Shown: positions 1 to 64,000 of the stretch, one piece after another | How the letters are laid out: every line of letters starts with the position of its first letter | Position numbering within the stretch: position 1 is the stretch's first letter | The notes under the pieces: model-generated | What the model was told of the DNA's origin: nothing | Seen by the model: the letters and a program-made list of their open reading frames with translations, nothing else | The model's database searches: none | Source of the DNA: Archangium sp. | GTDB taxonomy: Bacteria > Myxococcota > Myxococcia > Myxococcales > Myxococcaceae | Direction: 5' to 3' | Assembly (NCBI GenBank): GCA_031412555.1 | Contig: JANODF010000069.1 | Location: 1,608-65,607 of the forward strand | DNA: 64,000 nt | Program-made: the position numbers and the translations under genes

Positions 1-464
1 ATGCGCAGCAACGCCTGGCTCTGGCGCAAGGCGTCGTCGGACAGCTTGCGCTCCGTCACGTCGTGGCAGGTGCCGAACGCGCGCAGGGGAGCGCCGTGTT
101 CGTCGTAGGTCACCTGCCACCGCTCTTCGACGAACTTCACCCGGCCGCCCGGCAACAAGACGCGATGTTCGATCGAGCAGGGCGCGTGCAGCTCGGGCGA
201 TCTCAGGAAGGCTGAGTTCACCGCGTCGCGATCGAGCGGATGAATGAACTCGAGGAACAACTGGTGCGTGGGGCGGAACGTCGCGGGGTCGGTCTCGAAG
301 ATGCGGTGTGTCTCTTCTGACCAGCTGACTTCCAACGTGGAGAGATCAGTCTCCCAGCTGCCCAGCCGTGCGGCTCGTTGAGCGGCCGCCAGACGCGCGC
401 GCTCCGCTTCGAGCTCCCTGGAGAGCTGCCGCTGGGCATCCTCATTCAGGGTGTTCTCAGTCAT
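1..464 (-). CDS. PAS-domain sensor protein, N-terminal part (gene runs off the window start)
   Basis: Absent from the ORF track because it is open at the window edge. Reverse-strand translation from ATG (complement of 462-464) reads MTENTLNEDAQRQLSRELEAERARLAAAQ...WETDLSTLEVSWSEETHRIFETDPATFRPTHQLFLEFIHPLDRDAV...HRVLLPGGRVKFVEERWQVTYDEHGAPLRAFGTCHDVTERK. This is a coiled coil followed by a typical PAS fold pattern, with no stop down to nt 3. Confidence 0.7.
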   Translation of the reverse strand, partial: MTENTLNEDAQRQLSRELEAERARLAAAQRAARLGSWETDLSTLEVSWSEETHRIFETDPATFRPTHQLFLEFIHPLDRDAVNSAFLRSPELHAPCSIEHRVLLPGGRVKFVEERWQVTYDEHGAPLRAFGTCHDVTERKLSDDALRQSQALLR

Positions 465-562
465 GAGAGAAAGGAACTGTAGTGGCCGCGCCTCCTGTTG
501 CATACCCACCAAAATCGTCTGCCGACCCGGGAGGACAGCGGGGCGCGGAGTAGGCTGCACCC

Positions 563-2779
563 GTGCTTTCGCCCCTTCGTCTTTCATCCGTCGTCATCGC
601 AATCTTCCTCTCGAGCTGCGAGTGCACGAACGTCGGCCACATCGGCGGCAAGGTCGATGGCGGCGCTGACGGCGGCGCGAACTCGGGCGGAGGCACCGGC
701 ACTGGAGGTGGTGGCGGCGGGGGCGGCACCATCAGCGCTGGCCCGTTGACCATCAGCCCGCGCGATCAGGTCATCGACGTGTCGCCGGGGCAGCCGTTGC
801 CCACGGTGCAGTTCTCCGCCACGGCGCACGGCGCGAGCGTCACGCCCACCTGGGCTGCCTCTGCGTTGGGCAGCGTCAGCCCCAGCGGGCTCTTCGTTCC
901 CACCGGTTCTGCGGGGGGCATCTCCACCATCACCGCCAACGCAGCAGGTGAGCAGGACAGCACCACGGTGACCGTGCGGCTGCGGTTGGTACAGAACGGT
1001 GCGACCGATGCCGGAGCGATGGACGCTGGTTTCGGTGGCGTGGGCGGCGTGGGAGGCGAAGGCGTGGGTGGCCCGGTGACGCCGGCGATCCTCACCGTGC
1101 TCCAGTCGACACCGACCGCCGACGCCTCGTTGGGCCTGCTCTATCCGTACGATGAGACCGTCTGGCCGCGCGGCATTCTCGCGCCCCTGCTGCAGTGGAA
1201 TGCGGGGGCCCGTTCGTTCGACGCGGTGGGCATTCACCTCGAGTGCGCCCACTTCACCTGGGATGGCGCGTTCGCGAAGACCGCGACGCCCTTCATTCAC
1301 CACCCGGTTCCGCAAGACGTGTGGAAACAGTTGGGCGACTCGTGCGCGGGAGCGACCGTGCAGGTGCGCCTGGTGTTCGCGGCCGGCGGCGTGGCGTACG
1401 GACCGTTGACGCAGAGCTGGCGAATCGCGCCGGGCTTCCTGAAGGGCGTCGTCTATTACAACTCGTACGGCAGCAAGCTCGCGCTCAACCACCCCGGCGC
1501 GTTGCCGAACAACGCGATGTTCGGGGGAGCGACGCTGGCGATTCGGGGCGACTCGACCGACCCGGTGCTGGTCGCCGGCAAGACGGGCCCGACGAATGAC
1601 TGCCGGGTGTGCCACGTGGTTTCGGCCAACGGCTCCACGTTGCTCTCGCAGCAGGGCGACAACAACTCGGCCACCTCGGCCTACGCGCTTCGTTCGGCCA
1701 ACGCCGAGACGCCGATGTCGCCGGGTGATGGCCGCTTCGCCTGGGGTGGCCTCTCGCCCGACGGCACGTTCCTCTTTTCCAACTCGGCGCCGCTGCAGGG
1801 TTCGTCGCTTTCGCCCAGTGCGCTCTACCAGGTGCCCAGTGGCACGGAGATCCCCACCACGGGTCTGGCTGCGGGTCTGCAGGCAGGGACGCCGGTGTTC
1901 TCGCCCGACGGCCGCTCGCTCGCCTTCAACTGGTACGGAGGGCCGGGCAGTGATCGACGCTCGTTGGCCTTCACGCGTTTCACGCCGCCCGGTGCGTTCA
2001 CCGACTTCGTCACCCTGCACACGCCGCCCGCGGGGCACGTCGATCTCTACCCGAGCTTCCTGCCCACGGGCTCGGGCGTGGTCTTTCAGGTGGAGACGCA
2101 GAGCAGTGGCCGCAACTTTGCCGAGACGCGCTCGACCTGCGACGCCTCCGGTCCGTGCTCCGACGTGGGGGCGCACGGAGAGTTGTGGTGGGTCGACGTC
2201 GCCAGCAAGCAGGCGCACGCGCTGACGAAGTTGAACGGAGTGGGTCTGCCCACCGGGCCCAACGCGCACGATGCCGACGCGACGCTCAACTACGAGCCAA
2301 CGGTCAGCCCGATTCCTTCAGGTGGCTACGCGTGGGTGATCTTCACCAGCCGCCGCCTCTACGGAAACGTGGCCACCCTCAATCCGTTCTGGAGCGACCC
2401 GCGGTACCACGATCTCTCGCAGTCACCGACGCCCAAGAAGTTGTGGGTGGCGGCGATCGATCTCAACGCGGCCCCGGGCACGGATCCGAGCCACCCTGCT
2501 TTCTACCTGCCCGCGCAGGAGCTGCTCGCCGGCAACTCGCGGGGCTACTGGTCGCTCGATCCCTGCCGTGCCGATGGTGAGGGGTGTGGTTCAGGCGACC
2601 AATGCTGCGGTGGGTTCTGCCGTGGGCCGAACGACACGGGCAAGACGTGCAGCTCGAACAACGGCGGCGGGTGTTCGGCCGAGTTCGAACGCTGCACCAC
2701 GCACGCCGATTGTTGCGGCGCCGCGACCGCCGGCGCGGTCTGCGTGAATCAGCTCTGCGTGATCCCCGACATCAACTGA
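563..2779 (+). CDS. Secreted multi-domain lipoprotein (Gly-rich linker, Ig-like region, CxxCH motif, PD40/TolB-like propeller repeats, Cys-rich C-terminal module)
   Basis: ORF track, 738 aa. The N-terminus MLSPLRLSSVVIAIFLSSC carries a lipobox, followed by a poly-Gly linker. CRVCH is encoded at nt 1601-1615. LSPDG/FSPDG PD40-like strands recur. The last ~70 aa contain 12 Cys (CGSGDQCCGGFC...CCGAATAGAVCVNQLC). Confidence 0.75.
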   Translation: MLSPLRLSSVVIAIFLSSCECTNVGHIGGKVDGGADGGANSGGGTGTGGGGGGGGTISAGPLTISPRDQVIDVSPGQPLPTVQFSATAHGASVTPTWAASALGSVSPSGLFVPTGSAGGISTITANAAGEQDSTTVTVRLRLVQNGATDAGAMDAGFGGVGGVGGEGVGGPVTPAILTVLQSTPTADASLGLLYPYDETVWPRGILAPLLQWNAGARSFDAVGIHLECAHFTWDGAFAKTATPFIHHPVPQDVWKQLGDSCAGATVQVRLVFAAGGVAYGPLTQSWRIAPGFLKGVVYYNSYGSKLALNHPGALPNNAMFGGATLAIRGDSTDPVLVAGKTGPTNDCRVCHVVSANGSTLLSQQGDNNSATSAYALRSANAETPMSPGDGRFAWGGLSPDGTFLFSNSAPLQGSSLSPSALYQVPSGTEIPTTGLAAGLQAGTPVFSPDGRSLAFNWYGGPGSDRRSLAFTRFTPPGAFTDFVTLHTPPAGHVDLYPSFLPTGSGVVFQVETQSSGRNFAETRSTCDASGPCSDVGAHGELWWVDVASKQAHALTKLNGVGLPTGPNAHDADATLNYEPTVSPIPSGGYAWVIFTSRRLYGNVATLNPFWSDPRYHDLSQSPTPKKLWVAAIDLNAAPGTDPSHPAFYLPAQELLAGNSRGYWSLDPCRADGEGCGSGDQCCGGFCRGPNDTGKTCSSNNGGGCSAEFERCTTHADCCGAATAGAVCVNQLCVIPDIN

Positions 2780-2870
2780 AAGACGAACTCAGCCGTAGCC
2801 CGGTGCGGTCCCTTGTCACCGGGCGCCGCCCTCAGTTGAGTTTCGTATTCTTCCTTGGTCAGGTGCGCGC

Positions 2871-3089
2871 ATGAAAAGCCCAGTGGGTGTCGCGGCGTGC
2901 TTGGTGTTGCTCTCGTGTCAGGAGAGCACTGAGAAATTCGGGGTGGCACAGCGCGCAGCGACGTCGCCGGAAGAATTCGCGAGAGAGATTCTCTCGAAGC
3001 GCTACGAGGTCGAGGGGGGCAAATTTCCTTCGAGCAGGTCGCGCGTGCCGCCTACTCACACCGCGAGGACAGACCAGCGCTGCTTCTGA
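2871..3089 (+). pseudogene. 5' fragment carrying a lipoprotein signal peptide, apparently the true start of the downstream S8-like peptidase gene, split off by a frameshift at a G6 run
   Basis: The 72-aa ORF starts MKSPVGVAACLVLLSCQ (lipobox LLSC). After the G6 run at 3014-3019 its own frame turns Arg/Ser-rich and stops. The -1 frame from the same point reads QISFEQVARAAYSHREDRPALLLKWRIEP... and runs without stop, and without any ATG/GTG/TTG, into ORF 3293..4873. Confidence 0.5.
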
Positions 3090-3292
3090 AGTGGCGCATC
3101 GAGCCAACGACCGCCGGAACCATCGCGCTCGACCTCGCAGGCAAGGAACTCGAGGAAGCGACACTCGAAAACAAAGAGGCCGAGTTCATCCGCGACAATG
3201 GTCTGCGGATCGCGCCGTCCCTGCGGCAGAGGTTTGCCGAACAGCCCGGTATCGAGCTCGCCGTCAATGTCACGTTCATCCCGAAGGCCAGC

Positions 3293-4873
3293 ATGGACTT
3301 CTCCCGCTGGGACGAAGCAAGCGAAGTGAAAGACGAAGACCTTCTCGCCGAACGTGGCCGCGGCGTCGAGCGGCTCAGCGCCGAAACGACTGCTCGCGCG
3401 AACGAACTGTCTGCGGCGTACGAGGCATCGCTCATCGATCTCGGGCTGAATGCCGCATCGTTCAAGCTCACTGAGGTTCAAGCTCGTGACATCGCTCGAA
3501 TCACCTTCGTGAACGAACTGACCCTGGCACCAGACCCGATGACGCCTGAGATGATCCCGTTGATCGCTGAGGAGGGCGAGAGCACCGGCATCTATTCTTT
3601 CAGCCAGTCGAACGGTGCCTATGGCGGGGGTATGGGTGTGATCATTCACGAGCAGGGGGCGCCGTGGGACATGTCAGGGTTCTTCGCTCAGGACACGCTC
3701 GGAGCGTTCAAACACGAGTCGCAGGGCACGCTTGCCGCGCTCACCCACGCACGCCAGGTTTTCGCGATCCTCTCGAACACGTTCGCCACGAACCGTGGCA
3801 TGGCCCCCGACGCGAACTTCGGTTTCTTGACTGAGCGCGACGGGCTCCCGTTCTCGAGCGACATCGCCCGGCTCACACAGCTCGTTGGAGGCACCGCGAG
3901 CAACCCGCCGCCTGTGCCTTACCGCGTCTACAACGGGAGCTACGGCCTGAGTCGGCTTCCCAGCGATGTGAACACCTCTCTCGGTGCCTTCTCACACAGC
4001 TTCGATGCGCTTGCCTGGAGCGGAGGCTTTACGTCTGTCTTTGCAAACGGCAACACGAACGCGCGTTACACATCGCCAGACGTGTCCGCCACGCCCGCAA
4101 ACGGGTTCAACAGCATCGCGGTGGGAGGCACAGACGACTCGCGTACCCCCCTTGATGCGTCGGACGACACAGTCGCGTCAGAATCGGCCTTCATTGGCCC
4201 TCCGTCGCTCCATCATGATCGTGTGAAGCCCGAGCTGCTTGCTCCATACGCGGTCTGCACCATCCCTGGCGCTGGTTGCGGCTCCGGGAGCAGCTTTTCC
4301 GCACCCCTCGTCACTGGCCTCGTCGTCGACTTGATGCAGAAGCTCCCCATCGCGCGCGGTCGCCCGGACACCGTCAAGGCGTTGTTGGTCGCGAACGCGC
4401 GAGCGATTGCTGGTAGCCAGGTCGGCGCTGGCTTTGGCCAGGTCTCGGGCGTCAAGCTCGCAGGCGCCATGCCGTGGGGAAACACGCGGGGCCTGTACAT
4501 GGCCCGCACGGCGACGTGCGCGGCACTGCGCGCCACGACTCACGTGGTCGAGTTGACGCCAGTCGACGCATTCCCCGTACGGATCGTGATGTCCTGGCTC
4601 TCGAACGGTAGCAACGGCGCCCCGACAAATGAGCCATTTCACGATCTCGATCTCGTCGTCGTGCAGCTCTCCAACAACGCGGTCATCGCATCGAGCGCCC
4701 GCTTTGATTCGACCGTCGAGGTCGTCGACTTCACGCCGATTCCGAACGAGCGCTACGCGGTTCGCGTTTCGGCCCGCCGCTGTTACTCGGGAATGGTGCC
4801 CTTCACCGTCGCGTGGCGGTCAAGCGGAGCAAGCCTTCAAGCCGTTCCCTCGACCATCGGCTCGGCGCCCTGA
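3293..4873 (+). CDS. Subtilisin-like (S8-family-like) serine peptidase domain protein; the minimal ATG-started ORF of a longer start-less open frame
   Basis: ORF track, 526 aa. The Ser-motif region GSGSSFSAPLVTGLVVDLMQ resembles GTSxAxPxVxG of S8 peptidases. The Asp- and His-motif regions are divergent (VIIHEQG, KHESQGTLAA). The same frame stays open upstream to about nt 2933 with no start codon. Confidence 0.6.
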   Translation: MDFSRWDEASEVKDEDLLAERGRGVERLSAETTARANELSAAYEASLIDLGLNAASFKLTEVQARDIARITFVNELTLAPDPMTPEMIPLIAEEGESTGIYSFSQSNGAYGGGMGVIIHEQGAPWDMSGFFAQDTLGAFKHESQGTLAALTHARQVFAILSNTFATNRGMAPDANFGFLTERDGLPFSSDIARLTQLVGGTASNPPPVPYRVYNGSYGLSRLPSDVNTSLGAFSHSFDALAWSGGFTSVFANGNTNARYTSPDVSATPANGFNSIAVGGTDDSRTPLDASDDTVASESAFIGPPSLHHDRVKPELLAPYAVCTIPGAGCGSGSSFSAPLVTGLVVDLMQKLPIARGRPDTVKALLVANARAIAGSQVGAGFGQVSGVKLAGAMPWGNTRGLYMARTATCAALRATTHVVELTPVDAFPVRIVMSWLSNGSNGAPTNEPFHDLDLVVVQLSNNAVIASSARFDSTVEVVDFTPIPNERYAVRVSARRCYSGMVPFTVAWRSSGASLQAVPSTIGSAP

Positions 4874-4875
4874 AC

Positions 4876-6021
4876 ATGCGCGGTCTCCTGCCCCTCCTGT
4901 TCTGCTCGCTCACGGCCTGTCCGATGCCGGCGCCAACACCAGACGCAGGGTGCGGGTCGCTCGATCTCTTCCTCTACCGCCCGTCGGCGCTCATCCCCGA
5001 GGGAGAGCACGAGATCCTTTTGCAGCCGCATGAGGTGGGCATCGACGCCTCCGTCGAGCTTTCCGTTTCTGGCACGAGCCTGGGCACACGGAGCATCGCC
5101 ACCACCGCGCGGTGGAGAACGACGCTCGCACGCGGCGATCAGGAGCTCATCGCCGATGTTCATTGTGGCGGAGAGTCGTGGCGCCGGACCTGGACGCCCC
5201 ATGTCTATCCGCGGCTGCTGCTGACGGAATCGTTGCCACGAGAATGCGCGCGCCTGCTCCCGATGACGGATGGTTTCGATTGTGATGGCGTCGCCGTCGA
5301 CCTCGCTGGAGTGCCTCGGCCTGGGTTCGTGAGCGGCCTTACGAGTCGTGTCTTTCCGACACCTGACGGTGGTTGGGGCAGGTGGGTACTCACAGACGCC
5401 GGGCTCGTGCGCGAAGTCGACGGCATCGCAACCAACGCGGTGCCATTTCCAGACACTGACGTGCTGGTCGCCACTGAGTCGTTTGCCTCCACCGCTGGTC
5501 ACCTCGTGCTTGTCGAGGACGGAGGTCTTCGATCGGTCGCGGTCGATGCCGGAATCAACCTGGACGCCTATTCGCCCTGCGCGGCCAGTGGGAGCTCGAT
5601 CGCGTGGTGTTACGCGCCATTCGTCATCTTCGAAGACCCCGACCCAGATGTGCCCTGGTACCTGTGCACGCTCGCTGGCGAGTGTGCGATGGGCGGACTG
5701 GGGCTGCTCGTGATGCAGGACCTCCGCTTAGGGCTCGTCACCTTCCGCAACAGCACGGAGTTCTTTCAGCTGGAGCTCCAACGACCGGGCGAGATCATCG
5801 CCAAGCGAGCATCGCGCTTTGACGAGAGAACCGGCGCCCCCCCCACTTACCGTCGGGGAGATGGTGCGCAGGGCCGGATGCAGGGCACGGGTTGGGAAGC
5901 ATTCGGCTTCCTCTCCGACGGGCTCGAGACTTTCACCGTCGTCGAGCGGCGGCCCGAAGCGAACTCGGAGTTCGTGTGGCTCGTTGATGGCGGCGTGACC
6001 TCGTATTCACGACTCCGCTGA
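4876..6021 (+). CDS. Hypothetical lipoprotein
   Basis: Lies in the frame of ORF 4813..6021. ATG at 4876, 2 nt after the upstream TGA, gives MRGLLPLLFCSLTACP (signal peptide plus lipobox LTAC). I recognise no family. Confidence 0.65.
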   Translation: MRGLLPLLFCSLTACPMPAPTPDAGCGSLDLFLYRPSALIPEGEHEILLQPHEVGIDASVELSVSGTSLGTRSIATTARWRTTLARGDQELIADVHCGGESWRRTWTPHVYPRLLLTESLPRECARLLPMTDGFDCDGVAVDLAGVPRPGFVSGLTSRVFPTPDGGWGRWVLTDAGLVREVDGIATNAVPFPDTDVLVATESFASTAGHLVLVEDGGLRSVAVDAGINLDAYSPCAASGSSIAWCYAPFVIFEDPDPDVPWYLCTLAGECAMGGLGLLVMQDLRLGLVTFRNSTEFFQLELQRPGEIIAKRASRFDERTGAPPTYRRGDGAQGRMQGTGWEAFGFLSDGLETFTVVERRPEANSEFVWLVDGGVTSYSRLR

Positions 6022-6059
6022 CACTCACGAGAGGCGCACTTCCGGCCCAGGTCGAGCCC

Positions 6060-7535
6060 TCACTTGACGCTGGGCTTGAGCACCAGCTGATCATTGATGA
6101 TCTCAAAACCCGGCTGCCGGTCGAGCCGCTCGCTGATGGCCTCCGCTGTAAGCCCCGTGTCGCTCACCAACTTGGTCAGCAACGAAGTCCACGGAGTCCT
6201 CCGGGTACCACCCGGCCCATCGACGCCCATGAGCGCCAGGTGCCTCAACGTCAGGTCGACCACCTTGCCCAGCCGCTGCTCCTCGAGCAACGCCGTGGTC
6301 TGAGCGTTCAAATCAAGAAAGCTCGAAGCGACCGTGCGAATCGCAAGCGCCATGAATGAGGTGCGCTCCATCTCTTCCTGAAGGAACAACCGATCGACCA
6401 CCGCCACCGTGGTGTCGAGCAGCGCGGTGACCGTGGCCGAGCGAGGGCTGCCCGTGAGCACGGCGGTCTCACCGAACATCTCCCCCGGCCCCAGCAGCCG
6501 GAGCATCTGCGTCTTGCCCGCGACCACGCGCGTCGCCTGGCAGTGACCATCGAGGATCACGTAGGCCGCATCTCCGATCTCACCTTCCCGAACGATCGCC
6601 TCACCGGTCTGGAACACCATGCGGGGCAGCTGCGCCGTGCCGCGGATGAAGTCTTCGAGCTCGCGTTTGATCTCCGCGACGTCCTGGTACCGATCCTCAG
6701 GAGCGACGGAGAGCGCCTTCATGCAGATCGCCACCAGCCGCCGGGGCATCGATTGCGCGCCCCGTTTGGCCACCTGATCCGGAGGCTGAATCATCGCCTC
6801 GATCGCCAGCGCCCGGGTGCCGTTCGAGGTCTTGTCGAGGTACGGCGGCCGCCCCGCGAGGATCCGGTAGAGCATTCCACCGAGCGCGAAGACGTCGGTG
6901 CGTTCGTCGAGCGCGTAGTTCTGACCACGCGCCTGCTCCGGCGCCATGTACGCGGGCGTGCCGAAAGAAGACCCGTCGTCCTTTTCCTTCGAGGGCAGGT
7001 TTGCCTTGCGAAGCGCGAGCCCCCAATCGACCACGTAGATCTGCCCGTACTCGCCGACCATCACGTTGGAGGGTTTGAGATCGAGGTGCAGCACACCGCG
7101 CGCGTGGGCGAAGGAGATCGCGTCACACACCCGCACCATCACGTCGAGCGCAGAGAAGAGGCCATCGATGCCCTCCTTCTCATTCTGCTCCAGGATCTGC
7201 TGGAGGCTGCTGCCCTCGAGCACCTTCATGGTGAAGCAGGTCGACTTCTTCTTGTCGGTGGCGAGCGCGTAGACCGCGGGGATGTTCGGGTGATCGAGCT
7301 GCGCGGTGATGCGCGCTTCTTCGATGAAGCGGTTGAGCGCGAGGTCTTCCTTCATCAACTCGGGGCGCAGGGCCTTGAAGGCCACCTCGCGGCCGAGGGT
7401 CTCGTCGCGCACCCGGTAGACCCGCGACATGCCGCCGGCGCCGAGGAGACCCAGGTCGACGATCTCCCAACCCGCGGGAATCGGCTGCGTCAGTGACTGC
7501 CCGTCGTCGGGCCGCTTCTTTCCGAAACCGAACAT
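6060..7535 (-). CDS. Ser/Thr protein kinase with C-terminal cyclic-nucleotide-binding domain
   Basis: ORF 6060..7565, whose track start is TTG. ATG at 7535 is preceded by GGAGAG. Kinase motifs present: LGAGGMSRVY, VAFKAL, HLDLKPSN, DWG, APE. The C-terminal cNMP signature is FGETAVLTGSPRSATVTA. Confidence 0.85.
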   Translation of the reverse strand: MFGFGKKRPDDGQSLTQPIPAGWEIVDLGLLGAGGMSRVYRVRDETLGREVAFKALRPELMKEDLALNRFIEEARITAQLDHPNIPAVYALATDKKKSTCFTMKVLEGSSLQQILEQNEKEGIDGLFSALDVMVRVCDAISFAHARGVLHLDLKPSNVMVGEYGQIYVVDWGLALRKANLPSKEKDDGSSFGTPAYMAPEQARGQNYALDERTDVFALGGMLYRILAGRPPYLDKTSNGTRALAIEAMIQPPDQVAKRGAQSMPRRLVAICMKALSVAPEDRYQDVAEIKRELEDFIRGTAQLPRMVFQTGEAIVREGEIGDAAYVILDGHCQATRVVAGKTQMLRLLGPGEMFGETAVLTGSPRSATVTALLDTTVAVVDRLFLQEEMERTSFMALAIRTVASSFLDLNAQTTALLEEQRLGKVVDLTLRHLALMGVDGPGGTRRTPWTSLLTKLVSDTGLTAEAISERLDRQPGFEIINDQLVLKPSVK

Positions 7536-7636
7536 GAACGCAGTCTCTCCGATCCTTGGAGCCAATGGGATCCATCAGGCAGAACCACCGATCGGTTAGA
7601 GCGCCGCGGCCCCGAGCGGTGTAGGTCATCACCCCA

Positions 7637-8599
7637 ATGCGTCCAGCGATGTTGCTGTGGGTCCTCGCCGCGGTGGCCTGCTCCAAGGCCCCCACTCCGC
7701 GCGCGTCGCTGGCCACCAAGCTCGCCCTCAGCCTCGACGCAGGTCACGACTCTGATGCGGGCACGGTGCGTTTCATCGCGCTGGGTGACACCGGCAAAGG
7801 CAACCCCGGGCAGTACCAGGTGGGCGCGGCCATGGGCACGCTCTGCGCGGCGCAAGGCTGCGACTTCGTCATCCTGCTCGGCGACAACTTCTATCCAAAC
7901 GGAGTCGGCTCGACCGACGACCCGCAGTGGAAGAAGGCCTTCGTCGATCCCTACGCGTCAGTCGAAGCACCCTTCTACGCGGTGCTCGGCAATCACGACT
8001 GCGGGGGCGATGGCGCCGGCACCGACCTGCCCCGCGGCGACGTGCAGGTGGCGTACTCCGAGGTGAACCCCAAGTGGCGCATGCCCGGCCGGCACTACAA
8101 GTGGAGCATCGGCGAGGTGGACTTCTTCGTGGCCGACACCAACCGCTCGATGTTCAGCGTCGACGAAGACGTGCGCGCCGACTTCGAGAAGTGGCTCCCG
8201 GCCTCGAAGGCGACGTGGAAGATCGCCTTCGCGCACCACCCGTATCTCTCGAACGGAGAACACGGCAACGCGGGCAGCTACGACGGGCTTCCCTTCGTGC
8301 CCGTGGCGAACGGCGCCAGCGTGAAGAGTTTTCTCGACGATCGGGTGTGCGGGCAGGCCGACTTCCTGTTCACCGGCCATGATCACAGCATCCAGTGGTT
8401 GGAGCCGACCTGCGATGGCACCGAGCTGATCGTCTCGGGCGGCGGCGCAAAGACCACCCGGCTGCTGGGTAAACAACCGGCGCACTACCAGAGCCGGAAC
8501 CTCGGCTTCGTCTACGTAGTCATCCGCGGCAACACGCTGACCGCTTCGTTCCACGACGCCGACGGCGTGCAGCAGTACACGCGCACGGTGCAGAAGTGA
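7637..8599 (+). CDS. Calcineurin-like metallophosphoesterase (purple/tartrate-resistant acid phosphatase-like), lipoprotein
   Basis: Motifs GDTGKG, GDNFY, GNHD, AFAHHP and GHDH occur in the canonical order. The N-terminus MRPAMLLWVLAAVACSK has a lipobox. Confidence 0.85.
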   Translation: MRPAMLLWVLAAVACSKAPTPRASLATKLALSLDAGHDSDAGTVRFIALGDTGKGNPGQYQVGAAMGTLCAAQGCDFVILLGDNFYPNGVGSTDDPQWKKAFVDPYASVEAPFYAVLGNHDCGGDGAGTDLPRGDVQVAYSEVNPKWRMPGRHYKWSIGEVDFFVADTNRSMFSVDEDVRADFEKWLPASKATWKIAFAHHPYLSNGEHGNAGSYDGLPFVPVANGASVKSFLDDRVCGQADFLFTGHDHSIQWLEPTCDGTELIVSGGGAKTTRLLGKQPAHYQSRNLGFVYVVIRGNTLTASFHDADGVQQYTRTVQK

Positions 8600-9066
8600 G
8601 CGAGACACCGGCCACGAAGTTTCTGACCGAGCGCGGCGTGGCCTTCACGCTGACGCCCTACGAGTACGAAGAGCACGGCGGCACCAGGGTGTCGTCGCAG
8701 AAGCTGGGCGTCGACGAACACGTGGTGATCAAGACGCTGGTTTTCGAAGACGAGACGAAGACGCCCCTGCTGGTGTTGATGCACGGGGATAAAAAGGTCT
8801 CGGCCAAGACGCTAGCGCGGCAGCTCGGCCTCAAGTCGGTGCAGCCCTGCAAGCCCGAGGTGGCGCAGCGGCACACAGGCTACCAGGTCGGCGGTACGTC
8901 GCCCTTCGGGACCAAGAAGGTTCTGCGGGTCTGCTGCGAACGGACCATCGCGGGCCTGCCCCAGATCTTCATCAACGCAGGCGGGCGCGGGTTGTTGTGT
9001 TCACTCTCGCCCAACGAGCTGGTGCGGGTGCTCAGCCCCACCCTCGTCGACTGCGCGAGCGACTGA
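8596..9066 (+). CDS. ybaK: Cys-tRNA(Pro)/Cys-tRNA(Cys) deacylase YbaK
   Basis: 156 aa, collinear with E. coli YbaK as I recall it (TPATKFL...GVAF...YEYEE, KTLV, HTGYQVGGTSPFG, INAGGRG). The GTG start overlaps the upstream stop (GTGA). Confidence 0.8.
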   Translation: MSETPATKFLTERGVAFTLTPYEYEEHGGTRVSSQKLGVDEHVVIKTLVFEDETKTPLLVLMHGDKKVSAKTLARQLGLKSVQPCKPEVAQRHTGYQVGGTSPFGTKKVLRVCCERTIAGLPQIFINAGGRGLLCSLSPNELVRVLSPTLVDCASD

Positions 9067-9147
9067 ACCACACGCACGCCGCTCGCGGTTCGTACGCCGC
9101 GGAGTAGGTTTGCGCCGCATGAAGCGATGGTTGCCAGAGCGGACCCC

Positions 9148-10932
9148 ATGAGGGCCGCGCTCGTTCTCAGCCTGTTGTTCTGGAGCTGCGCGCATACCTT
9201 CCCCGCGCGCTACGACCTCGAGGCGCTGCGCGCCGATTCAGCGAAGTGGCCGGGAGAGGCGCTGGTTCACTACCTCTCGCGACCGGGCGCAGACGACACC
9301 GTCTGCGAACGCTCGAACTTCTCGCGCCTCGACTCGACGCTCACCGCTCCCTTCATCGACAGCCTCGACTCGGAGCGGGTGCCCCTGCAGCTCTGGGTCG
9401 CGTGCGCGCAGCGGCTGCTGCCTTCGCTCCCCGAGACCTCGCGCGGCCCCTTCGTCGAGCGCCTGTCGCGCCTCACCATGACCCTCGTGGAGCGGCCCGA
9501 CCTCGCACGGCTGCGCGCGACGTATGAGGTGCTCTCCCGGAGGCCGCGCGAACCCGCCCCAGCGCTGCGGAAGTTGCGGTCACAGCTGCCGGCACAGCCC
9601 TCGACTCCAGCCCTGAACGCGCTGGTCGAGTCGCTGCGCGCGCTGCTCGATCTCGATGACGGCATCGTCGACGGCCAGCCCCTCACCGAGGCGACCGTGC
9701 TGCAGCTCGACGACGAGGCCCTGCTGCGGCGCATCGACGCGCGCGCTCCTGACGAAGCCCTTCGCACGGCGGCGCGGCGGAGAATCGTGCGAATCCACAT
9801 CGCGCAGTCGCCGGTGAAAGAGGTGCAAACGCGCGCCGCGGAGGTCGAGGCCGCCGTGATGAAGGCGGGCCGCTGGGCCCAGCCGCTCGCCTCGTTGGCA
9901 GCCCCGGTGCCGCAGCCCCCGCTGGTCGCGCCCATCGACGTGAGGCTCTCCCAGGACATCGAGGCACAGCTCGCGTCCCCCTTCGTCGCCGGAGACGACG
10001 CTCGCCGCGCGCCTGCCATCGACCTCAAACCGCTGCTCCGCTTTCACGTCGGGTGGAGTGAGCCCCTCGTGTTGTGCGAAGCCCCGGCCGCCCTCGCCGT
10101 CGCTCCATGCATCGACGCGGCCGAGGTGCAACTGGGCACGGGCTTCGCCACGCTCGACCGCGCCGGCGTGCTGCACCTCGCAAAGAAGTGGGCGATGGCC
10201 GACGCGATCGACTTGACCGCCACCGGCCTGGGCCTGGTGGTGCCCGTGAAGCTCGGAGAGCGGCTCTCTCAGGTGGTGCAGGTGCCACTCACGGCGCAGG
10301 TGCCGGGCTCGTTCTGCTTCGAGGGCGCGCCGACGGATCGCGGGCCCCTCGTCAGCGCCGTCGTGGTGCCCGCGGCACATGGGCTGCTGGTGGAGGCGGT
10401 CGACGAGCGAGGCCGACGCGTTCAGTTCGTGCTCCCGCGCAACGCGGCCGGCGTCGAGTTCGGCAGCTGCGGGGGTCGCGGGCGCGCGGGCACGGCAGGC
10501 TCGCCGGGCGTGTCGGGTTCGTCTGGCACCACGGGCAGCAGCGCGATGTGCCCGTCTTCGCCCGGCGGCAGAGGCGGAAACGGAGGAAACGGCACCCCGG
10601 GCGGCGCGGGCGGCGACGGAGGGCCTGGTGGTGAAGGCGGCGCGCTCCGCGTCGAGCTGCACTGCGCGAAAAGCTGTGAAGACGAGGCCCTGGTGCGCAC
10701 CGTCTTCCGTTCGCGTGGAGGCCTCGGGGGTGAAGGCGGCCCGGGTGGCCAGGGCGGCCGAGGCGGCGCGGGGGGAGCGGGCGGCTCGGGCACGAGCTGC
10801 TATCAGAACGGCAAGAGCAGCTACGCCTCGGGCGGCAGTCCCGGCTCTTCGGGCTCGAATGGCCCCCAGGGTTCCGCCGGCAGACGGGGCGCGCCCGGGT
10901 CTGACGGCGTCGTCGAGGTGCTTCGCCGCTGA
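9148..10932 (+). CDS. Hypothetical lipoprotein with Gly-rich and collagen-like (G-X-Y) C-terminal region
   Basis: Lies in the frame of ORF 9127..10932. The second Met gives MRAALVLSLLFWSC (lipobox). The C-terminus contains GSPGVSGSSGTTGSS and GSPGSSGSNGPQGSAGRRGAPGSDG triplet runs plus GGxGG tracts. Confidence 0.7.
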   Translation: MRAALVLSLLFWSCAHTFPARYDLEALRADSAKWPGEALVHYLSRPGADDTVCERSNFSRLDSTLTAPFIDSLDSERVPLQLWVACAQRLLPSLPETSRGPFVERLSRLTMTLVERPDLARLRATYEVLSRRPREPAPALRKLRSQLPAQPSTPALNALVESLRALLDLDDGIVDGQPLTEATVLQLDDEALLRRIDARAPDEALRTAARRRIVRIHIAQSPVKEVQTRAAEVEAAVMKAGRWAQPLASLAAPVPQPPLVAPIDVRLSQDIEAQLASPFVAGDDARRAPAIDLKPLLRFHVGWSEPLVLCEAPAALAVAPCIDAAEVQLGTGFATLDRAGVLHLAKKWAMADAIDLTATGLGLVVPVKLGERLSQVVQVPLTAQVPGSFCFEGAPTDRGPLVSAVVVPAAHGLLVEAVDERGRRVQFVLPRNAAGVEFGSCGGRGRAGTAGSPGVSGSSGTTGSSAMCPSSPGGRGGNGGNGTPGGAGGDGGPGGEGGALRVELHCAKSCEDEALVRTVFRSRGGLGGEGGPGGQGGRGGAGGAGGSGTSCYQNGKSSYASGGSPGSSGSNGPQGSAGRRGAPGSDGVVEVLRR

Positions 10933-10974
10933 TCAGCGCTGGCTGCGCCCCCGGTTCGTCTGCATGATGCCGCC

Positions 10975-12036
10975 ATGTTTCGCCGTGGCTGGTGGCTGAT
11001 GGTGGTCGTCTCGTCGGTGACGTTCGCCCAGACCCCGCGCTCGCTCTTCGACGAAGGCACGGCGCTCTACAGCAAGGGTGAGTTCGCGAATGCCGCGGTG
11101 AAATTCGAAGCCTCGTTCGCCGCCCGCCCGGTGCCGGTGACGAAGTTCAACATCGCGCGCTCATGGGAACAGGCTGGCGAGACCCTCAAGGCCATCGACG
11201 CGTGGCAGGCGTGGCTCGCCATGAGCCCCACCTCACCGGAACGACCGGCCGCAGAACAATCGCTCGCGGCACTCGGCGACAAGCTCGCGCGGCTGGGCGT
11301 GCAGGCGCTGACCATCAGCTCGCTGCCGTCGGGCGCGCGCGTCACCATCGATGGCACCGCCGCGGGCGTGGTGCCGCTGACCGTCGAGCTGACGCCCACG
11401 CGCCACCTGATTCGCCTCGACGTGCAGGGGCGGGTGCCCGCGGAGCGCACCGTGGTGATGCAGCTCGAGCGCCCCCGCGTCGAGTTCTTCGAGCTGGCGC
11501 CCCTCGAAGACGCCGCGCCCGCGCCGCTCGCCGTGACGCGCCCCAGGCCACTCCCCTCGCCCACCGTTCCGACCCCGATGGACGCGGCGTTCGCGGCGTC
11601 GTTGTCGAACGACACGGTGCAGGTGCACATCGACTCGGCCGAGAAGGAGCTGCGGCTGTATCGCGCGAACGGCAACCCGAACGGCGAGTGCCGGGCGCCC
11701 TGTGACGCGCCGATCGCCCGCGCGACCGACGTCTTCATGATCGGCGGTGCGGGGATCACCCCTTCGAAAACCTTCGTGTTGATCGATCACGCCCGGAACG
11801 GACGCGTGTCGCTGAAGGTGAAGGCAGGCAGCGCGGGTTGGTTGGTCGGCGGCGGCACGCTCCTCACCACCGTGGCGGTCGCCGCACTCTCGATCGCTTT
11901 TGCCTTCAGCCTGTCGGGCAGCGGAGATCGCACCTTGCCCGTGGGCCTGGGTCTGGGCCTGGGAGCCGCCTCGGGCCTCGGCGCGATCCTGGTCTTCGCG
12001 ACCAACGGCACTTCGATCACCTTCGAAGGCGAGTGA
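10975..12036 (+). CDS. TPR-like / PEGA-domain membrane protein
   Basis: Signal peptide MFRRGWWLMVVVSSVTFAQ, then a TPR-like helix pair. The PEGA-like segment is ISSLPSGARVTIDGTAAGVVPLTVELTPTRHLIRLDVQG. Hydrophobic segments lie at the C-terminus. Confidence 0.7.
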   Translation: MFRRGWWLMVVVSSVTFAQTPRSLFDEGTALYSKGEFANAAVKFEASFAARPVPVTKFNIARSWEQAGETLKAIDAWQAWLAMSPTSPERPAAEQSLAALGDKLARLGVQALTISSLPSGARVTIDGTAAGVVPLTVELTPTRHLIRLDVQGRVPAERTVVMQLERPRVEFFELAPLEDAAPAPLAVTRPRPLPSPTVPTPMDAAFAASLSNDTVQVHIDSAEKELRLYRANGNPNGECRAPCDAPIARATDVFMIGGAGITPSKTFVLIDHARNGRVSLKVKAGSAGWLVGGGTLLTTVAVAALSIAFAFSLSGSGDRTLPVGLGLGLGAASGLGAILVFATNGTSITFEGE

Positions 12037-12161
12037 CCTCACCGTTCGCATCGAGCGCAGTCGAGATGCCACTGCTGCACGATGCGGAAGTGCTCCCTCG
12101 ACTTCTCTCGGGAGGACCGGTGTGACGCGGTCAACCGATCATCTTCACTGTGCAGAGTGAC

Positions 12162-13829
<1,668 letters not shown>

Positions 13830-13894
13830 GGGCTGACTTCAGAGTCTGCCTCGTCTCTCACCACGGCGCTCTGCCGTAATGGCCGGTCGAGACG

Positions 13895-14173
13895 CTAAAG
13901 GCCGGTCTGAAGCATCTCCGCCACCACCTGGCGGATCAGCTCGCGGCGTACTTCTTTGCGCGCGCGTTCGTACGCGCTCACGTGCACCCGCCCGGTGTTC
14001 GCCTTGCGCGTCTTGGCAGCGGCGCGCACCACCAGGTCGACGCGGCTGGGCTCGAGTTGAAAGGGACGCCGGGCGTCCTTCGAGAGGAAATAGTTGATCC
14101 CCCTGGCCTCCAGCAGCTTCGCCAGGTGCTTCCGGGATTCAACGATCAGCGACAGGTCGATGATGTCCGCCAT
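13895..14173 (-). CDS. Small hypothetical protein
   Basis: ORF 13895..14218. The internal ATG at 14173 gives MADIIDLSLIVESRKHLAKLLEARG..., with good G/C third-position bias. No family recognised. Confidence 0.5.
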   Translation of the reverse strand: MADIIDLSLIVESRKHLAKLLEARGINYFLSKDARRPFQLEPSRVDLVVRAAAKTRKANTGRVHVSAYERARKEVRRELIRQVVAEMLQTGL

Positions 14174-14337
14174 GCGTGAACGGTTTGTCCTTCGGATCAG
14201 TGCACTCGTCCATTTCACGTGACGATCGCCGCGGGTTTTTGACAGCGCCCGTGCTTCGGTGAAGCGCGCGTCTCACCGGGGTGACGGCCATTCGGTCAGC
14301 GTGCGAAAGCATCGCCCGCCATGACAGACTGTGGCCC

Positions 14338-16434
14338 ATGGAGTGGCGCGAAGACGTGGGCCCCGCGCGGGCCGGTGATGCAGCAGCGCGCGAGCGGCTC
14401 CGGGAGTACCTCACGCCCTTTGCGCACGGCGTCGCCCTCGCGTCGTCACCGCACCACGTGACCGATCGCCTGGTGCCGAAGATCCTCGACGAGGCGATGC
14501 GCACGCTGGGTGGCGTCGACGATGCGTCGATCGGCGTGCACGTGATGAACGTGGCGCGGCGAATCTCGAAAGAAGCCTCGCCCGGCGCGATCGAAGAACA
14601 GGGCACCTCGCAATCCTCGCTCCTCGAAGCGCGCCAGAGCCTGTCCCGGCTGCGGGCGCTGCCGGAGCAGGCACGCGAACGTTTTTTCCTCCGCCTGGTG
14701 GAAGGCATTCCCGGGCCTGAGCTCTCTGAAGTCGCCCGCATCGCGCCCGGTGAGCTGCGCGCCGAGCTGGAGCGTTGTGCCGCCGAAGCCGCGCGCGCCT
14801 TCGGCCAGGGCCAGAGCTTCGCGGGCGATGAATACCTCTGGGAGCTCTCGGGCACCGCGCCGCCCCTGCTCGCCCGCCTCGAGATGCAGCTTCCTTTGCT
14901 GCGCTTCGACCCCACCGCGGCCCCCATGTCCGAGGTCACCTCGGCGGGCACCTTTCAGGAGCTGGCCGCCGTCGGCAGCAAGCCGATGAAGCCGCTGATG
15001 TTCGAGGAGTTCGAAGGCACCGAGACCGGCGTGGTCACCGCGCCCGTGCCGGCGGCGACCCGGCCTCCGCTCGACGTGCCCAACCCCTTCGAGAACGCCG
15101 TGCGCACCATCGCGGCGACGGATCTGCCCGCCGAAGCGCGCGGCTCGATGCCGATGGTCCCCTGGTCGACCGACCCCAGCAAGAGTGGCCGGGGGGCACC
15201 ACTGCCGCCACGACCGGTACCGGCGGCCACGCCCGAAGGTGAACGCAGCGGCAAGAGCATCAGCGGCAAGAGCAACAGCGGGAAGAGCGGCAAGCAGGGC
15301 CAGGTGCCCGAGAGCTCGAGCAAGAGCGGCCGCATGGCCCCCATGCCCGCGCGCTCCGAGGTGACCAAAGACGCGCCGCGGCTGCAGGAACCCGAAGTGA
15401 CCGACGCCAAGGTGCCCGCGCTGGTCATCGAAGCCCAGGCGGAGCTCAACACCGCGCCCGAGAGCATCCTGGGCAAGCCGACCATGATGCTGCCGCTGTC
15501 GGCCGCCATCTCGAGCATCCCCAGCCCCACGCTCACCTCGACCGCGGTGGCCAACAGCGAGACCCGCATCGGCAGTGTGCCGACGCACACCCCTCCGCCC
15601 GGCCTCCTCGAGCACACCTTCTTCAAAGGCAGCCAGCCGCTCTTCGCGGCGCTGGTGATCGGAGCCGCGGCGCTGGCGATCTATTCGGTGTCGTTGTTCG
15701 CGGTCGATCGACAGCAACGCGCGAACTGGACGCTCACCCAGGTGGTGGTGGCCGCGGAGGAGCTGGGCGTGGGTGACGTGGTCTCGCTGGAGAACGTCGC
15801 GTTGCGCGCCGTGCCCGAGCCCTTTCAGGGCAGCGGCGTGGTGAAGGGCGACATGATGAACTTCATCCTCGATCAGAAGCTCGCGGTCGGCGTGCAGATG
15901 GGCGACCCGCTCTTCATGTCGCAGTTCGTCTCGATGCGAACGGCGGATCAGCGGCTCTCGAAGAAGGTGATGAAGCGCACCCGCGGCTTCACCATCGCCA
16001 CCAACGCGGTGGCTGCGGTCGGGCGGTGGGTGAAGCCGGGCGATCTCGTCGACGTGGTGGTGACCTTCCCCATGAAAGAAGGCCCTCGTAAACAGATCGA
16101 ACGGCGCGCGGTCACCCTTCTGCAGAAGGTGCCGGTGCTGGCCACGGGGAAGATCGCCGATGACATCTCCGAGGCCACGATGGACGAGCGCGAGAAGGCC
16201 TACGTCGACGTGACGTTGCTGCTCTCAGCCGAAGAAGTCGAAGCGCTCACGCTGGGCGCCACGCTCGGCCGGGTGAAGCTCACCCTGCGCAACGGGGAAG
16301 ACCTCGAGGAGGATCGCAACCTCGATGGCGCCTACACCGACTCCGACACGCTGCTCGATGGAGCGCGGCAGAACGGCATTCGCAAGAAGCGGCAGAAGAT
16401 CATCGAGATCATCCGCGCGAAGAAGAGCCAGTGA
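14338..16434 (+). CDS. Fusion protein: sigma-70/ECF-like N-terminal domain, Pro/Ser-rich linker, TM segment, CpaB (SAF + RcpC) C-terminal module
   Basis: ORF 14281..16434; the start is taken at Met20 and is uncertain. The region-4-like segment is LPEQARERFFLRLVEGIPGPELSEVARIAPGELRAELERC. The TM segment is LFAALVIGAAALAIYSVSLFAV. The CpaB pattern is VVVAAEELGVGDVVSLENVALRAVP..., KPGDLVDVVVTF, LLQKVPVLATGK, VDVTLLLSAEEVEALTLGATLGRVKLTLRN. Confidence 0.7.
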   Translation: MEWREDVGPARAGDAAARERLREYLTPFAHGVALASSPHHVTDRLVPKILDEAMRTLGGVDDASIGVHVMNVARRISKEASPGAIEEQGTSQSSLLEARQSLSRLRALPEQARERFFLRLVEGIPGPELSEVARIAPGELRAELERCAAEAARAFGQGQSFAGDEYLWELSGTAPPLLARLEMQLPLLRFDPTAAPMSEVTSAGTFQELAAVGSKPMKPLMFEEFEGTETGVVTAPVPAATRPPLDVPNPFENAVRTIAATDLPAEARGSMPMVPWSTDPSKSGRGAPLPPRPVPAATPEGERSGKSISGKSNSGKSGKQGQVPESSSKSGRMAPMPARSEVTKDAPRLQEPEVTDAKVPALVIEAQAELNTAPESILGKPTMMLPLSAAISSIPSPTLTSTAVANSETRIGSVPTHTPPPGLLEHTFFKGSQPLFAALVIGAAALAIYSVSLFAVDRQQRANWTLTQVVVAAEELGVGDVVSLENVALRAVPEPFQGSGVVKGDMMNFILDQKLAVGVQMGDPLFMSQFVSMRTADQRLSKKVMKRTRGFTIATNAVAAVGRWVKPGDLVDVVVTFPMKEGPRKQIERRAVTLLQKVPVLATGKIADDISEATMDEREKAYVDVTLLLSAEEVEALTLGATLGRVKLTLRNGEDLEEDRNLDGAYTDSDTLLDGARQNGIRKKRQKIIEIIRAKKSQ

Positions 16435-16437
16435 TTT

Positions 16438-17358
16438 TCAAACCGGGCTGATCCTCCGATACCGCTTGAGCGCTTCCACTTCGTCGGTGGTGTGCGTGAA
16501 CCCCGTCGCCGCGCGGTACGCCGTTCCGTCGACCACGATGGGGTACTTGATGTGTTCGAGCGCGCCCCTGGGCAGATTCGGAAAACCGAAACGCCCCAGC
16601 AGCTGCACCAGGATCGCTTCGGGAACCGGGATCACCGTGCGGCCCGTCTCGCGCGCGATGGTGCCCAGGGGGATGGGCGCTGGACCACACACGTTGAAGA
16701 TGCCGCGGGGCCGTTTCTCCACCGCCAGGGTGATGCCGCGCGCCGCGTCGTCTTCTTCGAGAAATTGGAACAGCGGGTCGTAGCCGAACACCATCGGCAC
16801 CCGCTTGCCGCGCAAGAAGCTCGAGAGTGTGCCGGTCTTCGAAGGGCCCAGCGTGTAGACCAACCGCAACACCGTGGTGGTCAACGAAGGCTCACGCCAC
16901 AACATGTTGGCGCCGTACAGGTCGGCCGCGACGAGATCGGCCAGCTCGGGGAAGTTTCCGATGCCGTTCGGGGGCTCGTTCTCCACGTGGTACAGCGGCG
17001 AGTCGGCCGAAGCGCCGTAGTACGTGTGCCGGCCCACCACCACCACGTGCTTCACGCCGTGCGCGACCGAGTGATCGAACACCGCGCGGGTACCGGCGAT
17101 GTTGATGCGCGCGCGCTCTTCACCTGACGCAGACAGCGCGTTGACGGTGGCCATGTGCACCACGCACTCGGGGCGCTCGCGGCGGAACACGTCTTCGGCG
17201 GCGCGTTTGCGAATGTCGACCTCGTGCACCTGGATGTCGCGCGGCGCGTCCCACCAGGGGCGGCGATCGAGGCCGATGACCGAGTGCCCTGCCTCACGCA
17301 GCTTGAGCGCCACCTGGCGGGCCAACGCGCCACCCACGCCCACGATGAGCACCTTCAT
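16438..17358 (-). CDS. NAD-dependent epimerase/dehydratase family (SDR) protein
   Basis: The N-terminal Rossmann motif is [20 protein letters not shown]. Length is 306 aa. There is a 4-nt overlap with the upstream acyltransferase gene. Confidence 0.8.
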   Translation of the reverse strand: MKVLIVGVGGALARQVALKLREAGHSVIGLDRRPWWDAPRDIQVHEVDIRKRAAEDVFRRERPECVVHMATVNALSASGEERARINIAGTRAVFDHSVAHGVKHVVVVGRHTYYGASADSPLYHVENEPPNGIGNFPELADLVAADLYGANMLWREPSLTTTVLRLVYTLGPSKTGTLSSFLRGKRVPMVFGYDPLFQFLEEDDAARGITLAVEKRPRGIFNVCGPAPIPLGTIARETGRTVIPVPEAILVQLLGRFGFPNLPRGALEHIKYPIVVDGTAYRAATGFTHTTDEVEALKRYRRISPV

Positions 17359-18155
17359 GACGCGCGCTCCTTGGCGACCCGGGCCGCTTCGATGAGCTCG
17401 GCGATGCGCGCCTTCACCTCGTCGACGTAGCCGATGATCACCGAGTCTTCTTCATCACCACTGCCCTCGAACACCAGCGGCTTGCCGTAGTGCACCGACA
17501 GCCTGGCCGGCAGCGGCAGCGCGATGCCGTACGGCGTGATGGGCACGTAGGGCACGCCCATCAACTTGCCCAGCGTCGAGGAGTTCAGCACGGTGGGCAC
17601 CGCGTCACCGCCCCCGTGAAAACCCAGCGGCACGATGGGCGATTTGGTCTTGAGCGCCAGGCGCATGAAGCCCGTGCCGAAATCGACCAACGAGTGGCGA
17701 TCTTTGTAGAGCTTGGCCGTGCCGCGCGCGCCTTCGGGGAAGACCATCAGCAGCCGGTCATCCATCAAGAGCCGCTCGGCGTGTTCCGGCAGGCCGGTGA
17801 GCTGGCCGCAACGCGAGCTCCACTGGCTGCCCACCGGGAGCATGTTGATGAACTTCTCGGCCATGCCCTGGGCCAGGCGGGGCGGCTCCATCTCCAGCAG
17901 CATCGAAGTGAGCACCATCGCGCCGTCGAGCGCGTAGCCACCTGAATGATTGCCGACCAGCATGGCCCGGCCGCGTTTGGGCACGTTCTCCACCCCGACC
18001 GCGGTCACCCGAAAGTAGCGCCGGTACATGAAACCGAGCGCCTTGAAGAAGACCGTCAGGTGTTTCTTGGAGACGCCGTAGGGATCGATGCCCAGGGAGT
18101 TGAAAGGCAGCTCCAACCGATCGACCAGGTCTCGCACCGCTTCATCACGCGCCAT
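17355..18155 (-). CDS. Lysophospholipid (1-acyl-glycerol-3-phosphate type) acyltransferase family protein
   Basis: PlsC-type motifs are present: [11 protein letters not shown] (H(X)4D block) and FPEGARGT. Confidence 0.75.
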
Positions 18156-18179
18156 GGGGCGGTGACTCTACGCAAGGAT

Positions 18180-18626
18180 TCAGGCGTGCCGGTGCTGTTT
18201 GACGTTCGCGCGTGACACGAAGTCTTCGAGCGCACCCGACAACGCCGAGGCCTCGATGAGCGTGGCGAAGCGGCCGATGGGAACGTCTTCCGGCCCCGAC
18301 GCGGTCATCACCCACACCGAAAGGGCGTAGCCCGTCGGCACCCGGGTGATGGGCATCTTCAAGACCCGCAGCTCGACGCGCGCCATCTCCAGCGGTTCTC
18401 CATCGAGCAGCAGCCGGTTGTTGGCCCGCACCAGGGTGCGTTCTTGCGGCCGGCCCAGGCGAACCAACGCCACCGCGAGGATGGGGAGGACGATCGCGTC
18501 GGTGATGAAAAGAAAGGCGCCCGCTGCGGTGGTGAGATCCGCGAAAGCCAGAACGCCGAAGAGGACCAGAAACGTGGCGCCCCACAACACCAGGCGCGCG
18601 CGGTCGCGGCCCACGTGGATGACCAT
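18180..18626 (-). CDS. Hypothetical membrane protein (start uncertain; alternatives are GTG 18665 and ORF-track start 18755)
   Basis: ORF 18180..18755. Two hydrophobic helices (LVLWGATFLVLFGVLAF, AFLFITDAIVLPILAVALV) are followed by a soluble domain. The longest form would overlap the upstream gene's end. Confidence 0.5.
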   Translation of the reverse strand: MVIHVGRDRARLVLWGATFLVLFGVLAFADLTTAAGAFLFITDAIVLPILAVALVRLGRPQERTLVRANNRLLLDGEPLEMARVELRVLKMPITRVPTGYALSVWVMTASGPEDVPIGRFATLIEASALSGALEDFVSRANVKQHRHA

Positions 18627-18745
18627 GTAATCCGGACGGGATTGGGTGACGCTGATCCGACGCACGGGTGCTCCTCCTGCTACGGCCTCAATGAGCAACA
18701 CTAGCCTCCATCCAACCCGCGTGCAGGGTTGAGACTTCCCGGTGC

Positions 18746-19789
18746 CTACATCCACACCAGGATGCCCACGACGATCCCACTGAAGATGAGGATCAACGCT
18801 GCCGCGACGACCAGCTGATTCATGGCGTCCTTGCGCGCCACATCATCGAGCTCGTCGCCACGCAGCAAATGCATCACGTTCCAGAGCATCTGACCGCCCA
18901 GCACCTGATCGGTTCCCGAAGAGTTGCGATCCTTCTTCTTGGCGGCCTCGGGCGTCTCTTCGACTTTGACGGTGGCCACCCTGAGGTGCGGCTGCATGGG
19001 CGCCTTTCCGTCCAGGGCGGCAACGGCGCGGCGCTCCTTGTCGACGTCGGCCTTGAGCGAACGGTCGCCTGCGGCCGGGTTGTCTTTCCAGGAGGGCGCT
19101 TCGAGTTGGCGGGGGCGCGCGTCGGCCTGCGCTTCTTGGGTCTTCGCCTCGAGCATCTCGCGCGCCGCTTCCATGCCGCTGCGGCCGTCGTCGGTCTTCA
19201 GCTCTTCGAAGCCCGCGCGTTTGAGGGCCTTGTCGAACTGGGCGAGCGTCTTGTCGAGTTCTGCCTCGGTGAGTGAGGGCGCCAGTTGCAGGCCCGTCTC
19301 CACCGTGGAGAACGCGCCTCCGGTCTGGGCGGGTCGACCTTGCGCGGCCCGTTCAGCCTGCGCGGTGCCGTGGGCCAGCTCGGCGAAGCGGGCGGCATAG
19401 CTCTCGAAGAAGGCGAACACCCGCGCGGCCTTCTGTTCCTTCGTCATGCCCGGGTGGTGCAGCAGCTCCTGCTCCACCAGCTTGAGATCCGAGAGGAACC
19501 GTTCGGGCATGGTGCGCGCGTCGGTGAGCCGCTTCGTATCGGGGGTCAACGAGCTGACGTCACGAAACACCCGGCCGGTGCCACTGGAGAGCAAGGCAGA
19601 CACATCGCGCGCCACCCCCTTGAAGGCGTCGCGCAGCTCGGGCGAGCTGATGACCGTCTGCACTTCTTTGAGCTCGGCGGTGGAGACAGCCCCGGCTTTC
19701 GCCCGGCGCAACAGCTCTTGAACCGCGGCGACACCCGCGCCACCGCCCGCTCGCATGGAGCGCATCAGCTCGCCGTTGCCTGCCATCAC
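18746..19789 (-). CDS. Hypothetical protein with C-terminal transmembrane anchor
   Basis: 347 aa, charged and helical, ending in LVVAAALILIFSGIVVGILVWM. Codon bias is good. No family recognised. Confidence 0.6.
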   Translation of the reverse strand: MMAGNGELMRSMRAGGGAGVAAVQELLRRAKAGAVSTAELKEVQTVISSPELRDAFKGVARDVSALLSSGTGRVFRDVSSLTPDTKRLTDARTMPERFLSDLKLVEQELLHHPGMTKEQKAARVFAFFESYAARFAELAHGTAQAERAAQGRPAQTGGAFSTVETGLQLAPSLTEAELDKTLAQFDKALKRAGFEELKTDDGRSGMEAAREMLEAKTQEAQADARPRQLEAPSWKDNPAAGDRSLKADVDKERRAVAALDGKAPMQPHLRVATVKVEETPEAAKKKDRNSSGTDQVLGGQMLWNVMHLLRGDELDDVARKDAMNQLVVAAALILIFSGIVVGILVWM

Positions 19790-19859
19790 TCGAATCTAGG
19801 CAAGTGAGACGGCGGATTGCTATCGCCCGGCTCCCTCGGCGCTTATCCTCCGCGGCAGC

Positions 19860-20210
19860 ATGAGTGACCCGGCGGACAAGAGACGGCACCCGAGAACACC
19901 GCTCAACGTCCTGGTGCAGTTCCGCTTCGACACGTTCGACGAGTTCCTCGCCGAGTACTCGGTGAACATCTCGCCGGGTGGCATCTTCGTGAAGACCGAC
20001 GAGCCGCGTGAAGAAGGTTCGGTCATCTACCTGCAGTTCGCGCTCAAAGACGGCAGCAAGCTCATCGAAGGCATGGGCAAGGTGGTTCGGGTCAACCCCG
20101 TGGGAGATCCGAAGCGGCCGGCGGGCATGGGCATCGAGTTCATCAACTTCGACGACGAGTCGATGGCGCTCATCGCGGAGATCTGCGCCCAGCGCAGCAC
20201 CAGGAACTGA
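19860..20210 (+). CDS. PilZ-domain protein (myxobacterial single-domain type)
   Basis: KRRHPRTPLNVLVQF...DEFLAEYSVNISPGGIFVKT matches the RxxxR ... D/NxSxxG PilZ signature. Confidence 0.8.
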   Translation: MSDPADKRRHPRTPLNVLVQFRFDTFDEFLAEYSVNISPGGIFVKTDEPREEGSVIYLQFALKDGSKLIEGMGKVVRVNPVGDPKRPAGMGIEFINFDDESMALIAEICAQRSTRN

Positions 20211-20216
20211 CGCGTC

Positions 20217-21671
20217 ATGGGACTGCGCGGCCGACTGCTGCTCGCGTTCCTCATCCCCACCCTGCTCGTGCTCTCGCTCGGGGGCTTCGGGCTGTATCGC
20301 GCCAGCCGCAACGTGCTCGAAGAAGAGCTCGGCCGCGCGCTCTCGGGCATCGCGGCCACCGTGTCGGCAGAGCTCAAGGGCGAACGGGTGCTCTCGGTAG
20401 AAGCGGCCGACGCGCAAGGTGAAGGCAGCCGCACCTGGCGTTCGTTGACCGCGCAGCTGACCGAGGTGAAGCAACGCACCGGCGTGAGGCGGATCCTGGT
20501 GGTCGACGCCGAGCGCCGCGCGCGGCTCGACGTGGGCGGCTCGTTGACGCCCATGACCGAAGCAACGGAGCTCCTGCGTGATGGCCTCGAGATTCAGCGC
20601 GTGCTCGGTGGTGAACTCGCCTCGAGCCAGGTGATGTTCGAAGGCACGGATGGGCGGCTCTACAAGACGGGCTACGCGCCGTTGTTCTCCGACGGCAAGG
20701 TGGTGGGCCTCATCGCCATCGAAGGCAGCGCCGCCTTCTTTGGTCCGCTCACGCGACTGCTCAATGCCTTCGTGGGGCTGGCGGCGTTGACGTTGTTGTT
20801 GCTGGCGATCACCGCGGTCATCTCGGCTCGCGGGCTCTCACGGCCTCTGGAGCGGCTCGTCTCGGCGGCGCTGCGCATCGGCGGGGGCGACTTGTCCACC
20901 CCGGTCGCGAGCGAAGACACGCTGGAGATCGGCATCCTCGCGCGTGAGCTGGAGGCGATGCGTCAGGCGCTGGAGAGCCGCGATCGCCAGCTCAAGCTGA
21001 TGCTCGGCGGCGTGGCGCATGAAGTGAAGAACCCACTCGGGGGGATCGAACTCTTCGCGGGGCTGCTCGACGAAGAGCTCATCGGCAAGGCGCCGGACAT
21101 CGAGGAAGCCCGCTCTCACCTCACCAAAATCCGGCGCGAGCTGAACTACCTGAAGCGCATCGTGGAGGATTTTCTCTCCTTCGCGAAGGAGCAGAAGCTG
21201 CAGGTCGCTCCGCTCGACGCGCAGGCGCTGCTCGAGTCGGCGGCGCAGCACTTGAGTGGTGAAGCAGAAGGCAAGTCGGTCACCCTCGACGTCGAAGCGG
21301 AGAAGGCGACCATCTCAGGTGACGTGAGCCTGCTCACCAGCGCGCTGGTGAACTTGATCAAGAACGCGGTGCAGATCTCCACCGCGGGTCAACGGGTGAC
21401 GCTGCGCGGGAAGACCGACGCGGCGCAGTACACCTTCGAGGTGAAAGACGAAGGGCCCGGTATCGCCAGTGAGCTGCAGGCGCGCATCTTCGAGCCGTTC
21501 TTCACCACGCGTGAAAAGGGCACGGGGCTGGGTTTGCCTCTCGCGCGCAAACTCGTCGAAGCGCACGGCGGCACGCTGACCATCGACTCGAAGCCGGGAC
21601 AGACGCTCTTCCGCCTGCGTCTCCCTCTCCCTGCGAAGCGGGGAGAGGGTCGGGGTGAGGGGCTTACTTAA
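20217..21671 (+). CDS. Sensor histidine kinase (periplasmic sensor, HAMP, HisKA, HATPase_c)
   Basis: Two TM segments are followed by a HAMP-like region. The H-box is GGVAHEVKNPLGGI, the N-box LIKNAVQ, and the G-boxes DEGPGI and GTGLGL. The last ~16 codons run through a REP-like element. Confidence 0.85.
   Translation: MGLRGRLLLAFLIPTLLVLSLGGFGLYRASRNVLEEELGRALSGIAATVSAELKGERVLSVEAADAQGEGSRTWRSLTAQLTEVKQRTGVRRILVVDAERRARLDVGGSLTPMTEATELLRDGLEIQRVLGGELASSQVMFEGTDGRLYKTGYAPLFSDGKVVGLIAIEGSAAFFGPLTRLLNAFVGLAALTLLLLAITAVISARGLSRPLERLVSAALRIGGGDLSTPVASEDTLEIGILARELEAMRQALESRDRQLKLMLGGVAHEVKNPLGGIELFAGLLDEELIGKAPDIEEARSHLTKIRRELNYLKRIVEDFLSFAKEQKLQVAPLDAQALLESAAQHLSGEAEGKSVTLDVEAEKATISGDVSLLTSALVNLIKNAVQISTAGQRVTLRGKTDAAQYTFEVKDEGPGIASELQARIFEPFFTTREKGTGLGLPLARKLVEAHGGTLTIDSKPGQTLFRLRLPLPAKRGEGRGEGLT
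21621..21662 (-). repeat. REP-like GC-rich palindromic element, copy 1
   Basis: ctccctctccc-tgcgaagc-ggggagaggg forms the stem-loop, followed by tcggggtgagggg. The reverse complement fits the family consensus CCCTCACCCyGACCCTCTCCC-loop-GGGAGAGGG. It lies between convergent genes and is read through by the HK ORF tail. Confidence 0.8.
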
Positions 21672-22563
21672 AAGTCCAGTGCCACGGCTCACCGCGCACG
21701 TCATTCACGAACCCGTAGTTGCGCGCGTTGTTCTGCAGCCACCGGTAGGTCGAACTGCCGTAGCCACCGGGCACGCTCAAGTCGGCCGAAGTGCCGCCCT
21801 GGTGATTCGAGTACCCCGGGCGCGCCGCGAGGTTTCCGCGGCCCTGGAGGTACAGATTGTAGAGGTGCTGCTGCTCGGCCATCGTGCGGAAGCCCGAGAC
21901 CACCGAGAGGTTGATGCCCGCGCGCGCTGCAGCGGCCTTCATGCGGTTGAACGCGTTGGCCGCGTCAGTGCGCATGAACTTGCCGTTGCCCACGCTGGAG
22001 ACGGTGATGCTGCGCGCCTGGCCGTTGACGTAGCCGTTGACGCGCGCGCCGCCGGTCGCGGGAGGCGGGTTGTTCACCGCGCCGCCGTTGAGCTTCGCCC
22101 AGGTCGCAGGGCCGACCACGCCGTCGACGCCCAGACCCTTCGCGCGCTGGAAAGAGCGAACCGCGTCGGCCGTGCGCGGGCCGAAATCACCGTCGACCGA
22201 GACGTTGTAGCCGTGCGCGCGCAGGCGGTTCTGCAGGTTGTTGACGGCCGCCCCACGAGCGCCGAGGCGCAGCGTGGGCGTCGCACCACCCGAGGAGGGA
22301 GGCGCCGGGTTCGCCGCGTTCAGCTTCGCCCAGGTGTTCGGCCCGACCACGCCGTCGACCCCGAGCCCACGCGACTGCTGAAACGCGCGCACAGCGGCGG
22401 TCGTGCGCGGGCCGAAGTCACCATCGACGGTGACGTTGAAGCCCTTGGCCTTCAGCTTCTGCTGCAGCTGAGTGACCGCAGCGCCCCGTGAGCCCTGGCG
22501 CAGCGTCGGAGTGGAAGTGAGAGAACGGGTCTGCGTGCTGCGGACTGCGCTGATCGCCGGCAT
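21664..22563 (-). CDS. Peptidoglycan-binding (3 x PG_binding_1) D-alanyl-D-alanine carboxypeptidase, peptidase M15 (VanY-like)
   Basis: Three repeats of the type LRQGSRGAAVTQLQQKLKAKGFNVTVDGDFGPRTTAAVRAFQ are present. The C-terminal motifs are SGFRT, SNHQGGTSADL and GEPWHW. Confidence 0.85.
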   Translation of the reverse strand: MPAISAVRSTQTRSLTSTPTLRQGSRGAAVTQLQQKLKAKGFNVTVDGDFGPRTTAAVRAFQQSRGLGVDGVVGPNTWAKLNAANPAPPSSGGATPTLRLGARGAAVNNLQNRLRAHGYNVSVDGDFGPRTADAVRSFQRAKGLGVDGVVGPATWAKLNGGAVNNPPPATGGARVNGYVNGQARSITVSSVGNGKFMRTDAANAFNRMKAAAARAGINLSVVSGFRTMAEQQHLYNLYLQGRGNLAARPGYSNHQGGTSADLSVPGGYGSSTYRWLQNNARNYGFVNDVRGEPWHWTFK

Positions 22564-22678
22564 GTGTGCCTCCAGAATCCCTTTGTGTACTGATTCTCAC
22601 GCTCCGGTTTTTCCGAGTTGCTTGCGGAAATCAGCGTGAGTGCGGGGCTTTGGAATTCAACGATCTTTACGGCTCAGC

Positions 22679-23917
22679 TCAATTGATCTCCGGGATTCCC
22701 GCATCCGAGGGCCACTCGAAGCCGCCGTCGCTCGTCTCGATGATGCCCGCGTCGAGCCCGCCACCGGGGCCGCGTTCGGTCAACGAATCATCGGGGCAGC
22801 CGTAGATGATCGACACGCGCGCCCCGGGGCGCTCGCTGACGATGTCGCAGGCGGGGCCGTAGAGCGTCACCCGGTTGCCGGCGGCCTGGTAGTCCCAGCC
22901 CGACACGCGCGCGGGATCTCGCGGAAAGAACTGCCCGTCGACGGCCACGTACAACTTGCCCGGGTTGGGCGGCGTGGAGGTCAGCGTGAAGTCGCAGCTC
23001 GCCGCACCCGAAGCGATGGCGGAGAGCGCCGCTTCGAGGTCGACCGGGTTGTCGGCCTGGAAGTAGCGCGGCGTGGTGGCGCGCGCGGTGCCGCCGCGAA
23101 TCGCCATCTGGGTGAGCCGCAGCTCGTCGACGTCACTGCCGAAGCCCACGCTGTACGTGCGCACGCCGCGGGAGAAGAGGCCTTCGACTTCAGCCACCGG
23201 CGCGCCGCCACAATTCTCCATGCCGTCGGTGATCAACAGCACGTAGTTGGCGCGCGTGGTGTCGGTCAGCTCACCCGAGGTCGCCGCCACGTGAAGCGCG
23301 CCGCCGATGGGCGTGGAGTTGCCCTGCGCCTGCGCCGGCAACGCAGTGGAGATCGCGCTCGAGGTCGAGACGCCGACCGGCACGTTGATCCGCCCGGGGT
23401 TGCACTGCGAGCTCTGCAAGGAGAACAGCTGCAGCCCGAAACGCAGCTTGTCGTTGCCGGCGTTCCGCGCGGTGACGTTGCGCACCGCGGTGGTGGCGGT
23501 CTCCCACTTGGAGCGGGTGTTGGCGATCACCTCCTGCATCGAGCACGAGTGATCGAGCACGATGAGAATGTTCGCTTCGGTCGCCGTCGCTTCGAACTTC
23601 TGCCCGCCGCAGCTCACCGGGCCCGCATCGGCTTGCGTGCTGCCGCTGCCTGTCATGCAGGTGCCACCCGGCGCGCAGATCTGCCCGGCCGCGCAATCGG
23701 CCGACACCGAACAACCGGTCGCGGCGCTGACACACACCCCACGCGAATTGCAGCTCTGGCCTCCCCCGCACTGCGCCACGGTCTGGCAGGCGGTCAGGCA
23801 GATGCCCGACGGCACGCAGACCTGCCCCGAGCCACATGGCGTGTTCTCAGTGCAGCGCGGCGGGCTGCAAGCAGAGAGCAGAGCGCCGACGGACAGACAC
23901 AGCAGGAGCGCGCGCAT
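22679..23917 (-). CDS. Secreted Cys-rich von Willebrand factor A (vWA) lipoprotein
   Basis: Lies in the frame of ORF 22679..24160. ATG at 23917 gives MRALLLCLSVGALLSAC (lipobox). Three GxxC/CxxGxC-type Cys modules follow, then a vWA domain with MIDAS DHSCS (NILIVLDHSCSM) and LLITDGMENCGG. Confidence 0.8.
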   Translation of the reverse strand: MRALLLCLSVGALLSACSPPRCTENTPCGSGQVCVPSGICLTACQTVAQCGGGQSCNSRGVCVSAATGCSVSADCAAGQICAPGGTCMTGSGSTQADAGPVSCGGQKFEATATEANILIVLDHSCSMQEVIANTRSKWETATTAVRNVTARNAGNDKLRFGLQLFSLQSSQCNPGRINVPVGVSTSSAISTALPAQAQGNSTPIGGALHVAATSGELTDTTRANYVLLITDGMENCGGAPVAEVEGLFSRGVRTYSVGFGSDVDELRLTQMAIRGGTARATTPRYFQADNPVDLEAALSAIASGAASCDFTLTSTPPNPGKLYVAVDGQFFPRDPARVSGWDYQAAGNRVTLYGPACDIVSERPGARVSIIYGCPDDSLTERGPGGGLDAGIIETSDGGFEWPSDAGIPEIN

Positions 23918-23925
23918 GGAGGAGC

Positions 23926-24624
23926 TCAAAGCTGGGTGGCCATCGCGAAAGCGACGACGAAGAAGGCACACGCCGCAGCAGCCCATGCATCGAAGCGCAG
24001 CGGACCCGGGGCGCTGGCTTCTTCGACTTCCTCTTCGTCTTCTTCCTCGTCGACCTCCGGCACGACCACGAAGCTCGGCTTGCGCAGCACCGGCACCGGC
24101 GCGAGGGAGGACCAACGGAGGATCGAAGCGCGCGACGGCTCGAGCTCGAGCGACTCGCACACGTCGGCGAGCATGCCTTCGATGACGCGCAGGGAGTGCG
24201 GGCGGCGTGCCGGATCGCGATCGAGCATCAACGAGAGCAGCCCTTCGATGGTCTCGTCGACGCCCGGGTTGATGCGCGAAGCCGGAGGCGCGTCGTGCAG
24301 CGGCGAGACGGCCAGGCGCGCGCGGGCCTGGTTGGGCGTGAGGCCGGTGAACAATTGGTAGAGCACCGCGCCCACCGCGAAGGTGTCGGTGGCGGGATCA
24401 GCGCCTTCGAGGGCGGGCGCGGTGATGGCGATCGAACCATCGCGATCGACGACGAGATCCGCCGGAGAGAGCCGGCCGAAGGTGCGGCGCTGCTGGTGCG
24501 CGGTGGCGACCGCTTCGACGATCTCCACCGAGAGTGAGAGCGCGAGGTCGAGCGGCAAGCGCTCCGCAGTGAGCCGGGAAGCCAGCGTGGTCGAGACGGT
24601 CTGCGAAACGAATCGTCGGTTCAT
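23926..24624 (-). CDS. Truncated kinase-like protein (C-lobe-only pseudokinase) with acidic linker and C-terminal TM anchor
   Basis: Lies in the frame of ORF 23926..24957. ATG at 24624 is chosen because the upstream part is a REP-like element and overlaps ung. There is no Gly-loop or VAIK Lys. The HRDLKPxN position reads FGRLSPAD and the DFG position reads ITA. The C-lobe pattern DTFAVGAVLYQLFTG...LLSLMLDRDPARRP is kept. EVDEEEDEEEVEE and the TM segment AAAACAFFVVAFAMA follow. Confidence 0.65.
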   Translation of the reverse strand: MNRRFVSQTVSTTLASRLTAERLPLDLALSLSVEIVEAVATAHQQRRTFGRLSPADLVVDRDGSIAITAPALEGADPATDTFAVGAVLYQLFTGLTPNQARARLAVSPLHDAPPASRINPGVDETIEGLLSLMLDRDPARRPHSLRVIEGMLADVCESLELEPSRASILRWSSLAPVPVLRKPSFVVVPEVDEEEDEEEVEEASAPGPLRFDAWAAAACAFFVVAFAMATQL

Positions 24625-24729
24625 GCAGCGTGGCAAAGCAGGCGGCGGGCCAGCGCCAAGCGGCCGGATCAACGGCTTTTGCAGCGACGTTGGCAGCAAC
24701 CTGTCGTGCTCAGGTGGAGCATGCGCACT

Positions 24730-24774
24730 CCCCTCTCCCTTCGGGCCCTTCGGGAGAGGGTCAGCGTGAGGGCG
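24730..24774 (-). repeat. REP-like element, copy 2
   Basis: cccctctccc-ttcgggcccttc-gggagaggg-tcagcgtgagggcg, in the divergent intergenic region between the pseudokinase gene and ung. Confidence 0.75.
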
Positions 24775-24796
24775 CAAACCTGCTATCCGCCAATAC

Positions 24797-25465
24797 ATGT
24801 CGCTCCCCGAGCTCGTCCCCCAGGCGTGGAAGGCCCCGTTGTTCGAAGCCACCTCGGCCAGCTCGTTCACCGAGCTGAGCAACTTCCTCGATGAGGAATG
24901 GAACACGCAGGTCGTCTTCCCGCCCAAGCCGCAGGTCTTCGCCGCGCTCGAGCTCACGCCGCCCGAAGCGGTGCGCGTGGTGCTGCTCGGCCAGGACCCC
25001 TACCCGACCGCCGGCAACGCGAACGGCCTCGCCTTCTCCGTCACCAGAGAGGTGAAGATCCCCGCCTCGCTCAAGAACGTCTTCCTCGGTCTGCAAGCGG
25101 ATCTCGGGTTGCCCCTGCCGTCGAACGGAGATCTCACGCCGTGGGCACGACGCGGCGTGCTGCTCCTCAACGCGGTGCTCACGGTGCGGGAGAAGACGCC
25201 GCAATCGCACCAGAAGAAGGGGTGGGAAGCCTTCACCACCGCCGTGCTCCGTCACGTCGCGAGCTCACCGCACAAGGTGGTCTTCCTCTGCTTCGGCAAA
25301 CCCGCGCTCAAGCTGGTCGAGTCGCTCGGTACGCACCACCCCATCGTCGCGGCGCCCCACCCTTCTCCGCTCAACGGGCGCGCGTTCGTCGACGCGGTGA
25401 CGAAGGACAAGCTCTTCACGAAGGTCAACTCGCTGCTCGAGGCGCCGATCGACTGGAGCCTCTGA
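24797..25465 (+). CDS. ung: Uracil-DNA glycosylase, family 1
   Basis: Motifs VVLLGQDPYP, GLAFSV, LLLNAVLTV and HPSPLN are present; length is 222 aa. Confidence 0.9.
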   Translation: MSLPELVPQAWKAPLFEATSASSFTELSNFLDEEWNTQVVFPPKPQVFAALELTPPEAVRVVLLGQDPYPTAGNANGLAFSVTREVKIPASLKNVFLGLQADLGLPLPSNGDLTPWARRGVLLLNAVLTVREKTPQSHQKKGWEAFTTAVLRHVASSPHKVVFLCFGKPALKLVESLGTHHPIVAAPHPSPLNGRAFVDAVTKDKLFTKVNSLLEAPIDWSL

Positions 25466-25467
25466 GG

Positions 25468-26205
25468 GTGCCTCGCGACTTCAAGTGCTTCACCGATGCG
25501 GGGTTTCAGCTGATCTTCGACCCCGGCGCGGTGAAGTCGCTCGCGGCCCAGAAGGAGTCGACGTGGTTCGACTCGCTCGAGGCCGAGGTGAAAGCAGGTC
25601 ACCTCACCGCGCGTGCATTCGGAGATGGTGAAGCCTTCTTCCGCGTGTTCCTCGAAGGCGAAGTGGTGCCGCGCTCGATGGAAAAACGCGCCGGCACCAC
25701 GGTGAAGGGTCTGCTCGAAGTGCCCACGGGCCAAATCTGCTTCGCGCCGTTCGAGCACCTCGCGCGCGCGCCCGAGCAGGTGCTGGAGGTCACGCCTGGC
25801 CGCTACGAGATCACCCTGCGCGAGATGCAGTGGGGCGAGCTGGTCGAAGCGATGGCTGAACGCGCCGCACGCAAGACGAGCCCGTCAGGCTCGAAAGCGA
25901 GCGAAGTGCTCGGGTTGCTCACCGGCTCGCTCGTGCTGCTCACCGGCATCGGCGGCATCGCGTCACTGGTGGGCGTGCTCAACTCGGGGTGGAGCGCGTG
26001 GTCGGCGGCGTGGCCCTGGCTACTCGGTGCGTCCGCAGTGTTCGGTGTGCTGACGCTGCTGTGGAAAGCCTGGCCGGGTGCGCGCGAGGCGTTGGCGGCG
26101 CAGCAGGCGGTGCAGGATCGCTTTCCCACCACCCTCGTCATTCTTCGGAAGCTGGGCGATGGTGCAGGTCCGAGCACCGGCCGGATGCTCGACGATCACG
26201 TGTGA
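25468..26205 (+). CDS. Hypothetical membrane protein
   Basis: Lies in the frame of ORF 24898..26205, but the upstream part overlaps ung in another frame. GTG at 25468 lies 2 nt after the ung stop. A soluble N-domain is followed by two C-terminal TM helices. Confidence 0.55.
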   Translation: MPRDFKCFTDAGFQLIFDPGAVKSLAAQKESTWFDSLEAEVKAGHLTARAFGDGEAFFRVFLEGEVVPRSMEKRAGTTVKGLLEVPTGQICFAPFEHLARAPEQVLEVTPGRYEITLREMQWGELVEAMAERAARKTSPSGSKASEVLGLLTGSLVLLTGIGGIASLVGVLNSGWSAWSAAWPWLLGASAVFGVLTLLWKAWPGAREALAAQQAVQDRFPTTLVILRKLGDGAGPSTGRMLDDHV

Positions 26206-26213
26206 GGGCGGGA

Positions 26214-26705
26214 ATGAGAACAATCGGATTCGTCGTGGTGGCCGTGCTCGCGTTTGCAGGTCGCAGCGAGGCCTCGTGCGTGGACGTCGGCGCACGCTGC
26301 TTCTGCCAGGGCTATGCGCAGGTCGGCATCGTGGTGACCGAGGCCGTCGACGGCGGCACGGCGACCTTGCGTGTGGAATCGGCGCAGACCGGCCTCGACG
26401 GTGGGTTCACCAGACCGCAGCAGCCTGGCGACGTGGTGGGAGCGCGGTGGCTTCTCCTCGACGAAGAGCGGCGGGCCATCAACGCGGAAGGTCTGGTGGG
26501 CTGTCCTTTTTTCCAGCTGCCGAGCACCCTGCCCGCCATCGAGGTCGCTCGCGCCGCCGTGAGCCCTGACTGCCGCGCAGAACTCGACGGAATCGGTTTC
26601 TCGAATCCGCCCTGCAACGACACCGGCCGGTGCAGCACCTCACCGCTGATGATGCCGCTGCTGGCGCTGTGCTGGTTTCTGCGAAGGCGCTTCAGCTCCC
26701 GTTGA
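26214..26705 (+). CDS. Small secreted Cys-containing protein with MYXO-CTERM-like sorting tail
   Basis: ATG at 26214 gives MRTIGFVVVAVLAFAGRSEA (signal peptide). The C-terminus ...CNDTGRCSTSPLMMPLLALCWFLRRRFSSR has Cys, a hydrophobic stretch and an Arg cluster. Confidence 0.65.
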   Translation: MRTIGFVVVAVLAFAGRSEASCVDVGARCFCQGYAQVGIVVTEAVDGGTATLRVESAQTGLDGGFTRPQQPGDVVGARWLLLDEERRAINAEGLVGCPFFQLPSTLPAIEVARAAVSPDCRAELDGIGFSNPPCNDTGRCSTSPLMMPLLALCWFLRRRFSSR

Positions 26706-27507
26706 TGAGCTGACGGAACAGGCCGAGGGCCGTTCCGCCGAGCACGTCACCGAGGCCGACCTTGCCGGGCACCACGGGGGGCGACCAGCTCTGCGGAATC
26801 CGGCCGTCGACGAAGAGCTGCTTGGCGTCTTCGCGCGTGAAGTAGCGCGAGCCATCAGCAGCGTGGCGGCCGAAGACGTTGAGCACGATGGTCATCTCGG
26901 CGATCTGCGTCACGCGCCCCTGGAGGCCGGGATCCTCCTTGGCGAAGTGCTCCGCGGCGTCAGCGAGATCCTTGGCGGTCAGGGTCTCGCCGTTCTTGCT
27001 GAACTTCATCAGCAGCTCGAAACGCTCCGGGTGCACGCCGTTCTGGCGGATGCCGCTGCTGCCGGTGTGATCGAGGTTGCTGCCGTTGAGCTTGAAGAGG
27101 TTGAACTGGCCCTTCACGTCGTCGGTCTTGTCAGCGCCGTTGGTGAGCACCTTGCGCACCGTGGCCGAGGGACCGAGCTGGCTCAGCGCCCGCTCGAGAT
27201 CGGGGATCTTCACGGTGCCGTCCTTCTCGACCTTGAGCATGCCCGCGTTGAACATGCCCGCGAGCGCCGGGCAGGGGATCTTCTTCGACAGCGCCGCCTT
27301 CTCGTCGGGAGAGAACGGGCTCTCCACTTTGGTGGGCGCGGTGGAGCCACCTTCGAGGTCGGTCGGGGCCGCACCGGATCCAGCGCGGAAGGCCTCCGTC
27401 GAGAGGGCAACACCCGCGGTGGCGAGCGCGGCGGCTCCCGTGGGCTTACTGGTCGGGACCGACTGCGTGCTCGGTACGGCCTTGGGCGTCGAGGGAGGAA
27501 TCTTCAT
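26692..27507 (-). CDS. Protein resembling the heme-thiolate peroxidase family (chloroperoxidase / unspecific peroxygenase, Peroxidase_2-like)
   Basis: ATG at 27507 (MKIPPS...). Motifs occur in family order: IPCPALAGMFNAGML (compare PCPxLNxLAxHGxL), NLDHTGSSGIR (compare EHDxSxxR), and QLFVDGRIP (compare LFVDGR in the Agrocybe peroxygenase as I recall it). This is a motif-level call only. Confidence 0.4.
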   Translation of the reverse strand: MKIPPSTPKAVPSTQSVPTSKPTGAAALATAGVALSTEAFRAGSGAAPTDLEGGSTAPTKVESPFSPDEKAALSKKIPCPALAGMFNAGMLKVEKDGTVKIPDLERALSQLGPSATVRKVLTNGADKTDDVKGQFNLFKLNGSNLDHTGSSGIRQNGVHPERFELLMKFSKNGETLTAKDLADAAEHFAKEDPGLQGRVTQIAEMTIVLNVFGRHAADGSRYFTREDAKQLFVDGRIPQSWSPPVVPGKVGLGDVLGGTALGLFRQLINGS

Positions 27508-27518
27508 GGGCCGACAAG

Positions 27519-28058
27519 CTAGCGCAGGAGAGGTGCCCAGTGTCCACCCGCGTCGTGCGTCTCGTAGACGCGTGTTCCGAGCGGAACGCCGCAATCGCCG
27601 CAGTCATCGAGCGCGACTTTGAGGATCCACTGCTTCGTGGTCTTCAGCTCGAGCGAACGAAACGTGGCGAGGTAGTGCGGCTTCTTCACCGCGGGCAGCC
27701 GCACCCAGCTCTTCCCCGCATCGTGGGTGACCAGGAGCAGCAGCTCGTCGCCGCTCGATTCGACCTGCCAGTCGAGAACCCCAACCCAGAGTGCCGGCTT
27801 CTTCGCAAAGACCAGCCCCACCCAGCCGTGGCCGGCGGTCTCGTCGGGTGATGCGGTGAGGTCGAGGCGCTCGAAGTGGCCGTCCACGAAGACCAGCGGC
27901 ACGGAGCTGAGCGGGTCGTGCAGGTTGCAGACGCGCAGGCCGGCCGCGGTGAACGTGCCCGCGGTGCACTCGCCGTCGGCTTTGCGTTGCGGAACCCTGG
28001 CTTGAGCCAGTGCTGTCGTGCTCAACAACACCACCAGCAGCAGCACGGCTCGCTTCAT
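27519..28058 (-). CDS. Secreted hypothetical protein with BNR/Asp-box-like motifs
   Basis: Signal peptide MKRAVLLLVVLLSTTALAQA. Two Asp-box-like motifs are present: THDAGKSW and THDAGGHW. Confidence 0.6.
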   Translation of the reverse strand: MKRAVLLLVVLLSTTALAQARVPQRKADGECTAGTFTAAGLRVCNLHDPLSSVPLVFVDGHFERLDLTASPDETAGHGWVGLVFAKKPALWVGVLDWQVESSGDELLLLVTHDAGKSWVRLPAVKKPHYLATFRSLELKTTKQWILKVALDDCGDCGVPLGTRVYETHDAGGHWAPLLR

Positions 28059-28600
28059 CGGTGCGCCCTCGCCTTCTCCAACATGCGCCGGAGCGGCGCT
28101 TCATCGGCCCTGGCGATCGCGTCTTCCCAGCTGAGCCACTGCGCTCCGTGCGACTCGTTGGGATCGTGCGCGAGCGCGTCGGGGTTCGTGGCGATCACGA
28201 GATAGCGCACGTCGAGGTGGCGGTGCTCGGGGTCGGACTTTCGTGCGGGGATCACGTGCACGTCGACGTCGAGCGGACGCGGGGCCGTCGGGTGAAGGGT
28301 GACGTCGCAGCCGGTTTCTTCGCGCGCTTCACGCAGCGCAGTGGCTTCCATCGAGCCTGCGTCGATGGTGTCGGCGTGACCACCGGGTTGCAGCCAGCGT
28401 TTCAGCTTCGCGTGCAGGACCAGGCAGACCTTCTTGCCATCGGGGGTGATCACCACGGCGCTTCCCGTGAAGTGGGCGGGGAATTGGGCTCTCGAGTAGG
28501 GGTCGGAAAGCGAGGCGGCTGACCCGAGCATTTCTGCCAGGTCAGCCGCTTCTTTGGCGTCGGTGGGTTGGTGGGATTGAAGGAGCGCGGCCAGAGACAT
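28055..28600 (-). CDS. NUDIX hydrolase
   Basis: The Nudix box region is GGHADTIDAGSMEATALREAREETGCD. There is a 4-nt overlap with the downstream gene. Confidence 0.8.
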   Translation of the reverse strand: MSLAALLQSHQPTDAKEAADLAEMLGSAASLSDPYSRAQFPAHFTGSAVVITPDGKKVCLVLHAKLKRWLQPGGHADTIDAGSMEATALREAREETGCDVTLHPTAPRPLDVDVHVIPARKSDPEHRHLDVRYLVIATNPDALAHDPNESHGAQWLSWEDAIARADEAPLRRMLEKARAHR

Positions 28601-28620
28601 GCGGTTTGATTAGCACGCGG

Positions 28621-28664
28621 CGCCCTCACCCTGACCCTCTCCCAGAGGGAGAGGGAATGAGGGG
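28621..28664 (+). repeat. REP-like element, copy 3
   Basis: cgccctcaccctgaccctctccc-agag-ggagagggaatgagggg, abutting the yceI stop codon. Confidence 0.8.
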
Positions 28665-29246
28665 TCACTTCTGGATGAGCTCGATCTCGAGGGTGATCTC
28701 GATCTCGTCACCCACGAGCACGCCACCCAGCTCGAGCGCCGCGTTCCAGTTGAGCCCGAACTCCTTGCGGCTCAGCTTGGTGGTCGCCCGCGTACCGCGG
28801 CGCATGCCACCCCACGGGTCCTTGCCGGCGGGCGTGAGCGGATCCACGTCGAGCGTGACCGTCTTCTTCACGCCGCGAATCTCGAGCTGACCGTGCACCT
28901 TGAGCCCGTCACCCTTCACCTGCTCGACCTTCTGCGAGGTGAAGGTGAGGTACGGCGCGTTGGCCGCGTCGAAGAAGTCGGCGCTCTTGAGGTGCGCGTC
29001 GCGGTCGGCGGTGTTGGTGTTGATCGACGCCGCTTCGATGCGCACGTCGACCTTCGACTTCGTGATGTCCTGGCCGTCGAGCTCCAGCGTTCCCTCGAAG
29101 CGGTCGAACTTGCCGCGAGTCCACGAGACCATCATGTGGCGCACGCGAAAACCCACCTCGGAGTGCGCGTTGTCGATCACCCACTTCGTGACGGGAGAGA
29201 CGACGGGCGTGGAGGAAACGACGGCAGACTGAGTGGCGGTGTCCAT
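28665..29246 (-). CDS. YceI-family polyisoprenoid-binding protein
   Basis: WVIDNAHSEVGFRVRHMMVSWTRGKFDRFEGTLELD... is typical of YceI. The ORF-track start at 29252 is TTG, so ATG at 29246 is preferred. Confidence 0.85.
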   Translation of the reverse strand: MDTATQSAVVSSTPVVSPVTKWVIDNAHSEVGFRVRHMMVSWTRGKFDRFEGTLELDGQDITKSKVDVRIEAASINTNTADRDAHLKSADFFDAANAPYLTFTSQKVEQVKGDGLKVHGQLEIRGVKKTVTLDVDPLTPAGKDPWGGMRRGTRATTKLSRKEFGLNWNAALELGGVLVGDEIEITLEIELIQK

Positions 29247-29332
29247 TGACAATGTCCTTTGGCAACGTGCCGGTGAAGTCCGGCGACCGCCTTTGAATAG
29301 GTCTTCGAACCCCGCACCGCCAGACGCCGGCG

Positions 29333-30274
29333 GTGGTCACACTGTCCACAATCGTGAACAATCGATTCGTGGCCACCATCGACCTCGACCTGCTCCCGCT
29401 CTACGGCCTCTTCGCGCTGGTGTTGCGCTCGCAGTCCTTCACCGCGGCGGCGAAGGAGACCGGGCTCACCCGCAGCGCGGTGAGCCAACGCATCGCCCGG
29501 CTCGAGTCGAAGCTGGGCGTCGAGCTCTTCCGTCGCACCACCCGGCGGGTGGCGCCCACCGAGCAGGGCCTCGCGCTCTACGAGGCGGCGAGCAAGCTGC
29601 TCGACGACAGCCGGGGCTTGCAGAGCCTGGGGCCTCCGCTGGAGACGCCGCTCCGGGTGAACGCGCCGTTGCCCCTGGCCACCGCGGCGCTCACGTCGTT
29701 GTTCCCGGAGTTCGTGCGCTCTTCGCCCGGGCCCATCGAGCTGACGGTGGAGAACCGGCCCATCGATCTGCTCGAGGCGAAGGACGACGTGGTGGTGCGC
29801 GTCGCCCGGCAGATGCCCGGTGCGGTGGTGGGCCGCAAGCTGGCCACTGATCAAATCGTGGTGGTCGCCTCGCCCGCGTATCTGGCGAAACGCGGCGCGC
29901 CTTCGACTCCGCACGACCTGCTCCGGCATCAGTGCCTGCGTTACCGGCCCACGCCCGCAGAAGTGGAGTGGCGCTTCACCCCGCCCCGCGGCGCGCCGGT
30001 CAGCATTCCGGTCAACGCGCCCTACTTCGTCGACGACGGCTCGGTCTTGCTGCAGCTCGCTCGCGAAGGTGAAGGCATCGCCACCATGCCCGGCTTCATC
30101 GCAAAGCCTGCGCTCGACTCAGGGGCGCTGGTGCGTGTGCTGCCCGGCTTCAAGCTCTCCAGCCTGGAGATCTGGGCGTTGCTGCCCGCGGGCCGGCGGG
30201 CGCCGCCTCGTGCCCGCGCGCTGGTCGAGTTGCTCGCTCGCAAGCTGGGCCCGCGCCTGCCCTGCGTGACGTGA
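29333..30274 (+). CDS. LysR-family transcriptional regulator
   Basis: The HTH is FTAAAKETGLTRSAVSQRIARLESKLGVELFRRTTRRVAPTEQG, followed by a LysR substrate-binding region. It is divergent from yceI. Confidence 0.85.
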   Translation: MVTLSTIVNNRFVATIDLDLLPLYGLFALVLRSQSFTAAAKETGLTRSAVSQRIARLESKLGVELFRRTTRRVAPTEQGLALYEAASKLLDDSRGLQSLGPPLETPLRVNAPLPLATAALTSLFPEFVRSSPGPIELTVENRPIDLLEAKDDVVVRVARQMPGAVVGRKLATDQIVVVASPAYLAKRGAPSTPHDLLRHQCLRYRPTPAEVEWRFTPPRGAPVSIPVNAPYFVDDGSVLLQLAREGEGIATMPGFIAKPALDSGALVRVLPGFKLSSLEIWALLPAGRRAPPRARALVELLARKLGPRLPCVT

Positions 30275-30302
30275 CCCCGGCAGTTTGAGTAAGGCGACGC
30301 TC

Positions 30303-30914
30303 ATGATCCGACTCGCCGCTCTCGCCGTCTGCGCGTTCAGCGCCGTCGCCCTCGCCGATCCTGAAGTGAAGATCGATTGCCCCGCGGGCATGCACTTCGT
30401 GAAGGACAAGGGGTGTGTCGCCAACGTCGCCGCGAAGGTCGCCTGCCCGGGCGGCACCCACTTCGAAGGTGGCAAGTGCGTGGCGATCATCGACACCTCG
30501 TGCCCGGCAGGCATGCACTTCGTCGCAGGGACGGGGTGCGTGGCGGGCGGTAAGGCGGCGCCGAAGAAGACGGCAGAGGCACCGCCGCCGCCTCCGGAGC
30601 GGCCGGAAGCGGAGCCCACCGAAAAGAAGAAGAAGGGCGGCACGTTCTCCAGCGGGTTTTCCGATCGACTGCAGGCAAGCTGCGGCGGGTTGGATGTCGA
30701 GGTGCACGGCGGGCCACGACTGACGGGCGTTCGCGCGATGTTGCTGGTCGATGAGCGCAAGGTGGGTGACGAGCAGGACGTCAACGTGGGTCAGACGAAG
30801 ACCATCACCGGCAAGGTCGGCAAGCAGGAGGTTGCGTTGCTGATTCAGCAGGGACTTTGGGGCACCCGGTACACCCTCAAGGTCGATGGCACGGAGTGCC
30901 GGTTGAGCAAGTAG
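30303..30914 (+). CDS. Secreted protein with three CPxGxHF...GxCV repeats
   Basis: ATG at 30303 gives [18 protein letters not shown]. The repeats are [27 protein letters not shown] and [14 protein letters not shown], followed by a Pro/Lys-rich linker and a C-terminal domain. Confidence 0.65.
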
Positions 30915-30942
30915 CGCCCAGCGTTCCGCTGGACCGGCTTCG

Positions 30943-30970
30943 CTCTCCCCGCTTCCGCAAGGAGAGGGAG
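30943..30970 (+). repeat. REP-like element, degenerate/partial copy 4
   Basis: ctctcccc-gcttccgcaa-ggagagggag has the inner stem only. It lies between the secreted repeat protein gene and the sigma-54 activator gene. Confidence 0.5.
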
Positions 30971-30982
30971 TATAGGGGCGCA

Positions 30983-32404
<1,422 letters not shown>

Positions 32405-32526
32405 GAGGAAACGGACCACCGCGGCAAGACCCGCCGGGTGCATCACGACCCGCGGAGCGCGCAATCTTTCCGGGCTGATCCGAGCGGCACCACCATTGCT
32501 GTGGGGGACGGGGAGGAGTTCCCCCA

Positions 32527-33654
32527 ATGGCGATTTCGACTGGCCGCGTTCTCGTGGTGGATGATGACGATCTGTTTCTGCGGGTGTGCAGCAGCTTGCT
32601 GCGTCGGGCGGGGCTCACGGTGGAGACCTGCAACAACCCGACGCATGCCGTCGCGCTGATCGAGAAGCGCCGCTACGACACCATCGTGTCTGACTTCTGC
32701 ATGCCTGACCTGAGCGGCCTGGGCTTGCTGCGGGCCGCACGCAGCTGCGACGCCACCGTGCCCTTCGTGTTGATGACCGGCGCGCCCACCATCGAGTCGG
32801 CCATCTCGGCCATCGATCTGGGCGTGCACAAGTACCTGCCCAAACCCTTCGACATCGACGTCTTCGTGAACACCGTCTGCGAAGCGGTGAAGCGGCGCGT
32901 GGGCTCGGACGACATCGCGAGCCTGCATCGCCGGCTCGATCGCGCGCTCGAAGGTTTGTGGATGGCGTACCAACCCATCGTGGAGTTCTCGAAGCAGCGG
33001 CCGCTCGCCTACGAGGCGCTGCTGCGCACCACCACGCCCGAGGTGAAGGGACCGCCCGACGTGCTGGAGCTGGCCGAGAAGACCGGCCGCCTGTTCGATC
33101 TCGGCCGCGCGGTTCGCCGCTCGGTGGCGCACGAACTGCCCATGCTCGCCGATGACGTCGACGTGTTCGTGAACCTGCACCCCGCCGACCTGGAGGATCC
33201 CGAGCTGTATGAACGCAGCTCGCCGCTGGCCGCCTTTGCCCGACGGGTGGTGCTGGAGATCACCGAACGCGCGTCGGTCACCCACGACGAAGCGCTCAAT
33301 CGCCACATCGATGCGCTGCGCGCGCTGGGCTATCGCGTGGCGGTGGACGATCTCGGCGCGGGCTACGCGGGGCTCACCACGCTGGCGCGCATTCAGCCGG
33401 AGTTCGTGAAGCTCGACGGCTCGTTGGTGCGCGACATCGACACCTCGGGCGTCAACCAGTTGATCGTCGCCGCGGTGGTGGATCTTTCGAAACGCATGGG
33501 CCTGCGGGTGATCGCCGAAGCCATCGAGACGGCGCCCGAGCTGGCCACCCTGCGTGACCTCGGGGTCGATCTGATGCAGGGCTATTACTTCGCCAAACCC
33601 GGCAAGGCGTTCGTCAGCATCGACTACCACTCGGAGACCCAGGCCGCGGCGTAG
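32527..33654 (+). CDS. Response regulator with EAL domain (c-di-GMP phosphodiesterase type)
   Basis: The REC start is RVLVVDDDDLFL. EAL-family motifs present: YQPIV, YEALLR, EITE, DDLGAGYAG, KLDGSLV, AEAIET, QGYYFAKP. Confidence 0.85.
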   Translation: MAISTGRVLVVDDDDLFLRVCSSLLRRAGLTVETCNNPTHAVALIEKRRYDTIVSDFCMPDLSGLGLLRAARSCDATVPFVLMTGAPTIESAISAIDLGVHKYLPKPFDIDVFVNTVCEAVKRRVGSDDIASLHRRLDRALEGLWMAYQPIVEFSKQRPLAYEALLRTTTPEVKGPPDVLELAEKTGRLFDLGRAVRRSVAHELPMLADDVDVFVNLHPADLEDPELYERSSPLAAFARRVVLEITERASVTHDEALNRHIDALRALGYRVAVDDLGAGYAGLTTLARIQPEFVKLDGSLVRDIDTSGVNQLIVAAVVDLSKRMGLRVIAEAIETAPELATLRDLGVDLMQGYYFAKPGKAFVSIDYHSETQAAA

Positions 33655-33665
33655 GTGATTGCGGG

Positions 33666-33703
33666 CCCCTCACCCCCACCCTCTCCCCGGTGGGGAGAGG
33701 GAG
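33666..33703 (+). repeat. REP-like element, copy 5
   Basis: cccctcacccccaccctctcccc-ggt-ggggagagggag, between the convergent EAL gene and truB. Confidence 0.8.
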
Positions 33704-33705
33704 TT

Positions 33706-34578
33706 TCAGATTCCACCAGGGAGCAGCAGCGGCAGCCCGTTCCTGATCAACGCGACCAGCCGCCCCTGGTGCATGGCGCGCACGCCTGCGGTCGGGGTGG
33801 GAAACCCTTCGGGCAAGGCCCACGTGCCCGGCGCGCTGCTCACCTGCGGGTTCACCTCCCGTTTGAGCTCGCCCCACTGCGCGTCGTTCAGCTCCATCGA
33901 GGGCAACCACGGCAAGACGTCGCGCCCGGTGTGTTGCACCGGCAGGTGCACGTCTTCGTAGCTGCCGATCGCGGTTCGGTTGAGCGTCGACAAGTGGGCC
34001 CCCACGCCGAGCGCGCGCCCGAGCTCGGTGGCCAGGCTGCGCACGTAGAAACCACCGCGCACCACCACCTCGAGCGTGCTGCTGATGGGCAACTCGTGCG
34101 AGCGCCACTTCGCCGAGTGCAGGTAGACCTGCTGCGGCGGCAAGACCACCTCTTCTCCGCGGTGGGCCTTCACGTACGCGCGCTCGCCATCGACCCGTTT
34201 GTTGCTCGTGGCAGGCGGCGTCTGCGCGGTCCACCCGTGAAAGCGGATCAGCGCCGCGTCGAGCTGATCAGGCGTGAGCCCGTTCGCATCACCGCGCCGC
34301 ACTTCACGCCCGCCGGCGTCGCCCGTGTCCGTCTCCAGGCCCCAACACACCTTCGCCACGTACGTCTTGGGCACCTCGTGCAGTGCCTCGAACAGACGAT
34401 TGGCGGCGCCCACCAGCAGCAGCACCAGGCCCTCGGCGAACGGGTCGAGCACTCCCCCGTGGGACACCTTCAAGGTAAAGTTCCCTCCGTGCGTCCGGCG
34501 GAAATCATCGACCAGCGAAGCGCTGCTGACGCCGGGCGGCTTGTGCACCCGCCAGAGCGCCGAGGGGGGTCGTTTCAC
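33706..34578 (-). CDS. truB: tRNA pseudouridine(55) synthase TruB (start uncertain; ORF-track start is 34686)
   Basis: Diagnostic segments are WRVHKPPGVSSASLVDDF and HGGVLDPFAEGLVLLLVG. GTG at 34578 gives the usual short N-terminus. The longer form would cover the divergent promoter region. Confidence 0.8.
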   Translation of the reverse strand: MKRPPSALWRVHKPPGVSSASLVDDFRRTHGGNFTLKVSHGGVLDPFAEGLVLLLVGAANRLFEALHEVPKTYVAKVCWGLETDTGDAGGREVRRGDANGLTPDQLDAALIRFHGWTAQTPPATSNKRVDGERAYVKAHRGEEVVLPPQQVYLHSAKWRSHELPISSTLEVVVRGGFYVRSLATELGRALGVGAHLSTLNRTAIGSYEDVHLPVQHTGRDVLPWLPSMELNDAQWGELKREVNPQVSSAPGTWALPEGFPTPTAGVRAMHQGRLVALIRNGLPLLLPGGI

Positions 34579-34680
34579 ACGCGCCTCGGAAAACTGTCGA
34601 TCACCGGTTTTTTCATTGGGAAGCGACTGTCGCACATCGTGCCAAAGGGTTGGTTTTCGGTGCGATTGGACCTTGCCTCT

Positions 34681-34696
34681 TGGCACCGCCGTTGCT
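34681..34696 (+). promoter_or_regulatory. Candidate sigma-54 (-24/-12) promoter
   Basis: TGGCACcgccgTTGCT matches the TGGCAC-N5-TTGCW consensus exactly in sequence and spacing. It lies 17 nt upstream of the ATG at 34713, and a sigma-54 activator gene sits 2.3 kb upstream. Caveat: it implies a 5' UTR of only about 5-7 nt. Confidence 0.4.
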
Positions 34697-34712
34697 CAAG
34701 AGAGTCCCCATC

Positions 34713-35795
34713 ATGAAGCTGAGCGCCGTCCTCCTCACCGCCTGCCTCTTCGCCTTCCCGGTCTGGGCGGCGGGGTCACTCGACGCCCTTCGTTCGGGCA
34801 GCCGGGGCGCGCGGGACCAGGTGACGGCGCTGCGGGCCGAACAGCTCAAGCAGCGCAACGAGCTGTCCACGCTCTCTTCGAAGATCGAATCGTTGAAGGC
34901 GGCCTCCAGGGGCAAGCTGCTCCCCGGTGGTGAACTCGACGCGGCGCTCAAGCGCAGCCAGGAACTGTCGGGCGCCCTCAGTGCGCTGGCCACCCAGGTC
35001 AACGGCCGGGAAGCCGAGCTGGAGATCGCCAACATGGCGCTGCTCGACGGGCTCTCGTCTGAGCTGACGCGGTTGCGCTCCGAGTTCGATCGCCAGGGTG
35101 ACCGCACGGTGCGGAAGGGCCTCATCGCCCAGCTGCGCAAGCTGCGCGGCGAGCGTGATGCGCTCCGCCAGACGCTGCCGGCCTCGAAGATCCCCACCCT
35201 CGACGCGGTGCGCCCCAGCGACGACCCGGAAGAGCTGCTGGAGCAGGCCGACCTGCTGCGCGACAACGAAGAGAAGCTGCGCCGCGAGCTCAAGTCGCTC
35301 GAGGCCCGCATCGCCGAGCGCCGTGACGAGGTCGAGCTCGATCGCCGGGTGCAGCGCTTCATGGGTGAAGAGTCGATGTTCGACGATGGTGATCGCCGCC
35401 TGCGCGTGCAGCGCACGGTCACCACCCCGTCCACCGCGCCCACCGCCGGCGGAGTTCAGCAGGAGAACGCGGCACCGCCGCAGGAGACCACCGCCGACAC
35501 CACCGCCGGCTCTTCTTTCAGCAACGCGAGTCCTCAGACGGCGGGGGTCGGTTCTCCCGGCGCGCCCAGCCGCAGCAACGATGGCACCTCCTTCGGCACC
35601 GGCCTCGATTCGTCGAGCATCCGGGTGACCACCGCGTCTGATGCGCGGGTGCAGGTCGGTGGAGCGCGGGCGATTTCGGGTGGTGATGACGACCTGGATG
35701 ATCTCGAGGTCGAGCGACTTCGCCTGCAGGGGCTCGCCGGCCAGCTCAAGAAGAAGGCTGACGAGCTGCAGCAGCGCGCTTCCCAGCTGAAGTGA
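34713..35795 (+). CDS. Secreted coiled-coil protein
   Basis: ATG at 34713 gives MKLSAVLLTACLFAFPVWAAGS (signal peptide). Long heptad-like Glu/Leu/Arg-rich helices follow, and the C-terminus is low-complexity. Confidence 0.7.
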   Translation: MKLSAVLLTACLFAFPVWAAGSLDALRSGSRGARDQVTALRAEQLKQRNELSTLSSKIESLKAASRGKLLPGGELDAALKRSQELSGALSALATQVNGREAELEIANMALLDGLSSELTRLRSEFDRQGDRTVRKGLIAQLRKLRGERDALRQTLPASKIPTLDAVRPSDDPEELLEQADLLRDNEEKLRRELKSLEARIAERRDEVELDRRVQRFMGEESMFDDGDRRLRVQRTVTTPSTAPTAGGVQQENAAPPQETTADTTAGSSFSNASPQTAGVGSPGAPSRSNDGTSFGTGLDSSSIRVTTASDARVQVGGARAISGGDDDLDDLEVERLRLQGLAGQLKKKADELQQRASQLK

Positions 35796-35856
35796 TCGAC
35801 CGTTCGCGTCGAGCGGCAGTCGAGATGCCACCTCGGCTTCGTACGAACGATGAGGG

Positions 35857-36957
35857 ATGAACGGTGTGGCCTCCTCATCGGGGTTGGCTAAGTTCCGCCC
35901 CCTCGTGGTGCGATGCGCGTTCACCTGGTTGCTGCTGCTGACGACGACCACCGCGTCGGCGGCCGACTTCCAGGGGCGCGCGCGGTTGTGGGTGGGGCCT
36001 GCGATCGACACGAACGCACGGCGTGACTTCGTCTCCACCGAACGCGCCACCGAGCCCGATCTCTTCTTCTTCGGCCTGGGCCAGCTCGAAGGCATTCTGC
36101 GCATCGGCGAGCACGTGCGGATCGTCGGCAGCTACGACGTGAGCGGCCGCAAGTTCGTGCTGCTCCCCACCGAAGACACGGTGGTGCAGGCGGCGCAGCT
36201 GGAGTCCACCGTCTCCTTCCTGAAGTACTTCGCCTTCGGCCTCTCGGGGCGCGCGCGCGATCGGCGTGGTGCTGAGCGCGACTACACGGATCTCGTCGGC
36301 GGAGCGGTGCTCGACTTCTTCCCCGATGCCGCGGTCGACCTGCGGGCGCAGATCAACGCGCACCGTTTTCTCTTCTACAACCGCTTCGAGTACAGCTTCT
36401 GGGGTCCCGACGGCACCGTGTCCGCGCGGTACCGGATCAACCGGCGCCACTCGGTCTCGTTGTTCGGCTCGTACAACGCGCGCACCTACAACGGCACCGC
36501 GCGAGATCGCCCGTTGCCCGAAGGCAGCGAGCCAGAACCACCCCGGGTGCGGGCGGACAACGTGTTCGGCGGGGGCGCGAGCTACTCCTTCCGCGGGCCG
36601 TTTCACTTCACCTTCAGCTACTCGTACTTCGATCAGGCTTCGAACTCGTTCGGCGAGAGCGTGCAGCGTCACAGACTCAACGCGACCGGCGGCTTCCGCC
36701 TGCCGTGGGAGCTGACCTTGCTCACCAGCATCACCTGGCAACCGGCGGTGTTCCCCGAAGGGGTGTACCTCTCACCGGATCTCACCGTGCTGGAGGAGGA
36801 CGAGAACGTGTCGTCGATCACGGTGAAGTTGGTGAAGCCGCTGAGCAAACACTTCGATCTCGACGTTCGGTATGCGGGCTTCCTGGGGTTCTTGCCGCAG
36901 AACGAGTTCCTCTACCTGCGGCACGTGATCAGCGTCGGGGTCGCGGTGAACTTCTAG
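35857..36957 (+). CDS. Putative outer-membrane beta-barrel protein
   Basis: The signal-like segment is CAFTWLLLLTTTTASAADF. Alternating aromatic/hydrophilic strands run throughout, and the protein ends in ...SVGVAVNF (terminal Phe). Confidence 0.6.
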   Translation: MNGVASSSGLAKFRPLVVRCAFTWLLLLTTTTASAADFQGRARLWVGPAIDTNARRDFVSTERATEPDLFFFGLGQLEGILRIGEHVRIVGSYDVSGRKFVLLPTEDTVVQAAQLESTVSFLKYFAFGLSGRARDRRGAERDYTDLVGGAVLDFFPDAAVDLRAQINAHRFLFYNRFEYSFWGPDGTVSARYRINRRHSVSLFGSYNARTYNGTARDRPLPEGSEPEPPRVRADNVFGGGASYSFRGPFHFTFSYSYFDQASNSFGESVQRHRLNATGGFRLPWELTLLTSITWQPAVFPEGVYLSPDLTVLEEDENVSSITVKLVKPLSKHFDLDVRYAGFLGFLPQNEFLYLRHVISVGVAVNF

Positions 36958-37545
36958 TCAGCGCGACGAAGCGTCGTCCGCCACGCGCACCTTGCGGCCG
37001 GTGAACGGGTGAATGATCCACTTCGAGCGGCGCAGATCGGTGGTGACCGTTCGCCCCACCAACGAGTCGAACCGTTCATGAATCTTCGCGTCGAGTGACA
37101 CGAACGCCTTCTGCTGCTCGAGCCTGGCCAGCTCGAGCCCATTGACGCGCGTGAAGGTGCCGCGCCCGCCGCGCACCAGCAGCCGCTCACCGAAGCGGAT
37201 GCCCTGGTAGCCCGAGTAACAAAGTTCACCCAGCCCACCGAACGCAGCCGATGAAGCGAAGAGCAACGCGAGCGCCTGACTGGTGCTGCGAAACGTGTCT
37301 TCCGACGCGTAACACTCGACGGTGAGCTGGCCCTCGAGCAGCGAGACCTGAAAGAGCTCGTGCGGTGCACACGCCACCTCGCCGAGGAAACTGAGCAGCC
37401 CTTCGGGCGTGTCGTGGGTGACGTCGGCGCCGCCGACCTCGTCGAGCCACGGGTACTCAGACAGATCCACCGGACTGGCGAGCCAGTCCTCCAGGTTGCG
37501 TTCCGGAATCGACAACGAACCGAACATCACGACGTCAAAGGCCAT
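36958..37545 (-). CDS. Hypothetical protein
   Basis: 195-aa ORF with good codon bias (MAFDVVMFGSLSIPERNLEDWL...). No family recognised. Confidence 0.55.
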   Translation of the reverse strand: MAFDVVMFGSLSIPERNLEDWLASPVDLSEYPWLDEVGGADVTHDTPEGLLSFLGEVACAPHELFQVSLLEGQLTVECYASEDTFRSTSQALALLFASSAAFGGLGELCYSGYQGIRFGERLLVRGGRGTFTRVNGLELARLEQQKAFVSLDAKIHERFDSLVGRTVTTDLRRSKWIIHPFTGRKVRVADDASSR

Positions 37546-37622
37546 GGCGATCCTCCGCGCTGCAACAGGCAGTCACAGGAGTGTCGCGCGGCCCTTCCCG
37601 AGGGCAATTTTTCGGCGGGGAA

Positions 37623-39071
37623 TTACAGCGGGTACGGCAGGGTGAATGACAAGACGGTCACGAGCACGAGGACCAGCGGCGTGAGCACCAGGAAAACCAG
37701 GAAGGTGTAGCCCATCACGTCGCGCGCCTTGAGCCCGAACAAGCCCAAGACCGGCAGCATCCAGAACGGCTGCACCAGATTCGCGAGCGCCTCACCGAGA
37801 TCGTAGACGGCCACCATCCACCCGAGGTGCACCTTCAAGTCGTGCGCGGCGGCCATCACGTACGGCGCTTCGATCACCCACTTGCTGCCGCCGCTGGGCA
37901 CGAACACGCCGAGCACCGCGGAGTAGATCGCCACCAGCGCGGGGTAGGTCTCCCTGGTGGAGAGCGAGACGAAGAAGCCCGCGATGGTCTCGTTCAGGTG
38001 TGTCTTCACGATCAACGCCGCGAGCCCTGCGTAGAGGGGAAACTGGAGGATCACGCCCCACACGCCCGGGGTGGCGTCTTTCACGGCGCGCATCAAACGA
38101 GCCGGAGTTCCGTGCAGCGCCACGCCCAGCGTGAGGAAACCCAGGTTGAGCGTGTTCAGGTTGAGCGCGTTGAGTGGGTCGGCCGAGGTGACGAAGGTCG
38201 AGACCAGATACGCCCCCGCGAGCAGCACGAAGAACACCGAGAGGTGCGGCCGGTACTCCAGCCACTCACCGGGCGTACCGCGGCCCCGCGGCTCTTCTGC
38301 GTCGAGCGGGGAGAGGCCGAGGTCGATGCCGAACATCTGCGCCGTCTTCGCGCGCGAGGCGGTGGGCGCGGCGAAGTACATCAACGCAGTCACCACGATG
38401 ATCTCGATCACCACGCAGAGCAGCGACTGCCAGAGGAAGATGGTGCTGGTGAGTGGGATGACGCCGCCCGGCACCTGATTGGAGGCGCCCGCGACGATGC
38501 TGCGAATGGCCGGCTGCAACGCCGCGGGAGTGGCCATCTGCAACGCCGCGCTGCCCGAGAGCCCCTGCGCCCAGATGCTGCCCAGCCCCAGGAACGCACT
38601 CGCGCAGACCGCCCGGTAATCCACCGAAGGAACCCGCCGCGCCACCTCGCGCGCCAGCATCGCGCTGAAGATGAGGGAGAAACCCCAGTTGAACCAGCTC
38701 GACACCATCGCCAACAACGCGACCCAGGCGACGGCGGCGCGCGGCGTGGTGGCCACGGAGGCGAGCGCGACGATCAACCGGTACACCGGCCGCGTGGTGG
38801 CGACGACCGAGCCGGTGATGATCACCAGCGCCATCTGCAGCGTGAAGGGGATCAGCTCCCAGAAACCCTGCCCCCAGATGGTGACGACCTCGTTCGCTGC
38901 GGTGGCCGCGCTCTTCTCGCCGAGCAACTTGCCGAACGAGGCGAGCACCACGATCACCGTGGCGAGCAGCGCGAAGACGAACGCGTCGGGAATCCACCGC
39001 TCGGCCCAACCGGTGAAACGCGCGGCCACGCGTGCGAGCGCACCCTCGGGCTGTTCAGCAGGTTCAGTCAT
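37623..39071 (-). CDS. atoE: Short-chain fatty acid transporter (AtoE family)
   Basis: Collinear with E. coli AtoE as I recall it: RFTGWAERWIPDAFVFALL, IWGQGFWELIPFTLQMALVIITG, NWGFSLIFSAMLAREVARRVPSVDY, VPSGGSKWVIEAPYV. It is a polytopic membrane protein. Confidence 0.8.
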   Translation of the reverse strand: MTEPAEQPEGALARVAARFTGWAERWIPDAFVFALLATVIVVLASFGKLLGEKSAATAANEVVTIWGQGFWELIPFTLQMALVIITGSVVATTRPVYRLIVALASVATTPRAAVAWVALLAMVSSWFNWGFSLIFSAMLAREVARRVPSVDYRAVCASAFLGLGSIWAQGLSGSAALQMATPAALQPAIRSIVAGASNQVPGGVIPLTSTIFLWQSLLCVVIEIIVVTALMYFAAPTASRAKTAQMFGIDLGLSPLDAEEPRGRGTPGEWLEYRPHLSVFFVLLAGAYLVSTFVTSADPLNALNLNTLNLGFLTLGVALHGTPARLMRAVKDATPGVWGVILQFPLYAGLAALIVKTHLNETIAGFFVSLSTRETYPALVAIYSAVLGVFVPSGGSKWVIEAPYVMAAAHDLKVHLGWMVAVYDLGEALANLVQPFWMLPVLGLFGLKARDVMGYTFLVFLVLTPLVLVLVTVLSFTLPYPL

Positions 39072-39127
39072 GCCCTGCCCCTCTTACGGTAGTTCTGGCG
39101 CCCTGAGCCGGTTACGAGTGTGCCCCC

Positions 39128-40393
39128 ATGTCTGAACGCTCCGGACTTCAGTTCTCGCTTCTCGGTATCCCGGTGCGCATCGAGCCGTGGTTCTTCATCA
39201 TTCCGCTCTTCGGGCTGCAGACCCGCGACATGCGCGGCGCGCTCATCTGGAGCGTGATCGTCTTCGTCGCCGTGATGCTGCACGAGTTCGGGCACGCGTT
39301 GGCGATGCGCGCGTACGGGTTCTCTCCGTCGATCACGCTGCATGGCTTGGGTGGCCACACCAGCTATCCCGAGAGCGCCCGGCCTACCCCGCGGCAGAGC
39401 TTCTTCGTCACGCTCGCGGGTCCGGGCGCTGGTTTGACCCTGGGATTCATCGCGCTCGCCGCGAGGCACTTCATCACCTCGCCCAACGCCGATCTTCAGA
39501 TGGCGCTCACAGACGCGGTGGAGATCAACATCGGCTTGTCGATCATCAACCTGCTGCCGATTCTGCCGTGGGACGGCGGTCACGTGCTCGACTCGGGTCT
39601 GCACTGGGCCACCGGCAAACGACGTGACCGCGTCGTGGCGCTCTTCAGCATCGTGGGCGGCGGGTTGGTCGTCGCCTTCGCCGTCTGGCAGCGATCGATC
39701 CTCCTCGGGTACTTCGGTGCGATGGGGCTGTTCCAGGGCTACGGCCGGTGGAACCTCGCCGGTCAGGGTCCGCCGCCGGTCACCGCGGTGCAGAGTGAAG
39801 ACGAAGAGAAGCGGCTCCAGTTCGCGTTGATGAGCGTGGTCGATCCGCAGCAGCGCGCGAAGCTGACTGAAGAACTGGCCTGGGTTCGCCTGCGCAAGGG
39901 CGACTTCGCGGGAGCACGCCGCGCGGTGAACACCATGACGGGCGCCACGCCTTCGATCTCGCTGCAGGCCCGGCTCGCTGCGACAGAGAACGACGTGGAC
40001 AAGGTGATTCAGCTGCTCGAGCCCGCGGGCGCGGGCACTGAGAATGAGCGGCCGCTGCTGATGTCAGCACTGATCGCCCACGAGCGCTTCGACGATGCCG
40101 TCGCCCTCGCTCGTAAACACGTGGAGCTCGCAGGCAGCGGATCCACGCGGCTGTTCGAGGCAGGCGCGTATGCGCAGGCGCTCGAGCTGTGCACCAGCGA
40201 GCGCATTCGGACCGGTGATGGCGTGCACGCGTACAACGAGGCGTGCTGCCTGTGTCACCTGGGCCGGTTGGAGGATGCGGTCACCGCGCTGCAGAAGGCG
40301 AAGGCGCTCGGCTACGGCGGGCTCGCCCAGATTCGGACGGATGACGATCTCGCGCAGGTGCGGAACCGGCCCGAGGTGCAGGCGCTGCTGTAG
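39128..40393 (+). CDS. M50-family (site-2 protease type) membrane metalloprotease with C-terminal TPR-like domain
   Basis: HEFGHAL lies in a TM helix, followed by NLLPILPWDGGHV. The C-terminal helical repeats end at ALGY... Confidence 0.8.
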   Translation: MSERSGLQFSLLGIPVRIEPWFFIIPLFGLQTRDMRGALIWSVIVFVAVMLHEFGHALAMRAYGFSPSITLHGLGGHTSYPESARPTPRQSFFVTLAGPGAGLTLGFIALAARHFITSPNADLQMALTDAVEINIGLSIINLLPILPWDGGHVLDSGLHWATGKRRDRVVALFSIVGGGLVVAFAVWQRSILLGYFGAMGLFQGYGRWNLAGQGPPPVTAVQSEDEEKRLQFALMSVVDPQQRAKLTEELAWVRLRKGDFAGARRAVNTMTGATPSISLQARLAATENDVDKVIQLLEPAGAGTENERPLLMSALIAHERFDDAVALARKHVELAGSGSTRLFEAGAYAQALELCTSERIRTGDGVHAYNEACCLCHLGRLEDAVTALQKAKALGYGGLAQIRTDDDLAQVRNRPEVQALL

Positions 40394-40470
40394 CCCGCTG
40401 TGCAAATCTGCACGGGGTGCGTGCAGGGCCGGGCGTTTCCACACAGGCCGCCCACCGCTATCAAGGCACC

Positions 40471-41598
40471 ATGCGAATCACCCGACTCATGGTCTGCCTC
40501 ACCCTCGTTGCCTGTGGTGCGCCCGCTCCGACCGAGCCCGTCGAGCCGGAGTTGGTCTTCCCCGCGGAGCACGCGGCCTCCACCGAGGTCATCGCCTACG
40601 CGGAGTTCGATGCGGGTCAGGCCAGTGAGGAAACCGAGATGTCGTTGGCCCTGGGAGAAGAGTACCCACGCGAGTTGGTGGTCCGTCCGAGCAAGGGCTA
40701 CGCGCTGGGCGCCGGCTGCGGAACGGACCTTGGCAACCTGACATGGGCGAGCCTCACCTCGGTGGAAGGCGATGCGGCGGTCGTCGCACTCGAGTCGGGC
40801 GAGTTGAAGGTGTCGATCCAGAAGGAAGGCACGGTCTCGTTGCTGCTCGCAGGTGCGGTGGACCAACAGGATTGCCCCGCGGCGGATGGAACCAGGTTGA
40901 CCACCGTTCCGTTGCAGCATCGGCTGACGATGCGCGTCCACCGGGCGGTATCCGTGCTGGTGGAACAGCAGCATCAGCGATGGCCGGAGTGCGAGACGAA
41001 CGTGGTGCTGCCCTCGAACACTCTGTTCTGGGCGCCGCGCGTGCTTTTGGTCAACGCCGGGGGCCAACAGTTCTCGGCTGCAAACGCCCCGACGCCGAAC
41101 GGGCTGACGTTGCGTTCGAGTGGAGTCATCACCACGGAGGGAAGTCAGGCACGCGCCGAGCCCGGGCATGTGTCGATCTCGGTGAACACCTCGTTGCCCG
41201 TGCACGGGCTGCTTTCCTTCGAAGTGGTGGGCCCGGAGAGCGTCACCTCGGTGCAGGCCGAACTCTATCTGCGCAAGGCGGCCTCCAAAGGCAACGTGTC
41301 GGAGCCGCTCGTCGACGATCGGTCGTACCTGATCTGGAACCCAGGCCAGCTCAACTCGGTCGACCTGCGCGTCGGTGAAGTGCAGACGAGCCAGGGGCGG
41401 CTCTGCGCCCCGGTTCCCAACACGTGGTTCCAGGCCGTCTCTGCCACGCCAGCCCAGTGCGGTCCGTTCTCTGATGACGAACGATGGGGTGCAGACGTGG
41501 CCGTCGCGAAGATTCTCGGCGCAGGTGAGTGCCGTCTGGAGATCTCGCTGCCCGGCACCACCCAGCGCTGGACCACAAGATTCAAGACGACGAACTAG
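40471..41598 (+). CDS. Hypothetical lipoprotein
   Basis: ATG at 40471 gives MRITRLMVCLTLVACGAP (lipobox). The composition suggests a beta-rich protein. Confidence 0.65.
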   Translation: MRITRLMVCLTLVACGAPAPTEPVEPELVFPAEHAASTEVIAYAEFDAGQASEETEMSLALGEEYPRELVVRPSKGYALGAGCGTDLGNLTWASLTSVEGDAAVVALESGELKVSIQKEGTVSLLLAGAVDQQDCPAADGTRLTTVPLQHRLTMRVHRAVSVLVEQQHQRWPECETNVVLPSNTLFWAPRVLLVNAGGQQFSAANAPTPNGLTLRSSGVITTEGSQARAEPGHVSISVNTSLPVHGLLSFEVVGPESVTSVQAELYLRKAASKGNVSEPLVDDRSYLIWNPGQLNSVDLRVGEVQTSQGRLCAPVPNTWFQAVSATPAQCGPFSDDERWGADVAVAKILGAGECRLEISLPGTTQRWTTRFKTTN

Positions 41599-41655
41599 CC
41601 GTGCTCCTTCGGGGTGGGGGGCCGACCCGGCAACGAACTGTCGTATCGTCGGGCC

Positions 41656-42024
41656 ATGGCGATACGGGGTCGGGCGTTGATTCTGCTGTTTGCATTCACG
41701 GGTGCTGCGTTCGCCGCCGAACCCGCACCGCTTCCCCTGATCGGCTCCGACACGCCAGACGCCTGGGGCGTACCCACCAGAACCGCGAACAAGCTCGTGC
41801 TGCGCCGAATGCTCTTCGAGCGCCGCTTCGTCGAGTTGGTGACCGCGCTCGAGGGCCTGCAGGCCATGTCCGACGCCGACTGTCAGCTCGAGCTCATGGG
41901 CCTCGACGCGTTCGAAGCCTTTCAGTCCAGGCGGAGAAGCTCGCCATGGATCTCGATCCGTTCGATCCAGCGATCCCGAAGTGACTCAGCGCCAGCGTTG
42001 GTCGGCATGCGTGGGGCCGTGTGA
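41656..42024 (+). CDS. Small secreted hypothetical protein, possibly frameshifted near nt 41925
   Basis: MAIRGRALILLFAFTGAAFAAEP is a signal peptide. After ...LDAFEAFQS the frame becomes Arg/Ser-rich with rare codons and overlaps the convergent gene. A -1 frame reads VQAEKLAMDLDPFDPAIPK and stops at 41984. Confidence 0.35.
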   Translation: MAIRGRALILLFAFTGAAFAAEPAPLPLIGSDTPDAWGVPTRTANKLVLRRMLFERRFVELVTALEGLQAMSDADCQLELMGLDAFEAFQSRRRSSPWISIRSIQRSRSDSAPALVGMRGAV

Positions 42025-43224
42025 TGTCACCCCCACCCGTGCACCGAGCCTGCGCTCGACCCAGTCGGCGAAGTCTCCGTCGGGAATCGGAGCCAGCGTT
42101 GGCGCTGCCCGTGAGAGCGCTCGAGTCAACGCGCTCTGCTGATCGAGCCGCTCGGGCGAGCCTTCAGGCGCGGTCAACGTCGCCAACTCGAAGTCGTAGC
42201 TCTCGACGAAGCGCGCCTGCACTCGGTCCACGTGCGTGAGCGCGAGCCAATCGACGCCACCATTCGCCCTGATCGCGTAGCGGAACAGAACGGGATCGAA
42301 CCACCCAATGCGAAACGCACCCTGCCAGCCCGCGCTCTGATTGTGAGGCTCGGGCAACACCAGTTCCCTGGACTCCGACGGGAGCGGGCCCGCACCGTGC
42401 CGGGTCAACATGGAGCGCAACACGCCCACCTTCTCCACCTGATGCGGCGAATCGCGCAGCCAGTGCAGCGCGTTACGCGCGGTGCAGGTGCTCCACGTGG
42501 TGTGAGGGTGAAAGCCGTGGTGTTCATCGAGCAGGATGCCTTGAGCACCTTCGAACACGATCGTGTGATCGCGGTTCACGTGCGCTGCTTCTTCATCGGT
42601 CATCAGTCGAAGCGGCAACGCGCGCACCACCTCCAACCAGCGCTGGGCCAACGATGGGTCCTGAAGCATCGACCAGTCGCCGTCCCGCGCGACTTCGGCA
42701 GGCAGCGACTCGACCAGCCGCACCCGAATGCGCTCGAGCTGTTCGCCGGCGCCGCGCAGTGCACCCAGCCGAAGTGCGTCGTCCGCGTGAGACAGCGCAT
42801 CACGCACCGTCTCGCCCACGCCGACGCCGCAGGTGCCGTTCCCCAGCAGGCGCTCCCTCAACCGACCCGCGGCCTGATGAAACGGAGTCGTCACCAGGCA
42901 ACGCGGATCAGCGGTGAGGCGAGTCATCGCATCGGGCACACCAGCGCGCGCGAGGTAGTCGGCTTCGACCGCGAGCGCGGTGGGGTGCACCACCACCTGA
43001 GCCGCGAGATGGGTGCGCACGCCTTCCACCAACGTGCCCGCGCCGAACTGCGCGAAGGTGTGGTGACGCCCCTCAGGCAACACCACGTTGTGACCTGCCT
43101 GCGCGCCGCCATTGAAGCGCACCACGAGACGGGCATCGAAGCGCCTGGTCAGCGCGTCAGTCACCGTGCCTTTGCCACAATCGCCAAAGCCGAGGCCGGT
43201 CACGATGAAGGCCCGCGGATTCAT
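41986..43224 (-). CDS. Adenylosuccinate synthetase-like protein (divergent PurA paralogue)
   Basis: ATG at 43224 gives MNPRAFIVTGLGFGDCGKGTVTDALT...VVRFNGGAQAGHNVV...GTCGVGVGETV. These are PurA family blocks, but the P-loop GDEGKGK reads GDCGKGT. Confidence 0.7.
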   Translation of the reverse strand: MNPRAFIVTGLGFGDCGKGTVTDALTRRFDARLVVRFNGGAQAGHNVVLPEGRHHTFAQFGAGTLVEGVRTHLAAQVVVHPTALAVEADYLARAGVPDAMTRLTADPRCLVTTPFHQAAGRLRERLLGNGTCGVGVGETVRDALSHADDALRLGALRGAGEQLERIRVRLVESLPAEVARDGDWSMLQDPSLAQRWLEVVRALPLRLMTDEEAAHVNRDHTIVFEGAQGILLDEHHGFHPHTTWSTCTARNALHWLRDSPHQVEKVGVLRSMLTRHGAGPLPSESRELVLPEPHNQSAGWQGAFRIGWFDPVLFRYAIRANGGVDWLALTHVDRVQARFVESYDFELATLTAPEGSPERLDQQSALTRALSRAAPTLAPIPDGDFADWVERRLGARVGVTSHGPTHADQRWR

Positions 43225-43277
43225 GTGTGGAGATCGCCAGACCTGCCATTCGCAATCAAGCGTGGCATCGTCTGCGA

Positions 43278-43865
43278 ATGGCATCACCGCTGGTGCACGA
43301 GTCGCTCAGAAACCCGCCGGTCACGCTGCCGCTCTCGGAGCGGGTCAACTTTCAGAGCCTGTTCGAAGGCTTGTTCGTGAAGGCGCTGGGGCCCGTTCCT
43401 CCCGAGGTCAAACTGGAGCTGAAGGCCGTGGGGGTCGATGTGGATCGTCTCCAGGCGGCGTATCCACAGAAAGTGCTCATCGCCGCTCTCGATGTGGCCT
43501 CAGGCCACTGGTTTCCCGGTGAGACGGTGGAGAGCGCGTACATCAAGCTCGGCTTGCGGAACATCGAGGGCTTCTTCGAGACCCTGATGGGCCGGCCGAT
43601 CCTGGCGTTGCTCAGGTTGATGGGTCTGAAGCGCACGTTGGGTCGCATGCGCACGAACTTCCGCAGCGCGAACAACTACGCCGAGACGAAGCTGGCCGAA
43701 GTGAGCCCGACGGAGTTTCAGCTGTGGGTCAACGAGACGGGTGAGTTCAGGTTCTTCACCCAGGGCGTCATTCAGGGCGGCGTGCGGGTGACTGGTGGGC
43801 CGAATGGCGTGGTGACGGTGATCGACACCAATGAGCTCGGCACCGTGTATCAGATCAAGATTTAG
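43278..43865 (+). CDS. DUF2378-like protein (myxobacterial paralogous family)
   Basis: ATG at 43278 gives MASPLVHESLRNPPVTLPLSERVNFQSLFEGLFVKAL...YPQKV...ETLMGRPILALLRL...FRSANNY. The length and pattern fit the TIGR02265-type family as I recall it. Confidence 0.55.
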   Translation: MASPLVHESLRNPPVTLPLSERVNFQSLFEGLFVKALGPVPPEVKLELKAVGVDVDRLQAAYPQKVLIAALDVASGHWFPGETVESAYIKLGLRNIEGFFETLMGRPILALLRLMGLKRTLGRMRTNFRSANNYAETKLAEVSPTEFQLWVNETGEFRFFTQGVIQGGVRVTGGPNGVVTVIDTNELGTVYQIKI

Positions 43866-43900
43866 CCCTCACCCCGACCCTCTCCCGAAGGGAGAGGGAG
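43866..43900 (+). repeat. REP-like element, copy 6
   Basis: ccctcaccccgaccctctccc-gaa-gggagagggag, filling the gap between the convergent DUF2378-like and vWA genes. Confidence 0.8.
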
Positions 43901-43901
43901 T

Positions 43902-44879
43902 TCACTTTCGCTTGAGTCTGCTGGGCCCGTCGGACACGTCGAGGACCTCGGCCGTCGACTCGAGCTTCAGCTTCGGAGCATCGTCTTTGCCCAGGCTCGC
44001 TGCGTACGGCATCAACGCGCGCGCCACCCGACCGATGCGACGGCCATCGAAGCCACCGTCACGCAGCTGCTTCGCCACGGAATCGAGCGTGTGCAGGCCC
44101 TGCCCCAACGCGAGCAGACCTGCCACGACCACGGTCGTGTCTTCGGGGCTCTCCAGACACACCACGCGATCGCCGAGCAGGTCACGCCACGCACGTTCAC
44201 ACTCCGCCCGGCGTTCGAGATCGGGAATGAGGAAGAACGGCTCGAAGGCGTGCTGCACTTCTTCCACCACCGACGCGAGCGGGAGATCGACCTCGAGATC
44301 TTCACCCAGCCACTGCTTCACCGCCTTGCGCGACACGTGGCTGTACGGCTTCTCGTCGCCGGTGAGGAAGAGGTACCCGCGCTGGCCCCGCTTCCGATGG
44401 CAATCGAGATCGAGGTGACGCGCCGCGAAGTAGAGAGCCAGGTCGTACGACTCGCGGTTGCCGGCACCGCCGCCGCCTTCGAGCCAGGACCAGGTGAGCC
44501 ATTGATCCATCAGCTCTGCGGTCGACTCGAACTGGCCGACCTGGAGCGGCGCGCGATCATCGAACGCATCGCCCACCGCCATGAACAACACCTGGGGATC
44601 CCGAATGCCGAACTCCCCCAGGCGCTTCATCAGCCCCGGGAGATCGTGCCGCGCGAGCCGTTCAGGCACCGCGCCCATCGAGCCGGTGACGTCGAGCGCG
44701 AAGGCGATGGCCAACGACTCCGGGTGTTGCGCGCTGTCGCGGCTCTCACGCAGCCCCACGCCGCGCGGATCCATCAGCGCATGGCAGGCGCGCTGCGCAA
44801 AGAGCTGCTGCGTGGGCTTCGTCGCTCTCTGCGAGGTCAGCGCCGCGTGGGCTTCGTAGCTGTACGCGCCGTACCCCAC
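43902..44879 (-). CDS. Cytoplasmic vWA-domain protein, paralogue B
   Basis: No signal peptide. The N-terminus is MGYGAYSYEAH. MIDAS is FALDVTGSM, followed by QVGQFESTAELMDQWL and YLFLTGDE. It is clearly paralogous (by eye, over most of its length) to the gene immediately upstream. The start lies 1 nt after that gene's stop. Confidence 0.8.
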   Translation of the reverse strand: MGYGAYSYEAHAALTSQRATKPTQQLFAQRACHALMDPRGVGLRESRDSAQHPESLAIAFALDVTGSMGAVPERLARHDLPGLMKRLGEFGIRDPQVLFMAVGDAFDDRAPLQVGQFESTAELMDQWLTWSWLEGGGGAGNRESYDLALYFAARHLDLDCHRKRGQRGYLFLTGDEKPYSHVSRKAVKQWLGEDLEVDLPLASVVEEVQHAFEPFFLIPDLERRAECERAWRDLLGDRVVCLESPEDTTVVVAGLLALGQGLHTLDSVAKQLRDGGFDGRRIGRVARALMPYAASLGKDDAPKLKLESTAEVLDVSDGPSRLKRK

Positions 44880-44880
44880 G

Positions 44881-45762
44881 TCACGCCTTCCCGTTGGCCG
44901 TGGCCCAGGGCCGCAGCGCTTCGGTCACCTGCTTCGCGCGCGTGTTGCCCGACTTGGTGAGGCTGGCTTCGAGCTGAGCGAGCCCCGACACGGCGCCTTC
45001 TCCCAGCGCGACGAGGCCGGCCGCAGCTGCGCAGGTGTCTGCGGGATCATCGAGCACGATGAACGACTCTTTGAGGTACGGGGTCCAGAAGGCCGAGACA
45101 CTCGCACCACGCTTGCGATCGGGCGCGATGAAGAACGGGTGGAACGTGCGCCGCACATCGGTGATGACCGCGTCGAGCGCCATGTCTTGCACGTCGGTAC
45201 CGATCCACTTCTTCACCAGCGCACCGGCGAGCGTGGTGTTGGAGGGCTCGTCGCCCGTCATGAACAGGTAGCCCTTGCGCTGACGCTTCTCCCAGCAGTC
45301 CATCGCGACGTGGCGCGCGAAGAAGTGGAACGCCAACTCGTAGAGTTCGTCGCCGCCGCCTTTGAGCGAACACTTGGTGAGCCAGCGATCCATCAGCTCG
45401 GCGGTGGTCTCGAACTGGCCGACCTGCAACGGCCGTCCATCGCCCGTCACGTCGGTCAGCGCAGCGAAGAGCACCTGCGGGCTCGCCACCTTCGCGTCGG
45501 TGAGCAGCTTCATGAAGCCAGGCAGTTGCTTGGTGGCGATGTCGACGGGAATGCTGGCCATCGAGCCGCTGATGTCGAGGGCGAAGACGATGCCCAGGGA
45601 GTCGGGGTTGTCCTTGCTGTCGCGCGACTCGCGGTACTTCACGCCCTTCGGATCCATCTTCGGATCGACGACGGTCCCCTTGAAGACCGCGGCGGCCGAC
45701 TGGCCCGCGCGGCTGGTGGTGATCGCCTGATGCGCTTCGTAGCTGTACGACCCGTAACCCAT
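44881..45762 (-). CDS. Cytoplasmic vWA-domain protein, paralogue A
   Basis: No signal peptide. The N-terminus is MGYGSYSYEAH. MIDAS is FALDISGSM, followed by QVGQFETTAELMDRWL and YLFMTGDE. It lies 24 nt downstream of the pseudokinase gene. Confidence 0.8.
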   Translation of the reverse strand: MGYGSYSYEAHQAITTSRAGQSAAAVFKGTVVDPKMDPKGVKYRESRDSKDNPDSLGIVFALDISGSMASIPVDIATKQLPGFMKLLTDAKVASPQVLFAALTDVTGDGRPLQVGQFETTAELMDRWLTKCSLKGGGDELYELAFHFFARHVAMDCWEKRQRKGYLFMTGDEPSNTTLAGALVKKWIGTDVQDMALDAVITDVRRTFHPFFIAPDRKRGASVSAFWTPYLKESFIVLDDPADTCAAAAGLVALGEGAVSGLAQLEASLTKSGNTRAKQVTEALRPWATANGKA

Positions 45763-45786
45763 GGGAAAGCTCCTTGCGGTGCGGCG

Positions 45787-46737
45787 TTAGTTCCAACCAG
45801 GCATCGAAAACGGCACGTACTTCGGCGGGCCGAACACTTCGCGGGCCACACGATCGACTTCAGCGATGAGCGCCCACCCGTCGGAGAAGCTCGCGGCGCG
45901 ATCCAGCAGGTGCTGCAGCGGTTCGGGCACCGAGGGGCCGAGGAGCGCCTGCACCGCGCGCGCACTCATGGAGAAGTCGAGCGCGGGCTGCGCCTCCACG
46001 CCCGGCGAGAGGCCACCCGCGGTCACCTTCACCTGTTCGCCGATGCGGGTCGCGCAAGAGAAGCCGATCAACCGCACACCGTGATCACGCGCGTGCACCA
46101 GCAGGTGCTCCGGCAACACCGCGGCGTGCACCCAGCCTGCGCCATGCAGCCACGCCAACGACTCGAGCACGCGTTTCCACAACCAGATCGACGCGCCCGC
46201 GGGAACTCCACCCGGGTACTCCGCGCGCACGTCATCGAAGGTGTGCACGAAGCCCGACGCGAGCCCGAGCACCATCACCTGGCGCGTGCCTTCGGTGCCG
46301 TGAATACCGAGGCGTGCTTCTCCGAACGCGACCGGCGAGGGCATCAAGCGGGAAAAATGCGCAGTGCCGTCACGGGTGGCGCGCTGGAGCGCAGAGAGCA
46401 CCTCCCACTCGCTGCGGAAGACGTCGAGATCGCCAGCCGCGCGCAGCATCTTCACCACCACCTGCTCCGAGAGGCGGTGATCGAAGCGGCCGAGAAACAC
46501 GTCGCTCGAGCTGCCCTTCGCCACCCGCCCGTCGAGGATGTAGCGGCGGCCACCCGCCCACAGCCGCGTCCGCCCGGGCTCCGGCAGATCGATCTCCGGC
46601 GGTTGCATCAGCCGCACGCCACCGGCCGTGGGCACGAGCGCGACGCCGCAGTAGTCGCAATGCATCACACCCGTCGGTGCCAGCTTCGGCAGCGGCGCAT
46701 TGCACTGCGGGCAGGTGACGAGCGTGTAGGTGACCAT
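45787..46737 (-). CDS. Zinc-ribbon + protein-kinase-like protein lacking both catalytic Asp residues (predicted pseudokinase)
   Basis: The N-terminus CPQCNAPLP...HCDYCG is a 4-Cys ribbon. The kinase-like core keeps the Gly-rich loop remnant AKGSSSDVF, the Lys (VVVKML) and the Glu (EWEVLSAL). The HRDLKPxN position reads HAAVLPEH and the DFG position reads GFS. Confidence 0.75.
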   Translation of the reverse strand: MVTYTLVTCPQCNAPLPKLAPTGVMHCDYCGVALVPTAGGVRLMQPPEIDLPEPGRTRLWAGGRRYILDGRVAKGSSSDVFLGRFDHRLSEQVVVKMLRAAGDLDVFRSEWEVLSALQRATRDGTAHFSRLMPSPVAFGEARLGIHGTEGTRQVMVLGLASGFVHTFDDVRAEYPGGVPAGASIWLWKRVLESLAWLHGAGWVHAAVLPEHLLVHARDHGVRLIGFSCATRIGEQVKVTAGGLSPGVEAQPALDFSMSARAVQALLGPSVPEPLQHLLDRAASFSDGWALIAEVDRVAREVFGPPKYVPFSMPGWN

Positions 46738-46938
46738 CCGTCGTGCAGCGTAGGCAGGTGCGTCTGCAACTTCTCAGGGAAAACGAAGCCTCCGTTTCCG
46801 CGTGGGCACTCTTCGACGCCTCCACCTCGACGTCCGTCTCCGGCGGCGGCTCTCGGTTTGCCGGGGTGTTCTTCTTGTTCTTTGCTTGATGCCTTTTCTG
46901 TCTGGCAGTTGGCCTGGGTTGCTTGCAAGGTGCGCGGA

Positions 46939-47301
46939 ATGATCACCACCCGTGCCCACGTCATCGTCGCCTTGTTTGCCATGCTCTCGTTGCAGGGCTG
47001 CTTCTCATCGGCCGTTCGAGCCAGCGGACCCAACGGCTCACGGCACTCCTCGGCGGGAGCGTCGCTCTTCTGGGGAATCACCACGCCGACTCACGGCGCC
47101 ACGCAGTGCACCAACGGGCTCAAAGAGGTCGAGATGTATCGCCCCTGGTACTCCTATCTCGTCGCGCTCGTCACCATCGGCATCGTCACCCCCATCACCA
47201 GCCAGTGGGAGTGCATGGGCGACAGCAGGATGGGTGACAGCAACAGGGGCGACACCAAGGCAGCCCCCATCGCCCCTCCCGCGATGGACCCGAAGTCGTA
47301 G
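46939..47301 (+). CDS. Bor/Iss-family lipoprotein homologue
   Basis: These are the last 120 codons of spurious ORF 45139..47301. MITTRAHVIVALFAMLSLQGC has a lipobox. SLFWGITTP...ATQCTNGLKEVEM...LVALVTIGIVTPITSQWEC parallels lambda Bor (HHFFVSGIGQ...KICGG...VKTE...GFITLGIYTPLEARVYC). Confidence 0.65.
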   Translation: MITTRAHVIVALFAMLSLQGCFSSAVRASGPNGSRHSSAGASLFWGITTPTHGATQCTNGLKEVEMYRPWYSYLVALVTIGIVTPITSQWECMGDSRMGDSNRGDTKAAPIAPPAMDPKS

Positions 47302-47314
47302 AACCCAGCCTCGC

Positions 47315-49402
47315 TCACCGCGCGCGCGCGCTCCCGGCCTGCGTCCCGCGAGGTGCGACCCAGCCGCTCGACGCGACCCCGGGGGCCGAGGTGCGACCGA
47401 GATCGAAGAAGAGCAACCGAGGTGGCGCCCACAAGGCGCACGCCGGGCACTCCCCGGTGGTGCGCACCGCCAGCCAGCGTCCATTGAAGCCGGTCGCGCC
47501 ACCGAGCTGCAGCGGCAGCGGCCACCCCGGGTCCACGCTCTGGTCATCCACCAGGAGGCAGCTCATCACCTCGCGGCCCGCGCGCTGCACCTGGTGCAGC
47601 CGGGTCTCGGCGTCCACGTTCCACAGCCCGCGCACCGTGAGGAAGAGCGCGTCGCCGCTGGCAGTCAGGTGCGCGTCGCTGGCCTCGGAGCCGAGGAAGG
47701 TGGCCAACTGCAGGCGCACCCCATGGTCCACGCGTTCCAGGCCGATGGTGTCGGGCAGGGAATCGAGCATCGAGCGGGACAGGCGGTAGCGGCCCTGCGC
47801 GCGCTCCGCCACGCCGGGCCACGACTCGACGTTCCACGCCGGCGGCTGGGGACTCTCGAGCACGGTGCCGTCGAGCGCGCTGCGCACGGAGTCGTCACGC
47901 AGCACCAGGCGATCGCCCATCACCATCGCGGGGGCCTGCCCCAGGTCCGCGAGCACGCTCACGGAGAACGCCAACCCACCGTCAGGCTCGTAGCGCTCGA
48001 GCACGGAGCCCAGCGGCGAGCCCGCCAGCCAGGTTCGTTGCACCAGCGCAGCGCCCTGCGCGTCGAGCAAAGGCCTGCCCACTTCACCGTCGAACTCGGT
48101 CTCACCCCGGGGCACGCCGGTCGCCACGTTCAGCCGGGCGAGCACCGACCGCGGCCGCCCCGAGACGCCGACCGAAGCGGTCACCCAGAGCGTGCCCCTG
48201 CCGTCTTCCGCGAGCGCGTTGATGTGGGTGGGCGGCGACTGGCTGGGCAACGGCCCCTGCCACGCGAGCGCTCCGGTGCCGACGTCGACGGCCACCAGGG
48301 TCGCTGCATCGGCCACGAAGATGAACAGGCCGCTGGCGATCAACTGCGTGTTCCGCGCGACGCCCTGCGGAACTCCGTGGAGGACGACGTCGGTGCGAAA
48401 GCGCTCGAAGCCCTCGGCCGTGTAGGAGATGGCCTCGCAGTGGAAGGTCGGGTTGGTGGGCTTGTTCGCGCCCCCGCACTCAACCCAGTACCAGTTGCCC
48501 TGCGCGTCGGTGATGCCCTCGAAGCGGAAGTCGCCGTGGCCCGAGACGTAGCTCCAGCGCGGGTGCAGGTCGGTCTGCGGAGGCACCACGCACGCCTGTT
48601 GGTGACAGGTGCCCTCCCCGCGACAGGCCGACTCGGGCGTGCAGGTGAAGCCTTCGGGAGGCACCACCGCGCGGCAGGTGCCGGCGAGGCAGATGTTTGC
48701 GAGCGTGCAGCTGACGGCTCCGCACGGGGTGCCGTCCAGCACCGGCGCCGAGCCACACCCGAGCAGGGGATCGCAGGTCGGCGCGAGGCAGGGGTTGGTC
48801 GGCGCGGTGCACTCCGCCGCGAGGTGCTGACAGCCGCGGCCCCGCGCACACGAATCGCTCGTACACGCGTCGTGATCGTCGCACCGCGCGGCCGTGCCGG
48901 CACAGACGCCGCTGAGGCAGGCACCGGCCTCGATGCACTGCAGCTCATCGGAACAGCTCGCGCCGTCTTCACGCAGCGTGTGCACGCAGCTCAGCGAGTC
49001 GGGGTCGAACCGCACCACGTCGCAGGGGCCTGACGCGCCGCAGTCCACCGCCTCGACACCCTCGCCGGTGACGGAGACCTCGAGGGCATCGAGGAACAAG
49101 GTGGCGGTGGCCCTGCCGATCGCGGTGGGCGTGAAGGTCAGCTGCAGCTCGACCTCGGTTCCGCCGGGCACCTCGAGGGCGCCCGGTGCGCTGAAGGGCG
49201 CCTCGATGGCGACCGGGAGGGTGCGGGCGACGCGGGAGCGATTGACGACGCGCACCACCTGGGCCCTCGGGAAATTGAGGGCGGTCGCCGGGAAGTCGAC
49301 ACGCTGGGGAACGGAGACCTCGCCCGAACCCAGTGAAACCACTCCGGGCTCGGCACACGCCGACAACAGGCTGACAAGAACTGCGAGGCGGAGCGAGGGC
49401 AT
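47315..49402 (-). CDS. Large lipoprotein: Ig/ASH-like N-domain, Cys-rich module, PQQ/BamB-like beta-propeller
   Basis: MPSLRLAVLVSLLSAC has a lipobox. The N-domain resembles the VDFPATAL...VVRVVNRS...LQLTFTP fold. A Cys-rich stretch of about 150 aa follows (CDDHDACTSDSCARGRGC...). The C-terminal region has repeated beta-propeller-like blades. Confidence 0.7.
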   Translation of the reverse strand: MPSLRLAVLVSLLSACAEPGVVSLGSGEVSVPQRVDFPATALNFPRAQVVRVVNRSRVARTLPVAIEAPFSAPGALEVPGGTEVELQLTFTPTAIGRATATLFLDALEVSVTGEGVEAVDCGASGPCDVVRFDPDSLSCVHTLREDGASCSDELQCIEAGACLSGVCAGTAARCDDHDACTSDSCARGRGCQHLAAECTAPTNPCLAPTCDPLLGCGSAPVLDGTPCGAVSCTLANICLAGTCRAVVPPEGFTCTPESACRGEGTCHQQACVVPPQTDLHPRWSYVSGHGDFRFEGITDAQGNWYWVECGGANKPTNPTFHCEAISYTAEGFERFRTDVVLHGVPQGVARNTQLIASGLFIFVADAATLVAVDVGTGALAWQGPLPSQSPPTHINALAEDGRGTLWVTASVGVSGRPRSVLARLNVATGVPRGETEFDGEVGRPLLDAQGAALVQRTWLAGSPLGSVLERYEPDGGLAFSVSVLADLGQAPAMVMGDRLVLRDDSVRSALDGTVLESPQPPAWNVESWPGVAERAQGRYRLSRSMLDSLPDTIGLERVDHGVRLQLATFLGSEASDAHLTASGDALFLTVRGLWNVDAETRLHQVQRAGREVMSCLLVDDQSVDPGWPLPLQLGGATGFNGRWLAVRTTGECPACALWAPPRLLFFDLGRTSAPGVASSGWVAPRGTQAGSARAR

Positions 49403-49522
49403 GACCCCGGACTTGGCAACAGGCGTGCCGAGGTCGACGCTTCGGGTTGAGCGCAGGGCTGCCGGGTCGACAACCGACCGGGCTGGTGTGGACCCGTGGT
49501 CAGCCGCCCCTCTCGCCGCGCT

Positions 49523-51649
49523 TCAGGGCCCGTATTCCCAGGTGTCGGAGAGAACGGTCGCGCCCGTGCCGTAGCCGCCGAACATCACCACCCGTCCGCG
49601 CACCGAATCGAAGGCCATGCCGTGCAGATACCGCGCTGTAGGCGCCGTGCCCGGCACACGCGCGTTCCACCCGAGCCCGTTCCACAGCCAGGTGTCTGCT
49701 GCGTAGACCGCGGTGGAGGTCGAGCCGCCGAAGAGCAGCAGCCCGTCTTGCTGCGCGACCAGGGCGTGGCCGGTGCGCGCGGGTGGAGCGACGGGGGTGG
49801 TCTGCCGGCGCCAGCTCGTGCCGTCCCAGGCCCAGGTGTCGTTGAGGGCCGCCATCGTGGGGCTGGGGTCGAAGCCGCTGAACAAGACCGACACGCCGTT
49901 CGTGACGTCGAAGGCCATCGCGGGCGCAGCGCGCGCCACCGGGGACAGCGGAGGCGCGCGCTGAGTCCAGCTCGTGCCGTCGTATTCCCAGGTGTCCACG
50001 CTCGTCGTTCCGCCGAAGAGCACCACACGTTGGCGTTGGGCGTCGTACGCCATGCCAGGTGATGCGCGGATGGGCGGAGAGGCCGCGGTGACGATCCGAG
50101 TCCAGGTCGAGCCGTCGAACTCCCAGGTGTCGTTGAGGCGATTGAAGCTGCCCACGGTCATTCCGCCGAAGAGCACGAGGCGCTGGCGCATCGGATCGTA
50201 GACCATCGCGGCGAGGCTGCGCGACGAGGGCTGCGTGGTGAGGCTCAGCTGCACCCAGTTCGCGCCGTCCCACGTCCACGTCTCCGCGGGCGGAGTCGCG
50301 GGGTTGCTCGAGGTGCCGCCGAAGAGCACCACCTTGTTGAGCTGCGCGTGGAAACCCAGCGCGGCGCCGTAACGCGCGGAGGGACCCGGCGTGCCGGAGG
50401 TGCGCTGCTGCCAGGCCCACGGCGCGCCGCATTGCCCCGCCGCGTACTCGAGGCCGGTGTTGCAGGTGATGCCGCAGGCGCCCTGCGCACAGCTCGCACT
50501 TCCGAGCGTGACGGTTGGGCACGGCGTGCAGGAAGTGCCGCAGCTCTCGACCGAGGTGTTCGAGAGACACTGCTGGCCGCAGCGATGGAAGCCGGTGTTG
50601 CAGGTGAAGTCGCAGGCAGCGCCGGTACAAAGGGGCGTCGCGTTCGCAGGCGTGGTGCAGGGTGCGCAGGCACCGGCGCACTGGCGGAAGCCTGCGTTGC
50701 ACTGCAGCGCGCAGCTCGTTCCGTTGCACGAGGTGGTGCCGTTGGCGTCGGTGGCGCAAGGCGCGCACGACATGCCACAGCCGTCGACCGAGTTGTTGGC
50801 GAGGCACTGCGTGCCGCAGCGGTGCGTGGTGCCGGGGCAGGTGAAGTCGCACGAGGCGCCGCTGCACACGCGCGTGGCGTTGGCCGGCGTGGAACAAAGC
50901 GCGCAGGCACCGTTGCAACGAAGCGCGTCAGGGACACACTGAATTCCGCACGCGCCGCTCGCGCAGGTCGCCGACGCGTTTTGCTCAGAGGGACAGGCGG
51001 TGCACGACGCTCCGCAGCTCGCGGTGGAGTCGTCGGGGACGCAGGCTTCGCCGCAGAGGTGACGGCCCGCGGGGCACTGACAGGTGGTGCCGTTACACGC
51101 GGCGCCCGGGGGACAATCGACCGGGAGCCGGCAACCGGGCAGACACTTCAAGCTGGCAGGCTCGCAGAAGTAGCCCGGAGCGCAGCCACCCGCTGCGCGG
51201 CAGTCTGCGGGCAGCGGCGCGCAGGTGCCGCGGTTGCAGACCTCGCCCGCGCTGCAGGAAGCGCCGCAGCGGCCGCAGTGGGCCACGCTGCTCTGGACAT
51301 CGACACAGGTGGCGCTGCATTCGACGAGCGTGCCGGCGCAGCGTGAAGCTCCACCGCCACCACTCCCTCCGCCGCCGCCGGTACCGGCGTCCGTGCCACC
51401 ATCACCTCCGCCCGCGCCGCCGCCCGTCGCGCTCGGGGGGATGCAGAAGCCCGCCTGGCAGGTGAAGGACAAACCGCAGGCAGCGCACTGCGCGCCCTGG
51501 CTCCCGCATTGCGCCGAGGTCGTGGGGTCGAGGCAGGTCTTCACGTCGACGCAGCACCCGCTGCAGGTGGCCGGACCGCACGGTGCGCTCGGCTTCTGAC
51601 AAGCGATCAGGGCCAGCGGGGCGATCAGCAACAAGACGAGGAAGCGCAT
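49523..51649 (-). CDS. Lipoprotein with tandem Cys-rich repeats and C-terminal Kelch-repeat propeller
   Basis: MRFLVLLLIAPLALIAC has a lipobox, followed by a Gly-rich linker. Repeats of the type HRCGxxC...SCGxSCxxC...C..G.C...C span aa 197-407. Kelch blades of the type VLFGG...DTWEWDGxxW fill the last ~300 aa. Confidence 0.8.
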   Translation of the reverse strand: MRFLVLLLIAPLALIACQKPSAPCGPATCSGCCVDVKTCLDPTTSAQCGSQGAQCAACGLSFTCQAGFCIPPSATGGGAGGGDGGTDAGTGGGGGSGGGGASRCAGTLVECSATCVDVQSSVAHCGRCGASCSAGEVCNRGTCAPLPADCRAAGGCAPGYFCEPASLKCLPGCRLPVDCPPGAACNGTTCQCPAGRHLCGEACVPDDSTASCGASCTACPSEQNASATCASGACGIQCVPDALRCNGACALCSTPANATRVCSGASCDFTCPGTTHRCGTQCLANNSVDGCGMSCAPCATDANGTTSCNGTSCALQCNAGFRQCAGACAPCTTPANATPLCTGAACDFTCNTGFHRCGQQCLSNTSVESCGTSCTPCPTVTLGSASCAQGACGITCNTGLEYAAGQCGAPWAWQQRTSGTPGPSARYGAALGFHAQLNKVVLFGGTSSNPATPPAETWTWDGANWVQLSLTTQPSSRSLAAMVYDPMRQRLVLFGGMTVGSFNRLNDTWEFDGSTWTRIVTAASPPIRASPGMAYDAQRQRVVLFGGTTSVDTWEYDGTSWTQRAPPLSPVARAAPAMAFDVTNGVSVLFSGFDPSPTMAALNDTWAWDGTSWRRQTTPVAPPARTGHALVAQQDGLLLFGGSTSTAVYAADTWLWNGLGWNARVPGTAPTARYLHGMAFDSVRGRVVMFGGYGTGATVLSDTWEYGP
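50429..51061 (-). repeat. Coding tandem repeat: about 2.7 copies of a ~78-aa Cys-rich unit
   Basis: The units are HLCGEACVPDDSTASCGASCTACPSEQNASATCASGACGIQCVPDALRCNGACALCSTPANATRVCSGASCDFTCPGTT / HRCGTQCLANNSVDGCGMSCAPCATDANGTTSCNGTSCALQCNAGFRQCAGACAPCTTPANATPLCTGAACDFTCNTGF / HRCGQQCLSNTSVESCGTSCTPCPTVTLGSASCAQGACGITCNTG. Confidence 0.8.
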
Positions 51650-51756
51650 GGCCGAGCAGTAGCACGCTCGGCGACTGCTTCTCGCTCACCCCCACCAGCA
51701 GACCCTTCGTCGCTCGAGGCGTCGTCGAAGGCTCCAGCTCCTCCTCAGTCGTCACT

Positions 51757-52425
51757 TCAGATCGCGTTCAGCTTCGCGACGGACTCTGCGGTCAGCTCGA
51801 GTTGAATCTCGTTGGTGCGCATGAACCAGGGCTTGAAGGGCGGGTCGTAGCGCGCCCACAGCGGCTCCCCCTGCGTCGAAAGACCGCTGGTGCCCAGCGC
51901 CCGGGTCAACCCCTCGAGGTGCTCCTTGTAGTTTTCATCGCTCCAGGTCCCCGAGTAGCGAATGACCGCGACCACCCGCTCGGGCACTGCGCTCAGCTCG
52001 ACGAGCGGATCGTTGGGCGTCGGCAGCGTGGCCAATGAGAAGGCCGACGGCATCGAGAACTGCACCGTCCACTTGCGTGAGGTCCCTGCGGCGGTCTCTG
52101 GCTTGTCTTCCTGCTGGGTGACGGGGGCGGTCATGTCGATGCGCTGCGACTGCGTCACCGGCGCCGTCATGGCGATGCTGGTTCGCGTCTTGTTCCCGCC
52201 GAAGATGTAGCCCCCGAGCCGGCGAAACGCCTCGTTGCCTGCGTCGGTGCGGCTGGCAGCCTCGACCTGCGTCTGCGCCACGACGTAGCTGGGGTACCGG
52301 CGCACCTCGAAGGTCTTGAACACTTTGACCACGTCGTATTTGGGCGACTCGATTTCCCCAGCCATCGTCACTGCGCTCCAGGTCAAGATCGCGGCCAGAA
52401 CAGCTTTCGTGCTCATCTCCATCAC
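51757..52425 (-). CDS. SOUL heme-binding family protein (secreted)
   Basis: A signal peptide is followed by ESPKYDVVKVFKTFEVRRYPSYVVAQT...IAMTAPV...IDMTAPV...WARYDPPF, which is typical of SOUL/HBP. Confidence 0.8.
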   Translation of the reverse strand: MMEMSTKAVLAAILTWSAVTMAGEIESPKYDVVKVFKTFEVRRYPSYVVAQTQVEAASRTDAGNEAFRRLGGYIFGGNKTRTSIAMTAPVTQSQRIDMTAPVTQQEDKPETAAGTSRKWTVQFSMPSAFSLATLPTPNDPLVELSAVPERVVAVIRYSGTWSDENYKEHLEGLTRALGTSGLSTQGEPLWARYDPPFKPWFMRTNEIQLELTAESVAKLNAI

Positions 52426-52721
52426 CTAACCGCCCCGCGGTTCGACGCCCCTACCGGCGCAGGCAGCAGCGCCATGCCGTGTGCGGTCGACGGCGCAGTC
52501 CTGCCCGCATCAGAACCCACGGCCTCGTCGGCAGTCAGTTCGGGCTGTGAACAGGCCCCTGCTGAAGGGCGGAAGCCGCGCAGTCGATTCGCGCGCTCGA
52601 AAAGGTGCCGGTCGAACTCGCCTGGTACTGCGCAGCAGAACGCGGCGAGTCGCGACTCGGCGCAATCCGCGCAACTCACCTCCACGAAGCCGAACCTGGC
52701 TGATGCTCGCCCGCGTCCCCG

Positions 52722-54179
52722 CTACCCGGCCAGCTCGCTCCACATCAGCAGGTCACCCCGCGCCAGGTATGTCTTGTCGGCGAACGCAGAATAGAAGTCC
52801 TCGAACACCGCCTCGAAGTCGGGGTAGCGCGAGTCTTTCCGGTCCTGCGTCATCTTGTCGAAGATGGGATCCATCTTGCTGGGCACGTCGGAGTTGATCT
52901 CGGACGGCAGCGGGCTGCGGCGACCGGGGATCTGACCGGTGAGCATTTCGTAGAGGAGAATGCCCAGGCCGTACACGTCGCTCGACGGGCCGGCTTCTTT
53001 CGAGCGGCTGATCAGCTCGGGGCTCATGTAGCCCATGCCGCCGGTGCCCACGAACACCTGGGGCATGCCCTTGCTCTGATCGACCTCGATCACCCGGCCG
53101 AGGCCAAAGTCACCGATCTTCGCGTTGCCCCACGCGTCGAACAACACGTTCTCGGGCTTCACGTTGTGGTGCGTCAGGCCCTGCTGGTGCGCCGCGCGCA
53201 TCGCGTAGGCGATCTGCAGGAAGTAGCGCATCGCCTGCGGCACCGGGATGCCCTTGCCACCAGCCGCGTCGAGCTTCTCGCGCAGGCTGCCCTTGAGCAG
53301 CTCCATCACGAAGTAGGGCCGCGCCACGTCGGTGTTCTGATCGAGCACCTGCACGATGCCGGGGTGACGCACCTGCGCCTGGGCACAGAGTTCTTTCTTG
53401 AGGCGCTTGATCACCTCGCCGCGCTGCAAGAACGAGAAGTAGCCGAAGATGTCCTTCAACTCCTTCACGCACACGTCGAGGCCGAGCGCGTTGTGCTTGC
53501 CCTTGTAGACGGTGCCCAGCGGGCCCGAGCCCAGCTGATCATTCTTCTGGTACCGAAGATCGAGGTCCTGCCCCTTGTTGCCCGGCGAGCCCATGCCCGA
53601 GGGGCTGGAGACCTGCACGGCCGCGGTCAGCTGCATCGGCGCGGGCGGAGGCGGGGGCGGATTGCCGTACCCACCGCTGGAGCGCACTTCTGGCGCGGTG
53701 ACCTGGGGAAAGCCGTCGTCCTGGTTCTTGCGACCACCACGGTTGGGAGGCTGGGGCATCGGGTTCGACTCCATGGAGATGTCGGTGGCAGGCAGCGGGG
53801 GAGGCGGCGCGATGGGAGGCGCCGGAGGGCTCGACTGATACGCAGGCTCGTCTTCGAGCGGCGGGGGCGGCGGCTGCCCGTCGGTGATCTGCTCGGCGAA
53901 GAAGTCGGCGATCTCTCCACCGAACCGCTCCACCTCTTCACCTGAGGTCACACGATCGCCCTGATCCGTCAGCTTGAGCTGGGCTTCGCGATCCATCGCG
54001 ATGTAGTGAAATTTGCGGAGGAAGAAGAAGTAGCTGTCGAACTCGAGCGACACCGAGTTCTCCAGGCCCATCTTCACGTCAGCGAGCTTGTTGGAACGCC
54101 CGAGCCGCACGTTCTCCTTGAGGCTCTTCAAGATGAAGAGCGCATCTCCGCTCACTTTGTCGCGTGTCGTCTCTGACAT
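52722..54179 (-). CDS. Ser/Thr kinase-like protein with HRD replaced by HHN; unknown N-terminal domain and Pro-rich linker
   Basis: The Gly-loop LGSGPLGTVY, the Lys (VCVKEL), DFG (GDFGLG) and SPE are present, but the catalytic loop reads LTHHNVKPENVLF (Asp to Asn). Confidence 0.8.
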   Translation of the reverse strand: MSETTRDKVSGDALFILKSLKENVRLGRSNKLADVKMGLENSVSLEFDSYFFFLRKFHYIAMDREAQLKLTDQGDRVTSGEEVERFGGEIADFFAEQITDGQPPPPPLEDEPAYQSSPPAPPIAPPPPLPATDISMESNPMPQPPNRGGRKNQDDGFPQVTAPEVRSSGGYGNPPPPPPAPMQLTAAVQVSSPSGMGSPGNKGQDLDLRYQKNDQLGSGPLGTVYKGKHNALGLDVCVKELKDIFGYFSFLQRGEVIKRLKKELCAQAQVRHPGIVQVLDQNTDVARPYFVMELLKGSLREKLDAAGGKGIPVPQAMRYFLQIAYAMRAAHQQGLTHHNVKPENVLFDAWGNAKIGDFGLGRVIEVDQSKGMPQVFVGTGGMGYMSPELISRSKEAGPSSDVYGLGILLYEMLTGQIPGRRSPLPSEINSDVPSKMDPIFDKMTQDRKDSRYPDFEAVFEDFYSAFADKTYLARGDLLMWSELAG

Positions 54180-54214
54180 GTGGTGGTGCCCGCCGAGGGG
54201 AGCGGGCTGTCCTT

Positions 54215-54658
54215 TTACTTGAGGCGCAGGAGCTGCTTCACAGTGTCCATCACTTCAGCAAAACGAACCGGCTTCTTCAGGAAGACGTTCACGCCCAGCT
54301 TCATCGCCTTGTCGCGCGCGTCGAGCCCACCCGCGGAGATCGCCACCACGGGAATCTGGGAAAGCGCCGGCGTGGCTCGCATCTTCTCGAGCAATTGAAA
54401 GCCGTCCATCACGGGCATGTACAGGTCGGTCATCACCAGCTGGAACGACGACTCGGTCAACATCGCCATCGCGGCGTGCCCGTCAGCGGCGAAGTGCACC
54501 TCGAGGGGCGTGGTGCCCTTGAACTCGTTGGCCGCCAGCTTCTTGAGCACGTAGCTGTACATCTCGATGATGTGAGGGTTGTCCTCGACGATCAGCACCC
54601 GGACTCCCAGAGGGGCGGTGGTGCTTGGCCCGGCGGGTTGGGTCTGCTCAGTGCTCAT
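54215..54658 (-). CDS. Single-domain response regulator (CheY-like receiver)
   Basis: VLIVEDNPHIIEMY...VMTDLYMPVMDGFQLL...PVVAISAGG...LKKP is a receiver domain. It lies 35 nt upstream of the kinase-like gene on the same strand. Confidence 0.85.
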   Translation of the reverse strand: MSTEQTQPAGPSTTAPLGVRVLIVEDNPHIIEMYSYVLKKLAANEFKGTTPLEVHFAADGHAAMAMLTESSFQLVMTDLYMPVMDGFQLLEKMRATPALSQIPVVAISAGGLDARDKAMKLGVNVFLKKPVRFAEVMDTVKQLLRLK

Positions 54659-54766
54659 CGAAGTGTCGAGGGTTTATTCGATTGTGACGGGGCAGGGAAA
54701 GTTTGATCCACCTTCGAGCAGGTAAGCGACGCCGTGCTACATCACAGGCCCCCCGCCGAGGTGCGC

Positions 54767-57409
54767 ATGCGTCAGTCGCTGTGGAGTCTCTTCTTCGTCG
54801 TGGCGGCAGCGGGCTGTGGAAGCCCCTCCGCCGGTGCCCCTTGTACCCAGATGGACACCGTCACCTGTAAGTCGGGCACCGAGACCTGGGCTTGCATCGC
54901 GGGGAAATGGGCCGCTGCGCCCTGCAACGGGCCCGCAGGCTGCTCAGATGGGGCGGCCTTCAACTGCGATTTGACGCAAGCCACCGCGGGGACCGCCTGC
55001 CCTCCCTGGGCGGAAGGCCGGGCGGCCTGTCAGAGCGTGCCCCCCGCGCTGGTGAGCTGTTTTGGCGGCAAATGGCAGCAGACCACCCCTTGCACGAGCT
55101 GCTCGGTCGCCAGCGGCGCACCTGATTGTCAGCAGGGTGGCACCGGCGGTGGTTCGGGTGGCGGGACCGGTGGTGGTTCAGGTGGAGGCGCGGGTGGAGG
55201 CACCGGCGGCGGCGCGGTCGGCGGTGGCGCGGGCGGCGGCTCGGTCGGTGGCGGAACCGGCGGCGGCGCGGTCGGCGGTGGCACGGGCGGCGGCTCCGTC
55301 GGCGGCGGTGCAGGCGGCGGCACGGCGGCTTGCGGCCCTGGCAACTGCGCGGGGTGCTGCAGCAACGGGCAGTGTTTCACCGCGCCCCTCAACGGCTCGA
55401 CGAACTTCTGCGGCAACAACGGCGCGACCTGCGTCGACTGCGGCGCGACGGGCCGGCGGTGTGACAGCAACAGCTTCGTCTGCGTGGCCAGCACCGCGTG
55501 CAACCCCACCACCTGCGCCACGGGCTGTTGCTCCAACGGTCAGTGCTTCACGGCACCGCTCAACACGACCACGAACTTCTGCGGCACCAACGGCGCGGCG
55601 TGCAACGACTGTGGCCGTTTTGGCCTCGTCTGCAGCGCGCAGACCTTCACCTGCAACCCGCCCAACACCGGCGGTGGCGGCGGCGCGACGGGCGGTGGCA
55701 CGGGCGGCGGTGGTGGTGCACCTGATCCCTGCCAGGGCGTGCCCGTGGGTGGTCAATGTGTCTCGAGCTCGTTGGTGCGTTTCTGCTCGGTGCCCACGGG
55801 CACGGGCAACCCGACCGTGCAGACCTATCAATGCCCCGGCGGCAGCACCTGCCAGGCCACCGGCGCGGGCGCGGCCTGCGTGCAGACCGGCAGCTGCCGG
55901 CAGGACGACAGCCGTTGCGCCAGCCCCACCACCATTCAGCAGTGCAGCTCGAGCGGCACCTGGGGTGCGGCGCAGAATTGCGGCGGCGCTGGGTGCGTGG
56001 GCAGCTCCGTTGGCGCCAACTGCGCCATCGCCCTGGCGACGACCACGGTCACCGCGACCTTGCGGTACCAGACGCGAAGCCCCCTCCCCAACCTGAGCGA
56101 CTGGGGCACGCCGACCGCGGTCCCCGCGCGCAACGTGCTGGTCATCTCGATGCGCGGCCAGAGCTGGATCGACGCGACAGTGACCGACGCCAACGGGCAG
56201 TACGTGATCAAGGTGCCCAGCGCGCCCGGCAGCTCCGACGTCGTGCTCTTCGCCGCGTTCGGCGGTGACGGGTTGGGCATGCGCTACGTGGTCGGCGACC
56301 CCGGCCTGGGTACCGGCACCTTCTCACCCGGTCAGCAGGGCCAGAACGCGCGCTACTGGAGCTGGTCGAAGGCGGTCACCTCGCTCAGCAACGGCGGCGT
56401 CACCACCATCACCACCGCCGAAGGCTCGGGCGCGCTCAACATCTTCGATCTGCTGCAGAGCATCTACGCCACCTCGGTCGTGAACAATCAGGGCCGGCAG
56501 GGCCTGACCATCTCGATGTGGATGGGGATCGGCACCGAGTGGAGCTGCGGCGCTTGTTTCTCGGAGACCGGCGGTGATTTCGACTCGTCGATCTGGATGC
56601 CGGGTGGCTCGCAGGATCAAGGCTACTGGAGCGACTACACGATCGGTCACGAGCTGGGTCACTGGCAGATGGAGAGCTACGGAACCTCGCCCAACGAAGG
56701 TGGCTCTCACACGCTGACCTGCCCCACTTTCCCCGGGCAGGCGTGGAGCGAGGGCTACGCCACCTGGCACTCGGCGGCGGTGCGCAACGAGCCCTTCCTG
56801 GAAGACAAACAGGGTGGCCAGTTCTTCTGGTTCGACATCAGCTCGCGACTGTACTTCCCGCAGTTACCGAGCGAGGAATCGAGCATCAGCGGCCCCGGCG
56901 GCACCAACCTGCTGGCGCAGGTCGACGAGAACGCCGTGGCGGCGATGCTCTGGTACATCTCGAATTCGCGGCAGACCGGCTCGAGGGAGATCTTCAACGC
57001 GGTGGCCAGCCGGCACATGAACACCACGCCCTGGCCCCGCGGCTACACCCGCCGCACGTGGGACGTCGGGAGCAACTGCACGAAGACCAATGTGGTGAAC
57101 ACCAACCAGCCTTCGTTGCACCTGGCCGACGCGTTCGACGCGTTGAGCTGCGGGGGCAGCCCGGCGCAGAGCAACCGCATGCCGGCTGCGACGATTCTGC
57201 AGACCTGCAGCTCGCCCACCTCGTCGGGCAACGGCGCGTACTACCCCTACCCCACCACCTCGCCCATCTGCCGTTCGGGGTTCTGTTACGGCTGTTTGAG
57301 TGGCAGCACCTGCACCGCGGGCAACGTGGCCACCGCGTGCGGTACCGGCGGCGTTTCGTGCGTGCAGTGCGGCAGCGGTCAATCGTGCGTCAACGGAGTG
57401 TGCCTGTGA
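54767..57409 (+). CDS. Large secreted lipoprotein with Gly-rich linker, Cys-rich repeats and an HExxH (HELGH) metalloprotease-like domain
   Basis: ATG at 54767 gives MRQSLWSLFFVVAAAGC (lipobox). GGTGGGSGGG... runs follow. Two ~50-aa repeats are present: CxxCCSNGQCFTAPLNxxTNFCGxNGAxCxDCG. HELGH is encoded at nt 56648-56662. A related Cys module lies at the C-terminus. Confidence 0.75.
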   Translation: MRQSLWSLFFVVAAAGCGSPSAGAPCTQMDTVTCKSGTETWACIAGKWAAAPCNGPAGCSDGAAFNCDLTQATAGTACPPWAEGRAACQSVPPALVSCFGGKWQQTTPCTSCSVASGAPDCQQGGTGGGSGGGTGGGSGGGAGGGTGGGAVGGGAGGGSVGGGTGGGAVGGGTGGGSVGGGAGGGTAACGPGNCAGCCSNGQCFTAPLNGSTNFCGNNGATCVDCGATGRRCDSNSFVCVASTACNPTTCATGCCSNGQCFTAPLNTTTNFCGTNGAACNDCGRFGLVCSAQTFTCNPPNTGGGGGATGGGTGGGGGAPDPCQGVPVGGQCVSSSLVRFCSVPTGTGNPTVQTYQCPGGSTCQATGAGAACVQTGSCRQDDSRCASPTTIQQCSSSGTWGAAQNCGGAGCVGSSVGANCAIALATTTVTATLRYQTRSPLPNLSDWGTPTAVPARNVLVISMRGQSWIDATVTDANGQYVIKVPSAPGSSDVVLFAAFGGDGLGMRYVVGDPGLGTGTFSPGQQGQNARYWSWSKAVTSLSNGGVTTITTAEGSGALNIFDLLQSIYATSVVNNQGRQGLTISMWMGIGTEWSCGACFSETGGDFDSSIWMPGGSQDQGYWSDYTIGHELGHWQMESYGTSPNEGGSHTLTCPTFPGQAWSEGYATWHSAAVRNEPFLEDKQGGQFFWFDISSRLYFPQLPSEESSISGPGGTNLLAQVDENAVAAMLWYISNSRQTGSREIFNAVASRHMNTTPWPRGYTRRTWDVGSNCTKTNVVNTNQPSLHLADAFDALSCGGSPAQSNRMPAATILQTCSSPTSSGNGAYYPYPTTSPICRSGFCYGCLSGSTCTAGNVATACGTGGVSCVQCGSGQSCVNGVCL
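55136..55325 (+). repeat. Coding GGC/GGT-rich tandem repeat (GGxGGG and GGGAVGGG(A/T)GGGSV periodicity)
   Basis: Near-identical DNA units recur (ggcggcggcgcggtcggcggtggc.cgggcggcggctc.gtcgg.ggcgg) and encode GGGAVGGGAGGGSVGGGTGGGAVGGGTGGGSVGGGAGGG. Confidence 0.75.
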
Positions 57410-57906
57410 TGAAGCGTGTTCTGGCAGTGATGGTGTTCATGTCGGCGTGTGCCAACTCGACGCCGGCGCAGGAGTCGCCGAAGCCGATGAACACGACGGT
57501 GCGCATGCAGTCGCCCATTCGCGTGACGTGGGAGGAGGTCTCCCGTACCGACACCGAGGCGGTGGTGCTGGCGAAAGTGGAGCGGGTGAACAAGCTCGAC
57601 ATGTCGTTCTTGATGTCGGTCGAGTTGCCGCCCGGCGTGAAGTTGGTCGAAGGGCGCACACAGCTGACGCTGTTGCCGAACACCGAGGCGGTCACGGTGA
57701 CCGAGCGGTTGACGCTGTCGTTCACGGCGCCGGTCGAGGGCGATGCGCAGCTCAAGCTCGACGGTGATTCGGGCGCGATGGGCTTTCACGCCAAGGTGCC
57801 GTACCGGTTTGGCCGGCCTGCACCGGAAGAGACGGGGCCGAGCGCGACGGGTGTCGAGCCGCGCAAGGGCGACAAGAAATTCGGCCCGTCAGTGCCGCTC
57901 AAGTAG
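57409..57906 (+). CDS. Small lipoprotein translationally coupled to the upstream HExxH lipoprotein
   Basis: The ATG overlaps the upstream stop (TGATG at 57407-57411). MKRVLAVMVFMSAC has a lipobox. The ~165-aa protein looks beta-rich. It forms the tail of spurious ORF 56743..57906. Confidence 0.7.
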   Translation: MKRVLAVMVFMSACANSTPAQESPKPMNTTVRMQSPIRVTWEEVSRTDTEAVVLAKVERVNKLDMSFLMSVELPPGVKLVEGRTQLTLLPNTEAVTVTERLTLSFTAPVEGDAQLKLDGDSGAMGFHAKVPYRFGRPAPEETGPSATGVEPRKGDKKFGPSVPLK

Positions 57907-57925
57907 ACCAACCAAAACCAATGCG

Positions 57926-57971
57926 CCCCTCATTCCCTCTCCCCGAGGGGGAGAGGGTCAGGGAGAGGGCG
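57926..57971 (-). repeat. REP-like element, copy 7
   Basis: cccctcattccctctcccc-gag-ggggagagggtcagggagagggcg. The reverse complement equals the family consensus with the extended arm. Confidence 0.8.
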
Positions 57972-58178
57972 TACACCCCTTCACCCAAACCCACGCCTTG
58001 CCTCCGTCGCGAGTGAAGCAAGGCCCGTACGGATCAGGCGCCTCACCGCGCTCAATCACCGCATCGAACCGAAGCCCACCTGCTTCACCGAGCTTCCGCA
58101 CGACAGCCGCGCGAAGGTTGATGGCAGGTGTCTCCTAGCGCAGCGTGACCCGGCCCTTCGTGGCGCGGGTTGCGTAAG

Positions 58179-58215
58179 CCCTCTCCCCGACCCTCTCCCC
58201 CTCGGGGAGAGGGAG
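58179..58215 (+). repeat. REP-like element, copy 8
   Basis: ccctctccccgaccctctcccc-ctc-ggggagagggag, followed by the 9-mer tandem ggaggtctt x2 (58212-58229). Confidence 0.8.
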
Positions 58216-58286
58216 GTCTTGGAGGTCTTGGAGATGTTGTGAACGATGCGCGCAGCTCGAGAGCAGCAGGGCGACGAGCAGTCGTT

Positions 58287-59222
58287 TCATTTCCGGGCGC
58301 GAATCGCGTTCACGATGTCGGGAATGCCTGACTCGATCGAAGGAAAGCGGCAGGTGAACCCCGTCGCCTTCAACTTCGCGTTCGAGAGCCGCGCGTCACA
58401 CTGGAGACCTTCCGTACTCAACGTGCCGACGATCAACTTCGCCAACCACGCGGGCGAAGTGCGCATGCGCAACGGAACCCCGAGCGCTTTCGCCGTGACC
58501 TCGTAGAGCTCGGTCCACAACACCGGTCGATCATCGACCACGAAGTACCGCTCACCCACCTGCCCCACCTGGAGCAGGTGCAGCAGCGCCCGCGCACAAT
58601 CATCGGCGTGCATCATGGTGCCCCACCGGCTCGGCCCCGTGAGCTGGTTCGCCTTCTCGCCCTTGCCCAGCGGCCCCACGATGTATTCGGCGAACCACGA
58701 CGACGAGCCGTAGATGTAGCCGGGAAAACAGGTCACCACGGGCAGGCCTCGATCCATCCGCCCTCGCAGCTCCTGCAGCGCGTCGACCAGATAGGGTCCA
58801 AAGCCCTTCGGGTTCGGTGCCGCCGTCTCATCGCGCAGCTGCGTGCCCTGATCTCCATAGTAGCTGGTGCCCGCGACGTAGAGCACCCGCTTCGTGACCG
58901 CGAGATCGAGCCCCTCGAGCAGGTTGCGATCCATCGACAGGCGATCATCCCGCCAGGTCTCCGCGCGTTTCCGGCTCACCCGCCCGCCGAACGTCTGCGG
59001 CTGGGCGAGGTGCACCACCAGCTCGGCCGTACGAGCCACCTGCTGCCAGGGCCCCTTCACTTTCAGATCGCCCTCGACCGCTTCAGCCCCCAGCGCCTTC
59101 ACTGCGGCTCGACTCGCGTCCGAGCGGACCAGCGCGACCACCTCATGCCCCGCCGCGACCGCGTGGCGAAGAAACGGCGACCCGATGAACCCGCTCCCAC
59201 CCGCCACGAACACGCGCGCCAT
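58287..59222 (-). CDS. NAD-dependent epimerase/dehydratase family (SDR) protein
   Basis: MARVFVAGGSGFIGSPFLRH is a Rossmann motif; length is 311 aa. Confidence 0.8.
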   Translation of the reverse strand: MARVFVAGGSGFIGSPFLRHAVAAGHEVVALVRSDASRAAVKALGAEAVEGDLKVKGPWQQVARTAELVVHLAQPQTFGGRVSRKRAETWRDDRLSMDRNLLEGLDLAVTKRVLYVAGTSYYGDQGTQLRDETAAPNPKGFGPYLVDALQELRGRMDRGLPVVTCFPGYIYGSSSWFAEYIVGPLGKGEKANQLTGPSRWGTMMHADDCARALLHLLQVGQVGERYFVVDDRPVLWTELYEVTAKALGVPLRMRTSPAWLAKLIVGTLSTEGLQCDARLSNAKLKATGFTCRFPSIESGIPDIVNAIRARK

Positions 59223-59305
59223 GGGCCCACTTCACCCGGCAGCAGGAACCTTCACAACCTTTCGGAAATGTCGGCCGCGCTTTCGTTGACCTGCAGGGCC
59301 GCACG

Positions 59306-60052
59306 TTGTTTCACCCCGACATGGCTCAGTCCTTCACCGACTACCCGAACATCAGCAACCCCGAGTGCGTGTGGACGCCCCTGCGCGAGTTCGGCGGGTT
59401 GCCCAACGTGAAGTGGTGCGAAGAGACGCTGTGCGGAATCATCGCCGAACCCGCCAACACCTGGAGCAACCTCGCCTACCTCGTGGTGGCCGGCTGGTTG
59501 TGGTGGTTCACCCGCAAAGACGAGAGCCGCACCTTGCGTTTCTTCGCCCCGGTGGCCTTCTGGGTGGGGGTGACCTCGTTCGCCTACCACGCGACCGTTT
59601 CATTCCTCACGCAGGTCTTCGACTTCTGGGGCATGTACTTTTTCTTTGGCCTCGTGCTCCTGCTCAACCTGCTGCGCATGGGCAAGCTGTCAGCCGACAA
59701 GCTGTTCACCACCCTGTACATCTCGATCGCCGCGCTGACCGTCTTCACCGTGGTGATCGCCAAGCTCCACTTGCCGGTGCAGGGCATCGTGGGGTTCCTG
59801 ATCGTCGCCACCCTCACGACCGAGGTGCTGGCCAGCCGGTCGGCCGCGACTCCGGTGTCACACCGCTTCCTGGGCGTCTCGTTGGTCTTCATCGCCATCG
59901 CCTTCGGGTTCTCGGCGTCCGACGCCACCGGCGCCCGCTGTGATCCACAGGATCACCTCTTCCCGGGCCACGCGATCTGGCACGTGTTCGGCTCGGTGAG
60001 CATCGCGTTTGCCCACCTGCACTACCGGCAGTTCAAGTCGTTGTTCCGCTGA
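59306..60052 (+). CDS. Alkaline ceramidase-like (CREST/PAQR-related) 7-TM protein
   Basis: WCEETLCGIIAEPANTWSNLAYL, HATVSFLTQVFDFWGMY and HAIWHVFGS match the ceramidase-family His/Asp blocks. Seven hydrophobic segments are present. An alternative start is ATG 59321. Confidence 0.65.
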   Translation: MFHPDMAQSFTDYPNISNPECVWTPLREFGGLPNVKWCEETLCGIIAEPANTWSNLAYLVVAGWLWWFTRKDESRTLRFFAPVAFWVGVTSFAYHATVSFLTQVFDFWGMYFFFGLVLLLNLLRMGKLSADKLFTTLYISIAALTVFTVVIAKLHLPVQGIVGFLIVATLTTEVLASRSAATPVSHRFLGVSLVFIAIAFGFSASDATGARCDPQDHLFPGHAIWHVFGSVSIAFAHLHYRQFKSLFR

Positions 60053-60160
60053 AAGCCATTCGGCCACCTGCTCCGCTGATCCAGCGGAGGCTTCTGGCGC
60101 AACCGGCAATCCAAGGATTTCGTTGACGATTCGAGGGGATGCTTCTACGTACCGCCCGCC

Positions 60161-60649
60161 ATGTCGGAGCCCCTGTTCACCGCAGACGAGCAGAAGAAGT
60201 TCGATGCGGGTATCGCCGAGTTGCTCTCGCACTACCCCCCTGAACGAAAGAGCGCGGCGATGTTGCCGGCGTTGCGCCTTCTTCAGTCACTGAAAACCTG
60301 GTTGCCGCCCGAGGGCATGCAGCTGGTCGCTCAGCGTCTCGAGAGCACCGTGGAGGCCGCCTACGAGGTGGCCACCTTCTACGTGATGTTCCATACGAAG
60401 AAGCCCGGGACCTACGTCATCGACGTGTGCACCAACCTCGCCTGCGCCCTGCGAGGCGCAGAGGGCATGCTCGCGTACCTCGAGCAGAAGCTCGGCACGA
60501 AGGCCGGCGAGAACGGCGAGAAATACTTCCTGCGTGAGACCGAGTGCCTCGCTTCGTGCGGCACCGCGCCCTGTCTTCAGATCAACGAAGACCACCACGA
60601 GAACCTCACCAAGGTGAAGGTCGACGCCCTCCTGGAGAAGCTGTCATGA
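60161..60649 (+). CDS. nuoE: NADH-quinone oxidoreductase subunit E
   Basis: 162 aa with the NuoE pattern (SAAMLPALRLLQ, CTNLACALRGAE, ETECLASCGTAPCLQIN with the four 2Fe-2S Cys). Confidence 0.9.
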   Translation: MSEPLFTADEQKKFDAGIAELLSHYPPERKSAAMLPALRLLQSLKTWLPPEGMQLVAQRLESTVEAAYEVATFYVMFHTKKPGTYVIDVCTNLACALRGAEGMLAYLEQKLGTKAGENGEKYFLRETECLASCGTAPCLQINEDHHENLTKVKVDALLEKLS

Positions 60650-61983
60650 GCGTGCTCGCTGAGAAGGTCATCACCCGCGATTGGGCCAAGGGTCCCAACC
60701 ACACGCTGGCCGGCTACAAGAAGAACGGTGGCTACGCGCAGTTGAAGAAGGCGCTCACCATGGCGCCCGCGGCGATCACCGACGAAGTGAAGAAGTCGGG
60801 TCTTCGCGGCCGTGGCGGCGCCGGTTTCCCCACCGGGCTCAAGTGGAGCTTCGTGCCTTCGCTCGAGAAGAACACCAAGCCCCGCTACCTCGCGATCAAC
60901 GCCGACGAGTCTGAGCCTGGCACCGCGAAAGACCGGTTCATCCTCGAGAACGATCCGCACCTGATGCTCGAGGGCATCGGCATCGCCTGCTTCGCCCTGG
61001 GCGCGCACACTTGCTACATCTACTCGCGCGGTGAGTTCAAACACCCCTCGGCCGTGCTCGATAAGGCGATCGAAGAGGCGTACGCCGACGGCATCTTCGG
61101 CAAGAAGCTGATGGGCACCGACTACGAGCTGAACGTCTACCAGGTGCGTGGCGCAGGCGCGTACATCTGCGGCGAAGAGACGGCGCTGCTCGAGTCGCTC
61201 GAAGGCAAGAAGGGCTGGCCTCGCCTCAAGCCTCCGTTCCCCGCCGTGGTCGGCCTCTTCGGCTGCCCCACCGTGGTGAACAACGTCGAGACCATCGCTT
61301 CGTTGCCCCGCATCTTCGAAAAGGGCGCCGACTGGTTCATGAAGCTGGGCACGGGCAAGTCGGGCGGTACGCGACTGGTGACCGTGTCGGGCGCCGTGAT
61401 CCGCCCCGGTACCTACGAAGTGGGCATGGACACCTCGCTGCGCGAGCTCATCTACGCCAAGGAATACGGCCAGGGTCTGCCCGAAGGGCGCACCGTGAAG
61501 GCCTGCATTCCCGGCGGCAGCTCGGCGCCGGTGCTCAACGCCGACGAGCTCGACGTGAAGCTCGAGTTCGACGCGTTCAAGCCACTGCAGTCGATGGCCG
61601 GCTCGGGCGGCGTGATGGTGATGGACGACACGGCCTGCATGGTGCGCTGCCTGTGGCGCGTGGCCCGCTTCTACGCAGAAGAGTCGTGCGGCCAGTGCAC
61701 GCCCTGCCGTGAAGGCCAGCCGTGGATGGCCCGCATCATCCGCAAGATCGAAGAAGGCCGCGGCGAGTCTGCCGACCTCGACACGCTGATCAACGTGGCC
61801 CAGGCGATCGCGCCCTGGCCTCCGATTGGTCTGGGCAACACCATCTGCGCGCTCGGTGATGCAGGCGCGTTGCCGGTGCAGAGCTTCGTGCAGAAGTTCC
61901 GCAAAGAGTTCGAAGACCACATCGCGCAGAAGCGCTGCCCGCATGGTGATCAGCCCTGGGGCGTGTTCGGAGAGTTCAAGTGA
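60646..61983 (+). CDS. nuoF: NADH-quinone oxidoreductase subunit F
   Basis: The ATG overlaps the nuoE stop (ATGA). GLRGRGGAGFPTGLKWSF is the FMN/NADH site. YICGEETALLESLEG and ESCGQCTPCREG (4Fe-4S) are also present. Confidence 0.9.
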   Translation: MSVLAEKVITRDWAKGPNHTLAGYKKNGGYAQLKKALTMAPAAITDEVKKSGLRGRGGAGFPTGLKWSFVPSLEKNTKPRYLAINADESEPGTAKDRFILENDPHLMLEGIGIACFALGAHTCYIYSRGEFKHPSAVLDKAIEEAYADGIFGKKLMGTDYELNVYQVRGAGAYICGEETALLESLEGKKGWPRLKPPFPAVVGLFGCPTVVNNVETIASLPRIFEKGADWFMKLGTGKSGGTRLVTVSGAVIRPGTYEVGMDTSLRELIYAKEYGQGLPEGRTVKACIPGGSSAPVLNADELDVKLEFDAFKPLQSMAGSGGVMVMDDTACMVRCLWRVARFYAEESCGQCTPCREGQPWMARIIRKIEEGRGESADLDTLINVAQAIAPWPPIGLGNTICALGDAGALPVQSFVQKFRKEFEDHIAQKRCPHGDQPWGVFGEFK

Positions 61984-62501
61984 CCAGCGCGATCGTCGAG
62001 CAGGTTCTGTTCTGGGTCTTCGCGATCTCCACCATCGGCGCTGCGTGCGGCGTCATCTTCGCGCGCAACCCCATCGCCTCGGCCATGTCGCTGGTGGCGA
62101 CCTTCTTCTTCCTCGCCGGCATCTACATTCTGCTCTGGGCGCACACCATCGCGGCCCTGCAGGTGCTGGTCTACGCGGGCGCCATCATGGTGCTCTTCCT
62201 GTTCGTGATCATGCTGCTGTCGCTCTCTGATCACGGGCCGGTGATGACCTTCTCACCCACGCGCATCGCCGGTGGTGCAGCGGTGGTGGGGCTGTTCGTC
62301 GCGTTGGTCGCCGTGTTCCGCCGCCTGCCGGTGACCGAGCTTGCGTGGACCACCGACGCCGCCAAGATGAAGGACTTCGGGAGCATCAAGCACCTGGGCG
62401 AGATCATGTACACCCAGTGGCTTTTCCCGTTCGAAGCGGTGTCTCTGCTTCTGCTGGTGGCCATCCTCGGCGCCGTCGTCGTCGCCAAGCCGCGCATCTG
62501 A
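61980..62501 (+). CDS. nuoJ: NADH-quinone oxidoreductase subunit J
   Basis: The GTG start overlaps the nuoF stop (GTGA). NPIASAMSLVATFFFLAGIYILL...VLVYAGAIMVLFLFVIML is typical of NuoJ. Confidence 0.85.
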   Translation: MTSAIVEQVLFWVFAISTIGAACGVIFARNPIASAMSLVATFFFLAGIYILLWAHTIAALQVLVYAGAIMVLFLFVIMLLSLSDHGPVMTFSPTRIAGGAAVVGLFVALVAVFRRLPVTELAWTTDAAKMKDFGSIKHLGEIMYTQWLFPFEAVSLLLLVAILGAVVVAKPRI

Positions 62502-62508
62502 GGGCACG

Positions 62509-62820
62509 ATGATTCAGACCATCTCGACGTCGCACTACCTGATTCTCGCCGCGGCGCTGTTCTGCCTCGGCATGTTCGGCGTGCTCATTCGCCGCAACGC
62601 GCTCGTGGTCTTCATGTGCATCGAGCTGATGCTCAATGCCGCGAACCTCACGTTCCTCGCCTTCGCCCGCGCTCGCGGCGACGACCTGGGGCACTTGAGC
62701 GCCTTCTTCATCATCGCCGTGGCCGCGGCTGAAGCCGCAGTGGGCCTGGCAATCGTCATCTCGGTGTTCCGTGCCCGAGGCACGGTCAACATCGAGGAAA
62801 TTCAGTCGATGAAGCACTGA
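62509..62820 (+). CDS. nuoK: NADH-quinone oxidoreductase subunit K
   Basis: 103 aa with three TM helices. CIELMLNAANLTFLAF...AAAEAAVGLAIV is typical of NuoK. Confidence 0.9.
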   Translation: MIQTISTSHYLILAAALFCLGMFGVLIRRNALVVFMCIELMLNAANLTFLAFARARGDDLGHLSAFFIIAVAAAEAAVGLAIVISVFRARGTVNIEEIQSMKH

Positions 62821-62830
62821 GGGATCCATC

Positions 62831-64000
62831 GTGGAAAAGCTCCAGCTCTTCTTTCAGACCGCTCCCGTCGACCCCACGCAGGCCGGCCACGCGTTGTGGT
62901 TGATCATCGCGCTGCCGTTGCTCGGCGCGTTCATCTGCGGCGTGTTCGGCCGGATCATCGGCCGCGCCAACACCAACCTCGTCGCCATCTCGTCGGTGCT
63001 GGGCAGCTTCCTGCTCTCGCTGCTGGTGTTCTGGACGATCAACGACTTCAAGGCCTCCTCGCCCACGCCGTTCGGTGGCGTGGCCTACGCGGTGGGGGCC
63101 GACTTCGGCACCTGGTTCCACGCGGGCACCTTCCGGGTGAACTTCGGGCTGATGGCCGACCACCTGTCGGGCACCATGCTGCTGGTCATCACGGGCGTGG
63201 GCTTCCTCATCCACGTGTACTCGGCCGAGTACATGAGCCACGACAAGGGCTACTGGCGCTTCTTCGCGTACCTGAACCTGTTCGTCGCCGCGATGCTCAC
63301 ACTGGTGCTGGCCGACTCGTTGCCCCTGCTGTTCGTGGGCTGGGAAGGCGTCGGTCTGTGCAGCTACCTGCTGATCGGCTTCTGGTACGACGACCCGCAG
63401 AAGGCGTTCGCCGGCCGCAAGGCGTTCATCACCAACCGCATCGGTGACTTCGGCTTCCTGCTCGCCAGCTTCCTGCTGGTGGTGATGGTGGAGAGCCTGA
63501 TCGCCCGCCCCGCCAACGCGCCGGGCAGCCACGTCTCGCCGACCTACACCTCGGCGGTGGCCGACAAGGGCCCGCTGGCGTTCTCGGTGCTCGAAGAGAC
63601 CGCGCGCAGCCTGCCCGACCTCATCGACGAGAAGATCCTCACCGGCCCGCTCACCGGCATGAACTACGGCGTGGCGCTGACCATCATCATGCTGCTGTTC
63701 ATGCTCGGCGCTGCCGGCAAGTCGGCGCAGATCCCGCTCTACGTCTGGTTGCCTGACGCCATGGCGGGCCCGACCCCGGTCTCCGCCCTCATCCACGCGG
63801 CGACGATGGTGACCTCCGGCATCTACCTGTTCTGCCGCGTCAGCTACCTGCTGGTGCTCTCGCCCACCGCGATGATCGTGATCGCCCTCATCGGCGCGAG
63901 CACGGCGCTGGTGGCTGCGCTCATCGCCTTCACGCAGAAGGGCATCAAGAAGATCCTCGCTTACTCGACGGTCAGCCAGCTGGGCCTGATGTTCCTGGGC
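62831..64000 (+). CDS. nuoL: NADH-quinone oxidoreductase subunit L (5' part, truncated by window end)
   Basis: Absent from the ORF track because it is open-ended. From GTG 62831 it reads VEKLQLFFQT...WEGVGLCSYLLIGFWY...KSAQIPLYVWLPDAMAGPTPVSALIHAATMVT with no stop to nt 64000. Confidence 0.9.
   Translation, partial: MEKLQLFFQTAPVDPTQAGHALWLIIALPLLGAFICGVFGRIIGRANTNLVAISSVLGSFLLSLLVFWTINDFKASSPTPFGGVAYAVGADFGTWFHAGTFRVNFGLMADHLSGTMLLVITGVGFLIHVYSAEYMSHDKGYWRFFAYLNLFVAAMLTLVLADSLPLLFVGWEGVGLCSYLLIGFWYDDPQKAFAGRKAFITNRIGDFGFLLASFLLVVMVESLIARPANAPGSHVSPTYTSAVADKGPLAFSVLEETARSLPDLIDEKILTGPLTGMNYGVALTIIMLLFMLGAAGKSAQIPLYVWLPDAMAGPTPVSALIHAATMVTSGIYLFCRVSYLLVLSPTAMIVIALIGASTALVAALIAFTQKGIKKILAYSTVSQLGLMFLG

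Follow-up and report, generated by a model that had tools for sequence, protein, structure and literature searches.

A predicted tail-anchored kinase C-lobe without N-lobe or catalytic apparatus, often followed by a vWA lipoprotein gene, in uncultured Myxococcota

What can a protein that retains only one half of a kinase still do, and why should its gene stand directly in front of a gene for an adhesin-like lipoprotein? In the window, by which we mean the whole analysed stretch of 64,000 nucleotides, the kinase-like gene KL (23926..24624, (-); stop codon TGA at 23926-23928, (-)) encodes a 232-aa, catalytically dead kinase C-lobe protein that has no N-lobe and carries a C-terminal transmembrane (TM) anchor. 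After a spacer of 8 nt, read from the sequence (23918..23925, (-)), it is followed by the vWA gene (22679..23917, (-)), whose product is a 412-aa Cys-rich lipoprotein and a distant paralogue of CglB. The original prediction had placed these two minus-strand genes 8 nt apart and had described the KL reading frame as we find it, although its length of 233 aa had counted the stop codon. We favour, with a probability of about 0.6, the reading that KL is a functional, non-catalytic docking or decoy module at the cytoplasmic face of the membrane and that the adhesin is a facultative passenger of its operon.

The kinase C-lobe-like domain of KL (residues ~10-175; 24100..24597, (-)) was delimited by AF2, Foldseek, the profile alignment to Stk1 and dN/dS. 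Its elements are alphaE, a catalytic loop degenerated to FGRLSPAD, ITA at the DFG position and alphaF-alphaI; the activation segment is deleted and one extra, family-specific helix is present. Next come a disordered linker (residues ~176-207; 24004..24099, (-)), which contains the acidic run EVDEEEDEEEVEE, and a juxtamembrane motif with the C-terminal TM helix (residues ~208-232; 23929..24003, (-)), both delimited by AF2, alignment and pN/pS. Among the stretches that can be read in KL are TFGRLSPADLVV, IAITAPA, DTFAVGAVLYQLFTG and MLDRDPARRPHS, and the protein ends in WAAAACAFFVVAFAMATQL. Only positions 174-254 of the 263 in the Pfam Pkinase profile (PF00069) match KL (E 0.0045), with a score of 16.8 bits that is below the cut-off of 31.7, and the NCBIfam PknB profile matches over positions 185-279 (E 1.3e-9). 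All PDB matches of the KL family profile are kinases; in its alignment to Stk1 residues 96-273, a gap of 29 residues lies at the expected activation segment. The AF2 model has an overall pLDDT of 85.7, exceeding 94 over residues 11-170 and falling below 50 over residues 186-204 of the acidic linker, and Foldseek matched it to kinase C-lobes, with PknB as the best match (E 9e-7) and more than 1000 kinase structures at E <= 0.001. Profile searches and structure prediction, which had been proposed for both products, thus returned a kinase C-lobe for KL and a vWA/CglB-like protein for its neighbour.

KL is therefore a kinase C-lobe alone that has lost the catalytic apparatus. The Gly-rich loop, the VAIK Lys and the alphaC Glu that mark the bilobal fold of an active Hanks-type Ser/Thr kinase are all missing, and FGRLSPAD and ITA stand where HRDxKxxN and DFG would be expected; the original prediction had correctly read the absence of the Gly loop and the VAIK Lys, both degenerate motifs, the acidic run and the C-terminal helix. 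With neither N-lobe nor activation segment, and with the catalytic Asp and DFG gone, KL should be unable to bind ATP or to phosphorylate anything. The usual definition of a pseudokinase is a bilobal kinase fold whose motifs are degraded. KL has the kinase fold (Foldseek E 9e-7), the selection (dN/dS 0.13-0.36) and the loss of catalytic residues that are expected of a pseudokinase, but it is an atypical one because half of the fold is missing.

This half kinase is retained as a protein of defined extent. We found 66 KL homologues of 163-328 aa, most of them of 227-270 aa, and more than 60 sequences, the most distant at 41% identity, agree in length and start. The start M-x-RRF is common to the full-length homologues, with RRF in nearly all orthologues, and lies ~10 residues ahead of the alphaE-equivalent helix; the sequence upstream of it is not conserved among relatives. 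Since the divergent uracil-DNA glycosylase (UDG) gene (24797-25465, (+)) is only 172 nt from the KL start codon, there is no space for an N-lobe in front of KL. The conserved start, the unconserved upstream sequence and the nearby UDG gene rule out a longer N-terminus or a hidden N-lobe, and, in keeping with the original prediction, no relative with a longer N-terminus and an intact N-lobe occurs among the KL homologues. The dN/dS of KL is 0.13-0.36 (0.13-0.34 in the C-lobe-like domain) and the reading frame has no internal stops, so that KL is under purifying selection; dN/dS and the breadth of the family rule out a pseudogene. The start shared by orthologues, these dN/dS values and the confident AF2 domain also indicate that KL is not a truncation artefact.

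The strongest constraint is on the membrane segment. In the six closest pairs, pN of the TM part is 0-0.09 against a pS of 0.2-0.64, and it reaches 0.17 in more distant pairs; the linker is near neutral in pN/pS and varies in length and sequence among homologues. The juxtamembrane motif P-L-R-F-D-x-W is conserved, and F211, D212, W214 and A225 are invariant in the homologue alignment. In the soluble domain, which has one Cys only, T96, P97, Q99, A100 and R101 of the alphaG-equivalent segment are invariant or nearly so and fall inside a helix that AF2 places at residues 97-104. No N-terminal signal peptide could be read from the sequence, AF2 gives a single TM helix at residues 213-231 of 232, and a hydropathy scan of the relatives likewise finds one TM segment, at the C-terminus. 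KL thus has the features of a predicted tail-anchored inner-membrane protein, namely no signal peptide and a TM segment no more than about 30 residues from the C-terminus. As originally proposed, this dead-kinase remnant is most probably cytoplasmic, judging from the missing signal peptide and from homology of architecture.

KL is a stripped-down descendant of receptor-type bacterial Ser/Thr kinases or pseudokinases. About 33 of the 60 representatives that we inspected at 50% identity are N-lobe-less, without HRDxK and mostly without DFG, and nearly all of these have one TM segment after the domain; in the aligned KL family members, neither HRDxKxxN nor DFG occurs. One relative, P0155, still has its N-lobe (matching Pfam positions 3-200 with 54.9 bits) yet is already dead, and its tail has the same acidic run and TM segment as KL. 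The relatives form a graded series from the full-length dead receptor kinase through N-lobe-less forms with an APE motif to a minimal, tail-anchored C-lobe from which the activation segment, too, is gone. Another relative, P0142, consists of three tandem copies of the module and has no C-terminal TM anchor, from which we conclude that the module folds autonomously. KL apparently belongs to a so far undescribed group of N-lobe-less, dead, single-pass kinase remnants of uncultured Myxococcota. In a phylum-wide profile search with the broad family alignment, the family was not separable from ordinary kinases at ~1e-25, and only the genomes G176, G225, G170 and G209 stood out. A PADLOC search for anti-phage systems matched KL only through the generic kinase C-lobe (PD-T4-6, mad6, PglW) and gave no match for the vWA protein or the VanY-type protein described below.

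The downstream product (P0002) was correctly described as a secreted Cys-rich lipoprotein with three Cys modules and a vWA domain with a MIDAS. It begins with a signal peptide and the lipobox LLSAC (Cys17, Ser at +2), followed by three CX5CX5CX5C modules (residues 18-90; the whole region 23648..23917, (-)). The 12 Cys of these modules are all invariant or nearly so in homologues; the modules have weak matches to TIGR04201 and DUF7107 and are modelled as beta-hairpins (pLDDT 82-93). The vWA domain (23018..23608, (-); PF00092, E 1.6e-10) has an intact MIDAS of the form D-x-S-x-S...T...D, in which D122, S124, S126, T202 and D231 are invariant in 29 homologues, and Foldseek matches it to the adhesin vWA domains of SpaC, PTMP1 and LapA. 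A beta-domain common with CglB (residues ~301-385, with predicted strands at 309-372) and a disordered Gly/Asp tail complete the protein (22682..23017, (-)); the tail ends in ...PEIN, of which the C-terminal IN is conserved among homologues, and no TM segment is present. The protein has the features of CglB, being a Cys-rich lipoprotein with a complete MIDAS in its vWA domain and a beta-domain, and BLASTP aligns it to the genome's own CglB with 26% identity over residues 177-357 (E 3e-15). However, it scores 41.4 bits against a cut-off of 200 for the CglB equivalog NF033757, and the genome has two genuine CglB genes at other loci (422 and 396 bits), which rules out a true CglB orthologue. A second gene like that for P0002, C709, encodes a long paralogue (44% identity) and has no KL neighbour.

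Are KL and the vWA lipoprotein, then, an obligate pair? We compared 40 related genomes, counting as vWA orthologues proteins of at least 55% identity; KL is present in 15 and the vWA orthologue in nine of the 40. Where both genes occur at related loci, the spacer is always 8-23 nt, and they are almost certainly co-transcribed. A promoter and terminator scan of the locus gave no promoter-like site and a single terminator-like one, which falls within the vWA gene; this is less than shuffled sequence would lead one to expect. The vWA orthologue lies immediately downstream of KL in all nine genomes and at the distant loci L024, L026 and L053, and the KL tree dates the pairing to the base of the KL orthogroup. 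Nevertheless, KL occurs without a vWA orthologue in six of the 15 KL-bearing genomes, which have only a long paralogue of 44-45% identity, and the tree implies at least two to three losses of the vWA gene with KL retained. Because of these six genomes, the two proteins are not an obligate pair. The original prediction of a dead-kinase scaffold paired with a vWA protein thus agrees with probable co-transcription and with an adjacency that is conserved in many relatives; an obligate partnership is not supported. Its proposal to count how often KL precedes a vWA gene finds this order in nine of the 15 KL-bearing genomes, whereas six lack the vWA orthologue and the wider family is unpaired: KL is not found next to vWA homologues as distant as 47-48% identity, no vWA neighbour was seen at the inspected loci of the wider N-lobe-less family, and in the distant KL subfamily of P0288, P0289 and P0291 there is again no vWA neighbour and the upstream 265-aa gene is unrelated. 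The further suggestion that 43902-46737 is a second kinase-like and vWA pairing found no support, as the two loci have nothing specific in common (hhalign probabilities of 0.2% and 8.5%).

These data bear on the alternative that the two products are dedicated partners in a system that spans the envelope, in which the scaffold is required for, or signals from, the adhesin, for example by inside-out coupling of the integrin type, with a third membrane component in between. The uniformly tight spacing, the position of every vWA orthologue found directly behind KL and the age of the pairing speak for such a system, as does a KL TM helix that is constrained beyond the needs of a plain anchor; in particular, tight spacing and a vWA gene never found without KL would fit a dependence of the vWA protein on KL. 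We nonetheless regard it as unlikely, considering the repeated independent losses, the unpaired distant homologues on both sides, and the fact that genomes with KL but no vWA orthologue have just the long paralogue, which in the window genome has no KL neighbour. Moreover, KL exposes about three residues or fewer to the periplasm and the vWA protein lacks any TM segment, which speaks against the originally predicted pairing across the envelope and makes direct contact between the two topologically implausible.

The remaining genes of the locus could offer other partners. A third, variable gene (21664..22563, (-)) encodes, according to Pfam, a 299-aa protein with two PG_binding_1 domains and a VanY-type (M15) peptidase domain, with no recognisable signal peptide, and a convergent pair of genes for a PilZ protein and a HAMP histidine kinase (19860..21671, (+)) forms the boundary of the block; we treat this pair as context only. 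The same syntenic slot occurs in three gene orders (KL-vWA-VanY, KL-VanY and KL alone), and the histidine kinase and PilZ pair adjoins the block in all loci, including genomes without KL. It is therefore conceivable that KL partners this pair or the VanY-type peptidase rather than the vWA protein, with its TM helix docking on the TM helices of the histidine kinase. This idea draws on the pair adjoining KL in all three orders, as its immediate neighbour in the last, and we consider it quite improbable: the genes are convergent and hence not one operon, the pair is kept at 72% identity in same-genus genomes without KL, and at the sole KL-less locus that was read (L074 of genome G013) a gene for a 198-aa Cys-rich lipoprotein occupies the slot. 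In addition, the entire block from UDG to the histidine kinase is syntenic within one genus-level clade, and adjacency therefore weighs little either way.

The topology problem of the pairing would disappear if the KL domain were exported, with M-x-RRF serving as a signal of the Tat type and the C-terminal helix providing the tail anchor, since a periplasmic C-lobe could touch the vWA lipoprotein and the peptidase. Tat-dependent, tail-anchored hydrogenase small subunits are a model for this architecture of a folded domain with a C-terminal TM segment, and RRF is conserved at the extreme N-terminus of nearly all orthologues. Such export is very improbable, however, as the arginines are followed by neither a hydrophobic h-region nor an AxA site, and the next 10-30 residues are rich in Pro, Ser, Gln, Lys and Arg, of no fixed length and, in some members such as P0062 and P0054, acidic; receptor-type kinases and P0155 have the same order of domain, linker and TM segment with a cytoplasmic kinase domain, and the soluble domain has its single Cys. 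Finally, it is hardly credible that KL has no function and is a mere piece of an ordinary Ser/Thr kinase gene, produced by decay to a pseudogene, by an assembly error or by a wrongly called start: kinase fragments are to be expected in Myxococcota, whose genomes abound in kinase genes (a first look at this one gave 146 candidates), and the Pfam score is under the gathering threshold, but the conserved length and start, the low dN/dS without internal stops, the confident AF2 fold, the missing upstream space and an architecture common to the wider family all argue against it.

Returning to a membrane-tethered KL with the adhesin as passenger, we propose that the disordered acidic linker ties the KL domain to the conserved C-terminal TM helix and would thereby hold it at the cytoplasmic face of the inner membrane. 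There, KL would most likely serve as a docking or decoy module, by analogy to the animal KIND domain; a partner in the cytoplasm may bind to its conserved alphaF-alphaG face, with active Ser/Thr kinases and kinase substrates as plausible candidates, and its TM helix may touch another membrane protein. The data show the fold, the lost catalytic apparatus, the purifying selection, the membership in the family and the gene order with its variation; we infer the cytoplasmic orientation, the co-transcription, the docking function and the identity of the partners. The vWA product would be exported as a probably outer-membrane lipoprotein adhesin with predicted metal-dependent, vWA-type ligand binding, and its gene would be a facultative passenger, co-transcribed with KL where present, without which KL persists. 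A bolder version, tentative and rather doubtful, would make KL an independently evolved bacterial counterpart of KIND, a membrane-tethered dock or decoy which binds active receptor Ser/Thr kinases at their alphaG/substrate face and tunes their trans-activation, ancestrally wired by its operon to a CglB-like adhesin and so linking adhesion to phospho-signalling. As all KL family members derive from uncultured organisms known through MAGs, function is approachable only heterologously.

Among known systems, the receptor-type kinases PknB and Stk1 are the best sequence and fold matches of KL and share its order of a cytoplasmic kinase-fold domain, a juxtamembrane linker and a single TM segment. 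The MviN pseudokinase domain (ActPs3) and EssB/YukC of type VIIb secretion are membrane pseudokinases that can also be compared with KL; however, all of these proteins keep a bilobal fold, whereas KL has no N-lobe, no activation segment and no extracytoplasmic domain. Bacterial pseudokinases in which all three catalytic motifs are degraded act as scaffolds, and seven families of them have been catalogued (ActPs1-3, GLW, CP1, DYD and DLHK; PMC12599244). For none of them does that paper mention a missing N-lobe or an origin in Myxococcota (the text contains no 'Myxococc', 'truncat' or 'C-lobe'), so that the KL family adds to that catalogue. As for the downstream protein, CglB is the adhesin of gliding motility in Myxococcus, an outer-membrane lipoprotein with a vWA domain; like P0002, it is Cys-rich and has ~410 aa, a complete MIDAS and a beta-domain (PMC9946355). 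The Cys of P0002 are concentrated in three N-terminal CX5C modules, whereas those of CglB lie in loops inside the vWA domain, and CglB is without the C-terminal ...PEIN tail; the vWA protein represents a second lineage of CglB-like lipoproteins.

To our knowledge, the animal KIND domain is the only well-known module that consists of a C-lobe alone. KIND is a kinase C-lobe-derived protein-protein interaction module (PMC2064798, PMC5928657, PMC11231147). Both KIND and KL have a C-lobe-only architecture without catalytic residues, and both occur in tandem, as two KIND domains in v-KIND and as the three copies in P0142. In contrast to KIND, which is eukaryotic and is found in large cytosolic multidomain proteins, KL is bacterial, and its ~170 aa with a TM tail anchor make up the whole protein. 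A Pfam-A search of KL at E <= 1, in a copy of Pfam that presumably includes the KIND model, gave only PF00069, and no entry for Spire, PTPN13 or very-KIND was among 40 PDB sequences (E <= 0.01) or the best 50 of more than 1000 fold matches, all of which are kinase domains. As its nearest relatives are bacterial PknB-type kinases, KL was derived independently of KIND. The reduction of a kinase to its C-lobe, as in KIND, has thus arisen independently in bacteria, and the KL domain provides a compact, probably soluble module of 170 residues for asking what a lone kinase C-lobe can do.

The original prediction described two minus-strand genes lying 8 nt apart, and both open reading frames read as claimed, except that the product of the upstream half-kinase gene KL (23926-24624, minus strand) comprises 232 aa followed by a TGA stop rather than 233 aa; the downstream vWA gene (22679-23917, minus strand) encodes 412 aa. 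Kinase profiles cover KL by their C-lobe part only, with Pfam Pkinase aligning over positions 174-254 of 263 (sub-threshold, E 0.0045) and NCBIfam PknB over positions 185-279 (E 1.3e-9). When a KL-family profile of 29 members was compared with PDB sequences, all matches were protein kinases, and the profile spans Stk1 residues 96-273, from the hinge/alphaD-alphaE region to the domain end, with a 29-residue gap at the activation-segment position. The predicted lack of an N-lobe is thus borne out by the profile matches and the Stk1 alignment, in which FGR and ITA indeed replace HRD and DFG, and Ser and Asp replace the catalytic-loop Lys and Asn. An AF2 model built from the family alignment (mean pLDDT 85.7; >94 over residues 11-170) and Foldseek likewise agree with the predicted C-lobe, acidic run and C-terminal TM: the acidic linker (186-204) is disordered, the terminal helix spans 213-231, and the model retrieves >1000 kinase structures at E <= 0.001, the top match being M. 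tuberculosis PknB (E 9e-7, ~170 aligned columns, rmsd 3.6 A). Because the Gly-loop, VAIK Lys, alphaC, catalytic Asp and DFG are all missing, established kinase biochemistry would exclude nucleotide binding and catalysis by KL. In receptor-type bacterial Ser/Thr kinases the kinase domain is cytoplasmic; as the domain-linker-TM order of KL, with no signal peptide, mirrors these proteins, KL is most likely tail-anchored with a cytoplasmic C-lobe.

Beyond the vWA gene, separated by 115 nt, lies VanY (21664-22563, minus strand), a VanY-type M15 peptidase with two PG_binding_1 domains that keeps the zinc and catalytic motifs SNHQGGTSAD and EPWHW; neither a signal peptide nor a TM segment could be recognised in its sequence. 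This endolysin-like architecture sits in a chromosomal syntenic block, whose borders are UDG, a divergent uracil-DNA glycosylase gene (24797-25465, plus strand), and a convergent gene pair encoding a PilZ protein and a HAMP histidine kinase (19860-21671, plus strand). A REP-like GC-rich palindrome (CCCTCTCCC...GGGAGAGGG) occupies 24730-24774 between KL and UDG, and a second REP-like element (21621-21662) lies beside the block's other end.

Within this slot we found three KL-containing gene orders: KL-vWA-VanY, KL-VanY and KL alone. KL orthologues occur in 15 of 40 relatives, all of the same genus, and vWA orthologues (>=65% identity) in nine of the 40, each time directly after KL. A direct check of five of the six KL-only genomes showed that each has just the long paralogue (44-45% identical to P0002, the vWA lipoprotein of the window); in the window's own genome, no KL neighbour of this paralogue was found. 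We also found the full order in MAGs that are more distant and in another genus (L024, L026, L053; KL about 32-34% and vWA 55-57% identical), whereas no pairing was found among the distant vWA homologues (47-48% identity) and distant KL relatives examined. The predicted adjacency is therefore conserved in part, six of the 15 KL genomes being without the vWA gene. A maximum-likelihood tree of KL places the full order at the base as well as in the crown, with the vWA-less orders scattered over at least three positions; the vWA gene is therefore ancestral to the KL orthogroup and was lost at least two to three times with KL kept. A second KL-vWA-VanY copy is present in one MAG (L045, G014:C33:3533-5129; vWA 82-83% identical), with the KL match confined to the C-terminal 100 residues; partial duplication, truncation of the copy or a mixed-strain bin could explain it.

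The conserved KL-vWA spacing of 8-23 nt argues for co-transcription. Since synteny extends over the whole block within a narrow clade, adjacency by itself supports a functional link only weakly. The coupling is one-sided: a vWA orthologue was never seen without KL, and KL does not need the vWA gene. An obligate trans-envelope pair of KL and the vWA protein is therefore unlikely, as KL was repeatedly kept after vWA loss; moreover, KL would leave at most about three residues outside and so could not touch the lipoprotein, which lacks a TM segment. Thus, of the paired system originally proposed, the adjoining genes, the tail-anchored and most probably cytoplasmic dead kinase and the secreted vWA protein stand, whereas an obligate pair is not supported. 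A partnership of KL with the neighbouring histidine kinase is more doubtful still; the histidine kinase-PilZ pair is convergent and, with UDG and VanY, is retained in KL-less same-genus genomes. In the one KL-less locus read (L074, genome G013), the slot is filled by a gene for a 198-aa Cys-rich lipoprotein (1673-2269, plus strand) with the motif ...YPDGG(T/S)L(Y/F)R(F/Y)WDGGTC...CPCFSSDDCGPGF..., and a gene of the same type immediately precedes KL in another genome (L007, ~900-1319, plus strand). The UDG-VanY slot acts as a hot spot for genes of secreted Cys-rich lipoproteins.

For P0002, profiles, invariant residues and the model agree with the predicted lipoprotein bearing three small Cys modules and a MIDAS vWA domain. 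Its lipobox is LLSAC, with Ser at +2; three CX5CX5CX5C modules follow, their 12 Cys invariant or almost so, then a vWA domain with an invariant MIDAS (D122, S124, S126, T202, D231), a beta-domain and a disordered tail ending ...PEIN. Its top Foldseek matches are adhesin vWA domains (SpaC, PitA, mussel PTMP1, LapA, CMG2). CglB is a lipoprotein with a MIDAS vWA domain, a beta-jellyroll and 17 Cys (PMC9946355). P0002 scores 41 bits against the CglB equivalog (NF033757; cut-off 200) and shares 26% identity with CglB of the same genome across the beta-domain and the latter half of the vWA domain; it is a distant CglB paralogue, and its gene represents a new lineage of CglB-like lipoproteins. Another contig carries two tandem true CglB genes (G000:C8:7878-10343, plus strand; L013/L014; 396 and 422 bits), and the gliding adhesin is therefore duplicated in this Archangium sp. 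The C-terminal G-(I/V)-P-E-I-N (22682-22702, minus strand) is kept in P0002 orthologues, and the terminal -IN, absent from CglB, persists in 40%-identical paralogues with extra Cys modules; PEIN may be a sorting or recognition tag. The module at 43902-46737, originally counted as a second kinase-like + vWA pairing, proved unrelated: it comprises a zinc-ribbon kinase-like protein and two cytoplasmic vWA-like proteins without signal peptides, and profile comparisons with KL and P0002 gave probabilities of 0.2% and 8.5%. That two pairings occur in 64 kb is coincidental, reflecting broad domain classes in a genome that has >100 kinase-like genes.

We found 66 homologues of KL with lengths of 163-328 aa (most 227-270), down to 41% identity, and the full-length ones share an M-x-RRF start. 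This M-x-R-R-F (24613-24624, minus strand) is kept across the tail-anchored subfamily, even though 10-30 variable, disordered residues come next. Tat-like export of the domain would account for the conserved RRF, but no h-region follows it; the motif is not convincing as a Tat signal, and we consider such export improbable. A longer N-terminus with an N-lobe was sought in homologues and upstream and not found: in-frame sequence before the start Met showed no conservation between the loci compared, and only 172 nt separate the start from UDG. Pairwise dN/dS (Nei-Gojobori) comes to 0.16-0.36 over the gene as a whole and 0.13-0.34 over the domain. The shared start, unconserved upstream sequence, short distance to UDG and purifying dN/dS rule out a truncation artefact, and that KL is a gene remnant is very improbable. 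The linker is near-neutral (pN/pS about 0.2-0.9), and constraint is strongest in the TM segment (pN 0-0.09 versus pS 0.2-0.64 in the six closest pairs). Invariant residues include F211, D212 and W214 before the helix, A225 inside it, and D80, L88, F92, T93 and A100 in the alphaF/alphaG-equivalent helices; T96-P97-x-Q99-A100-R101 is nearly invariant.

When 1.84 billion representatives were searched exhaustively with a profile, 18 matched at E <= 1e-30, with weaker matches forming a continuum into ordinary kinases. The C-lobe match begins ~40 residues or less from the N-terminus in about 33 of the 60 representatives inspected; HRDxK is missing from these and DFG from most of them, and in nearly all a single hydrophobic helix follows the domain; some are tail-anchored like KL and others run on into an Ala/Pro/Lys-rich extracytoplasmic tail. 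Many family members keep the APE motif, which is deleted in the KL subfamily. P0155 ('protein kinase [Myxococcales bacterium]', 441 aa) retains an N-lobe (Pfam positions 3-200, 54.9 bits) and has HGA for HRD, GFG for DFG, and an acidic run and TM as in KL. P0142 (Logan contig, 506 aa) consists of three tandem KL-type C-lobe domains and has no C-terminal TM anchor, and is therefore a soluble, repeated version of the module. These few sequences, which do not form a rooted phylogeny, suggest a reduction series from a dead receptor kinase through N-lobe loss to loss of the activation segment and outer tail. Every family member derives from a metagenome or a MAG labelled Archangium sp., Myxococcaceae, Myxococcales or Myxococcota, and the complete genomes sampled in the same GTDB family gave ordinary kinase-level matches only.

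The functions of KL and the vWA protein can only be inferred. The alphaF-alphaG face is the PknB surface for front-to-front contacts and substrate docking. Because this face is conserved, and because the unusual constraint on the TM helix points to an intramembrane partner, KL would be a KIND-like, membrane-tethered, non-catalytic docking or decoy module, with the vWA adhesin as facultative co-expressed cargo of its operon. Inhibition of an active kinase through a pseudokinase C-lobe has a proposed precedent in IRAK3-IRAK4 (PMC8141879). A 2025 review of bacterial pseudokinases covers the families ActPs1-3, GLW, CP1, DYD and DLHK, and its text does not mention Myxococcota or truncated or C-lobe-only forms (PMC12599244); the KL family, which extends well beyond KL, is apparently unnamed. 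KIND domains are also interaction modules (PMC2064798, PMC5928657); KL, bacterial and tail-anchored, is a pseudokinase cut down to its C-lobe that is KIND-like by convergence.

Follow-up and report, generated by a model that had tools for sequence, protein, structure and literature searches.

By its gene content, folds, linkage and the state of its motifs, a conserved unit of three genes stands out in bacterial genomes, on plasmids and in phages; it encodes a pseudokinase, one vWA-like protein and a PurA-like enzyme, with the vWA-like and PurA-like genes as its irreducible core. We found no published description of this combination and no confident match to any known system, in agreement with the first-pass annotation of the 64,000-nucleotide stretch of Archangium sp. 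DNA analysed here (hereafter the window), which had recognised no named system. That annotation was right to see a conserved incomplete kinase beside a cytoplasmic vWA protein, but drew the module too narrowly by leaving out the PurA-like gene.

Results

As first annotated, three genes are packed on the minus strand of the window: G1, a zinc-ribbon pseudokinase of 316 aa (45787..46737); G2, a vWA-like protein of 293 aa (44881..45762); and G3, a vWA-like protein of 325 aa (43902..44879). Gaps of 24 nt (G1-G2) and 1 nt (G2-G3) separate them, and the region is probably co-transcribed. The PurA-like GTP-dependent ligase, also on the minus strand (41986..43224; 412 aa when read from Met22 of the listed ORF), is split from G3 in the window by a 623-bp insertion (43263..43885, plus strand). 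The closest relative, locus L001, is without it: in blastn, its positions 7878 and 7884 fall at 43886 and 43262 of the window, leaving 623 bp extra there. Inside the insertion, a plus-strand DUF2378/TIGR02265 gene (~43278-43865; Pfam DUF2378 8e-39, TIGR02265 8e-37) interrupts the operon and stands outside the module; the PurA-like gene therefore lies outside the operon in the window, and its joint expression with G1-G3 is uncertain here. Where the stop codons of G3 and the DUF2378 gene converge, at the insertion edge, a scan for terminator-like structures located a GC-rich hairpin, CCCTCTCCC-GAA-GGGAGAGGG (43878..43898, no strand), which resembles a REP element or bidirectional terminator. Other neighbours in the window include a Kelch-repeat protein and a weak BamB-type match by Pfam; ORF 40417-41598 and the neighbouring lipoprotein ORF gave no Pfam match, and the label Bor-like that the latter had received is unsupported. 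A second kinase-like/vWA pair, read at first as a recurrence of the theme, proved to be unrelated: the region 22679-24957 encodes a secreted VWA lipoprotein of canonical type (Pfam VWA 2.4e-10) without similarity to either family by hhalign (probability 0.6% with the G2/G3 family, 0.06% with that of G1).

The two-part architecture proposed for G1 holds, with a four-cysteine ribbon (~46648-46713; C9, C12, C27 and C30, kept in 93-98 of 102 relatives) preceding a kinase-fold domain at residues ~60-316. Its AF2 model (pLDDT 90.2) adopts the bilobal protein-kinase fold, and Foldseek returned YabT (8e-11), CK1 delta and PknB (E ~1e-10, TM ~0.58-0.68), with VRK3 also among the matches; the Pfam Pkinase profile stays below threshold (E 0.017, 15 bits vs a cut-off of 31.7 bits). 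Alignment upholds the absence of both catalytic aspartates, since HAAVLPEH stands opposite HRDIKPHN of a Chk1 entry and GFS occupies the DFG position, where that entry reads DYS; the beta3 lysine and helix-C glutamate are kept in G1, as had been noted. Among 102 sequences of the G1 family, the HRD aspartate position holds Ala in 68 and Asp in 18, His replaces the catalytic-loop Asn in 98 and Gly the DFG Asp in 101, and the Lys and Glu are kept in 94 and 92, respectively; the HRD and DFG aspartates occur together in 0 of ~97 bacterial, plasmid and viral members. Invariant histidines stand at the Asn position and in the turn between beta7 and beta8; because several invariant histidines are kept (H204, H211 and H219), the protein could conceivably have some non-canonical catalytic activity. 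The N-terminus of the pseudokinase takes alternative forms, a zinc ribbon in bacteria or a J-domain-like HPD motif in phages and actinobacterial plasmids, the DnaJ Pfam matches of the latter being sub-threshold.

G2 and G3 are paralogues, as suspected by eye (45% identity, E 4e-89), with a common N-terminus, MGYG[SA]YSYEAH...RESRDS, and a DxSGS/DxTGS motif that in G2 reads DISGS...TGDE. In the family alignment D63, G66, S67, T169, G170, D171 and E172 are invariant, with Ser or Thr at position 65, and an N-terminal M-G-x-G is near-invariant from Archangium to mycobacteriophages and Vibrio phages. The AF2 model of G2 (pLDDT 91.3, pTM 0.92) has the vWA fold, and 158 PDB entries match it at E<=1e-3, integrin beta-I/alpha-I domains among them (E ~1e-6); the 50 of these that were listed are all vWA-type, mostly integrins together with collagen VI, von Willebrand factor A3 and the pilus adhesin SpaC. 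The earlier reading as vWA proteins with a MIDAS agrees with the predicted fold of G2 and with the motif, the metal site itself being putative, although neither G2 nor G3 has a match at E<0.1 in Pfam or NCBIfam, or any in PADLOC. Some relatives give sub-threshold VWA, VWA_CoxE and DUF444 matches (DUF444 weakly in 9 of 25, best E 0.0058, and none for G2), and we assign the vWA identity on predicted fold, motif and these relatives' matches only. Members of the family are mostly nearer to G3 (83 of 91) than to G2 (8 of 91), and G3 matches phrog_2971 (E 1.2e-54). G3 represents the mainstream lineage, orthologous to the single-copy form of other phyla and of phages, and G2 is a divergent, lineage-specific duplicate limited to a small myxobacterial clade. 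The tandem duplication is local to a few myxobacterial loci, and two vWA genes, as originally proposed, are not the composition of the module.

The vWA-like family comprises 2045 representative clusters at 50% identity. Conservation was followed by clustering all ORFs of the 80 genome loci most similar to G2, with 6 kb to either side, a choice under which the following linkage fractions may fail for the most distant of the 2045 clusters: of 78 assessable loci, 72 have the pseudokinase immediately upstream of the vWA-like gene; the PurA-like gene is immediately downstream in 64 of 71; and all three occur in the same order in 66 of 80, across at least six phyla. No further conserved gene emerged from the clustering of these 80 loci. 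Megaplasmids of Rhodococcus and Allorhizobium carry the trio as well, and the Allorhizobium locus continues with an AAA ATPase and a DUF5682 gene.

Lytic phages carry the module abundantly, a feature that the first-pass annotation had missed. By tblastn with G2, the vWA-like gene was found in 219 GenBank phages; some 200 mycobacteriophages of the Bxz1 type carry the trio, and the module extends to at least 352 contigs of uncultivated viruses. In mycobacteriophage ScottMcG the trio is gp252, gp253 and gp255, of which the kinase aligns with the G1 family at an hhalign probability of 99.7% and gp255 is 42% identical to the PurA-like protein of the window (E 3e-76). Among 80 IMG/VR loci the vWA-like and PurA-like genes are adjacent in 76, many overlapping or abutting, and the pseudokinase is also present in only 19, being dispensable in 57. 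The PurA-like gene, which had been regarded as a divergent paralogue in accessory surroundings, therefore accompanies the vWA-like gene more constantly than any other partner and is, by its adjacency in genome and viral loci, a core component of the module.

The PurA-like protein belongs to Pfam Adenylsucc_synt (PF00709, E 3.3e-55; E 1.5e-29 against E. coli PurA) and falls short of the PurA and PurZ equivalog cut-offs: 148.6 bits vs 402 for NCBIfam PurA, 127.7 vs 395.55 for TIGR00184 and 45.5 vs 300 bits for NCBIfam PurZ. The equivalents of D13, K16, H41 and Q224 are kept in at least 95% of 57 family members, and the guanine-specifying D333 equivalent is kept as well. Aligned to E. coli PurA, the aspartate loop is exchanged (T300W, T301Q, a gap at R303, R304A, R305F) and reads W-Q-G-(gap)-A-F-R, with W-Q-G conserved family-wide; N38Q, T129C and R131V alter IMP contacts. 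By this alignment, the enzyme appears to keep the phosphotransfer residues of PurA with its aspartate-binding loop replaced.

Discussion

From these data we infer the chemistry of the module, the formation of a complex and the roles of its proteins. Our preferred reading, held tentatively and with a little less than even confidence, is a GTP-dependent complex that aminates purine nucleotides, composed of an adaptor pseudokinase, a MIDAS-type vWA-like protein and the PurA-like enzyme. The PurA-like protein would be the catalytic effector and, as PurA does, would phosphorylate a purine nucleotide on its 6-oxo group at the expense of GTP; an amine would then displace the phosphate and yield an N6-substituted adenine-type nucleotide. 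Because the aspartate-binding loop is replaced, this amine would be one other than L-aspartate. The vWA-like protein would serve through its metal site as an obligate, stoichiometric partner, whether activator, scaffold or substrate presenter. The pseudokinase would carry out no phosphotransfer, would probably still bind nucleotide and would be an optional component, sensor or adaptor, whose N-terminal module, zinc ribbon or J-like HPD, links the complex to other partners.

The module might instead belong to immunity or counter-immunity, with the bacterial form, an anti-phage defence, depleting or poisoning a nucleotide pool once the pseudokinase or vWA protein senses infection, and the phage enzyme rebuilding or altering adenine nucleotides as a counter-defence, a reading that we consider unlikely. 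Its spread across phyla, megaplasmids and phages is patchy, its flanks differ between the window and the closest relative, and NUDIX, NadM-Nudix and NADAR genes are occasional neighbours. G1 also has partial matches to defence kinases in PADLOC (mad6 2.8e-8, PD-T4-6 5e-7), but these are confined to the kinase domain and amount to generic kinase-domain similarity, and the vWA-like and PurA-like proteins have no match at E<0.1 in PADLOC-DB v2, which covers defence systems described up to 2023. Moreover, the flanking genes are of housekeeping type (CNNM/CorC, DEAD helicase, sulfatase, EamA, DUF1501) rather than those of defence islands, and synteny is stable in Variovorax (9 loci) and Myxococcus/Corallococcus (4 loci). 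Large lytic phages, in which abortive infection makes little sense, are where the module is found most often.

We give somewhat less credence to an ordinary adenylosuccinate synthetase isozyme that serves auxiliary purine biosynthesis with two dedicated regulatory subunits. Such an enzyme would account for the Adenylsucc_synt match, for the retained D13, H41, Q224 and D333 equivalents, for the database annotation of the protein as PurA and for the position of the phage copies among nucleotide-metabolism genes, and the altered active site could do no more than retune a normal PurA. Against it, the residues changed include the T300, T301, R303 and R305 loop as well as T129, R131 and N38, their replacements are conserved within the family, and the score lies far under the PurA equivalog cut-off. 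Pairing with the vWA-like gene is also nearly obligatory here, whereas canonical PurA, to our knowledge, requires no vWA partner.

PurA is a member of the P-loop GTPase-related enzymes, which brings up a maturation or assembly machine in which the PurA-like protein would be a SIMIBI-type GTPase switch, the vWA-like protein would remodel or metal-load a client as CbbO, NorD and CoxE do, and the pseudokinase would recruit the client or Hsp70. The conserved MIDAS motif, the HPD motif of some pseudokinase variants and the AAA ATPase and DUF5682 genes that follow one plasmid locus are compatible with this machine; however, strict conservation of D13, H41 and Q224 argues for enzyme chemistry over a pure switch, the neighbourhoods hold no conserved client gene and the DnaJ matches are sub-threshold. 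We judge it very unlikely. Slightly more speculative again is a protein-nucleotide ligase, in which the PurA-like enzyme would activate a 6-oxopurine nucleotide with GTP and join it to the alpha-amino group of the exposed N-terminal glycine (M-G-x-G) of the vWA-like protein, giving an N6-(protein)-adenylate under the gating or targeting of the pseudokinase. We know of no organism with such a covalent modification; a weaker version of the idea is that the product may be a new free N6-substituted adenine nucleotide that acts as a signal or antimetabolite in phages and bacteria. Least credible of all is a variant of the TerY-P phospho-signalling triad with a dead kinase and two vWA proteins as the complete unit, an analogy that the first-pass annotation had drawn from the co-encoded kinase and vWA folds but that fails on phosphatase, competent kinase and profile-detectable vWA alike: clustering of the 80 genome loci brought up no PP2C or other conserved fourth gene, no family kinase has the full catalytic set, no VWA or TerY-type profile detects the vWA-like proteins, duplication is found in few loci only, and the pseudokinase can be lost from viral loci where the PurA-like gene is not.

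Returning to the purine-aminating complex, phage genes of the PurA family are usually dismissed as auxiliary purine biosynthesis or studied only as PurZ, in connection with 2-aminoadenine DNA. In a 2026 survey, 481 PF00709 homologues were counted in phages, and characterisation there extended only to the PurZ group of 151 sequences, a few of them non-phage (PMC12884076). The present family is a large, separate clade with an altered amine-binding loop, locked to a cytoplasmic vWA-like protein and often accompanied by an incomplete kinase-fold adaptor. If it does make a new nucleotide or protein modification, it would bring new purine chemistry to phage-host biology, provide a function for phrog_2971 (vWA-like, unknown function) and call for re-examination of the phrog_3043 (kinase) and phrog_1211 (adenylosuccinate synthetase) assignments. 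The system lends itself to direct testing on four purified proteins and has tractable hosts in Myxococcus, Variovorax and M. smegmatis with its phages.

Comparison with known systems

The PurA-like family shares with PurA and PurZ the PF00709 fold, the P-loop GD-GKG, the catalytic Asp and His, FEGAQG and the guanine-binding Asp, and like PurZ it is common in phages. From PurA it differs in the replaced aspartate loop and the three IMP-contact changes; from PurZ it differs in keeping Asp13 (GDCGKG), where all phage PurZ have Ser (PMC12884076); and from both it is set apart by scores far under their equivalog cut-offs and by its pairing with a vWA-like gene.

Three systems that contain cytoplasmic vWA proteins offer partial parallels. 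The PrkA/YeaG-YeaH(DUF444)-SpoVR/YcgB stress triad likewise adds a third protein to a kinase-type protein and a cytoplasmic vWA-like one, and some relatives match DUF444 weakly; however, those matches are far below threshold, the module has neither the AAA+ architecture of PrkA nor SpoVR, and its third gene is PurA-like. The TerY-P triad, which consists of the TerY vWA protein, a PP2C phosphatase and a Ser/Thr kinase, resembles the module in placing kinase-fold and cytoplasmic vWA-fold genes in one operon. Unlike the triad, the module is without a phosphatase (none among the conserved genes of the 80 loci or the Pfam-checked neighbours in the window), every one of its kinases is without a complete catalytic set, and its vWA protein is of another family, missed by profiles, whose defining partner is PurA-like. 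MoxR/vWA pairs (CbbQ-CbbO, NorQ-NorD, CoxD-CoxE, RavA-ViaA) also join a cytoplasmic MIDAS vWA protein to an NTP-using partner, and some module relatives match VWA_CoxE weakly, but here the NTPase partner is PurA-like and not AAA+; no MoxR-type AAA+ ATPase is among the conserved neighbours of the 80 genome and 80 viral loci, one plasmid locus having an AAA ATPase.

The pseudokinase, finally, recalls VRK3 in its kinase fold, degraded catalytic motifs and retained Lys-Glu pair, and the phage and actinobacterial variants recall phage J-domain proteins in their HPD motif. It is distinguished from both by the fusion of the kinase fold to a four-cysteine ribbon or J-like module, by its invariant histidines and by its fixed coupling to the vWA-like/PurA-like pair.

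Results

Three minus-strand open reading frames at 45787-46737 (G1, the zinc-ribbon pseudokinase gene, 316 aa), 44881-45762 (G2, vWA-like, 293 aa) and 43902-44879 (G3, its tandem paralogue, 325 aa) follow one another with gaps of 24 nt and 1 nt, just as the first-pass annotation had placed them, and G+C content is 64-72% across the entire window. That annotation took the three genes as the full module and regarded a "divergent PurA paralogue" beside them (41986-43224, minus strand; true start at Met22 of the listed ORF) as accessory context, and neither view survived comparison across genomes. A scan with the vWA-like alignment, covering one genome per species, yielded at least 412 confirmed relatives; 80 of these loci (those most similar to G2) were fetched from Myxococcota, Chloroflexota, Burkholderiales, Verrucomicrobiota, Acidobacteriota, Planctomycetota and others, and their neighborhoods were analyzed with HMMs of the G1 and G2 families and all-against-all clustering of neighboring ORFs. 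The PurA-like gene (~440 aa) proved to be a module member, lying directly downstream of the vWA-like gene in 64 of the 71 loci with downstream sequence, while a G1-type gene lies directly upstream on the same strand in 72 of the 78 with upstream sequence; all three are present in 66/80 loci, and the duplication into G2 and G3 occurs in few. In Myxococcus and Corallococcus the genes run pseudokinase, vWA, PurA-like, vWA. Clustering revealed no conserved fourth gene among the 80 genome loci, and no gene fusions were found, oversized proteins being explained by inteins. Inteins are usually located in proteins important to an element's fitness; one (splicing domain plus LAGLIDADG endonuclease) interrupts a viral PurA-like protein (L164:5936-8335), and a weak, sub-threshold Hint match marks another in the vWA-like homologue P0334.

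The module is also widespread in mobile elements. Searching with G2 (tblastn) recovered 219 GenBank phages, comprising 200 mycobacteriophages (Bxz1/C1 type), Rhizobium phages (~207 kb) and Vibrio phages, and at least 352 viral loci with a vWA-like gene are present in IMG/VR; many of the viral contigs are 90-416 kb long with 26-40% G+C. The trio in the Bxz1-type mycobacteriophage ScottMcG is annotated as 252 "kinase", 253 hypothetical (vWA-like), 254, and 255 "PurA"; gp252 matches the G1 family at an hhalign probability of 99.7%, and the window's PurA-like protein shares 42% identity with gp255 (E 3e-76) and is far more distant from E. coli PurA (E 1.5e-29). The three window families match PHROGs 3043 ("kinase"), 2971 ("unknown") and 1211, and phage annotations for the trio go no further than "kinase", "hypothetical" and "PurA-like" (PMC9476963). 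Rhizobium and Vibrio phages carry the vWA-like/PurA-like pair with no detectable pseudokinase, and among 80 fetched viral loci the two genes are adjacent in 76, accompanied by a pseudokinase in only 19. Because phage and viral loci keep the pair, often without the pseudokinase, we regard the vWA-like and PurA-like genes as the constant core and the pseudokinase as a frequent accessory. Directly upstream of the vWA-like gene, 40/80 viral loci, mostly those without a pseudokinase, encode a ~123-aa protein (e.g. L095:4630-4998), and Rhizobium phage TM30 has a small HIRAN-domain protein in that position. The ~123-aa protein and a ~351-aa phage protein, likewise upstream, were considered as cryptic pseudokinases and rejected (hhalign <0.2%, no Pfam match).

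G2 and G3 are indeed paralogues (45% identity, E 4e-89), and neither matches anything in Pfam, NCBIfam, PADLOC or PDB sequences; relatives reach the DUF444, VWA_CoxE and VWA profiles below threshold only. Since profile searches with G2 and G3 gave nothing, confirmation of the vWA fold came from structure prediction: the G2 model (pLDDT 91.3, pTM 0.92) resembles integrin beta-I, alpha-I and other vWA domains in Foldseek (E ~1e-6, TM up to ~0.6 on the target). An alignment of 25 vWA-like sequences is invariant at N-terminal M1, G4, Y6, S7, A10 and H11, at R44, E45 and D48, and in the DxS/TGSM, PLQVGQFE and TGDE motifs. It is a large family: 1805 proteins when clustered at 90%, and 2045 clusters in the 50% set. 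As 83 of 91 members are nearer to G3 than to G2, the mainstream orthologue is G3; G2, a derived copy, accompanies it at just a few myxobacterial loci (L001, L002, L003 and L005). Solo paralogues with neither pseudokinase nor PurA-like neighbors occur at six loci in Sandaracinaceae and Polyangiales (L004, L044, L045, L065, L070 and L072). Loss of the N-terminal MGxG from the solo Sandaracinaceae paralogues would have linked this motif to the module partners; MGYG is kept in 5/6 solo copies (the ORF call of L045 begins downstream of the motif), a retention that speaks neither for nor against such a link.

For G1, sequence profiles merely hint at a kinase (Pfam Pkinase, E 0.017), and NCBIfam and PADLOC matches cover just parts of kinase domains. 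A confident AlphaFold2 model built from 27 homologues (pLDDT 90.2) retrieved protein kinases with Foldseek, including YabT (8e-11), CK1 delta, PknB and the pseudokinase VRK3, and alignment with a Chk1 entry sets HAAVLPEH against HRDIKPHN and GFS at the DFG position (DYS in that entry). Motif states were scored over 102 family members: the four ribbon cysteines are kept in 93-98, the beta3 Lys in 94, the helix-C Glu in 92 and the HRD His in all 102, while the HRD Asp position holds Ala in 68 and Asp in 18, the catalytic-loop Asn is His in 98, and the DFG Asp is Gly in 101. Variovorax proteins combine HRD with GWS and phage forms HGA with DW, and no sequence in the family, plasmid and viral members included, has both HRD Asp and DFG Asp; the pseudokinase call made for G1 on first reading thus extends to the whole family. 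Since the Lys-Glu pair is kept, the fold may still bind nucleotide. In pseudokinases from actinobacterial plasmids, and in several phage or viral ones, the zinc ribbon gives way to a J-domain-like N-terminal segment with HPD (L081:3892-4965, L084:3930-4994 and L144:4016-4981; AVHPDRVP in ScottMcG, LLHPDRNP in L144, LIHPDRVD in pLPS8), which Pfam DnaJ matches weakly and below threshold in viral members L144, L097 and L107 (E 2e-4 to 1e-2).

We aligned the PurA-like protein to E. coli PurA (whose numbering is used here) and assessed conservation over 57 family members. The P-loop GD-GKG (Asp13, Lys16), AGH (His41), FEGAQG (Gln224) and the guanine-binding Asp333 are conserved, while Asn38 is Gln, Thr129 is Cys and Arg131 is Val; Thr300-Thr301-Gly-Arg303-Arg304-Arg305 becomes Trp-Gln-Gly-(gap)-Ala-Phe, with W-Q-G and the next Arg conserved. 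The Thr300-Arg305 segment of PurA binds L-aspartate, as known from E. coli structures and R303L mutants, and R303L mutants of E. coli PurA are among the PDB matches of the window's protein. We infer that the enzyme would keep GTP-dependent activation of a 6-oxopurine nucleotide and use an amine substrate other than aspartate.

The closest relative of the window, the Archangium sp. metagenome-assembled genome L001 (G2 protein identity 99%; 93% nucleotide identity over the G1-G3 region), lacks a 623-bp insertion (43263-43885) that separates the PurA-like gene from G3 in the window and carries a plus-strand gene of the Myxococcus paralogous family DUF2378/TIGR02265; in L001 the PurA-like gene starts 60 nt past the G3 stop. 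Between the convergent stops of G3 and the DUF2378 gene lies a GC-rich hairpin, CCCTCTCCCGAAGGGAGAGGG (43878-43898), whose translation PLPKGEG recurs near 24700 in ORF 23926-24957, suggesting a dispersed REP-like element. A perfect 11-nt inverted repeat, TGCCATTCGCA / TGCGAATGGCA (43244-43254 and 43273-43283), lies in the short stretch separating the divergent PurA-like and DUF2378 starts and may be an operator. The flank upstream of G1 is variable, spanning ~5.9 kb (46789-52729) in the window versus ~0.9 kb in L001, and encodes a small lipoprotein, a 695-aa secreted Cys-rich protein (weak BamB-type match, PQQ_2) and a 708-aa Cys-rich Kelch-repeat protein. Two side claims of the first-pass annotation fell away: its "Bor-like" lipoprotein has no Pfam support, and its second kinase-like/vWA pair (22679-24957) is unrelated to the module families by hhalign and Pfam, consisting of a canonical secreted Cys-rich VWA lipoprotein (Pfam VWA 2.4e-10; true start probably near 23914) after an ORF with no Pfam match.

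Discussion

The exchange of N-terminal interaction modules on a catalytically incomplete kinase fold would fit an adaptor role for the pseudokinase, and the J-domain-like N-terminus of the variant forms hints at Hsp70 recruitment. Pfam searches of ten flanking genes returned housekeeping-type families (CNNM/CorC, DEAD-box helicase, sulfatase, DUF1501, EamA) that vary between lineages; synteny holds among Variovorax loci and among those of Myxococcus/Corallococcus. Because of these flanks and this stability, and because no PADLOC model covers the core vWA-like and PurA-like proteins, a typical defense island is disfavored; we keep open a possible role in conflict, given that the module is patchily spread across phyla and occurs in phages and plasmids too. 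Nucleotide and NAD genes are occasional direct neighbors (L084, L085, L010, L025 and L083): NUDIX genes beside the trio on Rhodococcus and Allorhizobium megaplasmids, NadM-Nudix in Accumulibacter and NADAR in Vibrio phage Va1. A regular-expression search found the NUDIX box in only 2/80 genome loci.

No published description of the pair or trio was found in the openly accessible full-text literature. On neighborhood content in the 80 genome loci, we rejected membership in TerY-P, the likeness that the first reading had proposed, as well as in PrkA-YeaH-SpoVR and MoxR-vWA systems. The PurA-like protein scores 148.6 bits against the 402-bit NCBIfam cut-off for PurA and 45.5 against 300 for PurZ, the phage 2-aminoadenine enzyme of the PurA family; where phage PurZ carries Ser (PMC12884076), its family retains Asp13, and a 2026 PurZ survey left non-PurZ phage PF00709 homologues uncharacterized (PMC12884076). 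Since we found no description of the module and each known system that we compared is ruled out by one or more of its defining features, we rate it as a previously unrecognized kind of system, with a function that we can only infer, built from known folds.
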